Both the position numbers and the translations under genes were made by a program. The notes below the pieces were generated by a model. That model was not told the origin of the DNA. It saw only the letters and a program-made list of their open reading frames with translations, and ran no database searches. From contig NC_135769.1 of NCBI RefSeq assembly GCF_052425735.1, positions 744,001-808,000 on the forward strand: DNA of 64,000 nt, read 5' to 3'. Source of the stretch: Oculina patagonica. Lineage: Eukaryota. Positions 1 through 64,000 of the stretch are shown piece by piece; positions within the stretch are counted from its first letter, which is position 1; each line of letters opens with the position of its first letter.

Positions 1-85
1 TAAAAATTTAAAAAGACATAAAAAGACATCCTAAAAATATTGAGAAGATAGAAAAAATTCACTATTATAATAACAATTTAAAAAT

Positions 86-370
86 TCAATAAAATTTAAA
101 AACATCATCGTTCAGTCTGACAGTCTGCGCGGATAACGCCTCGAAGCTAACATTTTTAAGAATGTTCTTGCCTTTTACTATGTTAAAAAACGACTTAAAA
201 TTACTAGTTTTACCGTGTAGTCGTTGTGACAGGGCGTTCCAAATAACGGATCCCCTGTAAGCGATTGAGTTTTTCATAAAGTTGGTAAAAAAGCGCGGTA
301 CCACTACCTTGTAACCGTTCCTTAGTCCATGCTTGTTTTCCGCTTTTACAATGATATGGCGCATATCTGG
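86..370 (-). mobile_element. Non-LTR retrotransposon (L2/CR1-group) ORF2 C-terminal fragment, 5'-truncated
   Basis: Minus ORF reads HGLRNGYKVVVPRFFTNFMKNSIAYRGSVIWNAL, the typical post-RT tail (xLR...P...T...SF.YRG...WN.L) of CR1/L2-type LINEs. No RT core is present. Confidence 0.7.
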
Positions 371-374
371 TGGT

Positions 375-626
375 GTTTACAGAGTCGTGAATAGTCATCT
401 CGCCCCGGCCGGTTGTTCATCCACCAGATAAATCACTATCCAGTGGATAGTGTAGTATGTTTCGTCAGCACTTATCCACTGAATAACAATTTATCCGGTG
501 GATAGTGTTATCAACCCTTTGAACAACTGGGGCCTGGTGAATATTCCACGTGCATCGAAGCCGTGTCACGGTGCTTGTGAAGTGGGCTGTGTCAGATTGG
601 AAGACATTGATATTGTGGAACTCTAT
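375..626 (+). repeat. Displaced duplicate of the AP2A upstream/5' leader (original at 5363-5479), interrupted by a MITE
   Basis: gtttacagagtcgt(g/a)aatagtcatct (375-400) plus ctggtgaatattcc...gaactctat (534-626) match 5363-5479 almost exactly. Confidence 0.95.
402..533. mobile_element. MITE, probably PIF/Harbinger-type, with 3-bp CTG target duplication
   Basis: Imperfect TIR gcccc(gg)ccggttgttca ... tgaacaactggggc, flanked by ctc/ctg. The empty site catCTGgtgaa is present near 5384-5394. Confidence 0.8.
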
Positions 627-939
627 AATGTTTCGCCAAATCTTAAATTAGAACAAGTGTCCAATACAGGTTTCAAAAAACAGAAATGACCATTTCAGCC
701 ACTTTTTAATTGTCCACTTACGCTTAATAGATGTATAATTTACAGTAAAAAGAAAGATAAATCTTGGGACCTTCGCTATACCGTCCGCTAAATACGGTGT
801 CTACTAAATACAGCTTTTAATTTATTAGGCTAAGAAACTCTAATTCGTGTCAGAAGGTTATTTAAAGAGTGAAAAAGTCCATCAACATTTTCAAAACCAT
901 TTTTACCAAAAATTACGCTGAAATTTTGATTGACAGTAC

Positions 940-1476
940 TCACGGCACATATTCTCCCATTAAGGTACCATGATATTTCTTTTCAGCAAACTCATCAAAC
1001 ACTCTCTTTGCGAAAGCTTTACAATTATCATCTATCCAATGGTACGTTTTGTTTAGCTCATCTTTGCGATAAAGAAACTCAATCAAGTCCTTCATGGATT
1101 TTCTTCCCTTATCATAACTCATTTCAACTATTGGAGTTATTCTAGGTTTTTGTTCTACATAATCTCGAACCTTTGTAAGTTTTCTGCTCCTCTGGATGAG
1201 AATTTTTTGGCCATCTTTCTCAATGGACCACCACCAGCTATTTGTTTCCAGCACCACAAACTGATGGTTGAGGAAGGCTTGAGTAAGTTGCCAGCCAGAG
1301 AGTGGCTTTTTATAAACCCAGATTTGCAGGATCATCTCGCTGGCATCAATTAAATCACTCATCTCATCCATTAGCGAATCGTCTTTTATGGTGTGCGTCG
1401 AACCGGTTTCCTCGTCAGCTTCTGGGTCAAACACAACTTCATTGTCCCAGTCACCACCTTTTTTACGTTTCGGCAT
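940..1476 (-). CDS. Uncharacterised permuted NlpC/P60 (PPPDE/DeSI- or LRAT-like) thiol enzyme, about 178 aa
   Basis: Intact ORF. Likely start MPKRKKGG at 1476, just after a pyrimidine-rich acceptor (tttttcag, about 1491). It has an N-terminal His strand (LNHQFVVLET..WWSIEK) and C-terminal TYHWIDDNCKAFAK, resembling YxxxxxNCxxF of His-before-Cys papain-fold enzymes. Confidence 0.7.
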   Translation of the reverse strand: MPKRKKGGDWDNEVVFDPEADEETGSTHTIKDDSLMDEMSDLIDASEMILQIWVYKKPLSGWQLTQAFLNHQFVVLETNSWWWSIEKDGQKILIQRSRKLTKVRDYVEQKPRITPIVEMSYDKGRKSMKDLIEFLYRKDELNKTYHWIDDNCKAFAKRVFDEFAEKKYHGTLMGEYVP

Positions 1477-1600
1477 TGTATGTTGAAAGGCTGAAAAATG
1501 AACATATGGAATTAAGAAACATTTCAATCGCGGATGTGTAAAATTTCCATTGCTTATTTTTCACTTGGTTTGGTTTTCTTTGCTCTTTTCGGGAAAACAT

Positions 1601-1735
1601 ATAGAGTGTTTGCCTGGCAGCCATGTTGGAGGAGTGAAACAGTAAAAGATATTTGCATAAAAATGATTTTTTTCCCAAAGAAAAACCATTCTATTGTTTC
1701 ACTCCTCCAATATGGCCGCCATGAACACACTCTAT
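1601..1735. mobile_element. Short MITE
   Basis: Inverted termini atagagtgt...acactctat and internal inverted ttggaggagtgaaaca/tgtttcactcctccaa. Confidence 0.7.
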
Positions 1736-2381
1736 CCAAGTCACAGTTCGATTGTTTTTCTGTCTGTGATTCGCAATCCCACTCCCACACCCAGTGACCC
1801 AAATTTCATTTTCGGAAATTTCCCAAAGAAAATTGTCCCAAATCCCAGTTCCCATTTCACCCCTACAGGTCCCTCCCTATTCATAATTTTTTGCGGTAAA
1901 CATTTACGGTCCGGGAATCATTTGCGGTCCCAGGATCGTTTGCGGCCCGGGATCATTTGTGGGCCTGTGGGCTGAAAACAATGGCTGATTGCAACGAAAT
2001 AGAAGTGGACGGTGGTACGAGTTAAATACGACCAATATATTATCATTCACTTTTTTGTTAGGACTGTAAAGGAATGGTTTGAATAATCTTAACACACTTA
2101 AAGGGGCCTCCTGTGGTTACAGAATTCGAATGTGTTACATATGCTCCATTATTTCGAAAATCGGCTTCACACCACGGTCGGCCGATTTCGAAATTACTCG
2201 CCTGATTACACCCTGTAAGGGTGTTATAACTATAATTAATCGAATCGAATTTTAGTTTATTAAACAAACCTTTCGTGAAGTGCAGTTGGATAGCGAAAGC
2301 AAATTCACGCGCGTAAGTATATCGAAGAAAGGAACGAGATTGTTGCCTCGTATATATCATATTTAGAATTTGAATTCAATA

Positions 2382-2585
2382 TTAATTCCACGCGGTGCCA
2401 AGGTCTCTTGTGGAAAAAATACGCTTAATTTTCTCCCTCTTTCTTCTAGTGCTTCTTCGCATTACTTGCTTGATCACAGACACAGACATGTAATAGAGTT
2501 GTTGTCCGAAGTTAAAATGTTCCGCTAAGGGGAAACTTTCGATGTTGATGATATCCTTACACTGAGCGGCGGCGGTGCTCGCCAA
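2382..2585 (-). mobile_element. Degraded Penelope-like GIY-YIG endonuclease C-terminal fragment
   Basis: PLAEHFN...MSVSVIKQV...RRKRE...IF...LGT resembles the end of the Penelope GIY-YIG domain (PVAxHFN...H...MSV...RK..E...I..LGT..P.G.N). It is decayed. Confidence 0.5.
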
Positions 2586-3394
2586 ATTGGTTTGCGAGTC
2601 TGCAACAAGCTTCTCCAGTCTATTAAGTGTGGTATTTAGTACAGATGACTGGGTACTGTGCTCACTTGCGTAGATTTAGGCTCTGTACTTTGATTTCACA
2701 TTTCGTGTTTTACAACTTTTGATCAAGTGATGAGCTAGCTCAACAGGAGTCGCTCGTTCGAGCTGTTTACTACTTCTGATATGAAAGTTTACAGGAAAGT
2801 ACAGCCTTTAAAGAGTTAAAATAGAACTGAACTCCAACACGCTTGAAATAAACAATACAGTACACTGTACTTACAATTAAGAATGTTTCCAACTTATCCT
2901 GTAGCAATTCAGTGCGCCAGCAAAATTACCAAGCAGTTTAGGGCGGAAGTGAGAGCTTGTCGACAAGCGTGAAAATGAAAGTGCATATGCAAAACACAGC
3001 CTTGATATAATTTCAATTCAGTGCATATTGACAAGCACGTGATTTCTCGGAAATGGCAACGATGGTGGGATGTAGACATGGGTCACCTTCTGGTTAGCCC
3101 CATGTGAAGTCAACATTGTTTTCCTTGGGAGCATTAGTATACCGCTGCAACTGAACACCTTATTTAATTACATTAGCAAGAGGGTCCTGAAGGGGTAAAA
3201 TGGGAACTGGGATTTGCCTATTTTTTCACTGGGAAAATGGGATTTAGGTCACTGGGACTGGGATTCGGAAACAAAAAATGGGAATGGGAAGCGCATCAGT
3301 ACATGACTAAACCTGCATATTTTGCGCATACGACATACGACTGCAATAGTTTTGGCCCAGCAAGTGACGTGTGTACATTTCTATCTTTTATATT

Positions 3395-3990
3395 AAGGGA
3401 GTGGTTGATGGTTTGAAGCGAAGATAAGCCTTTTAAGACGCCATATAATATTTCGTTTTCTGTCAAGGCTGTCACGCTATGCTCTTTGCATTGTGAGCGG
3501 TACCACTCGGTTAATTCGTTCCAGAAAGATACAGCCAATGAACAGTGCACAAATAAATGAGAGATAGATTGCTCTGTATCAGGGCCAAATGGACAAGTAG
3601 GTGAATCGATAATTTGCATTTTGTACAGAAGACTAGTCGTGTTATGTATTAATTTAAACTGAAACACAGATAATTTAACTTCTTTTGTTACAGTTGTTAC
3701 AGCAAAGGGGAGTGAGTATATTTTGCGACGTTGCGATGGATCAAAACCGCCCTTGATGAGTCTTTTTTCTGCCGTAGGTGGAGGAAGATTTTTTCCATCA
3801 ATCAACAGATGATATATGACTTTACACGTTAGGTTTTCTATATTTGGCGTCGAGGAGGAGAGGTTTCCGGTTTGTGATTTTAAAAGCTCTTTCCAAGCAC
3901 TTGGTATCGCAGATAAAAGCCTGTAGTATTGTAGAAAGTTGCAGTTTATATAGAATTTCTGTTGGTTTTTACCGTCATTATTGAGCCCTC
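3395..3990 (-). mobile_element. LINE (L1/Tx1-like) ORF2 fragment with zf-RVT zinc knuckle
   Basis: NFLQYYRLLSAIPSAWK...FQFKLIH...SPTCPF...EQSISHLFVHCS...FW is the standard C-terminal region of L1/Tx1 ORF2. Confidence 0.8.
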
Positions 3991-4542
3991 CAGTGTGCTT
4001 AGTGGGGAGGGGGAGGGAGTAGAGATAAAGACCTGTTAAAAAAAAGAAACCACCCTTAATCTCTGATCTCCGCAGCTCCCGCCATAGGAATCCGGAACCC
4101 ATCGCCTGCTCCTGTGCGTATAACATAACGAAGCGTTACGTAACATAACATACAAAGCATAACGTCACGTAACGTAACGTTACATATATTAAACAGAACA
4201 GAACATAGTGGTTTATTCATGAATGGAAACAGTAAAAAGATAAAAATGCATCATGAAAAGGAAACGGGAGGTGGACCCCATAACGTTTTCTAAAAACTAA
4301 AACAAAGAAAAATATCAATTTTTGTATAAAAAAAAATTGCAAGGCCGATACAACGGTTTGGGACTGTATTTAATATATCATATTCATATTGCACTTTACA
4401 GAACACAATATAGCTATTTACACTTTTTACTATTTGAAGAACAAGAAACATTTAAAACAATCGATTAGACCCTGTACAGTGACAGGATTTCGCCACGGAG
4501 GTCCTTGAAAGTTTAGGTAAACTTTGTTTTCCGTAGGCCAGG

Positions 4543-5071
4543 TAGGCTTTTATAGATTGTGCTCCTAAAAGTGGCATATTATGCTACTAGCAGTGCTCAA
4601 AATTTTGCCAAATTATGCAAAAATTATGCCAGAATTCCCAAATTATGCTTCTGATTTCCGAAATTATGCTCACAAAATGACGTAGATTCTATACATAGAG
4701 GTGCGCAATAACGACACCAAATTATGATGTTTTTTAAATAAACTGTTGTTGTAAATTTATTTGTGTTTATGGCAGTTTATCACGGCCGTCAGCTGTCCAA
4801 ATTAGCTGCTCGCATCTCTAAACCGTTTGTAAAATGCCTCCAACGACTTAACAATCACAATTGTATAGCTAAAACACGCATTGCAAGAACAAACTACCTA
4901 AATTTCATTTATTTCTGTAGAAAGTACATCATATTTACTACATTTTATGAATTTATGCTCCAAAAAGTGCTAAAAATTGCTAATTATGCCGTGGCAGTGC
5001 TCGTTTCACAAATTATGCTTTTTAGCTCCAATTATGCCAAAAATTATGCTAGCACAATCTATAAAAGCCTA
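4543..5071. mobile_element. hAT-type MITE with 8-bp TSD AGGCCAGG
   Basis: TIR taggcttt(t)tatagattgtgct / agcacaatctataaaagccta. aggccagg at 4535-4542 and 5072-5079. Subterminal AAATTATGC repeats. Confidence 0.9.
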
Positions 5072-5493
5072 AGGCCAGGGGTCTCAACATGAGTTTCAAA
5101 TGTTTCTACAGTTCAATCTGGCTGTGAAGATTATTTATTGTGACTTACACAAAGTACTTTCTTCCTTCACAAGCGGAAAAATTCGCTGACCGTGAATCTC
5201 GTGAGTGCGGGGGCGCTGTCTTCTTGGCCTCGCTCTGAAGAACGTTTGATGGCGGCTGCCATCTTCCGTCTACAATTTGAACATAGAGCACTAAATAACC
5301 AACTGTACGGCGAGATTAGCAGCTGTAGTTAGTTTCCTCCATCACTAAAATCATATACTCCGGTTTACAGAGTCGTAAATAGTCATCTGGTGAATATTCC
5401 ACGTGCATCGAAGCCGTGTCACGGTGCTTGTGAAGTGGGCTGTGTCAGATTGGAAGACATTGATATTGTGGAACTCTATCCCAGCAAGCCAAG

Positions 5494-7804
5494 ATGCCTG
5501 CCGTAAAGGGAGAAGGAATGAGAGGCTTAGCCGTTTTTATTTCGGACATTAGGAACTGTAAGTAAATCTCAACTTTTCAAGGTTTCTTATGCGCCGAGTT
5601 TTGTGTAAATTTATCGTATTTGACACGTGTGTCGGGTTGTCGAGCTGAAACTGTATTCGGCGATCGATCAATTTTCGCCGTTTCGCTTCACCGCGGTATT
5701 TTGTTCGTTCACGATAATCTAACATGCTTTCATTATTTCAGGTAAATCTAAAGAAGCTGAAATGAAGCGAATAAACAAGGAACTAGCAAATATTAGGAAT
5801 AAATTCAAAGGTAAGTTTGTATATTTTGTATTTGAAGAGTGTACAAGTTGTAGATAGCTAGCCAATTTTAGGCTTGCAAGCTAATCTTATTACAAAATTG
5901 TTCGAGTTCGATTTGACCGCTTCAAATGTTCACCCTTTTATTTCAGGTGATAAGCAGTTAGATGGCTACCAAAAGAAAAAATACGTTTGCAAGCTGCTGT
6001 TTATTTTTCTGCTCGGGCATGATATCGATTTTGGTCATATGGAAGCCGTAAACCTTCTCTCGTCCAACAAGTACACGGAGAAACAAATCGTAAGTATTCA
6101 CAAGCTTTGGAAGTGCATTTTACATGTATTTTAAGTAATATTTCGATTTCTATGAGCTCGAGAATGTTTGCTTTGCGAAGTCACTGCAAAGAAGACAACT
6201 TAGACACAAAAGCGCCGTCTAATTTAACGAGCCAAATGTGAATTTTTAAGATGGGATTAACCACCAAACTTTGATTTCCTTGTGGGTGCTATCAGAACGC
6301 GATCTTTCGATATTGATGGTGGGGAGTGAAAAACAATTTTTAAGAGGTAAAGTGAATTAAAAATGTGGAATTAAGATAACAGTTTTACTTGTGTTTTAGT
6401 CTGGTAGTATGCGGTATATTAAAAGGCTAAACTTCAATCAACAGCGATAAAACCAATTTTATGCAATTTTTATAGCTTGCCCATAAATACCCGCATGTAC
6501 AATGTATTTTTATTCCCGCCAAGACTTGCATCCATAAGTCAGAGTTATTTTACAGCTGTTGTGACATTATTTTATACATGAACATGAGTGCCTTTCATAC
6601 TTCTGTGTTGTGACATAATTTTTATATAGTATGCACTCAAAACTTTCAATAATAAAATAGAATTTATGCATATAAATGCTGCAGAAAATATTCCCTTAAA
6701 TTATGGTCCAAAATCTTGCTGGCCATTGGAAAGCAGCATCTTGAAAGAATGCAATTTTTGCAACAACAAAAATTCTGTCGAAAAGTTATTCAAGGTGTAA
6801 TTGAAGACACAAACCTAACATTTTCAAGTTTGTGCTAGCTAATGTAATTCATTTTGGTCCTCGCCATGGCAGTTGCCCATTGTTAGCTGTCCACTTTTCG
6901 TAATGGGCTCCTGTCATTTGTTATGTACTGTCTTACAAACTCAAATCATTGTTGCCGGGTTGTTTAATTTTACCGTGATTAATATGTTTTAAGCTTCATG
7001 CAGAAGATCTAGATAGACCCACAATGTCGCATTTAACATCCCGTTTGTTCATTTTTGCAATTATTTGTAAAGCCAGCTGTTCCTTGTTTTTGACACCTGT
7101 GTCCATTAAAAGCAATTCAAATGTTTTGTTATCAGCTTGAGCACACTAAATAAAAATTTGATAATCTGAATGTGCAAAAACTGCTTTTGCATTGCAGCGT
7201 TCAACATAGTCATGTCATTTGGTGTTTTTTTTTTTGTTTTTGCTTGGAAGTGCATAGGAAGAATACCAGTCTGCTTATAGAATAGTGCCTGAAATTTACG
7301 TGGTGATTACGAAGTTGTATCTTGCTGAAGTGGATGAATTAAATTTATTGTTTTTACTTGTGCATAAATTAATAAGGATGTAGGATTGTTTTGAAATACG
7401 TGGACAGTTTGGATGAACAAGTGGGTATTTATAAAGCATAATTGAAAAAAAAAAAAACATTCAAAACAACCAGGAACACATATTTTTTGCAGTTTTCTTG
7501 CTGTAAAACTAAACCAATTGCAAGGTGTTGAGTTTTAGATTGTGTTGTTAAAGAGAGATGATATGCTTGTAGTCTGACTGTATATAACAAGCTCATCAGT
7601 ATCACTGGAAAATATACTAATAAAACAGTTCCATGTCAGTGCATTGTGTCGAAAGGCTTGTTTAACTGTAGGGATGTAATTACATCTGCAAATGGTTAGA
7701 CATTCTAGTCTTCTCGGATAAGGACGATAAACCGTAGGCCCCGTCTCCTGCATCTTCAGTGTTATAATCAGCAGGGGACGTTAAAGAACCCACACACTCG
7801 TCGC

Positions 7805-7841
<37 letters not shown>

Positions 7842-10800
7842 TTCTATTCCATGGGTTGGGTGGTGAGGTGAGATCATACACATGGACGGAGTGGCTGCCA
7901 TGAGCGCCTAATATGCTGATGTCCGGTCTCATCCCATAGATTCGAATTGTGAAGCGCATTGATCACGAGCTTTGTAAATGCGCTATATAAGCACGGCCCA
8001 TATCATATCATATTATCAGATATAGAATATTAAAAATGCACATGCGCAGTTAGTTGACATCCAAAGCAAAGAGCACTATTGCTCATATTTCTATTTCACT
8101 TGAAGGAATATATTTACAATGCCTTTCATCCCAGCCCACGGTGATCAATCAAGGGTTTTATAATTGTTATTCAGTGCTTGGAAATACTTGAATTCCAGGT
8201 TGCCCTTCAGATAAGCAGCTCTCAATTTTTACTTGCTCAGGAAGTTGCATGCTTCATAATGCCTTTGTTTACTTTTTTTAATGATTTAGTCAGCAGACAA
8301 CTTGCCTGGATCCTTACTCATTGGGAAAGTGAGAATAAAAAGTCACTTGCCAGGCAAAAAAATCTACTTGCCCTGGACAACTGGACAGCACTTTTTTCAT
8401 GCCTTGTTATTATGAATCTTTTCACTAAAAGCCAGTCAATTTGCCTTTTCATCACATGTACATGACAGTGGATAGATAGATAGATAACTTTATTTCATCT
8501 TGTGTTGATGAGGCTGATTAGGCCTCTAGCAAGATTATGCTAATTTGATGATCTAGTGACAACCCTCCAAGTTAAGACCATTTTAATCACCATGGCAACT
8601 AAAATTTTGGAGCTGGCGACTAAATTGGAACCAAAGTTGCCAGCCTGGTGTCTAAAATTGAGAAGAAGGATTGAAAGAGTGAACTTAATTTAGCAACAAA
8701 AACTTTCACCGGTGACCAAACTTGAGCGGTCGGTGGCCAAATGGCCACTAAGGAAAAAAATAAACTTGGAGGGTTGAGGGAAAAATTAAATGTTGATCTC
8801 ATTCTGATATTTTTTGTTCTTTGTTTTCAGGGTTACCTCTTTATCTCAGTCCTTGTTAGTGCCAACAGCGAGCTATTCAAGCTGATCATCCAAGCCATCA
8901 AGAATGACTTGTCTAGCCGCAATCCCATCAATGTGTGCCTCGCGCTGCAGTGCATAGCAAACATCGGCAATGAAGAAATGGTTGATGCTGTTGGTAAAGA
9001 AGTTCCAAAGCTGTTAGTTTCACCAGACACAAATGACAGCGTCAAGCAATGTGCTGCTCTTTGTGTTTTGAAGCTGTTTAGGCTTAAAACAGATATCCTG
9101 CCTCCTGGAGAGTGGACATCAAGGATAGTTCAACTGCTAAATGATAAGCATTTGGTAGGTGTATTACATTGGTTACAAGTTTGCAGTAGTGTAAAGTTAA
9201 GGCCATTGATTGGAAATAAGAACATGAACAGCAGATTTTATAAATGGTCTGGTTTGTTAGTTTTATTTGAAATAAAACGTTGATTCTATCTGTTTTTTAG
9301 TAGAAACTCAGCCGTGTTCTTTTGAAAATCCGCGAATCTGATTGGTTCTTCCACTGTTTTCTATTTGCCGATAGAAAACGATCGCACACTCGTTGCTCAT
9401 TTAAAGATTAATTTTTCTTCATTTTTGGCTTATAAGTAGGTAAAATTGTAGGTTTTTCGGACTGCAGTCCTTTAAGAGTTTCTACTAAAGCAATTAGACT
9501 ACTCGCCCTCATTTTCTATGAGCGATAGTCAACTTGGCTGCGCCTTGTTGACTATTCGCTCATAGAAAATTCTGACTAGTTGTCTAATTGTTACATGGCT
9601 ACTTTTTTTGCTACAGTTCATTCAAATGGCTACAAGTTTTGCTTAATAATTATTTGTTTGGAATGTTTGATTATTTTCCATTAGGGTGTGGTAACCTCTG
9701 CTGCCAGCCTTATTCATGGTGTTGTTCATCATTTTGCTGATGATTACAAGGGGTGTGTACAACTAGCAGTCTCAAGACTTAGCAGGGTAAGGTTGCTTAT
9801 CAAGAATTTTAAATTTTCCAGTTAAGTTATGTGAATTGTACCCAGTTCTATAGCCATAGCGAAATCCAAGAGATTACATGGATTTCCACAGAGCTAGCTA
9901 TGTTATCAAATTTGGAATTTTGGAGTTATTGTGGTTGAGGATTGAATTTCAGAGTTCGCATATCACTGAATGATATGCGAACTCTTAAATTCAATCCTCA
10001 ACCAACGGTTTGAACTTCTTGCTGCCATCAATCATCTTGGCAGACCTCTCTGGAAGCAGAAGCTCACTTCAACCAGTTCAAAAGGTCACGTCTGTCCGTT
10101 GTGATTGGAGGATTTCGATCCATTTTGTTTGTTTCTGTTTTTCATGGTTCGCTTGCTGTCGCCATAATTATGGTTGACGGCAGCAAAAATGCAATCATTA
10201 GTCGATTTTTGAATTTCAGAGTTCACATATATTAACTGAAAACCACAATAAATTCAGAGGTCTTTTTAGTGAGGGAAGAATTACATGTAAGCATGTGACC
10301 AGCTAAAGGGAAATGAAGGTTTTAACAGTTTTAATTTGAATCCAACAGATTGTGACGTCATCTTACACAGACCTTCAAGACTACACCTACTACTTTGTAC
10401 CAGCACCATGGCTTTGCGTCAAGCTGCTAAAGCTTTTACAGCTGTACCCTCCCCCAGGTAAATTATGCAGTACCAAGTTCAGAGTTTAATCTCTGGGTTT
10501 CGTTTGAATATCCAAATGTCTTTAAAAGATGTTGTTTGAGACATAATCCATGTTTTGATAAGATATTTGAAACGGTAACACAGTTGTTTTCCATTAGTCT
10601 TAGATGTAAATTATTTTGTTACGTAATTTTGTCCCATTAATACTCGAAGACCTGGGGAATATGTTTATCTGGTGCATGTTTTTCAGAAGTTCTCTAAGAG
10701 TAATGTGCGCATATTACCGATATTATTGGTATTATTGCAAATAAATTAAGGAACCCTTCAATGTTTTTTGTTCTTTGCTTACTGTAGAAGACCCAGCCAT

Positions 10801-13800
10801 CCATGGAAGATTAAGTGAATGTCTGGAGACAATTCTGAACAAGGCTCAGGTATCTGTTACTGTATTTGCATTTAATTTACAGCTGACAGGACAACAATTA
10901 ACGCTGCCTTCTTTGTTGATCTCTAACAGGAACCGCCCAAGTCGAAGAAAGTTCAGCATTCAAATGCCCGGAATGCTGTCCTGTTTGAAGCCATAAATCA
11001 AATCATACACATGGACAGTGAACAGAGTTTGTTGATTAGAGGCTGTAACCAACTGGGTCAATTTTTGACGCACAGGGAAACTAATCTGAGGTATGTTAAT
11101 TAGTTGTGCAACAGTACACCGGTGCACTGGTCAACTTATTTCATGGTTCAAATATTGATATTAATTTTGAACAACATATCACAACATCGCATAATAATAA
11201 AACATTCTTCATCAACGTTCAAAAATTACTGTTTATAATGACATTTTACTCAAGTCCAAGCCCTTTATAGTGATAAATTAAACAGAGGGACAAGAAAGTT
11301 CCATCCTTGCTGCGCTTCTGATCATGTATTCTTCGAGATGCAGCATAAACGCATGCATACACTGTAGTTCCAACTACTAGTTGTCAGCTGACACAGTCTT
11401 GTGTGCCCAGGAGCAAAAACATGCGGTTCGTGACAACTTCACTTTGAAAAATGTTTCCCATGTTGATAAAGGTGGAGAAAAACTGACTTGGAACCACAGT
11501 TTAGTAAAATTATGTTAGTTGTCAGTTTTATGACATTATGTATCATATCGTGGTACTTGTATCAAGATATGTACAGTATCATATTGTGAGCAAATGTATC
11601 ATTGCAGCCCTAATCAGACTTTTTCTCACGGCAAGTGTTGTATTTTTTAACATAATGATTGTAATAATTCTGCCCAGGTATCTTGCTTTGGAAGGACTGT
11701 GTCTGATGTCCAACTCTGAGTTTTCAGTTGATGCTGTCAGGAAACATCAAGAGACTGTTGTGAGTGCACTGAAGGTGAGATCAGTTGATTCCTGGTCTTT
11801 ATAACAAGAACATAAGATAGTGATCATTCTGAGCTATGCTTACATTTTGCATTATAAGGTTTTGCTCTGATAACACATGCATTGATTGGCGGTGTGAATG
11901 AAAATCAAAATGTGTGTGCTTTTTTCTGTTCCTAAATATGATATTTTTCTTTTGTCTATGGTAGACTGAGCGTGATGTCAGTGTGCGTCAAAGAGCTGTT
12001 GATCTTCTATATGCCATGTGCGATAAGAACAATGCTGAGGAGATTGTGTCAGAAATGTTAACATATCTGGAGACAGCTGATTACTCTATTAAAGAAGAAA
12101 TGGTAATTAGTTAATTTGTGCCGATGTTATTATCTGTGTAGATGGCTAAGATACTGTAGATTAATTTGTAGATGTTCAAATAATTATTGTAAGGGCAACA
12201 CGGCAATTGAAAATGACTGATGTGAAGATCGATCGAGGGTCAAATATGTAGGGGAAAACCTGTTACAGGCTAGCATATCCCATCTAGGAGAGGCTACAAT
12301 AATCCTTAGTACTTGGATGCTTGGATGATGGTTTTTCCTTTACCTGAAGTTTTACAATTTTTTTTATTCTTTCAGGTGTTGAAAGTAGCAATCCTTGCTG
12401 AGAAGTTTGCAACAGATTATTCCTGGTACATGGATACCATCCTTACTCTTATCAGGATCGCAGGAGATTACGTCAGTGAGGAGGTATGATGGTGTATGGT
12501 GCTTCTTAATTAAAGGACTATGTCACGGATTTTACCAGATTTTTGAACAGCCAAAATTTATATTTGTGTCGCAGGAAACCTAATTATAATGCTCCATTTT
12601 TATTAAAAATTGCTGTATTAGAGCACTGAAACTGTTAACAAGCATCTTTGGCTGTGTATGGCTTGGATGGAAACGAATTGCAACTTGAAAAAGTAAGGCT
12701 TACTTTTTCAAGTTGTTTCTGTGCGTCTTCAAAAAAGTCGATATTTATAGCCGTTGCTTGATTTCTATCCACAAATTAAGGTTATATCTTCCTTTAGATG
12801 TTTTATAGGTTAAAATTGCCTGCCTCCAGTTTCAGAACAGTTTAGACCAAAAATCTGCGAAATACTGTTCATTCAATGAGAAGTCAGATGTTGATCTCTC
12901 TAAAAAAATAAATGTTTCTGTTTTGGTTAACATTTTTTGTGAGTATTGATGTGGTGCAAAATTCCTTTTTAGGTGTGGTACCGTGTAATCCAGATCGTGA
13001 TCAACAGAGATGACATTCAGGGTTATGCTGCTAAGACAGTGTTTGAAGCTTTACAGTCACCAGCCTGCCATGAAAACATGGTCAAAGTTGGCGGCTACAT
13101 CTTGGGAGAGTTCGGAAATCTTATCGCTGGAGATCCAAGATCAAGGTAGAAACAACTAATAGCCAAATTCTCAGCTGTGTTGTAATATTATTATAAACTG
13201 CCCTACAGGTAGCCATCTTTCAGTATCAAACAGGTTGCAAGGAAGATTGCTGAAATGTACTACTGAACAGCAAGTTACCTGGGAGCAAATTTTAATAAGC
13301 CGCGATCTGATATAAATGTCCTGTAGGCTAATTGTTCAACTAACAAAACAAACCAACATCTCAAAACTATTACAGCTTTCAAATTCCTGCAAGTTCACAG
13401 TTGGCTCTTAAACTACCATCAATTATGGCAGATGTCACTTGGAAATATTCTGTGACTTCAGTATTAAAATTGTAGCTATGGGATATCTCTAACCGACATC
13501 TGTTGTGCTTGTCAACCTTCCCTCTGATCATCCAGGGGGAGTAGAATACGCCTAGTCCCTCAATGCTACAGAAACCAGGATAATAGGCCTTATGCATGAT
13601 AACGTCATAAGCTCAAAATTCACCACCAAGCCTCGTTTACGCAAATTATGCGCAACTTTTTGCCACCTTCATGCAGTTTTCACGAGGGTATCCTTTTTAT
13701 CTTTGCTACTTTGGGAATTCGTTCATGATAATATTTACAAGTTTGCACTTTGAAAGCGAGGCTTGGTGGTGAAACTAGCCAGGTTGACGTAAACATGCAT

Positions 13801-16800
13801 AAGGGCTATTGCTCCAGCAGCATGGGCCACTTAGCTCGATACAGATTTTTTTTATTTCTACCATGGTTGAGTAATGTTTGAAACTGAAAATAAAGTACAA
13901 TAACTTTTAAGTATTTATGCTGTAAGTTGAATAAAACATCCATGTATATTGTTTTTCTCTTTTCACCTTTTCAGCCCAATGGTTCAGTTCCAGTTGTTAC
14001 ACAGCAAATTCCCATTGTGTGCTTCCTCCACAAGAGGACTGCTCATGTCAACATACATCAAGTTTATTAATCTCTTCCCCGAGATCAAAGGACACATCCA
14101 GGAGGTACAAAAACAGCCACATTGTATGTCTTGCTCAGGGATGTCGCTAAGGGCAAGCTGTCGGCTAATTTCACCAACTAAAAAAGAGAACTTAAATCCG
14201 GCTGAAATTTCACATGAAAACAAAGACATTAGTAAACTTTTAGATCTGCCAAGGCAAAAGGGCTTGCTCTGGGCTTGTTAATGAGCCAGCTTAGTGATTT
14301 CTTAGCTACATCCCTGCTTGCTGCAATCTTGTCCCCAGAGGCCACGATCCTTCTGGTCTGTGCCAGGGATCAGGACCTCTGGGCTAGACTGAAAGCCTGC
14401 CAAACAGACAGCCTGAGTTCTTATTAGCTGTTGAAAACTTGTTCATTTCATCCACAATCTCTGATGCATGCACACAATCACACCAGAAGCAGGATTTCCT
14501 GGTTCTGGATTGGATTCATCAAGAGACGCTGTGTTTCCTGACTACTGGTCAAGGGGGACACTGGCTCTGGGAACAACGTTGGTGTTGCCGCTTTAAGGCG
14601 CATAGATGCTAGGCCATGCATTGTTTGGGCAATAATTTCCTCAGTCATTGAGCTCCCAACATGTGTTTTTTCTGATTTGCTTTGAATCTTCTTTCAGATT
14701 TTGCGAAGTGATTCGAACCTTAAGAATTCTGATGCAGAGATCCAACAGAGGGCTCTGGAGTACTTGAAACTTAGTACTGTTGCTTCTCCAGATGTTTTGG
14801 TAAGTTTGTATTGCTGGGAGGGGTGTGTATTAACCATTGACCCCTCCCCCCCCCCCAGAAAAAAAAAATCTTGAGGATCATAGCTCTACCCGCTTATGAG
14901 TTATGGACTGATTGTGTTTCTGTTTATTTCTTCACTAAAGGCCACTGTTCTTGAAGAAATGCCACCATTCCCAGAACGAGAGTCTTCCATCTTAGCAAAA
15001 CTGAAGAAGAAAAAGAAGGAAAAGGCAGGAATCCTTGAGAAGGAAGAGAAAAGTGAACCAGTAGAGAAACCAACTGCCAATGGACAGGTTCCTGTTGCTA
15101 ATGAGGTACATTTATGAAACTGCTTGCAATCATTCCTTCAATCAATAAATCAGTTGGTCGGTATGTCGGTCAGTACGTCCGTCAGTCAGTCAGTACATCA
15201 GTAAATCAGTCAATGTGGAGTGTTGAGCAGAGCTGTTGTTAAGTTTTTAAGCAGCCATTCTGTTGAACTTATCACCCATGGCTTTTCGCTCTGTATGCAA
15301 GTGTAATGTAACAATTGACATCTTCACTTGTAACATTGGGTGAACTCAGCCGTAACAGATGTTACAGGTTATGGTCCTTAATGACAGTCCTGTAAATGGC
15401 TTATAATTATGTGCATATTATCTCTAATCCTGAGATGATGTTGACGAAATAACATTAATGACTGACATAAAGAATTTGCTTTCTTTCAGGTTTCAGTTTC
15501 GGTTTCTGCTCCCAACCCTGCTCTGCAAGCAGGTAGGTTATGAAACAGTCATTTTAAGCTTACATGTACTTTGAAATCCCTGATTGCATTGCATAGAGTG
15601 GACTGATAGGCAACTACTGGTACAAGTGTCTGTTTTATGTGGATAGAGGTTCCCTTCGACATCTAAATGAAACAAGTAATGAGATGAAAAACATTTCCAA
15701 ACATGGATATATGACTGAATAATCAGAACTGAACAAAAAATAAATGTGAATGCACAGTGGTGAGAGCACTCGCCTTCCACCAATGGCCCAGGTTCGATTC
15801 CCGGACGGGGCGTCATGTGTAGGTTGAGTTGTTTGTTGGTTCTTGCCCTGCTCCGAGGGTTCTTCACCTGGTTCTCCGGTTTTCCTCCCTCCACAAAAAT
15901 CAGCACTTCGATCTAGAGGTGTACAGATAGCCACACCGTGGATGTGCCGCTGTTAATTCCTATTTATTTTTAATAATTTTTATTTTATGTGAATATCCAT
16001 GGTTACCATAATATTTCTTTGGTCATAGATCTGTTCCACACAGAACCAGCTGCACCTATGACAAACAACTTTGCAGCTCCAGAGGCAGGAGGGGGAGGGG
16101 GACTCCTAGTGGACGTGTTTGAGATGCCGGCAGCACCCATAACAGGAAGTGCTCCGTCCATCACCCCTGGTGCAGAGGAAAACATTAAGAAGTAAGCTAC
16201 TGTAAAATGTAGAATGTGTTAGCCTTCATTTGCCCATCATGGCATGCTTCATGTTAGTTGCCCCTAACTAGTGAAAAATAAATAATAATTTTCAATTAGG
16301 AAATTTTTAAACTTGACAAAAGTAATTAATATTTTGGTTCAGTCAGTCTGACATCCCATAAGCTGACACCCTTGAAAAGAGAGTTATTATTATCTGCTTA
16401 CAGGGACCACAAAGACCATTTTAAAGTTGTAGGGCTAAAAAATCTGTTCAAGACAAAAAAAGCATTAGGGTCACTATTCCACAATTTATCATGCATATGG
16501 AGCCCTAAAAAATCAACTCAAGCAAAGAAGTGGTAGGGCTTTAGCTCTATCAGCCCCTCCCCCTCAGAGGTCCCTGACTTAGGAGAGCTGTTCACTTACG
16601 AGTGAATGTAGCATGCTTCATTTACATGTGAATGGTGTTTGCGTGAGAGAGGTCCCCCCTGTATAGTTTTCTATGCACAGATTTTAAGATGAGGAGCTAA
16701 TATAAAGAGTTTTCATTATTTTGTTGACAGATTTGTGTTCAAAAACACTGGTGTTCTTTTTGAAACTGACATCCTTCAAGTTGGTATAAAATCAGAATTC

Positions 16801-17356
16801 AAAGACGATAAGGGTAAGTTACTTAATTGTTGTTGACGTTTTGTTATTATTACTTCCTCATTTCTCTATGAGTGATTCTGCCCATTTCAGTTCTAGTCCC
16901 AGGGTTCGAGACTAACTTTTTTGCTAACTAGCCAAGTGGCTAGTGACAGCTTTGATTTCACTAGCCAAAACTTATTTTCTACTAGCCACAATTTTTAAGC
17001 ATAGTTCTCCTTTTAAGGGGGAGGGGGGGGGGGGTGAAAAAATGTGCGATAATGTTGAAACCTTTAACCGTAAAATGTTCCTTAAATCTTCACGTTTTTT
17101 TCCCCTTAAAAAATTGGGCTTTGACGAGTTTGTTCTTCACTATAAAAATTGTACATGTACATGCGTTTTTGTCAACTAGAATTTTGTTTTAAGCTTTACA
17201 TTCTATAATGTCAACAGTCTACTTGTTAGTTATATTCTCTGAAAGACGATTTTAATAAATGCGGTTTCTTGCCACTAATGCCTGATTTTTTCACTAGCCA
17301 CTTTGGCTAGTGAAAGGCCAAAACCTACTAGCCAAAACTGCATTTTTACTAGCCTT

Positions 17357-17389
<33 letters not shown>

Positions 17390-20300
17390 AGTCCACTCTG
17401 CATAGTGAACATTTTGCTGGGTCAAAGGTCGTAACACCATAATCTGTTATTTTTGTGTTCTGGAGGTTTGTGTATATTTATTTATTTGTTAATTTACTAT
17501 TTTCCAGGGGCTCTTGGCATATTCTATGGCAACAAGACGTCATCACAGTTTGTGGCATTTACTTCCACTCTTCACATGCCTGGAGATCTTAATACTCATA
17601 TCCTTTCAATGTATATGACATTTCTTAATGCTTATAAAAGAAACATTGCCTGGCCAAAATATAAACTCATGGCAGCCATTCATGAAGAAATTTTCAGAGG
17701 TGGTCATATTTTTAAAGAAATAAAATTGCAAATAGGTTTGAACAGTATTTCATCTAAGCAACTTTTGCAATTGGGGAATAAAATCCTACAAAAGTTGTAC
17801 AATGTAACTGGTGACCATAATTTGATTAACCCACCAGGATCTAAGACTTGTTGTGTAATCGTACATTCAGGGATTGGAATAACCCTTACACAGGAATCTC
17901 AATGTTGATGTGAGTTGTGGAATTAATAGTTTGCCTGAATACTATAAAAAATAATGAAATTGAACTTAAAATGCACCTGACATGTATGCAGACAGTTGGC
18001 CTACATATTTTCATTATCCTGTAGTTTCCTTCCTTGACTTCATTCACGTCTCAAAGTCGACTCCAAATCTCCTCCAAATGTTGTGGAGGGCGGGGCACAG
18101 GTGAAACAGATGGTGAATGTAGAATGTCTCATGGATTTCAATGATCGTCCACTCATAGATCTTCAATTCAGGTAACTTTTATTAAATAATAAAGCAGGTG
18201 TGATGCTTATGTAGTTCAAAGGTTATTCAGAGGGTACAGGACAAGAAAGTGTTCTCTTTGGTTTTGTGTGAGAGGAAATGGAGTCGTGGTTTTAATAGTG
18301 TGTCTGAGTCAAGGCCCAAACCCCAGTCAGTCAGTCCGTCGGTCTGTCCGTCCACCGTCTGTCCATCTGTCAGTCATTCAGTCAGTCAGTCAGTCAGTCA
18401 GTCAGTCAGTCAGTCAGTCAGTCAGTCAGTCAGTCAGTCAGTCAGTCAAACATGATTTAGAGTGGGTGACACTTAACAGTTTGTCTGTGATCAACAAAAC
18501 CTATCCTAGAAACCTGATAAAGTGCAGACAGCGAGGTAACCTCTGTTGGACTAGCATCCCCATCTGGGGATTGGAAGCCTTGGGGGGGGGAAGCAATTCC
18601 TCAGTTTGACTAGCATCCCATCCGGGGAGTGGGGGGATAGCAATACTTAGTTTTCTTTCCTCTAATAATTCCATTCAAAACCATAGTTCATTACTAGCTG
18701 CATGAACCATAGTCTTAAATAATCAAACTTTTTTTCTTATTTTTACTACCTAGTGAAGAAAACTTATACAGAGTCTAAACTAGTATTGTAGGAAATCTCA
18801 AATTAACTTGTATCATTTTAAAAAGCACTAGTTGTTCCCCAGAATTTTTTATTTGGATTGCAAAACAAGTTCTCTCTGGTTGGCTGTCGCTTTTTTGGAG
18901 CGATTTTTAAATCTAAATTGTAAGCTGCTTATTTTCTTGACTTAGTGGGAGGCGCGGTGGCCTAAGGGTTAGCGCGCTCGACTCCGAGTCAAACAGCCCG
19001 GGTTCGAGGCCTGGCTGGGGCGCTGCGTTGTGTTCTTGGGCAAGACACTTTACTCTCATAGTGCCTCTCTCCACCCAGGTGTACAAATGGGTACCGGCGA
19101 ATTTACTGCTGGGGGGTAACCCTGCGATGGACTAGCATCCCATCCAGGGGGGAGTAGCAATACTCCTAGTCGCTTAATGCTACGGAAACCGGGATAAGCT
19201 GCGGCTGTATGAGTCTCATGGCTCGGACACAGACTTTACTTATTTTCTTGACTATTTTGCTGAGTGTTATATTCATGTGCACCATTTTCTTTCCTTGCTA
19301 GTGTGAATGGCATGAGCCAGAGAATTGTCCTTCCGCTGCCTCTGTTTGTTTCCAAGTTCTTCTCGCCAACAGAAATGAACTCACAGGACTTCTTTTCGAG
19401 ATGGAAACAGCTGGGAAAGTGAGTATTTATTCTTCTTCTTAAAGGGACGGCTGAGTTAAGTTTATTTTATTAAGTTTTGCCAGATACTCGCTATGAAACT
19501 TAAACTTTGCAATGAAATTACTTCAGTGGAACTAAATGCCAAAACCATAGCTTCATTACAACCAAATGTGACTCCCGGACATTTTATTTTAAAGTTACAA
19601 GCAAACGAGATTAACTTTGAAAACTGTTCAGCCCAACAGTATTTCAAAAACTCATATCGCAATCCGTTTCAATCTTCTTCACTTTTGACCATCCGAACCT
19701 TTTGTATTTGCTGTGTTACTGTAATGTAGCTTTTATTTTTACATTTCAGCGATTTTGATGGCCATTTCCCATTCCTAACTTTGCGTTAAATCCGTGATAC
19801 AGCTCATTTAACGGGCCACTGGCCAGAATATGTGCAGAAATGTAGTTCTTGTGGTTTCTTTCAAACTATTCGGTTTAAAATGTTGTCTTTGTTTTTATTT
19901 CAGTCCTGATCAAGAGTGCCAGAAGGTTTTTCAGGCCAGGTTTCCAATTGATACAGAGACAATAAAGACAAAGGTAAGTCAGTAATAATCAGAAAAAAAC
20001 AAAACGTGTAACAGGTGAAAATTGCGGTCGGTGTAAGCAAAAACGTGTAGCCTGATGGAAAGCGCAGGAAAAACAGAAAACATAAGCTAATAGAAAGCGC
20101 GGGAAAACAAACATGTAGCCGGATAGAAAGCGCGGGAAAACAAAAACAAATATGTAGCTGATAGAAAGCGCGGGAAAACGAAAAAAAACAGTAGCCAATA
20201 GAAAGCGTTGGGAAAGTAGAAAAGAAAGAAACAGGTGAAAAGCGCGGGAAAAGTTGCGGAAACCAAAATGGCGATTGGGTCGCTTTGGCACCTGATTGGC

Positions 20301-21217
20301 CAGGGAGGGGGGGGGGGGGGGAATACTTGACTGTAATTGGTCAGAGCACGCTGCGCGCGTTTCTTGAAATAATCATTACCGTGTTTTCTCGTTTAAACGC
20401 GAGGTGTTAAAGTTAGAGTTCTAAATCTTACCTCCCTTCAAGCATTTATTTGAGGTATAAAAAAGTTTTAGTTGTAATGGAATTATATATGTCTGTCAAA
20501 AAATAATGTGTAAAACTCCTTGCTTTTATAAACACCGGTTTCGAATAATCTGCAGGCGTCAAATAAACGCCTGGTCCACCAGACCAAATTTGAAAAAAAA
20601 CCTGGGGCGTTTAATCGAGAAAATACGGAGGTTGCTTTGAAAGGGATTTTTGGTAAACAGCTTTTATTCGTTTTCAATAATTTCCTTATTTGTGCCACGC
20701 TCATTTTGTATGATTTCTAACTGCTTTCTTCTATTCTCTTGTAGCTTGTTGGCTTAGGAATGTCCTTACTTCAGAATGTAGACCCTAATCCGGAAAACTT
20801 TGTTTGTGCCGGTATAATTAAAGCAGGAATGTTGCAAATTGGAACGCTGCTTCGACTAGAACCTAACAGACAAGCACAGGTAAACAGCACACTTGTTTCA
20901 ATCTAAGCTGCAAAATATGGAGAGAAAATTTAGTCAAAATGATTTATATTGAAGCGCTTAAGACTATCTCAGCAACGAAGTGCCCCATACTTCGCTGCAC
21001 TAGAATCCTCCCTTTTAACGGATTTTGCGGGATTGCCACGATTTTTGCACTGATATAGCACTGAACTAACCAATAAATGCAATAACAATTAAGAACAAAA
21101 TATCAACGTTTTCACAACTTCGTTGCACTTCTCTTTCAGATGTTTAGACTGACACTACGTAGTTCAAGACCTCATGTGGCCTCAAACATCGCAGAGATAT
21201 TGGCAGACCAGTTTTAA
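5494..21217 (+). CDS. AP2A: AP-2 complex subunit alpha (alpha-adaptin), 24 coding exons
   Basis: Starts [28 protein letters not shown]. Exons: 5494-5557, 5742-5810, 5947-6089, 8831-9154, 9685-9786, 10349-10457, 10788-10849, 10930-11090, 11678-11774, 11965-12102, 12376-12483, 12973-13145, 13975-14104, 14698-14799, 14941-15105, 15490-15532, 16029-16191, 16731-16813, 17508-17597, 18048-18171, 19302-19418, 19904-19973, 20745-20879, 21140-21217 (ends ILADQF*). Conserved peptides include [32 protein letters not shown] and VDPNPENFV. Confidence 0.97.
7685..8015 (+). mobile_element. SINE remnant with Deu/Nin-like central domain and L2-like 3' tail
   Basis: ggacgataaaccgtaggccccgtct...gggacgttaaagaacccacacact...gttcccggtgttgtgg resembles the Deu/Nin domain. 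It ends gcgctatataag followed by (tatca)n. Confidence 0.6.
9932..10004. repeat. Near-perfect 34-bp-arm palindrome, probably the core of a non-autonomous transposon
   Basis: tggttgaggattgaatttcagagttcgcatatca-ctgaa-tgatatgcgaactcttaaattcaatcctcaacca. Confidence 0.85.
13582..13810. mobile_element. MITE inserted into the 3' tail of an older SINE copy
   Basis: TIR aataggccttatgcat / atgcataagggctatt. The flanks rejoin into the SINE tail seen intact at 19140-19238. Confidence 0.75.
15752..15960 (+). mobile_element. tRNA-derived SINE (V-SINE-like body)
   Basis: A/B-box-like gcacagtggtgagagc...ggttcgattcc, followed by gggttcttc...ttctccggttttcctccctcc. Confidence 0.65.
16900..17389. mobile_element. 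hAT-like MITE with 5-bp TSD AGTCC (hAT5-like)
   Basis: TIR cagggttcgagactaac / gttagtctcgagccctg, with agtcc on both sides. Internal ctagcca/tggctag repeats. Confidence 0.75.
17598..18047 (+). other. U12-type (minor spliceosome) AT-AC intron of AP2A
   Basis: 5' ATATCCTTT, branch site TTCCTTGAC at 18030-18038, and terminal AC at 18046-18047. Removing it gives in-frame [33 protein letters not shown]. Confidence 0.93.
18325..18447. repeat. (TCAG)n microsatellite
   Basis: Tandem cagt/tcag repeat seen directly. Confidence 0.95.
18943..19238 (+). mobile_element. Full-length tRNA-derived CORE(MIR-like) SINE with 15-bp TSD
   Basis: tRNA head (ggtggcctaagggttagcgcg...gggttcgagg) and core ttgtgttcttgggcaagacactttactctc. 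TSD cttattttcttgact at 18928-18942 and 19239-19253. Confidence 0.9.
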
Positions 21218-23175
21218 ACCTGCTCGCCCGGTTGCTGAAGCTTATAAGGTGGCTGTGGAAAAACCCCTGCATCCGGAATAAACCAGTTATTTTATGAACC
21301 ATCAGTCAAGAACATCCTGATCAAGTCCTACCCATAACATTGCCGCAACGTTTTACTGAGCCCTTATATGTGTAGTGTAAAATTGGTAGTAATGTAATCC
21401 TAAAACACTTTTCTAGTGACTTCCGATAATAATTATTTGTTAACTTTGCTTTGAGTTTGCGCAGCTCTATAATCGCTTCTTAAAATTCAGGCAACGTTTT
21501 CCAACCAATCAAAACTAAGGTGTTGGTCATCTCGACCAATCGTTACTTGTCATACACCACGTTTCCCGCGCTTGACGCTGGTGGCATATTCCTGAGTTTT
21601 GATTGGTTTATTGCGCTTTTTCGGCCATGCTGACTCGCCCTGGTTGTTTTGGTGTTTGTTGCTCGTCAGTCAGTAGCAAGGTTCTCTTATGAGAAAAATA
21701 ACCAAACCAAACAAGATATTGTCATTTAGCGCAGACTCTCTATGAGAGCCTTGTTGATGCAGTAGCTATGCAGTAGACTTATGCTTTCTTGAATACCAAC
21801 GGAAAACTGCTCAAAGATTGACAGGCGGGGAAACAGTTGGTTATTCGAAATGAGCCAAAATTTTTAAAAGATATTACAATGCAACATGGCTCATGTACTG
21901 TTTGGAGTTCTCAAGTTATTTTTTGATTGGATAATGAGTCAGAAGCTATTCTGTTGCTGTGTGTGCTTCTATAAAGATTTTTCAGAGACAACAGTTTAGT
22001 CTTGAATAGGAGAGAAAACCTGAAGCTAATGAGTTAAGAGGAATTATTGTTTTTTTCTTTCATTTAGAGATAACCTAGCATTCTAGAAATCAATTAGCCT
22101 GAATTTTAAACGTCTTTCTCTGGTAGCTTTATTCCTCTTCTCAGAAGAAAGCGACCAGAGGAAGACGTCTGAAATTCAGGCTGAAAATCAATTAGGGGGC
22201 AATTTGATTTGTACTTGTTTGGGCAGCATGCATTTGTAAATTCACGGCGAAGCTAAACGGTGGTAAAACGACTTTATTTAGGAAGAATCCAAAGGTAAAA
22301 CTATGTTTGCAGGTTATGGTTAGTTTGGTTACGTAAGTACTGTAATTGCTTATGCTTGCGTACATTGCTTTTCGGTTCGGCCATCTTCGCTGGAATTCGT
22401 GACAAATATAAGTGGCATTTAATTTCTTTTTTATATATATAGCAGACGTAACATTTTGAATTCATCATTAAACTGAAGGTAAACATTTCATCGACAAAAG
22501 ACCTGTTCTTGATACGCTTATAGGAATGTCGTGTATGTAGAATTTAATTGAATTTTTTGATCGCAAAAGCTGGCTTTTTAGTCAAGGTGGCTTGTGTTTT
22601 GTTGAAGTAATACAGTTTTAAAGAAAACGTGAAGTATGTATGTATGTATGATGGCATTATGTCCATTAATCCAAAGTTGTGATAAATGTGGTATTTTACT
22701 CTATCAATGATAGTTAAACGAACGCAAGCTTGTAATGGCCTGCCTGTATACACTTTAGGAATTTTATATAAAAAAGAAAGAAACAACAACATGAAACATG
22801 TAACAATCTACTAGGCGTGTAGGTGCCCAAAATCGCCTGATGCAAAATAAAAGTATAAAATGGTTACTCGTTACTGGCCTTTTTCTTCATGTCCCATACC
22901 CCCCACCCCCACCCTCTTGACAAAACTCTTTAAGAACCATTTTGTGGAGTTAAAATCGTGAACCATCAGACTCGTCCCCAGTCGTCTTTTGAGTCCGTCT
23001 TGAGTCTAGGAAGACTGGATGAAACTGAACACGGAGGGAATCATGGGATGAGAAAAAACGGATGGTCTTTCCACCATCCCATAATCATTTGCGTCTTGCA
23101 ATTTTCGCATAAGAGACGACTGGGTACGAGTCAGGTGAACCATGCTGTTCACTCTTCACGGGCAAGGAAAATAAA

Positions 23176-23839
23176 GGGGGGATCTTTGTATACAATATTT
23201 GCCTCATTAGCATAAACGCTTCTGTTTCTGATCAAGCTACAAAAACATCAATTTTGATTATTGGAAAAGAGTATGGCACGATTAACTTTCGCTATAAATA
23301 TGAGCCTGAGTATTAAAATTCAGGGTTCGTACGGGACCTGGAAAAGACTACTGATCCAGGAAAGTTCTGGAAATCTGTTATTAAACACAAGTAATACCAG
23401 AATTTTCAGAACTAACATGATAAGAAATGTATAGACAGTGAGGAGAAATAATATTAAAATCTTAGGAGTGAAGGGTTAATGTGAATTTTGGAGTGCTGGA
23501 AAAATCAGTCTGAGTCCTTGAAAAGTCCTGGAAAATTGTTTGTGAAGAAGGATACGAACCCTGTAAATACTTCTTCTTTGAACCAGGTTTGAAAACTCAA
23601 CATTTTACAAAGCGCTTTTGCCACCCAGAAATTTTGCAGTTTTTTAAAAAAACTAATATCTCCTTCAATATTACACGTGTACGTGAAAAAACTGAAAATT
23701 TTGCCGACTATTTTAAGATTGTGAAACTTAAAGGTTTCACAAACTTCTACAGTCAATTTGTATATAGCAGGATCCCTTCTCTACGCAAAGTCGTATGCTA
23801 ATGAGGCAAACTGTAAACAATAACCTCGGAGGATCGCCC
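23176..23839. mobile_element. TIR element containing a nested CAGGG-ended MITE (23321-23563)
   Basis: Inverted tttgcctcattagcata / tatgctaatgaggcaaa. The inner element reads cagggttcgtac...gatacgaaccctg. Confidence 0.65.
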
Positions 23840-24613
23840 TACAACTTTCACTTTCACTTACTTTACTGGTTAAGCGAAGATACGTATCTGCTAACCGCTA
23901 GTATCTAATTTCGCTCCCCAACAAAGGCTTCTGTTGGTATTCTCTTTTCAGCTCGCCTGCAAGTTCTATCAAGAAAAAGCTTGGGTAGTGAGCTTGCACC
24001 CTCTTCCGCTTCCCCACTCCCGCCTGTAAATATCGATCCATTTTGAACCTCTACAGAGGACAGATGTTTAAAAATACAAATCTCAAAAAAGTACTTGATT
24101 ACGTTTTGAGCAGAAGCCCGGCACTAGTTTCACTCTTGTTGGTACGGACTGTCGAAAAACTCTGTACCATTTGTCTATTTCCCCCAACGCCAGCCCGGGA
24201 ACTCCAGTCTGGTTCATTCAAAGTGCCCTTGCCGTAGTTCCAGTCATGCAATTTAATTAGTTTTCTACACACTGCAGCGACGTCTGGTACGAGCTGCTTG
24301 AAAACCATACCTTTCACAGAAGCTCACAGTGGCGGATACCAATAAAGCTAATATCTCGGAGTGTCCCCCACCCCCTTTCCAGGGCCGTTATCGGTAACCA
24401 GAAACCGAATTAATCAATGGTCATCCTAAGCGATTCCTTTTGACTAATAGTAGTGAGAAAAGGGCTGTTATTGCTGTTGAACCTGCGATATAAATATATA
24501 AACGAGATGAAAGGATCGACACATCGGTCAAAATATAGAATGACACTTTGTATGTCAAATTGTTGATAAGGGAGGCAGTAGTTTCCTCAGGAGGGTACAG
24601 TGCGGTGTTTTTA

Positions 24614-24900
24614 GGAGGCAAGCGTGGCCGAGTGGTTTAATGCGTGGTGTTGTAATCCGGAGGTCACCGGTTCGAGACCTGCCCTTGCCACTAGCTGGAT
24701 TTGTTTCTCGGTTGTCCCGAGTTCAAATCCTCGCCCACGCTTTGTATATAGCCAACTGGTCTGCCTCCTGCCAGTTGGATTTTTAACCTTGTTATGTTCA
24801 TTTATAAATTATTTGTTTCCTCTGTTTCAGTGGCATGCCTGTAAACTAGCTATCTCGTTGAGATATGAAGCTAAGTGCATGACCACTATAAACACTTAAT
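24614..24900 (+). mobile_element. tRNA-derived SINE just upstream of ATG13
   Basis: Head ggcaagcgtggccgagtggtt...ggttcgagacc, then a second B-box-like gagttcaaatcc and body agccaactggtctgcctcctgccagttgg. Confidence 0.7.
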
Positions 24901-25104
24901 TTTTTTTTTTTATTTTTTTATGCCCGTCATGTTACGCGAATAGAACTCTGGTCATTTCACGCGCGGTTGGAAGCCTGGTACTAGTAAAGTGTTGTTTTCA
25001 TGGCGGCGGAAGCTGGTGGTCTGAAGCGACAAAAAATTGTGTTTTTTCGTAATTTTATGACATTTTCTTCCCATTCTGCATCAAGCTAGATCGAAATTAT
25101 ATTG

Positions 25105-28100
25105 ATGGTTGAAATGGAGGAGAGGTCTAGGACTCTGGGGTCTCAAGAACAACGAGATCTCAAGAAGTTTTTGAAATTTCTATCGCAGAAGGTATGCTTG
25201 CGTTGTGGTGTTTTGTTTTTCTCACACTTACGAACTTGTAGATCTACTTGTATAACGTCATGTCATTCGTTAGAGGTTTTCTGATACTTAACGACAAGTA
25301 TGACAAGGATAATAGATATTTCATCTTTGAGTTTTACGAATCTCTTGGCAGAGAGAAAATTTTATTTCACAACAACACGTAAGCAAAATTAATAGTCAGT
25401 TCCGGCTAAATTGATACGAGTTTTATTCTTTCTCCAAAATTGCAAAGTACTTAGCAAGATATCGCAACTGCGGAAGTTTTTAGGTGTTTTAAATATAAAT
25501 TGCATTTTATTTGCGACTCGAAACTCCCAAAATAAATACTAGTCCAAGGAAAGATGAAACGAAACCGGTCGGCGAGCACTCACTGTCTATTTTTGTCTAT
25601 CTCTGTGACGCATACACCAAGGGGTGACGGCAGACTAGGGAGTTTTAATAGGCTCAATGTGATTGCGGTTTGGGAATTTTTGGGGTTTAAATTTTGCCCA
25701 GTATTTTTTTTTAGGTTCTGGTATTCTGAGGGGTTTCAGCTCAAGGTGCATAACATATATCATACATTGATTCTGCACAAAATTATTCCATCAAATAGAT
25801 TTATCAAAAAGGCAGACATACATCTTATAGAATATTTGTATTAACATTAAAATATTTTTTGGAGTATTTTTTGCACTTAAAAAAAATGCATGCTTTTTAT
25901 AGGGGGGTCTAGTTTTGGCCCTTGGGGATTTTTTTTTACTTTATTTGCACCTCCCATCACCTTCGAACCTGATGTACACCATGCTAATTTCTTTAGCACC
26001 TTCTGGATATTTTTGTTGTGAAATTAGGAGGGCAAATCATGACACGATACCTCACTCACTGACTGTGAGTGTCACAGTCAGACCAAGATAGTTGGTAGGT
26101 CTGTTCCTCTGGGATCTAACTTTTCCATTATTTTAACTTTCATTTTAGGCTGTTCAAGTCATTGTTCAGTCACGTCTTGGGGAAAAGATCCATACAAAGT
26201 CCAAACCCAATGCTATGGGTCAAGACTGGGTAAGCTTTTAACGTACAAATTCTCTTGAGTCACGACATCTGATTAAGCCCCTATGTATCCAAAACTGTTT
26301 TATTTAATGCAAAACAACAGTAATTTTACAAGATTGTTTTACAAGTATTGAGTTGCAGGGGTTTCAACAAAATTGGAAGTAGGCAGCTGGTTTGAGTAAA
26401 GCAGCCAACTTTAATTAAGGGAAAAAGTACCCGACTTATCTGTGCAAAGTAGCCAACAATTTTTGTCAGTCCCTGGTTAACCTGCAATCAGGCATTCTTT
26501 TTTTCCTCTTTCCTTCCTCCACAAAAAATTCCAAAAAAAAAATGCTAGCTCTATCGCAAGATAGCCGTTGGTGCTTTAATATCTAAAGCACTGGAGTTGC
26601 ATTTTATAAAGTCAGGTATAGTCAGGACTAGAGAACGCTCAATGTCATGTTATATTTTTCTGTGTGATTTTTCCTTACAGTTCAATCTTGCAATAAATGA
26701 TCATCCTGATGTGGCATCAGAGGTGAAGAAAGTTATGTCAAATGGCCGAGTTCCTTCCAAAGAGAGTCCCATGTGTGTAGAGATATCCTTGAAGACCAGT
26801 GAGGTAAATAATATATCAAACATGAGCAACAGTGTTTCATCTGCAGTGGATATCCAAACACTGAAAAGAGAGTTGAAAATACAACATGCAGTGGAGTATT
26901 TTTGATGAAATTCTAGGTGTTTGGATAGCCGATGAGACACTATCTAAGTGTTTGATATACCTTCTTAATCGAAACAAAAACCAAGGAGAAAACGGAGATG
27001 AAATAAAATCGTAAAAATTTTTGCTGATTAAGATCGGGTATCCAAAGGACTGTCAAGGTTTATTTAATATGACTTTTAGTGTTTAATTGATGAATTATTA
27101 ATGAGTTTGAGAAGGTCATCACACACTGTCAGTTATGTTTTACCAAAGTAACCTTGAAATAACAACACAGTTGAATCCTGTTAACTTGAATAACTTGATA
27201 ACTTGAAGGGAAATCAAACAAGCTTTGAGTTGTCAGGGGTCAAGTTATTGAGGGTAAAGTAAGTAAGAAAATAAGCCAGAGGGGAATTGAAAAAGGTTTA
27301 AGTTAGCCAAGGTGACTTTATTGAGGGTTCCAGTTATCAAGATTCAACTGTGTACTTCATAAATACAAACCAACTCGCTTCCTCCTCACATCATGTTTGC
27401 TTTCGGAAAAACAAGTTATTATTTTTAAGTAAACAAGTCATTATATTTTGATTGTTATTGATTGAACATGTAACAATTATATGCCTTTTTACAAATACAG
27501 GGGGAGACAATGGTGTTGGAGACTTGGTGTCTTGGTATGAATGACAGGTACGGTTTCACAGTAATCTAAGGGAATCTAAAACCTTATGTGATTCTGATTG
27601 CGTGGATTAATACTATGTCCTCCTAAGGTTTGTTTAATCCTAAAGAAATTGACAGACATTTGTGAGGCACTGTACATGTACCATGTTTCTTTTCAGAGTT
27701 GATCCAAATGCCAAAGTGACATACACAGTTTATAACAGGATTGGAATGTTACTCAAGTCTCTTCTATCTGTGACACGAGTAACGCCAGCTTATCAACTGT
27801 CACGCAAACAAGGAACAGACTTCATGATGTGTTACAAGTAAGATTATGTGATCAGTGCTTATCTTAAAGGGCAAGAGAGGCAATATTGAAGGAGTATTTA
27901 GCACAAAGATCTTTTACAGCACTATAGAGAATATTTTGAAGAATTTTCTTGTTGAATTTGAAAGGTTTTAAATGTCTCCTAGGGGGACTGGTAGTGGCAG
28001 ATATAGTGGAGGATTGCAGAGGGGGACTGGGATCCTCTCCCTTTTTGTCCAAAAATATAAGCCCCAAAATGGCCAAAATTATTTTCGCCCAAAACAAGTG

Positions 28101-29439
28101 GTGCCTAATAAAAATTGAACAAGGAAAAGCCCACCTTCATGTCCCCACACTCCCCACCCCCACCCCAATCCCCTCACTTCTGAGCATGTGTGGATCACTA
28201 CCATAACGTACTTTAAATCAACTTTTCATTTAATTTTGAATCTTATTTTAGGGTTTATTTTGGTGAAGTAAGGTTTCAAGAGCTTGGAGAAGGTATGTCA
28301 CACAATCAGAAGTGTTATACGTACAAGGTGCTCAGAAACACAAATATTTTGTATTAAAAGTTTTCGTTTTATAAGCCCTAAACCATCTGAGTGATGAGCA
28401 AAATCTGCAATATTCGAGACATTTCCATGCAAATATGTAGATAACAAGAAATCAACTAGATAAATTTCTGTTGATGTACCCCAGGGGGGTTCTCTGCCTT
28501 GTAAATGACGGGGATGAATGAATAGAGGCAAAACTCATGACCCAAAAAAATCCTTAGTCTCCGACATTTACCCAAAAAAGTCCCTGGACCAAAAATTATC
28601 CCCAAAAAAATCCCTTGTTAAATTACCCCTAAATTGCCAGTAGGGGCAATAACATAACACAAAGAACGCTCGTTTTGTTTATTCATTATACCATAAATAC
28701 GCAAAGGCCGCACCAAGGCACTTAAGTTGGTTTTTAATACCCCAAAAAATCCCCTATCTAAATCAAGTCACCCAAAAAAATACTTGCCAAATTTTCCAAC
28801 CCAAAAAAAACCCAAAATCGAAAATTTCAAACCCCAAAAAATCCTTCGATCATCCCCGTCATTAACAAGCTGGAGTACCCCCCTGGGTGATGTACCACCA
28901 AATTTTTAGCGCTGTTGTTTAAAATAATGAAAATCAGTAAGAGGAATTTGTCTTTTTCTCATAATTATTTTGAAATTTATTCTGTGCAGGTTTTCAGTCC
29001 TTGAGGGTTGGCTCTATTGGTACTCCTGTGGGTTCCATTACTCTGTCTGCTGCTTACAGAACAAAACTGACTCTACCAGAAAAGTGAGTGGCAGTGTATC
29101 AGTCGGACAAATTAAAACTTGAGCTGTTACATTAAAATATGTAAAATGGATTGTAAAATTCATTAAATATTCATGCGGGTGCAAACCAATCCCAGTACCA
29201 TATTCAGATCACATGTACACAACTGTAAACCCCAATACAAATCAAACAATAGAATTAACTTTTGATACAAACCCCTGCTCAGCTAATAAGTATTCATTAA
29301 CTTTTGATACAGATCTGTACTGATTCGCATAACAATACTTTACATTCAATTTATTGTTTTCATTTCACAAGTAGAATAAAATATTCGCATCCGATCTGTA
29401 TGGGCGTTTACAATGGCTCGCCTATCGGCTTGCCATTGT

Positions 29440-29480
<41 letters not shown>

Positions 29481-29560
29481 ATATACTTAAATGGGCTATT
29501 TATTCAATGTGCTGTAATACTGTGTCAAATGATAATGTACTTTATAATTGTTGTTATTAC

Positions 29561-29633
<73 letters not shown>

Positions 29634-32600
29634 GTACCTAACCACGACAAACAACAACAACCTTTTTTTCTATAATATTTATGCTGTAATTATTTTACAT
29701 CTCAAAAGTCAAGCACAGTGGTGGTGGTGGTGGGGGGGGGGGGGTGTGGACCACTCGAGAATAATTTTTCCTCGGCCTAGGCCTCTCTCCTAGATCCACC
29801 TCTGAAGAATCTTTGATGGGGAGGGGTGTGAGCTTATAAGAAGTAACCTGAAAGAGTTTAAAGAGTTGTTTTTAATCAAAGAGCCTGTGATCATTACGGT
29901 TTTTTTGTTACAGACAACAAGTCATGGTACAGAGTAATCACTTTGGCTCTGAGTTTTCAAGAATCCCATCTGATCAGTTGGACGGTGCTTTGCCATGTGC
30001 TACGGGTGTAAACGGAGCATTTGACTTGACTGCTGAAGCAAGGTATCTACATGTACATTTAGCTAGACTTGGTCAAAAAGAATTAACAGTGAAATGGATG
30101 TTCTTTTTGCACATAATTTTGTAATTTTGCTGCGCAATGTTGCAATATTAATTGAAGGCTTGCTCGAAGCAACTTGCAACTTTTAATCCAAATTTGCCCG
30201 AACAAGTTGCCAAGTTCCTATTGAGCTTAAAACTCTTGGACACATGAATTTGTAATTCATAGTGTGTGGGTAAAACAATGGATATATTATTGAAACCCGA
30301 TGTTTAGCTAAAAGTGTTAATTATGATTGCTTTTTTGTGTTGTTTGCTTTTAGACATCACATTGCAGAGCAGATAGCCAGTGCAACAGAAACTGAAGTCA
30401 CCCGGTCTTCGACAGCATTTTCAAACACTCCGCCATCTTCAGCTCACAAAATTAGTTCCACATCTCCACCTCCATCACTCAGACGCTTCTCACAGGAAAC
30501 TAGTGGCACGAGAAAGCAAAAGATTAACAGGTTCACCCCAATTCATTCTCTTGTTTTTATCTGGCAGGGGCTACATGTAATACACTATACTGTTTTTTCA
30601 ACGCTGGCTAACGTGCTTTTCTTTACTTTTCTCTTTTATTTCTTTAGACCAGCAAGCTCTTCTAAACCAATTAGCTGTGCTAAAACACGAACCAAGGGAG
30701 CCTTTGTAAGCGGTCCCGCTTCACCAGATGTAGTAAGTTATTTTTTTTTTTATTTAGAGTGCTTTTATAACAGGTTGAATTGTCAGGCATGTGAAGAAAA
30801 GTGAGCTCTTTCTCCCACTTATGTCCAGGATTGAACGCCACTATTGTTTAATGAGTACTTCATGTTTGACTGTGTTATTTGACATTTCCATAATTATTAC
30901 TTCACAAATTTTGGTGTGTTTTGGTGAACTTTTATTAATGAGGACACTTTGTGATGGCTGTCATGAGGAACGTGAATCGTTCAATCCTGGACATATCTGT
31001 CTTTCCTATTTTTAGTATTTTGCGAGGAAGGTAGAAAAAAATTCAAGCTAGTTTAGCCAATCATTTCATCCATTAATACGGATGTAAACCAATCGCGAGC
31101 TTGTGACGTATCGGCACTAAAGCGCGGGAAAATTAGAGTAACCCAATCAGCTTTTTGTAGTCATGTTGCTCAGATTAGTTGGTTAAAGCTGAAAGAGATT
31201 TCTAGAAAGAAATAATTCATTTAAAGAGGTAGCTTTGGAATTTGAACTGTGGAGAAAAGTGAAAGTCCACCCAATATCAGTAATGCATGTACCGGTATAA
31301 CAACTCAGGTTAATGACATTAATGCACGTACAGTCAGGGAAAAAACTGTTGTTATATTATATTCTCGGCGGACCACGAGCTCTGACAATTCTAAGAAACG
31401 GCATTCTTTGTTACATCGTTCCCTTATTTTCCCGGCTTTTTTCTTGTGTGCACAGGCTTTGATCCCAAACCTGTCATCCACTCCACCGTTTGCGTCACTT
31501 TTAAGAAAAGAAGACGACAACAGACCAAGCAGTTTACCTTCAGATAGCAGCCTAAAAAATTCACCAGCATCTCTCCACAGAAGGGTAGGTAGCCACGCTT
31601 TTCCATTTTAGCGGACAGAGGGATGGGCGCCTTGTCTCCTGTTTATCATTTTACTCTCTCAGCTCATCTAAGCAGTTTTTCTTTGTTTTTTGTTTTCGGC
31701 GGCCACGACCACTTTTGACCTTCCACTATCGTGGTACGCTTATAGCACAGGAAATGTGTGATAATGTTTTGATAAATACTGGATTGTAAAATTAGACATT
31801 GTGTAATAATAGTAATAAAAATAATAAAAGGCTTGTATAGCGCAAATGATTGTGCACTCTTGAGAATTTTAATTCTCCATTTAAAAATGGTTGAAACACC
31901 TGATTAGTGACAGCAGTGTTGCATGATTATCCATTTCAACCACTGCTAGACATTCTCTGAACCCTATGTCTAATATGTTTTCTAGGATAGTTCATCTGAC
32001 AGAGCGGAAGGCGGGAGACTGTCCACAGTACAAGCACCACCAGTACCCAGTCAGCTGGGGTGGGATGATGACTTCGTCATGGTAGAACTGGTGAGTACTG
32101 GTAACGAATAACTCTACGTAGGCCTGGGTACGAACGCAAGGCGTGGTCACTAGTGGTCACTCACAAATAAAAGCGAGAAGTGGTAAGCGGGAAAATCGTG
32201 TAACAGCTGTTTTTGCGCGGGAAACATAACCAGTTTTATGCTTGGTAAAAACATAGAACCAGCAAACGCGGGAAAAAGTCGTGCGTAGCAAATCGCGAAT
32301 GGTTTTCATTTTACGCTTGATTGGCTGAGAAGACATCACATCCGCTCTGATTGGTCAAAACACCTTTGCAAAAAGTTTGTAAACGCAAAGCCGTTGTAAT
32401 CACATGACTAATTTTCAAAGTCACGTAAAACGCGCTCTAATCTTCTGTAATGTGTTGTTTGTTCAGAAACCAGCGTTTGCATCACACTCGGGAACGTCAA
32501 CTGGTGATCTTGGAAGCTTTTTTCGTGATTGTCAGACTGCGCCGCCATTAAGTCTCTTTCAAGATACAGAGGTGCTTACACTGGATAACATCATGGTAAG

Positions 32601-33046
32601 TTCAAATTAATATTTTGTCGTTTCCCTACTCACTTAAAGGGACATGGTCAGCATTCTTACCGCGCTGACCTGGACACTAGTTTTCATCAATATCTCATAT
32701 CCAACAAGAGCGAGTGGAATAATTGTTTTATTAAAAAAAAACACCCAATGAATTGCAATATTTTAGCTTCCCGGCTGTTCTTGCTGACGCATACACCTAC
32801 CATATTTGTGGTCCATGGTATATGAGCTCATATACCATGGCCTGTAAACCAATCAAAACTCAGGAATTGCAATATACCATGGCTAGTTTTTAATAAATGT
32901 GCATACGTTCGCTTCATCGGCATGTTCCTATAACTATCTTATTTTCATTATTACTTTCCTAGGAACGTTTGGATGGGGAACTATACGGTTTCCGTGAGAA
33001 CGCTTTCAAATTTGACGAACTTTTAGCTGACCTTCAGCAGACGTGA
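25105..33046 (+). CDS. ATG13: Autophagy-related protein 13 (HORMA domain and C-terminal LIR)
   Basis: [30 protein letters not shown]...DWFNLAI...[12 protein letters not shown]...LETWCL...[15 protein letters not shown], and [12 protein letters not shown]. Exons: 25105-25191, 26149-26229, 26681-26803, 27501-27547, 27697-27837, 28252-28292, 28990-29083, 29914-30042, 30354-30530 (weak donor, uncertain), 30648-30732, 31456-31584, 31986-32090, 32467-32595, 32963-33046. Start could be the ATG at 25114. Confidence 0.95.
28480..28887. mobile_element. MITE with CCCAGGGGGG termini and 8-bp TSD TGATGTAC
   Basis: cccaggggggttctc ... gagtacccccctggg. tgatgtac at 28472-28479 and 28888-28895. Internal acccaaaaaaat repeats. 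Confidence 0.9.
29371..29478. repeat. Palindromic miniature element (25-bp perfect arms at 29393-29456)
   Basis: gatctgtatgggcgtttacaatggc ... gccattgtaaacgcccatacagatc. Confidence 0.85.
29552..29633. repeat. (TTA)n microsatellite
   Basis: Tandem repeat seen directly. It explains the spurious poly-Leu ORF. Confidence 0.97.
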
Positions 33047-36000
33047 ACCACGCCAGTAATGTCACCATTAGGAGAATGTTTGCGTTTGGTTGCGAAGGAA
33101 TACGGAAATTTAATTAAAAACCACTGAACGTGCAAAACAGTGATTTCCTCTTCGCCTCGTAGCGAATCAGACGTCGGGAAGACCAAGCGTGGATCATAGA
33201 GGGTTTTCAATAATGACCTTCTGTGATTGGTTCAAAGAAACACGTGCATGGTGTTCTGACCAATCAGGATAAAGCTGTTGTATTGAAAGCCAATCGGGTG
33301 CCAAACCAACACCACTCTTGACAGGTTTTTCCCGCCCTTTCTGAGAACTGGTTACTTTTCTTACTGTGGATTTTAATTGGTTTACAATACTACTTGACTG
33401 TTTATAATCTGTTTGGTTTTGATTTTTACAACAGTCACTGGAAAATAAGAAGAGACTTCATGTTTAAATGTAATAATAATTGCAGGAAAACAGGAATTAT
33501 TAACTAAGATAATAAATACAGAGTAAATCTTGGTTTGGCCGTATTTTGATGATAATATGTTACTAATAATAGGAAAAGAAAATTCTTCCTTATCGTGTGA
33601 ATATCACATAAATAATTATCATAAATAGCGAGCTACGTCAATCACTTTTGGGACTTAGCACAAACATTACAATTTTCGGATAGTTATCGAATTGTTATCA
33701 GAACGATACAAGAACGTTTTTGGGATCTGCATGAGTTTTTGAAAAATTTTTCTCGCTATTCTCTTCGACATAATCGCTACAAAGTTATTAAGTTAATTTC
33801 TTTGTTTGTGATTTTTAATCTTATCTATGGATACTAGTGCGGTATGAGAAAAAATATATTTTTTTGTTATCATGCAGTTTTCGTCTGACATGCAACCACA
33901 ATACAATTTAAAAAATTTGTAATTTTTCCTGAGTGGACAAAACTACACGCTAAATAAATTCAACGTTTTGTCTTGAATTATTATGCTCAGCTTATCGGGC
34001 AGATGATAAAGCCTTGCATAAATGGAAATGATCAAAAAAAGAAAGATAATTATAGTAGCCCCAAAAATAAAACTTGCCGGTATCTTTTAAACTGCTTATC
34101 TTTGTATTCATGGCTGAATCAGCGAAACAAAGCACAAAAAATTGTTCCATAGCAACCATGACGAAAGTAACCCAGTGAAAAGACATGGTTAGTTGTCAAT
34201 TGATTGTCAACGCTGTGGAGAAGATCTAAGGACAGGTGTTTCAATGCGGGGTTCTGAAAACACGATTTCCATTTTGCATAGCCGGACTCACGCTGACCTC
34301 TTCGCTTCATAGCGACCACTTTTAATTGTTTCCCTGTATTTCCGCTGTCACTCTCTGCGTTTAATTGAAAAGTTCCCATTTTTAAGTGGTTTTTACCTCG
34401 TTACAATGCGCTGATTTGTTAGCAAATTCTCCCAACGACTGTGCAGCCAGGACAAATATCGCATTTTCGCAATAGCCAAATTAAAAGGTAACCATCGTAC
34501 ATAAATTTATTAGCGTATCGCGGAGATGGACGGGTTTTGGAAAGTGCTGGGAAAAATCGCTGCGTTATCTCGTCCTGTATGTTTAGTTCCGATTTTTTTC
34601 TGCAGCAAGAAGTAAGTTTTATAAAAGATCCGATCGCCGGCCCAAGAAAGGAGAAGCCACAGCGAAGAAAAAAATTATACCGGCAAAAATAATTTAATAC
34701 CGGGGACTTCAAGTCAGTGATCGCGAAATTAAACGACACTGACGAAAATTTGCTTCAATCGGGACAAGTTCAATTCTCCATGAGGAAAATTGAAAAATGG
34801 AACCCGCCAACAACGAAACGGAGAAGCAAGCGAACGGAGATGAGAACACGGATCCCGAAGAAGCGCTTGATGACAGCGAATTTCAGAAATGTTCTCGAAA
34901 AGGACGAAGGGACGCTTGCCCGGATATTCACTGCATATGCGGCGACTCCGAACAAAGCGGCGAGTGCTTGTTTCACAAAGAAACTGTAGAAGCTGACTCG
35001 AAAGAAAGCACAGAGGAAAAGACGTGATATTTCGGTATATTTGTACAATATTTGTACGCGCAGCTTGCCTGCTCGAACGCCTTCAAAATTTGACAAATGC
35101 TATTTATTTTTGGACCGTCTGGCGCAGACCTTGTGTTTGGACGAGACATTTATTCGGGGGAAGACCCGGCTTCTTCGTGCTAAATTGGTCTTCTCGAACC
35201 CTCAAGGTAAAAACCTGGAAATAGCCGGCGTGGCGTCGTGACGAACCGTATAATTTCGCTGGAAAATCCGACATGCATGGCGGAGCAAATAAGTGCTGTG
35301 CCGTCACTTTTTTATGTACGAACTATGGAAAAAAATGGAGTTTTTTTGCATTTGTTTTTATCACGCTTGTGGAGCAGGTGATGATGTCTTAAGATGTTCT
35401 AAAATCCATATTCATGGATATGGGAGTCAAAGGCTATAGACATATTTTATAAGTTCAGTTATTTATAGCGTACAGGAACAGGCCATTTCAGCCGGCAATG
35501 TGTAAATTTCTAACTTCCCGGCCTAATTTCAGTGAAATTTTTTAATGTGATGTTGATTGTACAGCGCTCTTTTGTATACGCCGGAGTTTTCAGTATACGT
35601 ATTTCAAGAAATCAGCTCCCAAATTCGAATACCCTTCTTTATAAGATCGTCTTTTCATCCTTTTGCATGCATCTCCGTTAGAAATGTTATCTCGTTTATA
35701 ATCTTGAATAAAGCGCCTTAGCTTTAGCTTAGGGTGTAAGCTTTGTGTGCATGTGTGTGTGTTTCTTTTTTTTTTTTTCGAGAAATCAACTATACTTTTT
35801 TACTTGAACGTACAACAAGTTTTTAACTTGGAGGGAAAATGAATTATTGGTAAAACCGATCAAGTGATTGTACGAAATTTTTTTACCATTTATCGAAAAA
35901 TATGTAAAAAAGAACTCGGTGTATAATGCGTCGGCTGTCTTGTGTCTGTTTTTGCTCAGTCGCGTGTTAGTCTTAAGTGAGATTTATTTGTCTTTTATGG

Positions 36001-36565
36001 AACATTTTTTTTTTCAGGTTTGGAGGCTTTAATATACGTTTTGCGATCGACCTGTAGGGTCCTATAGCGATTAGCTTTTAAGAGTACGTCCATCATGTTA
36101 ACCCTGTAGTAAATACATGCGTGCTATTATTAGAAACTACAACAGGATCAGTTGTCTTTTTTCCAGCAAATGAGATGTAAATTTTGCAGCTGCCCTGAAT
36201 AATCAAAGTATCCCCAGGCTTTTTTCTAGCCGTGTAATCAAAGATTTCGACGAGCGACTTGGGGAGTTGAATGATTTAGTTGTTTTGTGTTTGTAGGTAT
36301 TCTGAGTAATTGGGAGTCTTCGATCTAATCACTGTGATCTTTTGTTTATCTTCACAGTCATTGATAAGCTGAGTTCATGATGTTTTGTTCTATTAAAGTT
36401 AACTCATTAATCTTCGAAAATGATAACGATTCTAATGAAGGTAAATTCCCCAGTTTATCTCTATTTTTTAAAAGTCGCATTAGTGGCAAGCTCTCAGTAA
36501 ATTGTTTCGAGTCATTTTACACATTGACTTTTTACTCGCGTGCCAAAATCAAAAGAACACAGTAA

Positions 36566-36979
36566 GGGACGGACCATTATTTTCTTGGAGGGGGGGGGGG
36601 GGGGGGGCGGATGAAAAATTTTCCTCTGCAAACTTTTTTTTTAGTTTATGCACCTCTGCAAACATTTTTTTTTTTTCGAAATTCTTACTATTTTTTGTTA
36701 TACATATCGTGTTTGCAAACAATTTTTTTTGTCTTTCCAGGCCTAGCCTGCGTGGCCGGCGTCTTCGAAGGGGAGGGAGGAAGGGAAGTTCGAGCGCGAA
36801 GCGCGATCCGGCAATCCCAAACGATCGCGCTTCGCGCTCTCCCTCGCTCGCGCTTCGCGCTCGAACTTCCCTTCTCCCTCCCCTTCGAACGCCGGCCACG
36901 CAGGCTATTCCAGGCCCTGCAAACAATTTTTTTCAATATTTTTCATCCCCCCCCCTCCAAAAAAATAATGGTCCATCCC
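36566..36979. mobile_element. PIF/Harbinger-type MITE (TAA TSD) hosting a nested element
   Basis: taa|gggacggaccattatttt ... aaaataatggtccatccc|taa. Confidence 0.8.
36744..36907. mobile_element. GC-rich palindromic MITE with TAG..CTA ends and 9-bp TSD (AcademH-like)
   Basis: tagcctgcgtggccggcg ... cgccggccacgcaggcta. ttccaggcc at 36735-36743 and 36908-36916. Confidence 0.85.
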
Positions 36980-38282
36980 TAAAACGATCATGATTTAATA
37001 CATTCTACTTCATTGGCTTTTAATGAAAGTTGTACTCAGATATTTCGCAAAGTTGTAAAATTTCACATGTAATTATTGTGCGTTTTACAACACTCTAGTT
37101 CGATCTCCTCCAATCTTTTTCAAACTTTTCCAATCTTGAAAAAAAGCCAAACTTTTCACGTTTTTCTTTTTCTTTTCGTTTTTCTACTTCTCAAAACACA
37201 ACCAACAAATTAATGTAAACCGATCCGCAATAGTTTACGACCTTTTACGGTAATGAAGCAACAACCATTACAAAGGTTTTAAGCAGCGGCTTTATTAAAC
37301 AGGATCCACGATACAAACATCCACCTGGTGTACCCTAATGGATTTATCTGCACGGATTATGACGGTGTAGAATTTGAAAAAGTTTGTAAAATGGCCGGAA
37401 AGTGGGGATTTTTTTTTTGACATGTGATGCCTGCATAAATTTTTGCGGCTTAGGCCTTGACATGGGAGATCTGGGCACTAATCTAGTAGTGTGGGGGGTT
37501 TTTGGGGCATTACAGCACTACAACGAAATCTGACGAAATTTGTCTTGTGCCGTTCTGTAAGGAGTTGCCTAATTATAATGTGATATTTTTGCGCCAAACC
37601 TTACCAGGTTTCATATACAACGTTTTCCATACTTTTGTCCAAACTATTATTTTCCTTTTCCAGACTCGAGAACAAAATGTAAACTCGATGCACGGCGACC
37701 CTGGAAACGAGGTTGGCACTGCGCCCACAACAGAGGGAAGGGCGAAGAGAGTCACTGGATTCTGCGATTGAACATTGCTCCTTGGAAAAAGACTCTTTTC
37801 CATTTTTCCAGACTTGACTTTTCTCCGATACTTTTTTAAGGCTGGAAAACTAAAACTTATTTGCAGATTTCCAAGAATGAGACTCTGTACCATTAGAAAA
37901 TTACGCGCGATGGTTTACATTATATACGAAGGTTTATTGCTGCACTTGGTAGTCCCCATAACGAAGTCACCTTCCACAGTACCACTGTCTGGTTTAGCTA
38001 AACAAGTTTTGATGCGAACCAAGTGTTTTTGTTTTCAAGAGCTATGCCTTTGTGTAAACCATTAATTTCCTGTGAACACAGGCGGGAAATTGCATGGAGA
38101 CAGGTACGAGGAATTATCTCTCCCAGTTATTACAAATATCGACGAGTTTATAAATCCAAATTCAAAGGGTTTCATATGACTCGACTTGTGGTAAACGCTT
38201 TAGCTGAAAAGAACGAAACAACTACAAAATTTCCATCAAATTATTACACTTTATTGAACTTCAACTCCATGTAAATAAAAAG

Positions 38283-41200
38283 TTAACGGTAGGACTTCTG
38301 GTAACGTGACCTGGCGGCTGGTCCACCGAATTTCTTAGCCTCTGCACGGCGTGGATCAGCTACGAGCAGTGAACGGTCATACTGGACAAGAATGTCACGA
38401 ATCTCTTTCTTGGAAACCTCGTCCACATCTGAAAAGGGGAAATATTAAGTGTAAGTAATTCTCTTAACTTGTCACCACACAGTTATTATATCGCTTGTTC
38501 TGAGAATTAGCAGCACATCAAGCCAATGTCCACAAATATTGATGATTTGCTTTTTTCTCCTCAAACCACTCCTTGACAATGCATCGAGTTTGTAAGGAGA
38601 GTTAAGATTATAATACTTTCACAGTTGAAAGGATTGAAATTAGAGAATTAAACCTTTACTCAAAGTACTGTTTGCCACAATCAAGTGCACTGGGCTATAA
38701 AAGAAAAATCTGAGACTTCAGTGTAATTTAAATCTATGGCGTGTGGAATGCTAACTAAGGAGAACAAAAAATGCTTCAAGCAATAAATTTTCCCTGGTGC
38801 AAGTGATATTGGGAGAATTTTGGAGTGATATTAGAGTGAACATTAGTCGCAGAAAAAAACATTGATTTAATTGTCTAAACCACAATACTTACATTTCTGG
38901 TAGTACGCTACCAAGGCCTTGGAGATGGCTTGACGGATAGCTGAAAAAGATGACAACTTTAGCTATTACACTGTATAACCTTATTTTCTGGTAACTTTTA
39001 CACTCGTTACCACTAAAAGAACAACCTAATGATATACTACATTTTAGCGACCATTTTATCGGTGTGTGATTAAATTTGCCAGTGTTTGGTTCAGTTAGAA
39101 CAGCAATAACAGAGAATTGTTACAAGTCTAAATCTCTATTTTCTTCATTCTGTCATAACCAAGACTATGGAATGATTAAGTTGACATTTTTATCATGATC
39201 ACTTTCTATGTTGTAAACTGACCATGTACATTGACTCTTGACTTTTTTAATGAAAAGCCTCCAATAAGTAGTTCAAAATACAGCTACTGCTGGAGTTTAA
39301 GGTTACTTTAGACTTACCATAAATCCTGGAAACATGACCACCACCCTTCACTCTGACACGAATGTCCACACCTTCAAATCTCTCCTTGCCCAGAAGAAGA
39401 ATGGGCTCCTGAACCTATTGCAGCGACACAGTAAGCATCAAATCATCATTCTCTTTATAAGTACCATACATGTACACTTCTCTTATTTTAAGTATTGAAA
39501 ATTTCCCACTACAGTTCAAAATGGTCTTCTCTATAGTAAAACAAAATATACCAGGCCTATACCAGCATCGTCCGACCCAAATTGGAGTACGCAAGTGCCT
39601 CGTGGGACCCACACCACAAAAAAGACATTCAACCCTAGAGAGAGTTCAAAGAAAAGCTGCCCGTTTTTGCCTCACTTCAAGAAACAGCTAGCGTGACAGA
39701 CATGTTATCTGATGAAATGGGACGAGAGACAAGACAAAAGAAAAACAGACGACCTAATACAACTTATATAACCTAGTAGACATAACTACGGAAAATCACT
39801 TAATACCAAAAGTGAAAAAAGAACACGCAATAGCCATGCTTTTAAGTATAGGATGCCGAAAGTTTCTAGGACGTTTAAGTTTCTTTTTCCTAGATCAATA
39901 AAGTGGAACTGCTGCCCCGACATGATTGCAGTCATTTCGAATTTTAAATTAAATTTAGGGAAGCTTAAACAAGTAAATTGTACTAGTTTTTTTATCTTAT
40001 TTATACATTCTTTTGTTTTTGTTTTTTGTACTCTTATAGTTGATGTGATGTCTTAAAGATGTTATCAACTCAATAAATGTAGATGTAGATGAAAATAATC
40101 CTTATAGCCAAGCTCTGTTCTTTTATGAAGCGTTAAAGGAATTTCCCTAGTATTGCATTGTGCATCCTTACTGCGCAGAATTTTATGTGCAATTAGCGCG
40201 CGCACACAAACAAAATGGCCGCTTTTTTCAAAGGAATTTCCCTAGTATTGCATTGTGCATCCTTACTGCGCAGAATTTTATGTGCAATTAGCGCGCGCAC
40301 ACAAACAAAATGGCCGCTTTTTTCCATGAGTGTTTGAGTGTAGCGATCAAATTCTTTCTACAAAATAAATACAGATCAGTTTCTATGGCAGAAAAAATAA
40401 ATTACCACTAGAAGCGTGTACTTTGCTAGCACTCGCAAAGGAATTATTAAGGAATTATGTAGTATTTAAAGGTCTTCCTTCTCCTAAACTAGTACGGTGA
40501 CCCCCCCTTTTTATTTCAAAATGTAGGTTCCCTTAAGGAAAACAACCAACAGGCAAGGTTTGATTGGAAATCTATTAGTAGTTCTATTTCACAGGAATTA
40601 CCTTAAGGCTGGTTTTCACTTGTGACTGAGTCAGAATCGTAAACAAAAGGTCGGAATTTTACAGAGTTGTAAGCAGAGTTTCCAATTCTGATTATGACTG
40701 AATCACTTATATTCCAGTGAAAAATAAATCCTTGGATTCGCAAGCAGAATGGAAGTACTTAAAGCGCCAAAGAGTTAGCATTATGATTGGTTTGTGCTTC
40801 TGCTTGCGACTCAGTCAATTTAGTTTACACTGGATTAAAGGCAGTGTCATAAGCAGAATCGGAAGAAAAAGAAAACGTTCTGATTCTTTCGACTCTGATT
40901 CTGTTGAGCTTCTTCTTCTACTTAAACTTTTTTCATGCCCTCGATTCACTGCCATGTCATTTGTGCACTTAATAACAGAACAGAGTACTGTCACTTACAT
41001 GCACATCTATATAACAGTGTTGAGAACTTATGCATAAAACTGATATTAAGCTAAACTTCTTATTAATATATTATTATCATCATCGTCATCATCACAAACT
41101 TTATTTAAGTGTCAAAATCTTTTGGCATGCCTAAAGAGGCCCACTAATCTGGGTAACTATAACCTTAAAATCAGTTATTTAAATACCTATGCATATTGAA

Positions 41201-42598
41201 AGGGTTTAAACAAGCATACCTTGTATCGGAGAGTTGATGGTTCAACCAAGTCCAATGGGCATCCATTAATCTTGATCATGCCATTTCCACGCTTACAGAA
41301 GGCAACAGCTGTAGCTGTTTTCTAAACAATAAAACAAGGCTCATATAAGTACATGTGTATGTGAAAAAATATGAAACACATGCTATGGTGAAAGGTTACA
41401 TCTTTTACCATTTACTAAATACTCTGCTTTACTATTGCATGCAGCAGAAGGCTGCATATTTACAGTTATATTACTAAATAATAATAATAATCTGAAAATG
41501 GCATCAAAGGCACGTTTAAATTTAGGCTAGTGCATAAACGCTGAACCTTTTTTTTTTTTTTGTTTTGTTTCAGGCATGTTTCATGTTTCTGTACTTATTA
41601 TTCAACAGATGCGCGCGCGCCCATATATGGTCAAAATGTAAAGGATATCTGTCATCCGCACATAACAGATATCCTGCGATATTCGTAGGTTGCGAAGATT
41701 CGTCCGAATCTTGTAAGCGCTGCATGATTACAGCTTTTGTTTGTGAAAAATGTGTTTCGTTGACAATTTGTTGAATAATAAAACAATTATCCTGCTCAAT
41801 CTTGCGGAATATCGTCTGATTTAGCCAACTCGGCCTACGGCCTCGTCGGCTAAGTATCAGGCGATATTCCCGCGATTTCGCAGGATAATTGTTAAATATT
41901 GGGTAAATATCAAACAAATTGTTTGATATCTGACTTGACTTATTCAGGTCAAATCTACTGCTTGATAGATGTCAACAGTGTTCAAAAACTATGGCAAGGG
42001 CCCAAAAGTAGGGGTTATTTACAAAAATTAAATATTATGCAATTAAAATAAAATATAAGAAGACTAAATTTAGGGGCATTTGGATTACTTTCCATAAGCT
42101 AAGTTTGAAAAGAACTTCCAAAAAGTAGCTTCGCAGAAGCTTACAACCATAATTTGTCGTTGTTTATCGTGAAATTCCACGCTTGTTCGGCGTATAAAAG
42201 CACCAATGTTAAAACTGAACCAACGTATTTCTTTTTCCTTGAAGTTTCTTAAAATAAATCCGAAAATGATCGACCAGCATTCGGCAGAAGGAAATTGGAA
42301 AACATCAAAGGGCTTCATGATCAAGAAATACACTTTGAATTCACTTAATACAACCGAAATGCATGGCCGGTCGCTTTAATCAGTGGCAAAAATGTCATAT
42401 AATTCACATCCCCGTTTCTTCACAATATTACCCCAATTTTAATCGTGTGCATCACATTAGACTTTGAATACAACTGCATCAATTTCACTGCCGCCATGTT
42501 TAAAATTAATGCACGTGTTAGCTAAGTCAACATTCCTTACGAGAAATCATTGATTTTACACGTACCTTTCGTCCAAAAACTTGTACTGACTGACTCAT
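38283..42598 (-). CDS. RPS16: 40S ribosomal protein S16 (uS9)
   Basis: [11 protein letters not shown]|[14 protein letters not shown]...|[29 protein letters not shown]|[16 protein letters not shown]|[40 protein letters not shown]. Exons 42566-42598, 41220-41321, 39318-39414, 38893-38940, 38283-38428. AATAAA (minus) at 38250-38255. Confidence 0.98.
39530..39920 (+). mobile_element. CR1-like LINE 3' fragment in an RPS16 intron
   Basis: Frameshifted [21 protein letters not shown]...[11 protein letters not shown], a diagnostic CR1-type RT C-terminal peptide. Confidence 0.8.
40135..40324. repeat. Exact 95-bp tandem duplication at the end of a probable TIR element
   Basis: aaaggaatttccctag...ggccgcttttttc at 40135-40229 and 40230-40324. 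Confidence 0.9.
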
Positions 42599-42689
42599 CT
42601 TAAAACAAACGACACATTAAATAAAGTTAGATGCAAATCGACACCGCCATAAAAGCGAAATATCGAAATTTTAACCCTCATTTCAGTAC

Positions 42690-42730
42690 CTTTCTGTTCG
42701 GAACGAAGAGTTGAAGCAAGAGGGAGAAAG
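42690..42730 (-). promoter_or_regulatory. Non-coding first exon of RPS16 with 5'TOP/TCT initiator
   Basis: Minus strand reads CTTTCTCCCTCTTgcttcaac...cagaaag|gtactg. The next acceptor AG directly abuts the ATG at 42598. Confidence 0.75.
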
Positions 42731-43566
42731 CGTGGTGCGCATGCACGAAAGGAGGCACGCAACACAGAAACGAGGCTATTAGAGAAGGTCGGGAATGGAA
42801 GGGACTTCTGGATGAGATAAATGAGGGTTATGTAGTTGGGAAAATTCGAATGTATTTTGTCCCGACTCTCTCGTGCGTTATTGATTTGGCTTATAGCTGA
42901 GAAATGACTGAAGATATCAATTTCTCCTGGGATATTTCGGCAATCTGGCTTTCTTTCCCCAGATAAAAACACAAATGGTGTACTGGCAGATTTTAGTCTA
43001 GCCCCTTTCCAATATTATTTTTATTAATTTTGTCATCTGATATTTTATATTGATCCAAACATATTGTCAAGAAATAAATTCCTTCAATGCAAACTACTGC
43101 AGAACATTGTTACAAAAAAAAAAGATCATGGCATGAATTGTAGGGCAGTAATTTAAGCTAAGAGGTTTGCCATTGCGCCCCTCCGTTTGGGGGGGGGGGG
43201 GGGTTGGGACAAGGACAAGAGGACAGCTGAAATTTCAGACTACCGTGTTGCAAAAAAATATCAATAAATGTATTTCCTTCAACCAGAAAAACGGATTGAG
43301 CGTTCAAAAAAATCAAACATAAAAAATAAGGGGTAAAAACTTCACAAAACTATGTTTTTTCAATGCTTTATTCATTAAACTTTTCATTACATTTAAACAT
43401 ATTGTTACTTCCTTTTCTACCTAATATAACTGACTTGACTTAACTTTCGTTGTCGTTTTGAGTTCTAAATTTTTTTCCTGTTATTGACTGTGCCAAGAAA
43501 TCTAAAATCATTCTACTATTTTAATAAGTTTAACGATGATCAAGCTTCTTTTTTCCATTTTTCTTT

Positions 43567-46500
43567 CTATGCAAATGAAGAAGTGAAAACCATTGCAGGT
43601 TCATTGGCAATGTTATAAAAAGTGGCCATCCAAGCATACTGAGAGAAGAAAACTGCAGAAAAAAAGAAACAAAACATTAAGTAACAACCTGTTCCTGACA
43701 AAAAAAAACCCAGATAGTGTTAACAGACATGGAGGGGGGAAGGAGAGGGGGGTTTGAAAAAGCATATCTTCAAATCTAACTCCAAATACAAGTTCAATTC
43801 TCGATCATTACAATATATTACCAAAATCTCTTGATGTTATTTTTTTCTAAGAATCTGGTGGTACATTAACCTCTAACTGTAGCTGTCAATCTTTTTTACT
43901 CTGATCATTGGTCTTCCCACTTGCACCAGGCACCTTGCAGATGGGTATGGTTAACTTTATTTAGGCAGGAAAGACCATACATAAATATGGCCGGTATTCA
44001 GAGGGGCACTGCTGGTAAAAAGTATGACAATTTGTCCTAAAAAAAAATGTGAGTTCACTGCCAGTTCAGACTTGATTGCCCATGCCTTTCCTATAAATGA
44101 CAATCAGACTAGAGCGAGGAGTGGGAATTGAGCCTAGTGCCAGCACAGAGGAAAAGTAGAACCGTCAGTCCTGCTTCTGGTTTACTTACAGACATCTCCT
44201 TGTTTCAGCGTAAACTGAAACTTCTCACACTGGTCTTCACAGCTTTCAACTGGCTGAAGATTCACAACTGTTGAACCAGTCACTTGTGCCATCCACACAT
44301 TGTCGAATGTGCCTTGTGCCTGGTGATTCATAAGACAAACTTATCATCAAAATAAAACAAAATTCAAATAATAATCTCTCAATGTGGATAAATGTAAAGT
44401 GAAATGGCAACTTGGATAAAGTGAAGTAAATGAAGAAGTGTTCTCAAGTTGAAATCTCGGAAAAAAGATTTTCCGAGTACCCCCAACGGGAGTCGAACCC
44501 ATGACCTTCCAAGATTACCGGTTGGACGCTCTAACCACTGAGCTATGGGAGACTCGTGGTGAGCGAGGTCATATACTAAGTTCTTATGTGTGACACATGT
44601 CCTGCCATATCTGCAAGGCTCAATATGTCGAAATGATAAATGTGGATAAATGTAAAGTGAAATGGCAACTTGGATAAAGTGAAGTAAAATAATGTATTGC
44701 TTCAGAAAACATCCATACCCCTCCCACAGAAGGTTTTTTAGTTTGAATCCCCCATCCCTCTGGAAATTCCAGTTAAGCACCATACTTTCCTTTCAAAATT
44801 TCACTTCAAGACCCCCCACTCCCTCGGAATTTCCAATGACCTTCCATGGGAGAGGGTATGGATATTTTCTCGAACTGCACAATTATAAGATCAAGTAAAG
44901 ATGATAGCTGAGTAAATAAACATACCGTCTCTAACATAACTTCTTCAGTACTGGAATGCAAATAGTAATCTCTCAACTAACAGATCAAGTAAAGATGACA
45001 GCAGAGTAAATAAACATACCGTCTCTGACATAAGTACTTGTTCATTGGAGCTGTCCACTGTGGCTGGTTGTAACAGATACATTGACTTGTCTAAAGCACC
45101 CTCACTATGAATACAGTATGGACGAGGAAACAAGGCTCGCAGTGATCTTAAGCCTTGTCCATAGCAAACTTTCCTGCAACAAAATATTACAAAAGAAACT
45201 TAAAGGTTAACTACACCTGGCGACTACTTGTTCAGGATAAGAGATTATTGATATTCCGGGATACAATATTTCTTTATTTTCTAATACTTGTCAGCTGTCC
45301 AAATGACACTTCATTTTACAGTCAAAATACTCAGCGTGTGCTGCCTAGGTTTCGAGAATAATTTTGATTGACAACGAACAGACTGCAATATTCATTTCAA
45401 ACTTTCAAACTTAACTTGAGTATTGTAATCAGCCAAGTATAGTACAGTCGAAGTTCTCTTAATGGACACTCTCGTAAGCGGACAGCTCTACTTACGGCCT
45501 CCTTGTTAGAAACCCCATTTTAACTACCATTATACAAACTCTGTATTTTTACATTCTTGTTAGCAGACATTCCGTAAGCGGCCGCGGACACTTTCAGAGA
45601 TTATGACTGACACTTTTTCTCTGTTTTTAAGTTTCTGTAAGCGGACACTTTAAAGCTGCTTAAAGAAAATCCTATTAACAACCTCTGCATCGATGTAAAA
45701 CAATCATCTTCACATCGCCGTTCGTCACAATGATTTTAAAGTAATTACAATACCATATTTCAGTGCTTGTTTTTTTGTCATCCACGTCCGTCTGGTTATT
45801 GTTAGCTGGGCAAGTTCCCTAAAGCGGCCATTTATCCCCTACACCTCTAGTGGCCGCTTACAAGATGAAGAACCATTCTCCTAAGCGGCCAGCTCCAGTT
45901 ACGGACACATTTTCCGTGTCCCGAGGGTGTCTGCTTACGCAAGCTTCGACTGTAGTACTATAAAGATATAATTTTATTTACCCTTGGGAAATAAAGAGTT
46001 GATTGTCAGAGTGGAATGTTCTCCTTAATATAATGACTCAGACTGGCTGCTGAATAGGAATTGACTGACTTGTAAATTCCAACTAAGAAATGGAAATGGA
46101 CTAAACTGCAGCATGACCAGATATTACTAACCATGCTAGTATATTTCCATCCGGCTTGTAATGGTCCCAATTCTCAAGCACTTCCGTCAGACTTTTAGCA
46201 GACTCATTGACAGCTCCATTGATCCTAAACTCGCAGGCATCCTGCTCCAGATCTGCTTGGTTTGCGCGATAAAACTCCATAAATTTTTCAAAGCTGTGCT
46301 CCGCATCTCCATAGCCTGGCATGTTTCTAACCACAACAGGAAATGCAGTGTCATAGAAGTTCTTCTTGAAGGAAGCTTTGGTGAGATTTGCACTGGAACG
46401 GCTGGCGATCTTCTTCAATCCCTGACATATTGCACAATCAGGTTTTTCTGGAAGAAAATGATCAATTCAATTGATTTTATCAGTTTTAGAAAAAAATCTT

Positions 46501-48187
46501 GCAAGCTTATCTCAAGTACTGCTAGCAAAGTGATTTTTAAGAAGAGGACTATAACTTGTTAAGTTGTTGGTTGCAATTTTCTCCTGGTCAATAGCATTTT
46601 CTCTTTCTAAGTCATATTGGGATTTAAAAAATTCTTAAATGTCAAGAATCAACATCCATCATCATCATCGTTATCACCTACCAACATTTATATCATTATT
46701 ATTTAGTAAACAAATAATTATTATTTTTTAATCAATGTCAAAATAAAGTTATTATAAACTTTTCAACAACATTCTATAGCTACCTGCAACGTAAAACGGG
46801 TTGTCGACCATACACTCCAAGGCACTCAGCTTTGACAAGTCCATGAAGTTGTGCAAGGGAAGAGAAACCAAACGGACCACACGCTGTAATGGATACTGAA
46901 AATCGGCAGTCAATTGCCCCATGTAGAGTCCAAATGACGGCTTGATCATGGCCATCAGTGACACTCCACTGTATAACAGAAAAGGTACCAGGATAATCAA
47001 CCCTGCCACTTGAAAACAACGACTGATACAGCTACGTTTCTTGCTTTTAGTTTTGCTGGCATCCTTTGAATCTGATGGAGTTTTCTCTGCAAAAGAACAA
47101 ATATTTTGTAAAAATAGAACTACCATATGAAGGCCTTCACTGCTTTTTTTAATATTGCTTTACCAAAACCCCTTTACTTAGCCACTGATGTTCATAACTC
47201 CATGCCTAATTATACATATAGTTTTGTGAATTTTTTTCTATTCATAAGTGATCATGCAGGGTTTTCATTAAGAATTGTAATAGGAGGAGAATAGTGTAAA
47301 GTAACCGGAGGCTGATTTTTAAAGGTTCCGCATCTTAATAAAAATATAGGTACAGGCCTTTGAAATTTAGCCGGAGAATTCTCCGATCTCCGATGCCTAA
47401 TGAACACCCTGATCATGTGAAGGAGAGAAAGACCGAAGGAGACTATAGAAGAAAATGTAGGCATAATATGGCATTGGGAAACGAAAAAATGTCTTTCTGT
47501 AAGTACTTTGCCACAAAAAGAAAGAAATGTACTAAAGCTAATATATTTATTGTAGTTTACATTTGCAAAATTAATGCCAGGTCAAAACAATTTCAAACAA
47601 GTTTGATACGTATTTTACTTTGTTTCAGATTAACCATTTATTAACATAATCCATAAACAAAGAAAACTACAAATCAAACAAGACCAGAAATTCATTTCAA
47701 ACCCCCACAACAATTATTCTTTCTTTACTTGTAAGAAATACGTAGGTAATCTTAAAGTAAGCTAATATTACCTACTATATGCCTAATATATCGTGAATAC
47801 GGAGTTCGAAAAGGCTTCCTCTTGATAGAAACAAAAGATTTGCCTATCGTAAAGAAAGCTGATCTTCAACAAAAGGTCGACCCACAAGCAGGACAGACAA
47901 GTCTACTTCCTCATTTCGGCAATGTTGTTTGTCCCAAACCGAATGTATTTGGCGTTTGATGAAGAAAGCATCACCGAATCATCAAAGAATTATCAAAACG
48001 AAATCGTTCAAGAAAAACTTAAAATATATTTGACTGAGAAAAGACAACCAGCTAATTAACTACCTCCCAAAGCGCGAAGAATAGCCTCGTCAATTTCTTC
48101 CTTGCTCAGTCCCCAGCTTTCGCCTTGCTTTCTCAATTCCTCGACTTCTTTACGCAAAAATATCCCTGTAACATTATCCATGGCCAT
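43567..48187 (-). CDS. C6orf89 (bombesin receptor-activated protein)-like single-pass membrane protein
   Basis: Frame-consistent exons 48064-48187, 46784-47086, 46132-46447, 45020-45173, 44190-44319, 43567-43652. TM segment VAGLIILVPFLLYSGV. VVRLVSLPLH, CxxC (DCAIC), LRALFPRPY and VVNLQPVESCEDQCEKFQFTLKQGDV recall C6orf89 motifs (from memory). AATAAA (minus) at 43367-43372. Confidence 0.8.
44381..44688 (-). mobile_element. Repeat with an internal tRNA-like module flanked by 50-bp identical direct repeats
   Basis: aatgtggataaatgtaaagtgaaatggcaacttggataaagtgaagtaaa at 44381-44430 and 44639-44688. Minus strand has tagctcagtggttagagcg...gggttcgactccc at about 44476-44555. Confidence 0.75.
45445..45952. 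mobile_element. Tc1/mariner-type MITE (TA TSD)
   Basis: ta|cagtcgaag ... cttcgactg|ta, with repeated taagcggac/taagcggcc subterminal motifs. Confidence 0.85.
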
Positions 48188-48705
48188 TACGTGGCGTATT
48201 CCAAAGCTTCTATCTCTGGTGAGAGTGAATACTGCCTAAGAATAACTTTTTCCCTCTGTATATTGCCTCTGATATTATTGCCTTTTTCAGAATCTTCCAA
48301 GTTGGCTTTGTATTGACTGTCAGGGGAGGAGTGCGTATGAGTTTTATACTTAAGCAAAATATGTTGTTTAGTTTTACAAACAATCCTTCTAAGCAAAGCA
48401 AGATGTTCTTTATTATATTTTCCCCTAATCGTAATTTATTTTTTTATTTTCAATAATAAAACTGTAAAATAAACCTTTGTTGCCAAAGTTTTCAATCTGC
48501 CTCTCCTCCCTTGAGTTCTTTCTTCTACTCAATATCATGCTTTTGGCAAATCCGCTGACCGAAAGACATGAAAGTGAGGCTTAGCGCGAGGCCTAAGTCC
48601 TAGTGTCCTAGTCACTTCACTTTGTGCTACAATTATTTTTACAAACTTTTAGTTGAAAACTAGTTATCTCGCATCGTTCCTTCCACTTTGACGCATTTTA
48701 TCAAT
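48188..48705. promoter_or_regulatory. Bidirectional promoter region between the C6orf89-like gene and API5
   Basis: Divergent start codons at 48187 (-) and 48706 (+) are separated by only 518 bp. Confidence 0.65.
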
Positions 48706-51700
48706 ATGGCAGGGGTTGAAGATCTTTACAAACAGTTTGGAATCCTCGCAGATGCGAAGGAAAAAGCAGGAGAGGTGAGCTTGATCGAGCTGTCTTGAAA
48801 TCAAATATGGCGCCGATTTGTCACGTGGAAATGCCCGTCAAAATGTTTCTGTTTTATGCAAACCTAATGGACGTTGTTGTTTCGAACTCTTGTTTTTAAC
48901 AGCACGAGAGTGCTTTTCTGCTGATATTGGCTTCTGTGAAGGGTTCACAGGCAGAAAAACGACTGGCTTCTCAGTTTATAGCAAGATTCTTCAAGTTCTT
49001 CCCGAAGTTGCAGGAAAATGCTATTGATGCCATGTTGGATTTATGTGAAGATGAAGATAACATGGTAAGAGAAAGAAATAAGTGAAATAAGCTTACTAGA
49101 ATATCTTTTTATGGAAGGGTATTCAGGTTTTTAACAGACCAATGACTGGGGAGTTAAATGAATCAGAAACTTTTTAACAACACTTGAAAAGTTGAGTAAG
49201 AAAAATAAGAATTTAATGCAAGAAGGAAAAGTGTATTCTAACTTCAAAGCATTGGCTAGATTGCAGAATACCTGCCCACTTTTTGCCTATCACTGAATAA
49301 CAAAATTGCCTATATTGTTATGCCTCATTGTCTAATGTGCTCTAACACAAGCCTGCGACCCAAAGCATGCTCATGACCCCACAAGCTTCACGCTTTAAAT
49401 ATCATTATAACATAGCTAGCAGAGCGGTGCAATCAAATTCAGTATACAAAAGTGTGCTCAAAATCCTGATAGTGCACGCTGATGACATAATTGACGAGTG
49501 AAAATCTCACTGAGTAAAGCTCACACGCTGTGTATGCAAAAGCAATGACATCTTCTCCTCGGAATATGGAAAGTGATTCCTTTCAATATTTTTCCAAGGA
49601 TACGAGCTACAAGGTAAGCTGTTTCTTATTACCAGACAGAGAGCGAAAGAGAAAATTAATTTGATTTTGCCGTCAAAGTTGTTTGTGTGCTTTTCTTCAT
49701 TCAAACAACAACAACTAACGTGCGAGTCTCAAAGGACAAAAATATTTTTTTTCGCTGCACTAACATGGAAGAATGGGCCAACCATGAATGATAACAGTTC
49801 GATGGCACTAAAACCTAGCTACCAAACAAACATTTTTGCATTTTATAAATAAAGGTTTTTCTTTTTTTACTTACATGTAAATGAAGTAGTTGGGTATTCT
49901 GCAGTTGCTTTAACAGCGCATTTTGATACTGATCCTTTCCTATCAAAGCATGCTATTTAACTATAAAAAGAAAATCTGTTCAATTTAACTGACCTTTATT
50001 TTTGTCATAAAAATGTATTACCAGATCAGAAGACAAGCCATTAAAGGCCTGCCAGACCTCTGTAAAGACACACCAGAACATCTTCCAAGAATTGCTGATG
50101 TACTTACACAACTCCTACAAACAGGTAAGCAAATGTTAGACAGTAACCAATATAACAGTTGTATGGATCAAGTAAATTGATTGAGTATGCCGTAGGCTGC
50201 CTTGATTGGCATGTTAGGCTGTACGCTGTCCAGCATGTCAATCAAGTCTTGAGCCTCTTTTGAGTGAAAAAGGCAGTGGTATATTCCATCAGTTTTACAA
50301 ACAGTAGTTAAACTATTAGATAAGAACCCATGTACATGTAAGTGCATGTAATTGACATGCAAATGGTGTAGGTATCCAATTATAAAAAACTTGTAATTGG
50401 ACACCCACATGATTGCACACCAATTACATGTACGTGACATAGAGGTCTGCAGAGAACCATTCAGTATCGATAATTTTGTTATTGATAAATAATAATAATA
50501 ATTTATTAATTATAATTATAAGAATGGTCTTTATTAAAATCTTCAAAAATTAATGGAACGAATGTGTGATTAACCAAATTAAAAGCTTTTTTCCTAATGT
50601 CATGAATTACAATCAGTTTCTGCAAACAGACGTACATGTAGAAGTTTTACTTGAACAATGTTATTATTTTGTTGCCACTGTGGATGTAGCTGGGGGGAAG
50701 TACATGTACTTTAAGTTATAATTTCTAAGGATTCTGGTTATAGTCGGCAAAATTTAATGTACTAGGACATGGGGCTTTGCTTTTTTTAATATTATAAGAA
50801 ATAGTCCTAAGAAATTATTAATAACTTATTGTTAATGTTTCTGTTGCAGAGGATCCTGCTGAATTAACAATTGTTAGAAATGCACTCACAGTATTGTTTA
50901 AAATGGAGCCAAAAGGTAGCTATTTTATAAATTAACCTGACATCATAATCAAATAATGTTTAGCTTCTAAAGATCTTTAGATAAAGTGAGAATTTATTGT
51001 GTATTTTGTTTACATAAAATTTGTGCCACTTTCTACAAATTATGAGTTTTAATGAATTACATAGATATGTTATGCCATCAGATGCAATTTTAGGTCATTT
51101 ATGCTAAATTGCATCATCGCATAATATTAGAAGTCTTGAAGGAAAAAGGTCATGGGATGAAATACACACAACACTGTAGGTTAAGATAAATATTGCAAAG
51201 GTCTAAAAAATGCTCTTGGAAGCTAAATCTTTGTGGTTATTTACATGTAATCCTTGCAGGAACCATTGGAGGACTATTTTCTCAAATTCTTAGTGGAGAA
51301 GAAGCATCTAGAGAAAGTGCTATTAAGTTTTTAAGTGGTGCTGTGGAAGAGTATGGCAAGAAGGTGTTACATCCATCACCTGAAACAGAGGAATACCTTG
51401 TTGAAGAAGTTAAAAAGGTAAGTTTAGGGAAATAGTTGACTTAGTTTCCACATCATTAAATGACAAGTGAAATTTCTACTCCCCATTGAATGGGATGTTG
51501 CTATCCAGAATTTTGTTTTCTGTTGCTCCAACAACTTTGTTGTGGCCTTTTGAGGCAAAGACAGGCATTAGGAGAGAAGTGTTTTGCCGAAACACACAAT
51601 ACAAGCTAGTAAGTAAGTAAGTAAGTAAGTAAGTAACGTCTTTATTTATAGAGGGTAGCACTTAATAGCTATAAAGCTAACAAACTCGTGGCCCTCCTAT

Positions 51701-54700
51701 TTACAAGTATTAAAAAATCTAAGATCTATACACAATAAAAAACCTACGATATACAATAATATACTAGTACCGTAAAAACCCGCAGATAAGCCGCACCTTT
51801 TTTCCAAAAATGTTCGCTCGAAAGCGGGGGTGCGGCTTATCTGCGGGAACATTCGGAAAAGGTGCCGTAAATTTTCGTTAACTGATGCTAATTTATGGAA
51901 AATTATGTAAATAAATATAACATAAAACTACAAGAGAGTACCGGTCATTGCTTTTGCAAGTTTGACAGCTCCTATACTGTTTGCAGTGTCGACAATGGCC
52001 TATAATTGTAACAGTAATATTGATACTTTTACGAGCGAGAAAATACCACGAGTATTCACGAGTAAGATGGCCAATTGTTTCTTTCTCATTTTGCACTTTG
52101 ATGGAAAATTTGTCGAACTGATTACGAAACTCTCTTTATGCAACAAGTTTATCTCCAATAGATGGCTCCCAAATCTCTTTAATTTGTCGATATGATAGCC
52201 ACGAAACCCGAACGACTCCATCGCCATCTTGTTTTGCTTTACGTTCTCGCCCTAGTCCCATATTTCGCGTCCGATCAAATGCCTGGTTACTAAGCTACGA
52301 ACGTTCTGCAAACGCGTGTTCTTGTTGTGTGTGGAAAAACTGCGTTGAATGAAGAAATGCCTGTCAACAAATGCCAGAAAAAGATCACCCATAATATGTC
52401 AAAGTTGGTTTTCATTATATTAAAGAGCTCAAATTGTGGGTAAGACTGAAGTATTTTCTGTTTCAATGTTCATTGAGTTTACGTTCGATGAAGAAGACTT
52501 CCTAAAGACTCAACTTTGGATTTTTGACTCGACTTTGGATTTTCTTTGATTTACTTTCAAAAAACTTTTTTCCAACATTTGAGTTGTTAAACTTGGGGTG
52601 CGGCTTATCTGCGGGTGCGGCTTATACGCGGGTGTTTACGGTAATAGTTCTCACTATAAAGCTGCCCCCGCCTTTTTACAATTTGTTTTTTGTCGCCTTT
52701 AATTATTAATGCCGATGGACTGCACAATTAGGCTTCTTTTTTACTGTGTCATGCGGAATTTCTTGTTGTGTGACACCGTTGCGTCCTAAAAATATTCACA
52801 AGTTCAAGTCGAATTATATTACCTAGCGCGCGGAAATAACACCTAGCGGAAATAACACATAACACATTATTCGTGATGACAACACACAAGCTTATTCCCG
52901 GGCTTATAACATTCAAAATAAACTTACAATAATTTCCAGGCCAAAAAGCCTAAAAAATTCCACGAGTAACAAAATATGGCACATTCAAAGATTCGAGAAA
53001 ACAACCCACTCTTTGGATCAAATAATCTGACAGTTTGTTAGCGATACGAATTACGTTGTACCTTGTACTACATGACAAAGTTCACGCGTTTGTTTATTAC
53101 TCGTTGTAACTTGTAAGATGTATACGATACAACAAACCTCCGAAAGCAAACCTTACAAATGTAACGCTTGGAACATAGGTAGCCGGCACGTAGCCAAGAA
53201 CAGGAAACCAATTGCTCAAAATCTTTCGACGTATTACTAACATTTGCTTCAAATATCACTTAACACAACCAAAGCAGAGAAACCGCTCGAACAAATCTGT
53301 GAACACGCGTAGGCCAAAACCGGAAAACAAAACGCTGTTGCAGATGGCGAAGCTCGAAACGCGAAGGTGACCAAACGCGACCTCGTGGTTGCAAGTTCCC
53401 GACACCACCGTGCGCGCTTGCTAAAATATTACCCGTCACGACCGTGCGCGCCTAGTTTTGTCAAATCGAGAACGCTTCGCCCATTACAAACACATTTCTT
53501 ACTTTTTCAACAAATATTCTTTGTCCTTGTATGTATACACGCGGGGAGTCCTAGGGTGCCTCCTCGGGTTTTGGCCTCTGGGCCAAAACCCTGCGGGGGC
53601 AATAAGAAACGAATTATCAATTAAAAAACTACTTATTAAAAACTAATTAAAAAAACAATCTGTATTCGAAATAAGATCTTAAAGCTAGGACAGTGACTGT
53701 GATTGATCATGGCCTTTTCCTATTCTGTGGATGTTCTGTCTGGCATGCTATAAACCAATAACCTACCTTGAAAATTGGGGATGCATAAGGCTGAGGCCCT
53801 AAGTCCCCAGGCATGATGAGGACAGATAATGATGACAAAATTGTTTTATGGTCTCATGTAGCGTTGTTTTTCATGCAAGACTGTGGTCGGGGATGACAAT
53901 CTCTCGGCTAATAAAATGACAGACAACATGACACATGGCTTGGTTACTGCTTACTCATGTAAATGGTAAACAACTGTGATGTCGTGAATTGTTGTACTGG
54001 TCATGGTGTTTATATTGTATTGATTCTGAGACCACAGCTCTCATCAAGTTTGTGCATATGGTGCATTGTGTATGTTATGTGTTCCTTGTTATTTAATGGT
54101 TATGTTTTGCCACAGGCCATGGCAGATGTTACTGGAGAAGAGTTTCGCACATTTATGACCATCCTGTCATCACTGAAAGTAATGGCCAGTGCTCATCAAG
54201 AACTTGCAGACATCGTGGCAGAACAAGCAGAACTTACCCAAGCATTTCAGGTACTACTTTGAATGGCAAACATGTAGCATGCGATAGCATCCATTTTTTT
54301 CTGCCGCTTGGTAAACAAGCACTGTAATTATTTGTAGCAACATCACAAAAATGTTGATGCTGGTCCCATGCTTATGACCTATCTGCGCATCTGCATTTAA
54401 AAGTTAAAGTTATTATATCAAGTAATAAGTCTAATTTATTTTTCACATTGATTTTTCAGCCTGGTGACGCTGATGTAATTGATAGATTCCTTTCATGTGC
54501 CAGACAAGCAATTCCATATTTTGTGGTAAGTATAATGTTATTTCAATGGCATATTAAGCCCTTGATCTAGACCTTTCATATCTTTAGCCAGCTGAGATAC
54601 TTGTTAGTGTGGTTGACTACGAACTTTAAAGCACGTAATTATTTCGTTTTGTTTCAGAAAGGAGCGTCTGCCCAAATATTCTTTGTGTACATAGTAGAAA

Positions 54701-57700
54701 GTGTTCTACCAAAGCTGAAAGAACTGGCTGCATCAGATGGTGAGGACGTCAAGCTAGAGATGTTGAAATTATGTGCAGAAATGTCACCACATGGTCTGAC
54801 AGATGAAAATGTCAAGGCAGCTATAGAACCTATCTACAACTTACTATTGGTGAGGTTTACATGTATGTCACTTGTGTAGTCTGCTAATGTACTGCCTGGT
54901 ATTTTGTTAGCCTGGTTCACACCAGCAACATAACAAAACAACAGCAAGGTCACGCAAATGCCAAAAACACCTCACATTGATGTTTTATGTCACCAGTGTG
55001 AACAACATAATATACACTGTAAAGACTTAGTTGAAACATGATGACATAAGCATTTAAGCATAAGCATAACGACCTGATCTTTTCTTTATGTCGTTATGTC
55101 CATGTTGTTGTGTCATTACACCTGTATGTCACTAGTGTGAACCAGGCCTTACAGTGTACTGCTAGTGCTTTTGTTATGAATTTGTATTAAAATTCTAGTT
55201 CTGAGAATTATTTACTTTTATCATTCTTTTTTAAGGGCTATAAGGAAGGTGAAGTTACCGGTAACCATCTCCAAGTGGCTTGTTATTAAAAAATATAGAT
55301 TTTGTATTAATTGTTTATTTTTTTTAACTTTTGTACTTCAGGAATACATGCCATTGCCCCCAGGTGAAGAAGAGGAGAAAAGTACTGAAGAAAACTCTGA
55401 GCCAAAGCTTCAGTTTTCCTATGTAGAGTGCCTTATTCTTGCATTTCACCAACTAGCAAAAAAGGTATGCTCCACTTCCTACATTGGACAATGTTTAGCT
55501 TACTTACTTAGGCCTCTTCACACCATGTAAGGCATACATTTGCAAGGCCCAGGGCAGCATTCACACTACATGTATAATGATAAGCTAAAGGAACGTCAGC
55601 TTTAGAGACTGTTTCCTTTAAGTCCCAAACAGCGTTGAAATACTAAATTCTGCTAACCTTTTTAGAAGAAATTCAAGAAGGCAGGCCCTAAAAATAAATG
55701 ACTTGATCATAACAGGAAAACTGCCTTGATTAGCCTTGATTAAAGACCAGATTCTCCCAGGGAAAATAAGTGAAGATAATTATGCAAAAAAAAACCGTAA
55801 GGGGGAGTTTACTGTATATGCAGATGTTAGTGTCAGTAACCTGTGATAGCAGATCTTTGTATAAACTAAAACAGTGGATAGCGATTTTGTCGCATGCTGG
55901 TTGGCTACTCAAACTCCAAAACAAGTAGTGAAACAAGTAGTGAAACAACAGGCTGCTTCTACATGTTTCAAGTAGATTTCAAGTTAGTTTTTGTTGTCTG
56001 TTGTAAAACAGAAGCATTTTTGCATCCAAGACTGCTTTTTCTAACAGAAAAATGACATTTTCTTGTATAGTATGTTGAAAGATTTGTATGTGTATTTATT
56101 TTGTAGAACCCAGAGTTTTTAACTGATACAAGTGCAGCGGAACGTCTTAAAGATTTCCGTCTAAGGTAAAGTTTTACTCAAGACTGTTAGCAGTCCATAT
56201 TATGCAGTCACCTTCTCATCTTGTTTGCCAATTTGATAAAATTGAAAGCCAATCATATGACAAATTAGCAGGGTTTACTGATTAGAAAACCATTCCAATG
56301 ATTATAAGTTAATGATTGCTGTTTATCTTGCCTCAGGCTTCAATACTTTGCCCAAGGCTGTCAAGTGTACATAAAACAACTGAGATTGTCGTTACAGGGC
56401 AAAACAGGTCCTGCCCTTCAGGAGGAGGAAAATAAGATTAAAATTGTAGCACTGAGGACGACTTCAAATATAAATGCTGTCATAAAGGTATGTTGCGAAG
56501 TGAAATGATGTTGGTAGAATAGAGACCTAATTACACTGGAGGCCTTAGCTGTTGGACAAAAATGTCTTTACCACACAATCCATATTGTAACCTATTTCCA
56601 TCGTCGCTAGCCTGTTCCAGGCATTCGGTTAGTTGGGAAGCGGCGCAAGAAACGGCGAGGGAAAAAATGGGGAGGGGACTAAGGCGAGGGCCCCCCCTCC
56701 CCCTTATTTTTTTTTTTCGCTCGCCGTTTTTCGCGCTTCCCAACTAACCGAACGCCTGGAACAGGCTACATCGTCGCCATCTTCGCTACCTAACGAGTAC
56801 CTGTCATTTGTCAAGTGCTGTTCTACAAAATCAAATTAATTAAATTATTGTTGGGTTTACTACATGCAAGCCCTGCGTTAAAAAAATTTGTCCATATTGT
56901 ATCCATTTCCATCCTCGCCATCGCTAGTCATCCTCACTTCCTAATGGGTTCCTGCCATTCCATTCCATTATGGCTGCCACAGGTCGGAACAACGTCGGGT
57001 AAAAAATAAAAGTCAAGGAAAAGTCAGAGAGTTTTATTTTAAGGTTGCTTCAGGTTCTGATAACGAGTGTGATTGGTAACGACCTGACTTACTATGGTCC
57101 ATAGAAACAAAAGCAAATTTAAAGTGTACATTGAACCTTGGCTACTTTTCGTAAGATCTGTCAGTGAAATTGTTTTCTGATCAGTGTCAAGTCAGTACCC
57201 TGCGACTACAGCGCACGTAGTAGCGGGAACGAATGAGAGGCGGCTGTATTCGCAGGCTATTAAGCCAAGGAAATTGTTTTTCTTCGTTTATGGCAACCAT
57301 GTGCTCATATTACAGCGGTATTGAAGCAAGTCATTAATTGTCAAATGATTTGCTCTTTTTTCAGGACCTATTTCATAATCCACCTTCCTTTAAGAGTTCC
57401 ATAACATTATCATGGAAACCACCGGTAAGTGTGAACATGGCCGCAGATGTTGATCATCTTAGTAAGTGTAAATGTAAATTTAGGAATCGTAGTATAGGTT
57501 TACTTTCTTTTAGGCCAGAATGTCCTTCAACCCACGCTATACAAAGGTTTTGTCTACGAACTAAATATTTCCATGTATGTAAGTCATAAAATAATGTCAT
57601 TCCTGTTAATTTGTAGGCGAAGACGCAAACTGCATCCACACTAACATCCCCGAAAGAGGAGAAAAACACGCTAGTAGATGAAAAGTAAGTTTGTTTGTTC

Positions 57701-60700
57701 CACGAAAGGATAAACTGTTGTAAAACATTTAATGCTTGCCCGCCCACAGTCCCTTAGGGTTTACGACTACAATCCTAATTTTTGCGTGTTCCCTCGCAAG
57801 CAAATTGTTTATTTTACTAGACGAGTTGTCACTTAATACGAAGAAGCTTCAAAAAATTGGGCAACAGCGTTGCAGGTTTTTGGAAGGTGATTCATGTTAG
57901 CTACAATAGATGTTGCGTTACAAAAATAGGTCAGCGAGCAATACATCTGACGTTTGTCGCCACAATGTCGAGTAAAAAATCGTCCTTATTAAAAGGCAAT
58001 TCGTGCAACATCGCCATTAGATTTGTAGTTTCGTTTGCATGTCGTGATGTCGTGATGTTTTTGTCCAACATTAGTGTTTAGGGTATTTTCGTACGTAAGA
58101 CTGTTGCCAACTCGGCTTTAGCTGAATAATGGTGATGTCATGTTTATATTTTTAGTTGAATGCGGAAGTGAATTGGTTCCAAATGGATGATTTCAGTTGT
58201 AAATAGGAATGAGTAAAGTTCAAAGGATTAGTATTTTTGGGCAGTGGTTCTTAAATGGGAAGGAGCGTAAAGAATATTGGTTTATATAATAGTGATAAAA
58301 TTCCCAGCGATAAAAATGGTATTCTAAATATAATTTGTACAGGGGAAAAATTTAAAAGCGTTGAATTAATGTTCTCAGTTTACTTTTGTTTTGGTCACGC
58401 GATGCTTGTAACTAATCGGAAAAATCTGTATTCGATAATTTAGTTTCCTTGTATTAAACTAGGAAAGTAAGCTGAGATGCGCTCTTTTCTGAAAATTCGA
58501 TCTGCTTTCTGCCATTGAAAGGGAATGGAGATATAGCATACAATGTGTAGCGTGAAGTGTGACGTTACCTTTTATCACGTGACGTGAGAATATTAATGCT
58601 CGACCAAATTTTTAGAGTTTTGTTTTGACATTTCGTCATTGTTGCTAAATACCTCTGCGAAGACGTTTGAAACGATCAGTCGAAACACTATCTTAGCGAC
58701 GAGTCCAGACACAAGTAGCGAATTCGTCGTTCGCTTCATCCTGTTACTCACGAGCTAGTCGAAGGATTTATTTCCTGAACTGTTGTTGTTTTGTCGTCGT
58801 CTCCTGCTCGTTAGTGCTCGACTGATTGGTTTTGTTGTCTTTGCTTACGTTGCAACTCTTGCTGCAAATACAAATGCAGCAACTACAACCCAAGAAAACG
58901 CCAGTTTAAGCGTCTTCCAACACCATGCCTCGTTTTTCGAGGTCACGGAATTGCAATCACTTTTCAGTAAATATCGACGTCAACTATGGAACAGTAGCTG
59001 TCGGCGAAGACATTGTCGTGAACGTTAATGGTCATGCTAAAAGAAAGAAGAACTTTGATCGACTTGAAGCAAGTGAATGTCGAAGAAGAAAACGGAGCGA
59101 TCGCAAGCGTTTGAAGAGACTTCACCGCAGTGGCTCAAGGTCTACCACTCCAAGCGTAGACGAGGAAACGAGAGACGCAACACTGAATGAGCTTGCACTG
59201 GGGAACGAGAGCTCCAGTTTGCAGCAAGCCCTGCAAATATTTCGCTGTTGTATTACTCCATTGCATCCCTTACGTGACAATGGCTGCTGGGATCAATTTG
59301 AAAGTGCTGCAGACCACCTTTTAGATGAATCAGCCGGTGATTCGACCCGCAAAATCATCATCTGTCTTGAAAAAAGTGTGGTGTTGAGTATCAAGAAACA
59401 GCTTGACCGGTCAGAGGAGATGATATGTGGAGTGGCGGACGAGATTTCACAGACGAGTGGTTCAGTTCGGCTGTTACTTGAAGTTCTCTCGAAGTGTTAC
59501 ATGGCTGGACTTAACCGCCGAAGAAGAATGCTTGGTAAAGCGGAAGAATGCTTGAAGACTGCCAAGAAGGTGGTATCTGGCTTCCCTCCTTGCTTAGCTG
59601 TGGCTTTATTACTGTACGAGGAGGGGAGCTGGCACCGAGACTTTGCTTCTCTTCTCACTGGCTCGAGGAATGAGCCTGTCATTGCCAAAGCCAAAGAGAA
59701 AGCAAAGGAGCTGATGCAGCGCTGTATCGACTTGTGTTGGCGGTTGGATCATGACCAGGTGTATGTACGCAAACAACACTTCGCTGTGTGCAAAATGGCG
59801 ATGATCGATCTCAGGTGTGAGACAAGCGCATCCAGGAGAAAAAGCATTCCTCCAAAGAGCATCCAAGAAGCCAGAAAAAGCCTGGAAACTCTTCAAACAG
59901 ACAATTACACCAAGAGGGAGGTGCAAGGCGCGAAGATTCAGCGTTTAATCGCAAAGGTAGACTTCAGCTATCGCCTGGAAAATTTCGACGAGGCTGAAAA
60001 GTTCGCGCAGGAGGTGCTGAATATGGCTAAAAAGTTGGAATTTAATTTGGACGTGATTCCTCTGGAAGAAAGACTTCAGGACATCCGCCGACAAATTACA
60101 GCTTCATCAACGAGCGAAACATTTCGACATATTCCTGGAATAATTGATTCATCTTCTGGGTCATTCTCTTCCAAGAATAACACACCATACTCGTCAGACT
60201 ACGAAGACAAAATATAAGTAGTGTTCAAAACTTGTGTTCAGTTCCCGTTGGTAATGTTTTGTTTTTTTCTGAATGAATTATTTTTATAGTAAACGGCATC
60301 CTCAGACAGTGAGAGGCAAACAAAAAAAGGTTGATACAGTACAATATTCCGATGTTTTGTGACTGTAAATTTAATAATTTAAACACCTCAGGATAGGTTT
60401 CTTCGATTGTTTGACTTTGAACCGCAATTATTCATAAGTTGGTCAAGCTTGCTCGATCAAGGGTGGATGAATATTGGCCTAGCTCGTGCTATGCTTATAA
60501 ATTTGGTCTGTGTTTACTCAGGATAGTAGTAATAATAATGATAATATAACTTGGCCATATCAGACCATCTTGACCTTGAACACGCGTGGCTTATAATCTA
60601 TACATAGATGTACATATTTGGTGTAGATGGAAAACGTATTCTGTGATGCGGGCCGTATTGTTGTCGCTTGGCAACGTCTATGATTATCTCTTGACAATTT

Positions 60701-61811
60701 TTTGACAGCTTTCTAATGGGTTTCTTTTAAAGTGGCCAATCAGAGTTCGAGAACGGAAAGAGTGGAGCTACTCGAAACAGAAGCCATCAAAAAAGATGTC
60801 AAGAAGTTTTCACAAATTAATCAAATACTTTATCAAGTGGCAACAGAATAACGGTCAGCATTGTAAACATGAAACAGGGTTTATGTGAAAGCTCGAAGAG
60901 ATTCCCTTGGTGGCCGTTTGTTCTACTTCATTTCGCCTTCTTTGAGGTGACATCTTTTTTGTTGAGTTTGGTTTTGATCCCCATGGAGGAATAGATGATA
61001 GAATAACTAGGGGAATAAGTCAGCGAAGTGCTTACGTTGCGTTGCATCATCAGAAATCTGAATTCTGTGAATTTAAATTGGTTACGATATCATTGTTGTA
61101 AGCGTTTTCCCTAACATGTTGATGAAGTAAATTTAGTGTATAGAGGTTTTATAACTAGAAGCTTGTCGAAGATTAACTGTTGGAATGATGTTAACTAAAA
61201 GTAATCTAAATTCTGTGAATTTTAATGTACAGTATTACGATATCGTTGTTGTGTTTTAACTAACGTTGAGGAATTGCATTAAACATTAGGCAAATAGTAG
61301 TTTTGCATCTCATTATTACCAGATTTACTGTAAAAAGTATGAACGAAAACTCCCTTCAAGTAACTCTGGATAAATTCTGTACAGTATGCACAAAACCTCG
61401 CAGATTTTTTTTACTTGAGCCGAGGTCTTCTCATCCTTGCTTTGCTTTGGTGATAGTAGTTCTCATTCCTCCCGAGTGGTCCGCAATCACAAGCGTTGCA
61501 TATGGAGACTTGTCAGTGTAAGATTCACTAAGCAATGGAATCTCATTATTTATTCTATCTCGTTATATTTCCGCAGGCGAAAACGTGCAGGGATCACGCC
61601 GATCAAGTTCGACCTTCCACCCGAGACGAAACAAGCTAAAAAGCCCAAGGGAAGCACAGTCACAGTGTACACTCCGCCTGGTCGGCGTACTGGAGCGTCA
61701 AACGGCGAAGTCAAGGGTCAAACCATGCCTGAGGGAGGACGGGGTCGGGGATTTCGACAAGGGGGACGGAACCGAGGTCGCGGACGGGGCTGGAGAGGAG
61801 GCAGATATTAG
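48706..61811 (+). CDS. API5: Apoptosis inhibitor 5
   Basis: MAGVEDLYKQFGILADAKE...KRLASQFIARFFKFFP...IRRQAIK.LP...RIADVLTQLLQ...DVTGEEF...EYMPLPP...LQFSYVECL...LKDFRLRLQYFA...DLFHNPPSFKS, then an RG-rich tail. Exons: 48706-48774, 48903-49064, 50025-50124, 50850-50915, 51260-51417, 54116-54250, 54460-54525, 54658-54849, 55342-55464, 56107-56165, 56337-56487, 57365-57424, 57617-57684, 61577-61811. Confidence 0.96.
51770..52641. mobile_element. pogo/Tigger-like non-autonomous element (TA TSD) nested in an older insertion with a (TAAG)n tail
   Basis: ta|ccgtaaaaacccgcagataagccgcacc ... gggtgcggcttatacgcgggtgtttacgg|ta. (taag)n at about 51609-51635. Confidence 0.85.
53881..54037 (+). ncRNA. Candidate intronic box C/D sno/scaRNA (orphan)
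   Basis: 8-bp terminal stem ctgtggtc/gaccacag directly encloses a 3-nt bulge + GATGA (C box GGGATGA, 53890-53896) and a CTGA D box (54026-54029). It has a long internal hairpin and ends 78 nt upstream of the 3' splice site at 54115. Confidence 0.6.
54910..55148. mobile_element. PIF/Harbinger-type MITE
   Basis: tta|gcctggttcacac ... gtgtgaaccaggcc|tta. Confidence 0.75.
56608..56768. mobile_element. AcademH-like MITE with 9-bp TSD CATCGTCGC
   Basis: tagcctgttccaggc.ttcggttagttggg ... cccaactaaccgaacgcctggaacaggcta. TSD at 56599-56607 and 56769-56777. A half copy starts at 62732. Confidence 0.88.
58925..60217 (+). CDS. Nested intronless gene, 430 aa: RHIM-like N-terminal motif, basic NLS-like segment, TPR-like alpha-helical domain
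   Basis: Uninterrupted 1293-bp ORF with caccATG context, noticeably more GC-rich than the flanks. It lies wholly within the last API5 intron (57685-61576). Helix pairs such as MLGKAEECLKTAKK, KAKELMQRCIDLC and ENFDEAEKFAQEVLNMAKK have TPR-like spacing. Confidence 0.8.
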   Translation: MPRFSRSRNCNHFSVNIDVNYGTVAVGEDIVVNVNGHAKRKKNFDRLEASECRRRKRSDRKRLKRLHRSGSRSTTPSVDEETRDATLNELALGNESSSLQQALQIFRCCITPLHPLRDNGCWDQFESAADHLLDESAGDSTRKIIICLEKSVVLSIKKQLDRSEEMICGVADEISQTSGSVRLLLEVLSKCYMAGLNRRRRMLGKAEECLKTAKKVVSGFPPCLAVALLLYEEGSWHRDFASLLTGSRNEPVIAKAKEKAKELMQRCIDLCWRLDHDQVYVRKQHFAVCKMAMIDLRCETSASRRKSIPPKSIQEARKSLETLQTDNYTKREVQGAKIQRLIAKVDFSYRLENFDEAEKFAQEVLNMAKKLEFNLDVIPLEERLQDIRRQITASSTSETFRHIPGIIDSSSGSFSSKNNTPYSSDYEDKI

Positions 61812-62816
61812 ATGGTTTACTATTCTCGAACGTCCCATAGAAAGTGCAGAATTATTTTTATTAGCTTGCGAACTTTGTACAGTTGACTTAACTACAACTA
61901 CAAGTCAGGACTGGGTTATTTATGGAGAAGACTATAATTTGAGTTAGTTCGCCTTGCTCATAAGCTTTTTTTAACTCTATCTTCATGCGCCGTCCAACAG
62001 ACGTTAGTGTACTTTAGAAAATGCTCAGCAGTGTTTTTTTTAAGTTGGAAATTTTGAAAGAATAATAGATTTAACTACGGAGTAAATTATTGAACAAGAC
62101 TCCAGAAACCCCAGGTTTGAGCGTCTGGGATCGTTGTGCAAAGACGAATTCAAAATTGTAGCAACAGAGCACTTGATAATATTCATCAGTCTAACGTTAC
62201 AAATTAAAAGGTCGTATCGATTTTTGGTGATACTTGTTGCTCTTTCGAATCCGAAAAGACTATTGATCGGTTTATTTTGACAGTTTATTGTCCAGGCAGG
62301 GATAGTCCAAGCAGAAACAACATAACATCAATAGCTTTAGCATTAATTACGACTTGACGTCTAAGTAAGTAATTCTGCCCAAACGTTCCCAGGTTTCTTA
62401 GCGTGCGAGGCTGGAGTCCAGTCTTCCTGAGGTTTCTGAAGTGGAAAGTGACTTTTATTTTGTTTTGAGATCCAGTTCAGTTGCCCTTTTTAGGCGAGAA
62501 GTCAAATGCAGTGATGATAACGATCAGCCTATGTACATCAACCCACTTTCGATTTTTCTTGACGTTAAATTTCGATCATCACGATCTTTGGTGCCTATAA
62601 AATAAAAGGCTGTTATGTTTCTTTAATGTGTGTCTTGTTGCTTCATCGCCTGTTTCCTAAGTCGGTTTTTGCAGATCATTCTGTGCCAATTAAAAGCTGG
62701 TTAAGTGACGTGACAGGTTTCTTTCCAGCTGTAGCCTGTTCCAGGCGTTCGGTTAGTTGGGGACTAGCTCGAAGAATGGCGAGCGAAAAATTAGGGGAGG
62801 GGTGTAGAGGAGAATT

Positions 62817-62998
62817 AAGCAACAAACCGCACTTTCTAGGGCTTTACTGGCGTAATACAACCACGTGGGATGTTGGGAGAACATGAGAAGAGCTTGTAAA
62901 TCACGAGCGAGTGATTTACAAGCTTTTCTCGTGTTCTCCCAACATCCCAGGTGGTTTTATTACGCCAGTAAAGCCCTAGAAAGTGCGGTTTGTTGCTT
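62817..62998. repeat. Long near-perfect palindrome (about 88-bp arms) at the end of a non-autonomous element
   Basis: aagcaacaaaccgcactttctagggctttactggcgtaat...aaatcac-gagcga-gtgattt...attacgccagtaaagccctagaaagtgcggtttgttgctt. Confidence 0.9.
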
Positions 62999-64000
62999 TT
63001 ACGAAATTACTATGGAAAACGTTCTTCAAAGAAATAGCAATCTATTTTATATTTCGTGATCAAATGTCTTATTCTCATTAAGTTCATCGGATGACGCGGT
63101 AAACCAATCACAGCGGCTGAAAGAATTACAGGTTCAGCTCCACACACAAAATCTACGAATTACCAGCAGGAGGGCATTTTGCGTGCGCATGCGTCGATAT
63201 GGGCTAGTGCGCACGACAGAGAAGTTCTGCTATCGATTGTTTACATATTTTTCACAATTTATGGCCTAATTTTCAGCTCAAAATAAAAGGTGTTTTAAGT
63301 TTTTTTGCTGTATACGATACTAAGAGTCCTTGCTTTATCTTCTGACAACAACAAGCATACTTTGGTGTCGGCGTGCCGTTTATCTGACCGACTTTGGCTA
63401 TGTGTATTAAACATTGCGCGTGGACAAAATGGCGACCGAATGTCGAGAACCTAAATACCTTGCCAATGTTTTTAATAGCTGGGAGATCTAAACGGACAAA
63501 GCGCTACGACTACTTAGTACTAAAATATAAAACAGCAGTTTTAACTATACGATGTTATAATCAAGTATCCCGGGTTTGAGCGAGTGGTCATGATTTTGTT
63601 CAGATTTTTTATAAAACTGCAATTTCATCGTTCTCATGATGCAAAACTCTCAAAATCTAACCTTGATCTCCAGCGTCTACCGATGATATATGGAGTCTGA
63701 AGTACTTGAACTATCGTCTATCGAAGGTAGCGTTAAAAAATGGTCTATTGTGGTAATTTTTAGCTTTCTTTAACGTACGTTCTCGCTGGTTTATTCTAAC
63801 AGAGAAACTATCGTTTGTGATTATTTCCTTAAACTTAAGCATTGGTCAAAATAACTTCACATTTCGATGTACCACAATTATTCCGTCGGACAAGAAAAGA
63901 AATACTGAGATCGGTCTTAATTTTAAAGTGTTATGGTAATTCTTTGTTGGTAGAAAATTTGTTTACATTTTACTATGTTAATCAGTACATTTTTGGCTCC

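Follow-up and report, generated by a model that had tools for sequence, protein, structure and literature searches.

An intronless gene in the last intron of API5 of Oculina patagonica encodes a predicted TPR-type protein with a RHIM-like motif

Introduction

Nested genes are common. Less common is a single-exon gene on the strand of its host that several genomes retain in one and the same intron of a conserved apoptosis regulator, all the more so if it is expressed and under purifying selection. The window analysed here, a stretch of 64,000 nucleotides from Oculina patagonica, contains exons of API5 (PF05918) at 48882–56487 of the forward strand and, downstream of these, a long open reading frame (ORF) on the same strand, flanked by exon 13 and the terminal exon of the host. 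Two questions follow from this arrangement: whether the ORF is a gene in its own right or a part of its host, and what its product might do. The pair formed by API5 and the nested gene offers a clean natural system for the coexistence of host and nested genes, and the encoded family, previously unannotated, couples a motif most similar to the RHIM of RIPK3 to a TPR sensor-type domain. The literature searched yielded no paper tying API5 to a nested gene and none joining RHIM to corals.

API5 splicing across its last intron

Contigs from four runs (X1–X4), which were taken as RNA from their spliced joints, contain GT..AG joints from 56485 to 57363, from 57423 to 57616 and from 57684 to 61577. 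The last two joints set the end of exon 13 at 57684 and the start of the terminal exon at 61577. These are exactly the boundaries between which the original prediction had placed a stop-free, same-strand ORF, and the splicing of 61577–61811 to API5, which it had assumed, is seen in all four runs. The final splice skips the ORF entirely, in runs that carry three organism labels. A frame check agreed with the predicted phase-2 donor: the split codon AA/G encodes K and is followed in the terminal exon by RKRAGITP..., within a peptide that is 85–90% conserved in three other assemblies (L021, L022, and L024). When left unspliced, exon 13 reads AAG TAA, and the frame of an API5 transcript ending in this intron would close one codon past the exon. 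The nested gene lies entirely, or almost entirely, inside this last intron (Table 1).

Table 1. Features of the nested gene and the adjoining API5 exons, in window positions.
Feature	Position	Strand	Evidence or remarks
API5 exon 13, phase-2 donor AA/GT	57616–57684	+	RNA joints in all four runs; frame check
Putative core promoter: TGACGT, then CACGTGACGTGA (E-box/CRE/UPRE-like), then TATA-like ATATTAAT	58560–58600	+	Sequence only
Nested gene 5′ UTR, minimum extent	58680–58924	+	RNA contig starts
11-codon uORF in the 5′ UTR	58874–58909	+	Upstream ATG and stop in sequence
Nested gene coding sequence, 430 aa, intronless	58925–60217	+	Stop-free ORF, TAA stop; dN/dS; RNA contigs in four runs
RHIM-like motif, aa 12–36 (HFSVNIDVNYGTVAVGEDIVVNVNG)	58958–59032	+	Family alignment; PDB profile search
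Basic NLS-like stretch, aa 39–68 (KRKK...RRRKRSDRKRLKRLHR)	59039–59128	+	K56, R60, R62, R65 nearly invariant
TPR-type alpha-solenoid, aa 93–399	59201–60121	+	AF2 model; structure alignment
Ser-rich/acidic C-terminal tail (SSSGS..SSKNNTPYSSDYEDKI)	60122–60214	+	S409, S415, S416, N418, S424 nearly invariant
Nested gene 3′ UTR, approximate	60218–61300	+	RNA contigs; conserved block
MITE-like insert in the 3′ UTR	around 60632–60980		
API5 terminal exon, basic and RG-rich tail	61577–61811	+	Joint 57684 to 61577 in four runs

Transcription of the nested gene

RNA contigs from all four runs cover the nested ORF and about 1 kb downstream of it, and over the gene they begin at 58680 (X2) or 58795 (X1 and X4). 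Depth is zero at 57842–58637 in X1 and X2, which leaves the first ~1 kb of the API5 last intron silent, and in the contigs of the four runs, from which rare isoforms could escape, 57684 is nowhere joined to the ORF. The missing joint and the silent upstream intron together indicate a nested gene with its own start site, as had been proposed in preference to an in-frame alternative last exon. As read from the contigs, transcription starts near 58640–58680 and is unjoined to API5 exons. The contigs carry no strand, cap-site or poly(A) information, so that the orientation and ends given for the nested transcript are deduced from the ORF. One further contig (Logan contig L026) consists of collinear genomic or unspliced sequence and is uninformative for expression.

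If the ORF were instead an alternative last exon of the host, or were translated from host transcripts produced by read-through or intron retention, its strand and the AG dinucleotides near its start would fit, and contigs might have dropped a rare joining isoform. However, the four runs lack such a joint and the intron is silent to 58640, the phases mismatch, and an in-frame TAA precedes the ATG by 18 nt; related copies are also found in antisense orientation and at sites outside API5, and the N-terminal extensions of some longer ortholog calls consist of translated 5′ UTR sequence, not API5 exons. This origin of the ORF is thus extremely unlikely.

The ATG has the good start context originally noted (ACCATGC, with A at –3). 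The first RNA contig begins 40–120 nt downstream of the candidate core promoter, and the CpG o/e across 58400–58925, the region of the putative promoter and 5′ UTR, is 1.39. E-box and CRE hexamers recur upstream of family genes, yet not clearly above chance. At the other end, a sequence scan bore out the absence of AATAAA from the nested stop to 61577 and found a sole ATTAAA, at 61278, in a conserved 3′ block that is kept in an ortholog locus of 69% identity. The suggestion that the nested gene may share the 3′ end of API5 is partly supported: the X3 contig is unbroken over 60260–61606, i.e., into the API5 terminal exon, whereas coverage in X1 and X2 falls off near 61225 (contigs reach about 61224), ahead of the conserved ATTAAA. 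The stretch downstream of the ORF is single-copy in the genome at ≥90% identity, and a short repeat in it is found at 70–87%.

Selection, copy number and conserved nesting

For the nested gene, dN/dS values were 0.092 (dS 0.25) and 0.176 (dS 1.07), which are not near 1 and indicate purifying selection. The protein has 88 homologs of 40–95% identity. Its relatives number only 192 among 1.84 billion representative proteins, and the sole one with a source name is a hypothetical protein of Desmophyllum pertusum. A chance ORF was considered and rejected: an open frame of 1.3 kb in 46% GC with 88 homologs and dN/dS of 0.09–0.18 is far beyond chance.

The gene is single-copy at its site, and 21 diverged paralog matches occur elsewhere in the genome; the ~20 diverged paralogs lie in two tandem clusters away from API5 and are only 23–34% identical. 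Conservation of the nesting itself, raised in the original prediction as a point to be checked, extends to five other assemblies, in which subfamily members follow API5 exon 12/13 in sense and/or antisense orientation, with copy numbers from 1 to at least 5. L021 is collinear with the window; between exon 12/13 and the terminal exon, L022 and L024 each carry one antisense and one sense copy; and two and five copies follow exon 13 in L023 and L027, respectively. The API5 terminal exon was located beyond the family copies in three of the five (L021, L022, and L024). A maximum-likelihood tree leaves the sister of the window clade open between a “sense” and an “antisense” clade.

An intronless, multi-copy family could also have arisen as a TE- or virus-derived accessory gene that landed in the intron by chance, and a Pao retrotransposon is indeed present in the homologous intron of L023. 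The divergence of the paralogs and their arrangement in tandem arrays rather than dispersed copies argue against such an origin, as do the conserved position and the purifying selection on the gene. In agreement with the original prediction, Pfam detected no RT or transposase domains and a repeat search no TIR or LTR flanking the ORF; integrase domains were absent as well. Descent from a mobile element or virus has very little probability.

A TPR-type domain in the C-terminal part of the protein

The proposal that the ORF encodes a TPR-like protein holds for its C-terminal part, on the combined evidence of weak TPR_12 matches, an AF2 model and structure alignment. The model of aa 93–399 contains 16 helices, mostly with pLDDT >90, arranged in the predicted structure as a right-handed superhelix of paired antiparallel helices; the C-terminal tail that follows is predicted to be disordered. 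VIA-align comparisons of the domain gave APPBP2 (Z 22.8), MalT domain III (Z 19.2), and Rap, TSK/TONSL and LGN (Z 17–19), with further structural matches to sNASP and to the STAND TPR sensor 6mfv. In fold and in size the domain resembles the peptide-binding TPR solenoids APPBP2, LGN/Pins, TONSL/TSK and Rap/NprR/AimR (Z 17–23 over 250–288 residues), but identity is only 7–13% and Pfam TPR models stay below cut-off. TPR_12 scores 15.3 bits in the window protein, below its threshold of 30.1, and gives weak matches in 61 of the 64 family members scanned (best E 5.5e-7). Foldseek against the PDB returned weak generic TPR matches, and a feature search of the ESM Atlas returned only generic TPR, MAU2 or TTC29 clusters, all below 0.9.

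Across the window protein, 63 homologs, nine paralogs and ten long relatives, Pfam detected only sub-threshold TPR-type matches; kinase, death-fold, TIR, caspase and NACHT domains were absent from this set, as was any P-loop NTPase (NACHT or NB-ARC). Between the N-terminal motif and the solenoid, the basic stretch may direct the protein to the nucleus.

A RHIM-like motif near the N-terminus

The family consensus at the motif is VNIxxNSGTVVVGDNNVVNV (alignment A3), and mean identity in this alignment is 56%, vs. 38–41% for the whole protein. The surrounding region appears to be disordered (pLDDT <50). When the motif profile was searched against 177,635 PDB sequences, chains of RIPK3 RHIM fibrils (7dac, 12kl, and 7da4) ranked first with borderline E values of 0.05–0.075, and in effect these represent one protein; the next matches were hexapeptide β-helix repeats of LpxA. 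The profile aligns on the RIPK3 core, VNIYNCSGVQVGDNN.

The motif can be set beside the RHIM adaptors RIPK1, RIPK3, TRIF and ZBP1 and, in Drosophila, IMD and PGRP-LC/LE, with which it shares a length of ~20 residues, a disordered setting and the pattern h-N-h-x-N-x-G-x-h-h-h-G-D-N-N-h. The flanks in the family follow the RHIM pattern, with hydrophobic-N-hydrophobic and N-x-G before the core and D/x-N-N and alternating hydrophobics after it. The core tetrad (I/V)-Q-(I/V)-G is present in some family members, namely as VQIG in orthologs P0042, P0047 and P0049, VQVG in ortholog P0028, IQIG in paralogs L004, L005, L012 and L013, and LQVG in paralog L010, and canonical tetrads occur in more distant relatives as well. 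The window protein differs, reading VAVG, without the glutamine, and then EDI instead of DNN. The family falls below threshold for Pfam RHIM (PF12721), which had no match in the window protein, matched two of 64 family members at E 0.19, below the gathering threshold, and had five weak matches in the whole genome, none at family loci. A four-copy complex prediction of aa 1–60 scored 0.05, which is informative neither way. The nested protein also differs from the RHIM adaptors in that kinase, death domain, TIR and Z-alpha are absent and a TPR solenoid accompanies the motif instead.

Possible roles of the nested protein

Taken together, a genuine intronless, same-strand protein-coding gene nested in API5 and a general scaffold function for its product are probable. 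In the preferred mechanism, the TPR domain would bind a peptide or protein ligand, and the RHIM-like motif would mediate homotypic, possibly amyloid-type, assembly with itself, with the ~20 paralogs or with other RHIM-like proteins. The nested protein would then be a scaffold of the adaptor or sensor type, for which innate immune or cell-death signalling is the most plausible setting and the nucleus the probable site. Considered alone, the amyloid and immune parts of this mechanism are put at somewhat less than an even chance.

A nuclear TPR scaffold of another kind is a competing possibility, itself tentative. It might bind histones or chromatin in the manner of TONSL/TSK or NASP, or serve as a substrate receptor as APPBP2 does, and its N-terminal motif would be a conserved β-strand or linear motif with no relation to RHIM or amyloid signalling. 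The closest folds (APPBP2, MalT domain III, Rap, TSK/TONSL, LGN, and sNASP) and the strongly basic NLS-like stretch agree with this reading, as do the missing RHIM glutamine in the window protein, the sub-threshold Pfam RHIM scores and the rank of the LpxA repeats directly after RIPK3. However, it would leave unexplained why a segment in a disordered region is the best conserved outside the fold, why an unsupervised search of the PDB ranks RIPK3 RHIM fibrils at the top, with the core aligned, and why VQIG, VQVG, IQIG and LQVG recur at one position across orthologs and paralogs.

Within the preferred adaptor or sensor reading, fungal and bacterial NLR amyloid motifs (HET-s PFD, PP, and BASS) on STAND proteins with TPR sensors offer a second parallel. 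They have a short N-terminal amyloid-type motif and a C-terminal TPR region, and the structural matches to MalT domain III and 6mfv and the diversified paralogs in tandem clusters extend the likeness. The nested family differs from them in having no NACHT or NB-ARC between motif and repeats, and no neighbouring effector gene carrying a corresponding motif was identified. A bolder form of the proposal, which at present seems unlikely, is that corals and their relatives, which reportedly lack RIPK1-type kinases, carry a RHIM-type amyloid module on another chassis (motif, basic linker, and TPR sensor), with its founding locus kept in the last intron of API5 and the paralog clusters as a diversified repertoire of co-assembling receptors or adaptors. 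Divergent RHIM proteins have been described in invertebrates (Kajava et al., 2014; PMC4262963), and a cnidarian survey found no RIPK1 homolog (PMC12119088). If the motif does bring about homotypic or amyloid assembly, RHIM-based signalling would exist in cnidarians without RIP kinases, a matter of relevance to how amyloid signalling arose in animal immunity and cell death and to the biology of coral stress and disease. In the bolder form, RHIM signalosomes would extend to Cnidaria, and a pro-death or immune adaptor would be physically linked to an anti-death gene.

Relation of the nested gene to its host

The original prediction further envisaged that the nested transcript competes with the completion of API5 mRNA. 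Neither this nor a functional coupling of the two genes was supported by the data: spliced API5 and the nested transcript are both present in all four runs, and no API5 transcripts ending in the last intron were seen in these runs, whose contigs may miss rare forms. In a further reading, compatible with the preferred one but improbable, nested transcription or polyadenylation would regulate API5, either by interference or by intronic polyadenylation that yields API5 without the basic/RG tail, and the nesting would itself have a function. The nesting position kept in several assemblies, the immediate stop in unspliced exon 13, the X3 contig that continues from the 3′ region of the nested gene into the last API5 exon and the precedent of H13/Mcts2 (PMC13309782) all suit such regulation. 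Against it stand the uncovered interval at 57842–58637 and the lack of alternative joints in four runs; the mixture of sense and antisense copies, varying in number across assemblies, argues against a strictly strand-specific mechanism, and synteny could persist merely because the intron is a home for tandem duplication.

Same-strand nested pairs in Drosophila and H13/Mcts2 in mouse resemble this locus in that a single-exon gene lies in a host intron and both genes are expressed. No host intronic polyadenylation was observed here, and the API5 intron of relatives holds sense and antisense copies. The nested gene also differs from these pairs in being old and conserved, not a young retrocopy, and in sitting in the last intron. 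Its single-exon structure fits known, tolerated same-strand nested genes, 72.5% of which are single-exon in Drosophila (PMC3814207).

The nested gene and its host

An intact, intronless gene of 430 codons had been proposed within the last intron of API5, on the same strand, and its position proved exact (see the table). Its ATG lies in the context ACCATGC, with an in-frame TAA 18 nt upstream. API5 (PF05918) was matched at one locus only, in the window, upstream of the ORF. Logan contigs from four small public RNA runs (X1-X4; three organism labels) were placed on window 56250-62200. The consecutive GT..AG joints 56485>57363, 57423>57616 and 57684>61577 occur on contigs in all four runs, which therefore contain spliced mRNA. 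The joints place the end of API5 exon 13 at 57684 and show it spliced, as anticipated, to the terminal exon at 61577 through a phase-2 donor: AA joined to G gives Lys, followed by RKRAGITPIK... and, at the end, an RG-rich tail. Three other assemblies conserve the terminal-exon peptide at 85-90%.

Features of the nested locus and its product (window positions, or residues where marked aa)
Feature	Position	Strand	Remarks
API5 exons (PF05918)	48882-56487	+	
Candidate core promoter	58560-58600		Compact cluster TGACGT...CACGTGACGTGA...ATATTAAT
Silent stretch	57842-58637		First ~1 kb of last intron; intron 12 likewise essentially without depth
Start of nested transcript	58638-58680		Somewhere in this interval
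uORF	58874-58909	+	11 codons; only upstream ATG in mapped 5' UTR; in frame with main ORF
Nested ORF	58925-60217	+	430 aa
MITE-like insert	60632-60980		In nested 3' UTR; inverted arms 60772-60801 and 60948-60977
Part i, motif	aa 12-36		Family consensus VNIxxNSGTVVVGDNNVVNV; N20, G22, G27 nearly invariant
Part ii, strongly basic	aa 39-68		KRKK...RRRKRSDRKRLKRLHR
Part iii			Ser-rich acidic linker after basic stretch
Part iv, all-helical domain	aa 93-399		AlphaFold2 pLDDT mostly >90
Part v, conserved C-terminal tail			SSSGS..SSKNNTPYSS(D/E)YEDK(L/I)

Transcription of the nested gene

Contig depth is essentially zero over intron 12 and the silent stretch, which serves as an internal control against DNA or pre-mRNA contamination. 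The first contigs over the nested gene begin at 58680 in X2 and at 58795 in X1 and X4, its ORF is covered in all four runs by contigs that extend beyond the stop, and no joint from 57684 or any API5 donor into the ORF occurs among the contigs of these runs. The silent intron, the contig beginnings and the lack of an API5-to-ORF joint establish that the nested gene has its own start; its strand, cap and poly(A) site we infer, as the contigs show none of them. The original prediction of a gene with its own promoter, rather than a simple alternative last exon of API5, is thus upheld, and the TGACGT cluster is a plausible core promoter on sequence grounds. The transcript lacks introns; its 5' UTR measures at least 245 nt and includes one uORF, and its 3' UTR extends for ~1 kb or more. 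The uORF closes 15 nt short of the main ATG. Orthologs share a conserved start (MTNA/M) that the window has lost, its ORF beginning three codons later.

Downstream coverage reaches about 61224 in X1 and X2, and a single 1354-nt contig of X3 spans 60260-61606, ending 30 nt inside the last exon of API5. The stretch downstream of the ORF is single-copy in the genome at a threshold of 90% identity, except for a short repeat whose other copies (70-87% identical) fall below it; contigs there therefore belong to the nested locus. As noted beforehand, no AATAAA occurs between the nested stop and 61577. The sole ATTAAA, at 61278, lies in a ~100-nt noncoding block that can still be aligned at the locus of an ortholog with 69% identity. 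The transcript ends either near 61300 or, in at least one organism label, within the API5 last exon; the suggestion that it may share the API5 3' end is partly borne out, X3 reading into that exon and coverage in X1 and X2 dropping before it.

The window carries two tandem copies of the noncoding block (61052-61099 and 61200-61252, spacing about 150 nt), which is conserved at the ortholog locus L021; only the second copy retains the ATTAAA. The MITE-like insert has about 18 related pieces of 70-87% identity on other contigs. At 60246-60413, just past the stop, an X4 contig (organism label C) has 417 other letters in place of 166 nt; this is an indel or insertion polymorphism of the 3' UTR rather than splicing.

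Selection and the nature of the ORF

Compared with an ortholog of 95% identity (dS 0.25), the dN/dS ratio is 0.092; compared with the 69%-identical one (dS 1.07), it is 0.176. Neither value is near 1, and a chance ORF was rejected. A TE gene was rejected on this purifying signal, on the single copy at the site and because, in agreement with the first inspection, no RT, transposase or integrase domains were detected in the protein and no TIR or LTR was found flanking the ORF; the own genome holds 21 further, diverged matches (23-39% identity). An API5 exon was likewise rejected, as no joint leads to the ORF in the four runs and the extra residues of orthologs called about 70 aa longer are translated 5' UTR sequence, not API5 exons. 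These longer calls all contain the conserved internal start MTNA and are therefore gene-caller artefacts, not fusions. The structural reading of a separate same-strand nested gene is supported: the gene is independent, conserved and expressed. In Drosophila, 71% of nested genes lie antisense, and of those on the same strand 72.5% have a single exon, a pattern ascribed there to selection against mis-splicing (PMC3814207); the single-exon gene described here fits this same-strand pattern.

Protein architecture

Alignments divide the protein into five parts, of which the motif has a mean identity of 56%, against 38-41% for the whole protein, and the basic stretch appears NLS-like. VIA-align of the modeled helical domain matched APPBP2 (Z 22.8, 288 aligned residues), MalT domain III (Z 19.2), and Rap, TSK/TONSL and LGN (Z 18-19); Foldseek against PDB agreed weakly with a TPR fold, and Pfam TPR models stayed below cut-off. 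The predicted structure is a TPR superhelix, as the TPR-like assignment had proposed. Foldseek against AFDB clusters recovered this domain in uncharacterised entries, often with other sequence N-terminal to it; one entry, of 876 aa, is auto-named 'Caspase-2'.

All 177,635 distinct PDB sequences were compared with a 27-position profile of the motif, which lies in the disordered N-terminus. The best three matches were RIPK3 RHIM-fibril constructs (7dac, 12kl, 7da4/8z94; E 0.05-0.075), aligned on the RHIM core VNIYNCSGVQVGDNN, followed by LpxA hexapeptide beta-helices at E 1.6. Canonical tetrads occupy the motif position in relatives P0042, P0047 and P0049 (AVQIGDHNVVNV), in P0028 (TVQVGDYN) and in own-genome paralogs (IMQIGRENV and CLQVGDDNRVVF); more distant relatives read TQIGRRNEI and CLQLGDHNNF. 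Against RHIM membership, the window protein reads VAVG-EDI, the RIPK3 match is borderline by E-value, and neither family members nor family loci in a genome scan reached the Pfam RHIM threshold. For these reasons the motif is termed RHIM-like and the protein is not classed as a RHIM family member. A 4-copy structure prediction of aa 1-60 speaks neither for nor against. Divergent RHIMs have been described in invertebrate immune-type proteins (PMC4262963), and a RIPK1 homolog is reported absent from cnidarians (PMC12119088).

Family members and nesting across assemblies

A word-indexed search returned 88 homologs of 95% to 31% identity, all but two at least 40%; one is named, a hypothetical protein of the scleractinian Desmophyllum pertusum. 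An exhaustive profile search found only 192 relatives among 1.84 billion representatives. The 21 own-genome matches form two tandem arrays (C9:14.73-15.10 Mb and C13:21.67-21.69 Mb) plus one stray. The arrays hold about 20 intronless paralogs of 329-695 aa, many with canonical RHIM-type tetrads (IMQIG, CLQVG). Those on C9 have an extra unannotated middle domain of ~100-150 aa (..GRSRSGFPDC..LLVCKNQ..GYLFRFHEPDTKYKISFSL..). Long relatives likewise contain an additional unannotated middle domain, and no kinase, death-fold, TIR or NACHT domains were detected in them. In P0121 (719 aa), a canonical TPR_12/TPR_1 array (E 7e-25) precedes the middle domain and the family helical domain, a fusion showing that the family module is shuffled.

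The proposed check of conserved nesting was made in five other assemblies with long contigs, which carry family copies after API5 exon 12 or 13 or upstream of the terminal exon. L021 (69% identity) follows the window collinearly, with exons 12 and 13, then a same-strand ORF and finally the terminal exon. In L022, one antisense copy (P0012) and one sense copy (508 aa) separate exon 12 from the terminal exon; L024 carries one copy of each orientation ahead of its terminal exon and two more paralogs downstream of API5. In L023, exon 13 is followed by an antisense copy, then a Pao retrotransposon, then a sense copy, with two more paralogs ~7 kb and ~16 kb past the latter (L025, same contig); in L027 five copies come after exon 13, the terminal exon lying beyond the fetched stretch. 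These layouts mark the API5 3' end as the long-standing home of the subfamily, with lineage-specific copy number and orientation. A quick ML tree gave three well-supported clades (window single-copy, sense-copy and antisense-copy) without resolving their branching order. The element between the two L023 copies, in the homologous API5 last intron, is a full-length Pao-type LTR retrotransposon ORF (L023:3174-8492; RVT_1, Pao, integrase).

Possible functions and coupling to API5

The TPR domain likely binds a peptide or protein ligand. A nuclear location for the protein has about an even chance, and the motif might, with somewhat less confidence than that, bring family members together in homotypic assemblies, possibly of amyloid type; participation in immune or cell-death signalling is a tentative and rather doubtful proposal. 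The proposed coupling to API5, by transcriptional interference or intronic polyadenylation, has a precedent in H13/Mcts2 (PMC13309782), and unspliced exon 13 would meet a stop after one codon (AAG TAA). Such coupling is improbable: no API5 forms ending in the intron were seen in the four RNA runs, and relatives vary in the orientation and number of their copies, which speaks against a strictly strand-specific mechanism. Our literature search found no account of this family or of a gene nested in API5, and the novelty lies less in nesting than in the persistence of the subfamily at the API5 3' end and in the unannotated RHIM-like/TPR architecture.

Further features of the API5 introns

If the last intron stays unspliced, the frame at 57680-57690 reads GAA AAG TAA, and an intron-terminated mRNA would encode API5 without its whole basic/RG tail. 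Between exons 11 and 12, contig depth at 56648-57260 is in the hundreds to thousands in all four runs, loose ends and short internal joints abound, and the stretch looks like expressed dispersed repeats or TEs. L021 conserves a block at ~53867-54259 at 84%, which is more than is usual within introns, and L023 matches the block in two separate pieces; some of it may be API5 exon.

Follow-up and report, generated by a model that had tools for sequence, protein, structure and literature searches.

The question raised by this locus is whether a small gene, lying between exons of the apoptosis inhibitor API5 in a stony coral, encodes an adaptor that signals through an amyloid. RHIM-type functional amyloids operate in vertebrate necroptosis, in arthropod IMD signalling and in fungal and bacterial NLR systems. 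The gene is located in a 64-kb stretch of Oculina patagonica DNA, which was analysed as a whole and is called the window below. An earlier note, made from the letters of this DNA, had read its product as a RHIM-like motif with a V-A-V-G core, followed by a basic stretch, a Ser/Thr linker and a helical domain. All of these parts are present as described (Table 1). From N- to C-terminus, the layout consists of the RHIM-like motif, the basic stretch, a Ser/Thr-acidic linker, a TPR-like domain and a Ser-rich tail.

Table 1. The nested gene, the parts of its product and the surrounding API5 exons, with positions in the window
Feature	Residues	Position	Strand	Evidence
API5 host exons, upstream of nested gene		55339-55467, 56335-56490	+	Pfam API5, E 6e-9 and 2e-13
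Intronless nested gene	430 aa	58925..60217 (stop codon included)	+	ORF, homologues, dN/dS
RHIM-like motif	11-37	58955..59035	+	Conservation, PDB profile match, AF2 strands
Core tetrad V-A-V-G, equivalent to RIPK3 V-Q-V-G	24-27	58994..59005	+	Motif alignment
Basic stretch, with bipartite-NLS-like pattern at aa 39-57	39-68	59039..59128	+	Regular expression, charge count
Ser/Thr-rich acidic linker, predicted disordered	69-95	59129..59209	+	AF2, composition
TPR-like alpha-superhelix, about 15 helices	96-396	59210..60112	+	AF2 pLDDT >90, Foldseek
Conserved Ser-rich C-terminal tail, predicted disordered	397-430	60113..60214	+	Conservation, dN
Probable last API5 exon, downstream of nested gene		61527..61817	+	80% aa identity to the orthologous locus L003

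The nested gene is real, intact, contained in a single exon and under purifying selection. It has 88 close homologues, or 111 by exhaustive search, and dN/dS over the whole ORF is 0.09-0.17 when compared with three orthologues. The C-terminal tail, which ends in an acidic Y-E/D-D-K-L/I motif, is conserved on par with the TPR domain (mean majority-residue fraction 0.63), and its dN is 0 relative to the closest orthologue. It could be argued that the motif is nevertheless absent from the mature protein, either due to a downstream translation start, an eventuality that the earlier note had considered, or because the ORF is left over in an API5 intron and is never translated. Logan contigs encoding near-identical proteins provide no transcript support, since they show no splicing and run collinear to the genome, which makes them uninformative on transcripts. 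However, the low dN/dS is found not only over the whole ORF but also over aa 1-95 (0.11 relative to the closest orthologue), and the first in-frame ATG is upstream of the motif, with an in-frame stop 18 nt 5′ of the ORF. The next in-frame Met, at approximately aa 166, is inside the TPR domain, so that a downstream start would truncate the TPR fold. Moreover, paralogues outside API5 also keep the motif, and its conservation therefore acts at the protein level. For these reasons, an absence of the motif from the mature protein appears very improbable.

The two upstream API5 exons cover positions 314-344 and 380-430 of the 536-position API5 profile and are collinear with the orthologous locus L003. 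The exon downstream of the nested gene weakly matches the final part of the same profile (positions 481-536 of 536, E 0.074). The nesting within API5 is conserved in an orthologue. The earlier note had spoken of an apoptosis-inhibitor locus. By position this is correct, but nothing ties the function of the nested gene to API5, because most of its paralogues lie in tandem clusters elsewhere; a functional link to API5 was considered and found unsupported.

The nested gene belongs to an anthozoan family, present in stony corals and sea anemones, whose members are intronless and often tandemly duplicated. In these proteins, a disordered linker, basic and Ser-rich, joins one or two RHIM-type motifs at the N-terminus to a TPR-like domain at the C-terminus. 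In the window protein, the motif is composed of strand 1 (V15-N-I17), a loop (N20..G22), strand 2 (V24-A-V26, followed by G27) and strand 3 (I30-V-V-N-V34). As the earlier note had anticipated for a functional motif, it has been maintained while the linker has drifted: of 37 aligned homologues, 36 keep the motif, with N20, G22 and G27 at least 90% conserved, whereas the linker that follows it varies by 0-150 aa among the aligned homologues. In 67 non-redundant motif copies, tallied with the tetrad Gly as the alignment anchor, tetrad position 1 is aliphatic in 97% and position 3 is aliphatic or Cys in 94%; position 2 is occupied by Val (28 copies), Gln (19), Ile (10), Ala (3) or Thr (3). The motif also turns up at the N-terminus of distant anthozoan proteins related through the TPR domain, and several relatives contain two copies of it. 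No motif is detectable in 35 of the 144 relatives with an N-terminus, and a six-frame motif scan of the 64-kb window revealed no second copy. Comparisons between genera show rapid change at those motif residues that lie outside the pattern (dN/dS 0.7-1.2 over 25 codons).

What does this motif resemble? Searches of Pfam and PDB sequences with the whole protein returned no RHIM and no solved relative. When three motif profiles were compared with 177,635 PDB sequences, the RIPK3 RHIM ranked first for each of them, with E-values that are marginal for a 28-position profile: 0.32 for the Q-free coral profile (A2, matching the human RIPK3 RHIM core), 0.17 for the profile that includes Q-type seeds, that is, copies with Gln in the tetrad (A3), and 0.017 (18.2 bits) for the combined profile (A5), the Q-type seeds of A3 and A5 having been chosen by a tetrad regular expression, so that only A2 is free of such bias. 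Both A2 and A5 align onto the RIPK3 fibril core (chains of 7DAC/7DA4). RIPK1, ZBP1 and TRIF chains were not retrieved by the motif profiles in this PDB search. In a deep mutational scan of hRIPK3, residues V450, I452, V458 and V460, flanked by G457 and G461, were found to be essential (bioRxiv 10.64898/2026.02.19.706818). According to the HMMER alignment to 7DAC/7DA4, all these positions are present in the window protein (V15, I17, V24, V26, G22 and G27), and the four aliphatic ones, V15, I17, V24 and V26, are aliphatic in 72%, 70%, 97% and 94% of the family, respectively. The inter-glycine loop is one residue longer than that of RIPK3, the added residue being T23, which follows the first Gly and precedes the tetrad; in the same scan, insertions at the start of strand 2 raise hRIPK3 nucleation (bioRxiv 10.64898/2026.02.19.706818). 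Judged by these profiles, the best similarity of the motif is to the RIPK3 RHIM.

Theoretically, the RIPK3 match may be a by-product of composition, if the motif is simply a biased stretch rich in Asn, Val and Gly, of a hexapeptide or beta-solenoid-like kind, with a structural or solubility role. The other weak PDB matches are hexapeptide proteins with a left-handed beta-helix (LpxA, dynactin p27) and unrelated enzymes (E 0.5-8), and the matches to LpxA and dynactin p27 indicate that composition alone favours beta-solenoid-like matches; a language-model look-alike search with aa 8-40 likewise gave only noise, with scores no higher than 0.59. Against this stand the conservation of specific positions (the Asn and two Gly residues, as well as the aliphatic tetrad positions 1 and 3) and, with the broad profile A5, the approximately 100-fold gap between RIPK3 and the next unrelated match (E 1.6). 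Furthermore, of 78 N-termini from distant relatives, 22 reach a score of 6 bits or more with an HMM built only from coral-type motifs, compared with 2 reversed and no shuffled controls, and by this measure the motif exceeds chance. We consider a purely compositional origin of the match improbable.

Additional evidence for a relationship with RHIMs comes from the relatives themselves. In the N-terminal region, the canonical tetrad [IVL]Q[IVLC]G is found in 18 of 76 distant relatives, compared with 1.7 ± 1.3 in shuffled sequences (maximum 6 of 500). Roughly one in four distant relatives has a canonical (I/V/L)-Q-(I/V/L)-G at the site occupied by V-A-V-G in the window protein, and the coral paralogue P0028 carries G-T-V-Q-V-G-D. 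Paralogues with V-type and Q-type motifs adjoin in tandem clusters, hhalign places the two motif profiles in register (probability 83%, E 9e-6), and Gln and aliphatic residues have replaced each other at tetrad position 2 at least six times on the TPR tree. As far as such comparisons can tell, V-type and Q-type motifs are one family, in which the V-A-V-G of the window protein would be an aliphatic variant of the V-Q-V-G tetrad.

The Pfam RHIM model (PF12721), against which the earlier note had proposed to score the protein, gives a different picture. Of the Pfam families, it alone is hit repeatedly by Q-type segments (5 of 18 at E up to 10, best E 0.004). The window protein has no match at E up to 10, none of the 25 coral-type motifs registers at all, and no family member passes the gathering score of 20 bits, the best being P0161 with 15.9 bits. 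The window tetrad also departs from the canonical (V/I)-Q-(V/I/L/C)-G: it agrees at positions 1, 3 and 4 but has Ala in place of Gln at position 2, as the earlier note itself had cautioned. The RHIM-like reading is thus upheld by the profile match to RIPK3 and by the Q-type relatives, but not by the Pfam cutoff or by the tetrad Gln.

The basic stretch fits the proposed nuclear localisation signal. The segment of aa 36-70 contains 16 K/R residues (net charge +12), the bipartite pattern, (K/R)(K/R)-X10-12-(K/R) in at least 3 of 5, occurs within it and also in 66 of 87 close relatives, and conservation of K41, R60 and R62 reaches 90% or more. The protein may be imported into the nucleus via this stretch. 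In the AF2 model, pLDDT is below 50 at aa 1-22 and 29-93, and the motif itself holds two 3-residue strands (aa 24-26 and 30-32). This is the profile of a short motif flanked by natively disordered sequence.

For the helical domain, Foldseek gives a probability of 1.0 to many TPR structures, but TM-scores of only 0.3-0.45. The matches at E of about 1e-3 include TSK, LGN, APC/C subunits, Rap/NprR, MalT-DIII and IFIT5, the last of these being generic and at rank 30; a fold search of Swiss-Prot retrieved generic TPR proteins only (TM <0.5). Pfam TPR_12 reaches 15.3 bits in the window protein, below its cutoff of 30.1, and TPR models exceed their thresholds in a few relatives. The domain can accordingly be called TPR by fold, as a generic one, but not by sequence models. 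One AFDB cluster annotated as "Caspase-2" has the same TPR fold. The absence of an NTPase, another element of the earlier description, agrees with Pfam, which finds no NTPase domain either in the window protein or in the 64 distant relatives surveyed.

The company of a TPR domain suggests another role for the motif. It may be a conserved, non-amyloid beta-strand that serves as a peptide for the TPR groove, in autoinhibition or head-to-tail dimerisation, or as a beta-augmentation site, in which case its likeness to RHIMs would be convergent. Extended peptides are the usual ligands of TPR domains, and the best fold matches (LGN, Rap/NprR and APPBP2) are TPRs that bind peptides; yet AF2 leaves the motif undocked on the TPR domain, with N-terminal pLDDT of 34-47. 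Throughout the family, the motif is found together with the TPR domain, although the linker that joins them varies in length by 0-150 aa, and the duplicated motifs of some members suit stacking better than groove binding. The RHIM similarity is indeed statistically marginal and the Pfam RHIM cutoff is unmet, but the three-strand aliphatic/Gly/Asn pattern fits the RIPK3 fibril core position by position, and Q-type members have the exact tetrad. Taken together, a groove peptide or augmenting strand seems to us unlikely, though it deserves to be taken seriously.

If the motif forms an amyloid, which partners might share it? With regard to the search for partners suggested earlier, V-type or Q-type motifs occur in many paralogues with the same layout, some of which are neighbours. 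The region-restricted, language-model and in-window searches recovered no protein in which the motif is combined with another domain. In the Pfam survey of 64 distant relatives, death-fold, TIR, kinase, NACHT and caspase domains were absent and only TPR and one Ank were detected. The homology search restricted by region, for which the consensus-like N-terminus of P0018 (aa 20-62) served as query, scored 5 candidates and yielded nothing new. An adjacent effector gene with a matching motif on another domain was found neither at loci L001, L002 and L004, where the neighbours are motif-TPR paralogues or retroelement ORFs, nor in the window, where they are API5 exons.

With somewhat more confidence than doubt, we read the window protein as a member of this anthozoan family in which a RHIM-type motif, a linker and a TPR domain are combined, and which would oligomerise as a cross-beta switch of the RIPK3 type. 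In such a switch, the TPR superhelix would bind a peptide or protein ligand, or a scaffold. Once several copies are gathered, the exposed N-terminal motifs could stack into a RIPK3-type cross-beta assembly of three short strands, with an aliphatic interface and glycine turns. The resulting oligomers, homotypic or heterotypic with paralogues, might then switch on or propagate a signal with no need of an NTPase. Amyloid formation by the motif, as well as an immune or cell-death role of the family, are thus predictions from sequence. A broader proposal, which we offer tentatively and regard as doubtful in its entirety, is that the family represents anthozoan NTPase-less receptors or adaptors, each with a TPR sensor and a RHIM-type amyloid switch; the Q-type and aliphatic paralogues would form a combinatorial code of homo- and hetero-amyloids, and the API5-nested copy would be a conserved, single-copy member.

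If it assembles as predicted, the conserved and expanded family would extend the principle of amyloid signalling to early-branching animals, in an architecture devoid of kinase, death fold and NTPase, and would provide research on coral immunity with a concrete, testable candidate switch. A true TPR-RHIM switch would place RHIM signalling at or before the cnidarian-bilaterian ancestor, independent of RIP kinases. In the papers searched, the origin of RHIM-bearing RIP kinases is assigned to molluscs or lancelets, and cnidarians are reported to be without RIPK1 homologues (PMC12119088). Our literature search found no prior description of cnidarian or coral RHIMs or of the named LOC identifiers. 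In addition, the natural exchange of Gln for Val, Ile or Ala in the tetrad offers a ready-made test of the contribution of Gln.

Comparison with known systems may provide further clues. In vertebrate RIPK3 and RIPK1 (also in ZBP1 and TRIF), the RHIM is likewise a motif of about 20 residues within a disordered region. Residues V450-M468 of hRIPK3 line up with the window motif in the V-N-I of strand 1, the Asn/Ser loop leading to Gly, the phi-x-phi-Gly, the D-N-N turn and the aliphatic third strand. The differences are that RIPK3 and RIPK1 have Gln in the tetrad, whereas the window copy has Ala and the family mostly Val or Ile, and that the RIPK3 RHIM has one residue fewer after the first Gly. 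Known RHIMs are accompanied by a kinase, death domain, TIR or Z-alpha, and the window motif by a TPR-like domain. Two motif copies are carried by ZBP1 and HET-s (PMC4262963), as by several relatives in the anthozoan family. TRIF (TICAM1) also combines a TPR-like helical domain and a RHIM in one adaptor. However, its order is reversed (helical N-terminal domain, TIR, C-terminal RHIM), and the window protein has no TIR and no detectable sequence homology to it; given also that the fold match is generic, a TRIF-like reading was rejected.

The cryptic RHIMs (cRHIMs) of PGRP-LC/LE, Imd and Pirk, of shrimp SRB2 and of insect STING are, like the window motif, divergent, Gln-less, invertebrate and embedded in disordered regions. 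The arthropod IMD cRHIM has been described as VxxG, without the canonical Gln (PMC13506858). Unlike the window protein, the cRHIM proteins are receptors and adaptors of the IMD pathway, with no flanking homology to it, and their amyloids have been shown experimentally, whereas that of the window motif is a prediction. The amyloid motifs of fungal and bacterial NLR systems (HET-s/NWD2, PP, sigma, BASS) likewise combine an N-terminal motif with C-terminal repeats, including TPR. There, a NACHT or NB-ARC separates motif and repeats and an effector gene with a matching motif is adjacent, whereas the anthozoan family has no NTPase and its neighbours are paralogues of the same architecture. Weak fold or profile echoes also connect the TPR domain with the sensor TPRs of STAND type (MalT-DIII, GutR, a fungal NLR C-terminus and TPR_MalT). 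Although the window protein has no NACHT, its motif-then-repeat order is similar to that of the RHIM-NACHT-repeat proteins of Branchiostoma (Kajava et al. 2014), and clustered expansion of paralogues is common to the anthozoan family and the NLR amyloid systems.

An in-frame stop codon lies 18 nt 5' of the ATG of the window gene, and its second in-frame Met falls within the helical domain. Any full-length product thus includes the motif, and the start downstream of it that the earlier note had named as fatal to its reading is not borne out. Against three orthologues, dN/dS is 0.09-0.17 over the whole ORF and about 0.10 over the TPR part. Judged from sequence, this is a real gene; given the dN/dS, it is very improbable that translation begins downstream of the motif or that the ORF is untranslated. 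The motif reads as before, V-A-V-G included, and the basic stretch and Ser/Thr linker described behind it are also found.

Features of the window gene and motif pairs in its relatives
Feature	Position	Strand	Details
Nested gene	58925-60217	+	uninterrupted ORF, 430 aa
RHIM-like motif (aa 11-37)	58955-59035	+	V-A-V-G at aa 24-27
Bipartite-NLS-like pattern (aa 39-57)	after motif		16 K/R in a 35-residue stretch
Ser/Thr-acidic linker	downstream of basic stretch
Double motif, relative P0012	aa 71-98 and 155-182
Double motif, relative P0151 (Nematostella)	aa 100-127 and 207-234
Double motif, relative P0161	aa 35-62 and 127-154

In an AlphaFold2 model with 37 homologues as input, aa 96-396 form an all-helical domain with pLDDT above 90, in agreement with the helical domain proposed beyond the linker. 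Residues 1-93 are predicted to be disordered except for two 3-residue strands (aa 24-26 and 30-32) within the motif, and the C-terminal tail is predicted to be disordered. This tail (aa 397-430, window 60113-60214) is Ser-rich and has an acidic Y-E/D-D-K-L/I motif at its end. Conservation among paralogues is as high here as in the TPR domain; the tail may serve as a C-terminal peptide that is phospho-regulated or that binds the TPR. In Foldseek searches the helical domain matches TSK/BRU1, LGN/Pins, APC/C subunits, Rap/NprR, MalT domain III and IFIT5 (E ~1e-3, TM 0.3-0.45) and, among Swiss-Prot models, TTC19, Iml2 and GutR (TM below 0.5). As modelled, it is a generic TPR superhelix. The nearest AFDB clusters are uncharacterized proteins, one of them labelled 'Caspase-2', with the same fold at its C-terminus. 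Among 64 relatives surveyed, none showed a death-fold, TIR, kinase, NACHT or caspase domain. Echoes of STAND-type sensor TPRs are weak but recurring (MalT, GutR, a fungal NLR; Pfam TPR_MalT in 10 of 64 relatives) and are compatible with the 'NTPase-less sensor' idea of the earlier note, without establishing it.

The nested gene is flanked by API5 exon ORFs: those upstream match Pfam API5 with E 2e-13 and 6e-9, and the one downstream weakly matches the profile end. At the orthologous API5 locus of another coral assembly (L003), collinear over window 44988-62473, the same intronless gene is enclosed by API5 exons that share its strand, and encodes a protein 69% identical to the window protein. 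Its position within the last API5 intron is thus conserved across genera. The placement in an apoptosis-inhibitor locus therefore stands; a functional tie is not supported, because most paralogues lie elsewhere, in tandem or inverted clusters. Two blocks (57341-57436 and 57635-57772), 1.2-1.6 kb ahead of the nested ORF, are conserved with L003 and two further loci, L005 and L006. They may represent an additional exon of API5 or, alternatively, the nested gene's promoter or 5' UTR; API5 profile positions about 430-481 are not accounted for by the exons matched in the window. Inside an API5 intron, 53854-54014 is conserved with L003 in six of six tblastx frames, so this conservation is at the nucleotide rather than the protein level. 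A short block at 26839-26981, which matches L003 15179-15321 inverted and out of synteny, is probably a piece of a repeat or mobile element.

Homology search yielded 88 close relatives and an exhaustive representative search 111 matches. The named members, all annotated 'uncharacterized', come from Desmophyllum pertusum, Acropora millepora, Actinia tenebrosa and Nematostella vectensis; the family thus includes stony corals and sea anemones at a minimum. Clusters at L004 1791-18679 and L001/L002 2075-7986 contain intronless, sometimes truncated family genes in tandem or inverted order, with reverse-transcriptase (RVT_1) ORFs nearby. Paralogues with Gln at tetrad position 2 (Q-type) adjoin those with V, I or A there (V-type). 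Some relatives have the motif twice, with disordered linkers in between; the two copies of the Nematostella protein P0151 differ, one being Q-type and the other aliphatic.

Alignment of homologues, a check proposed in the earlier note, shows the motif conserved while what follows diverges: across 37 sequences N20, G22 and G27 each have a conservation of 90% or more, and the following segment varies from 0 to 150 aa. The logo from 67 non-redundant copies is [FY]-x-[VI]-N-[IV]-x-N-N-S-G-T-[VL]-[VQI]-[IV]-G-D-N-N-V-[VI]-N-V. Over 25 codons of the motif dN/dS between genera is 0.7-1.2, non-pattern residues being fast, and zero against the closest orthologue. These comparisons indicate conservation as a pattern, with selection on scaffold positions rather than exact sequence. 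Of 78 N-termini of distant TPR-domain relatives, 22 reach 6 bits or more with a coral-type-only model (reversed, 2; shuffled, 0). That the RHIM likeness is purely compositional is improbable in view of these controls and the position-specific conservation.

Of 76 distant relatives, 18 have the canonical tetrad [IVL]-Q-[IVLC]-G in their N-terminal region (shuffles: 1.7 +/- 1.3, maximum 6 in 500). It aligns with the coral V-V/I/A-V/I-G, usually with D-x-N next, and the coral paralogue P0028 has G-T-V-Q-V-G-D. An hhalign comparison puts the Q-type and V-type profiles in the same register (probability 83%, E 9e-6). On the unrooted TPR-domain tree Q and aliphatic residues swap at least 6 times; the supported 10-member clade of the window gene is entirely aliphatic/Ala-type. 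Among 177,635 distinct PDB sequences, the best match of the Q-free coral profile is human RIPK3 (E 0.32), the alignment falling exactly on its fibril core, V-N-I-Y-N-C-S-G-V-Q-V-G-D-N-N-Y-L-T-M. RIPK3 again ranks first with the Q-type profile (E 0.17) and with the combined 63-segment profile (E 0.017, 18.2 bits; next unrelated match E 1.6); these two are partly circular, their Q-type seeds having been picked by tetrad regex, and the Q-free profile is free of this. Scoring against Pfam RHIM, proposed earlier as a check, gave no match for the window protein or any of 25 coral-type segments even at E up to 10. The best relative reaches 15.9 bits (cutoff 20), and 5 of 18 Q-type segments match below threshold, RHIM being the sole recurring family. 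The motif is therefore termed RHIM-like, not a RHIM family member.

We lean modestly towards a protein in which a RHIM-type motif for cross-beta assembly would be joined, through a disordered basic linker, to a TPR domain that binds a ligand and whose clustering would nucleate homotypic or paralogue-heterotypic motif stacking. The main rival, a non-amyloid strand motif such as a TPR-groove peptide ligand with a convergent RHIM resemblance, seems rather unlikely.

Invertebrate RHIMs have been described in Branchiostoma, insects, crustaceans and molluscs, and RIPK1 homologues are stated to be absent from cnidarians (PMC4262963, PMC12119088, PMC13506858). The searchable literature yielded no account of a RHIM-like/TPR family in cnidarians. 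This analysis contributes the API5-nested orthologue group, its tie to Q-type relatives, the ranking among PDB sequences and the comparison with a mutational scan. Arthropod 'cryptic RHIMs' lack the Gln (VxxG), yet form signalling amyloids (2026 review, PMC13506858). In the RIPK1/RIPK3 deep mutational scan, the aliphatic residues V450, I452, V458 and V460 of hRIPK3, flanked by glycines G457 and G461, are identified as essential for nucleation, and inserting residues where strand 2 begins is reported to raise it in hRIPK3 (bioRxiv 10.64898/2026.02.19.706818). V15, I17, V24, V26, G22 and G27 of the window protein are the equivalents of these residues; structurally, the motif departs mainly by one extra residue, T23, past the first glycine.
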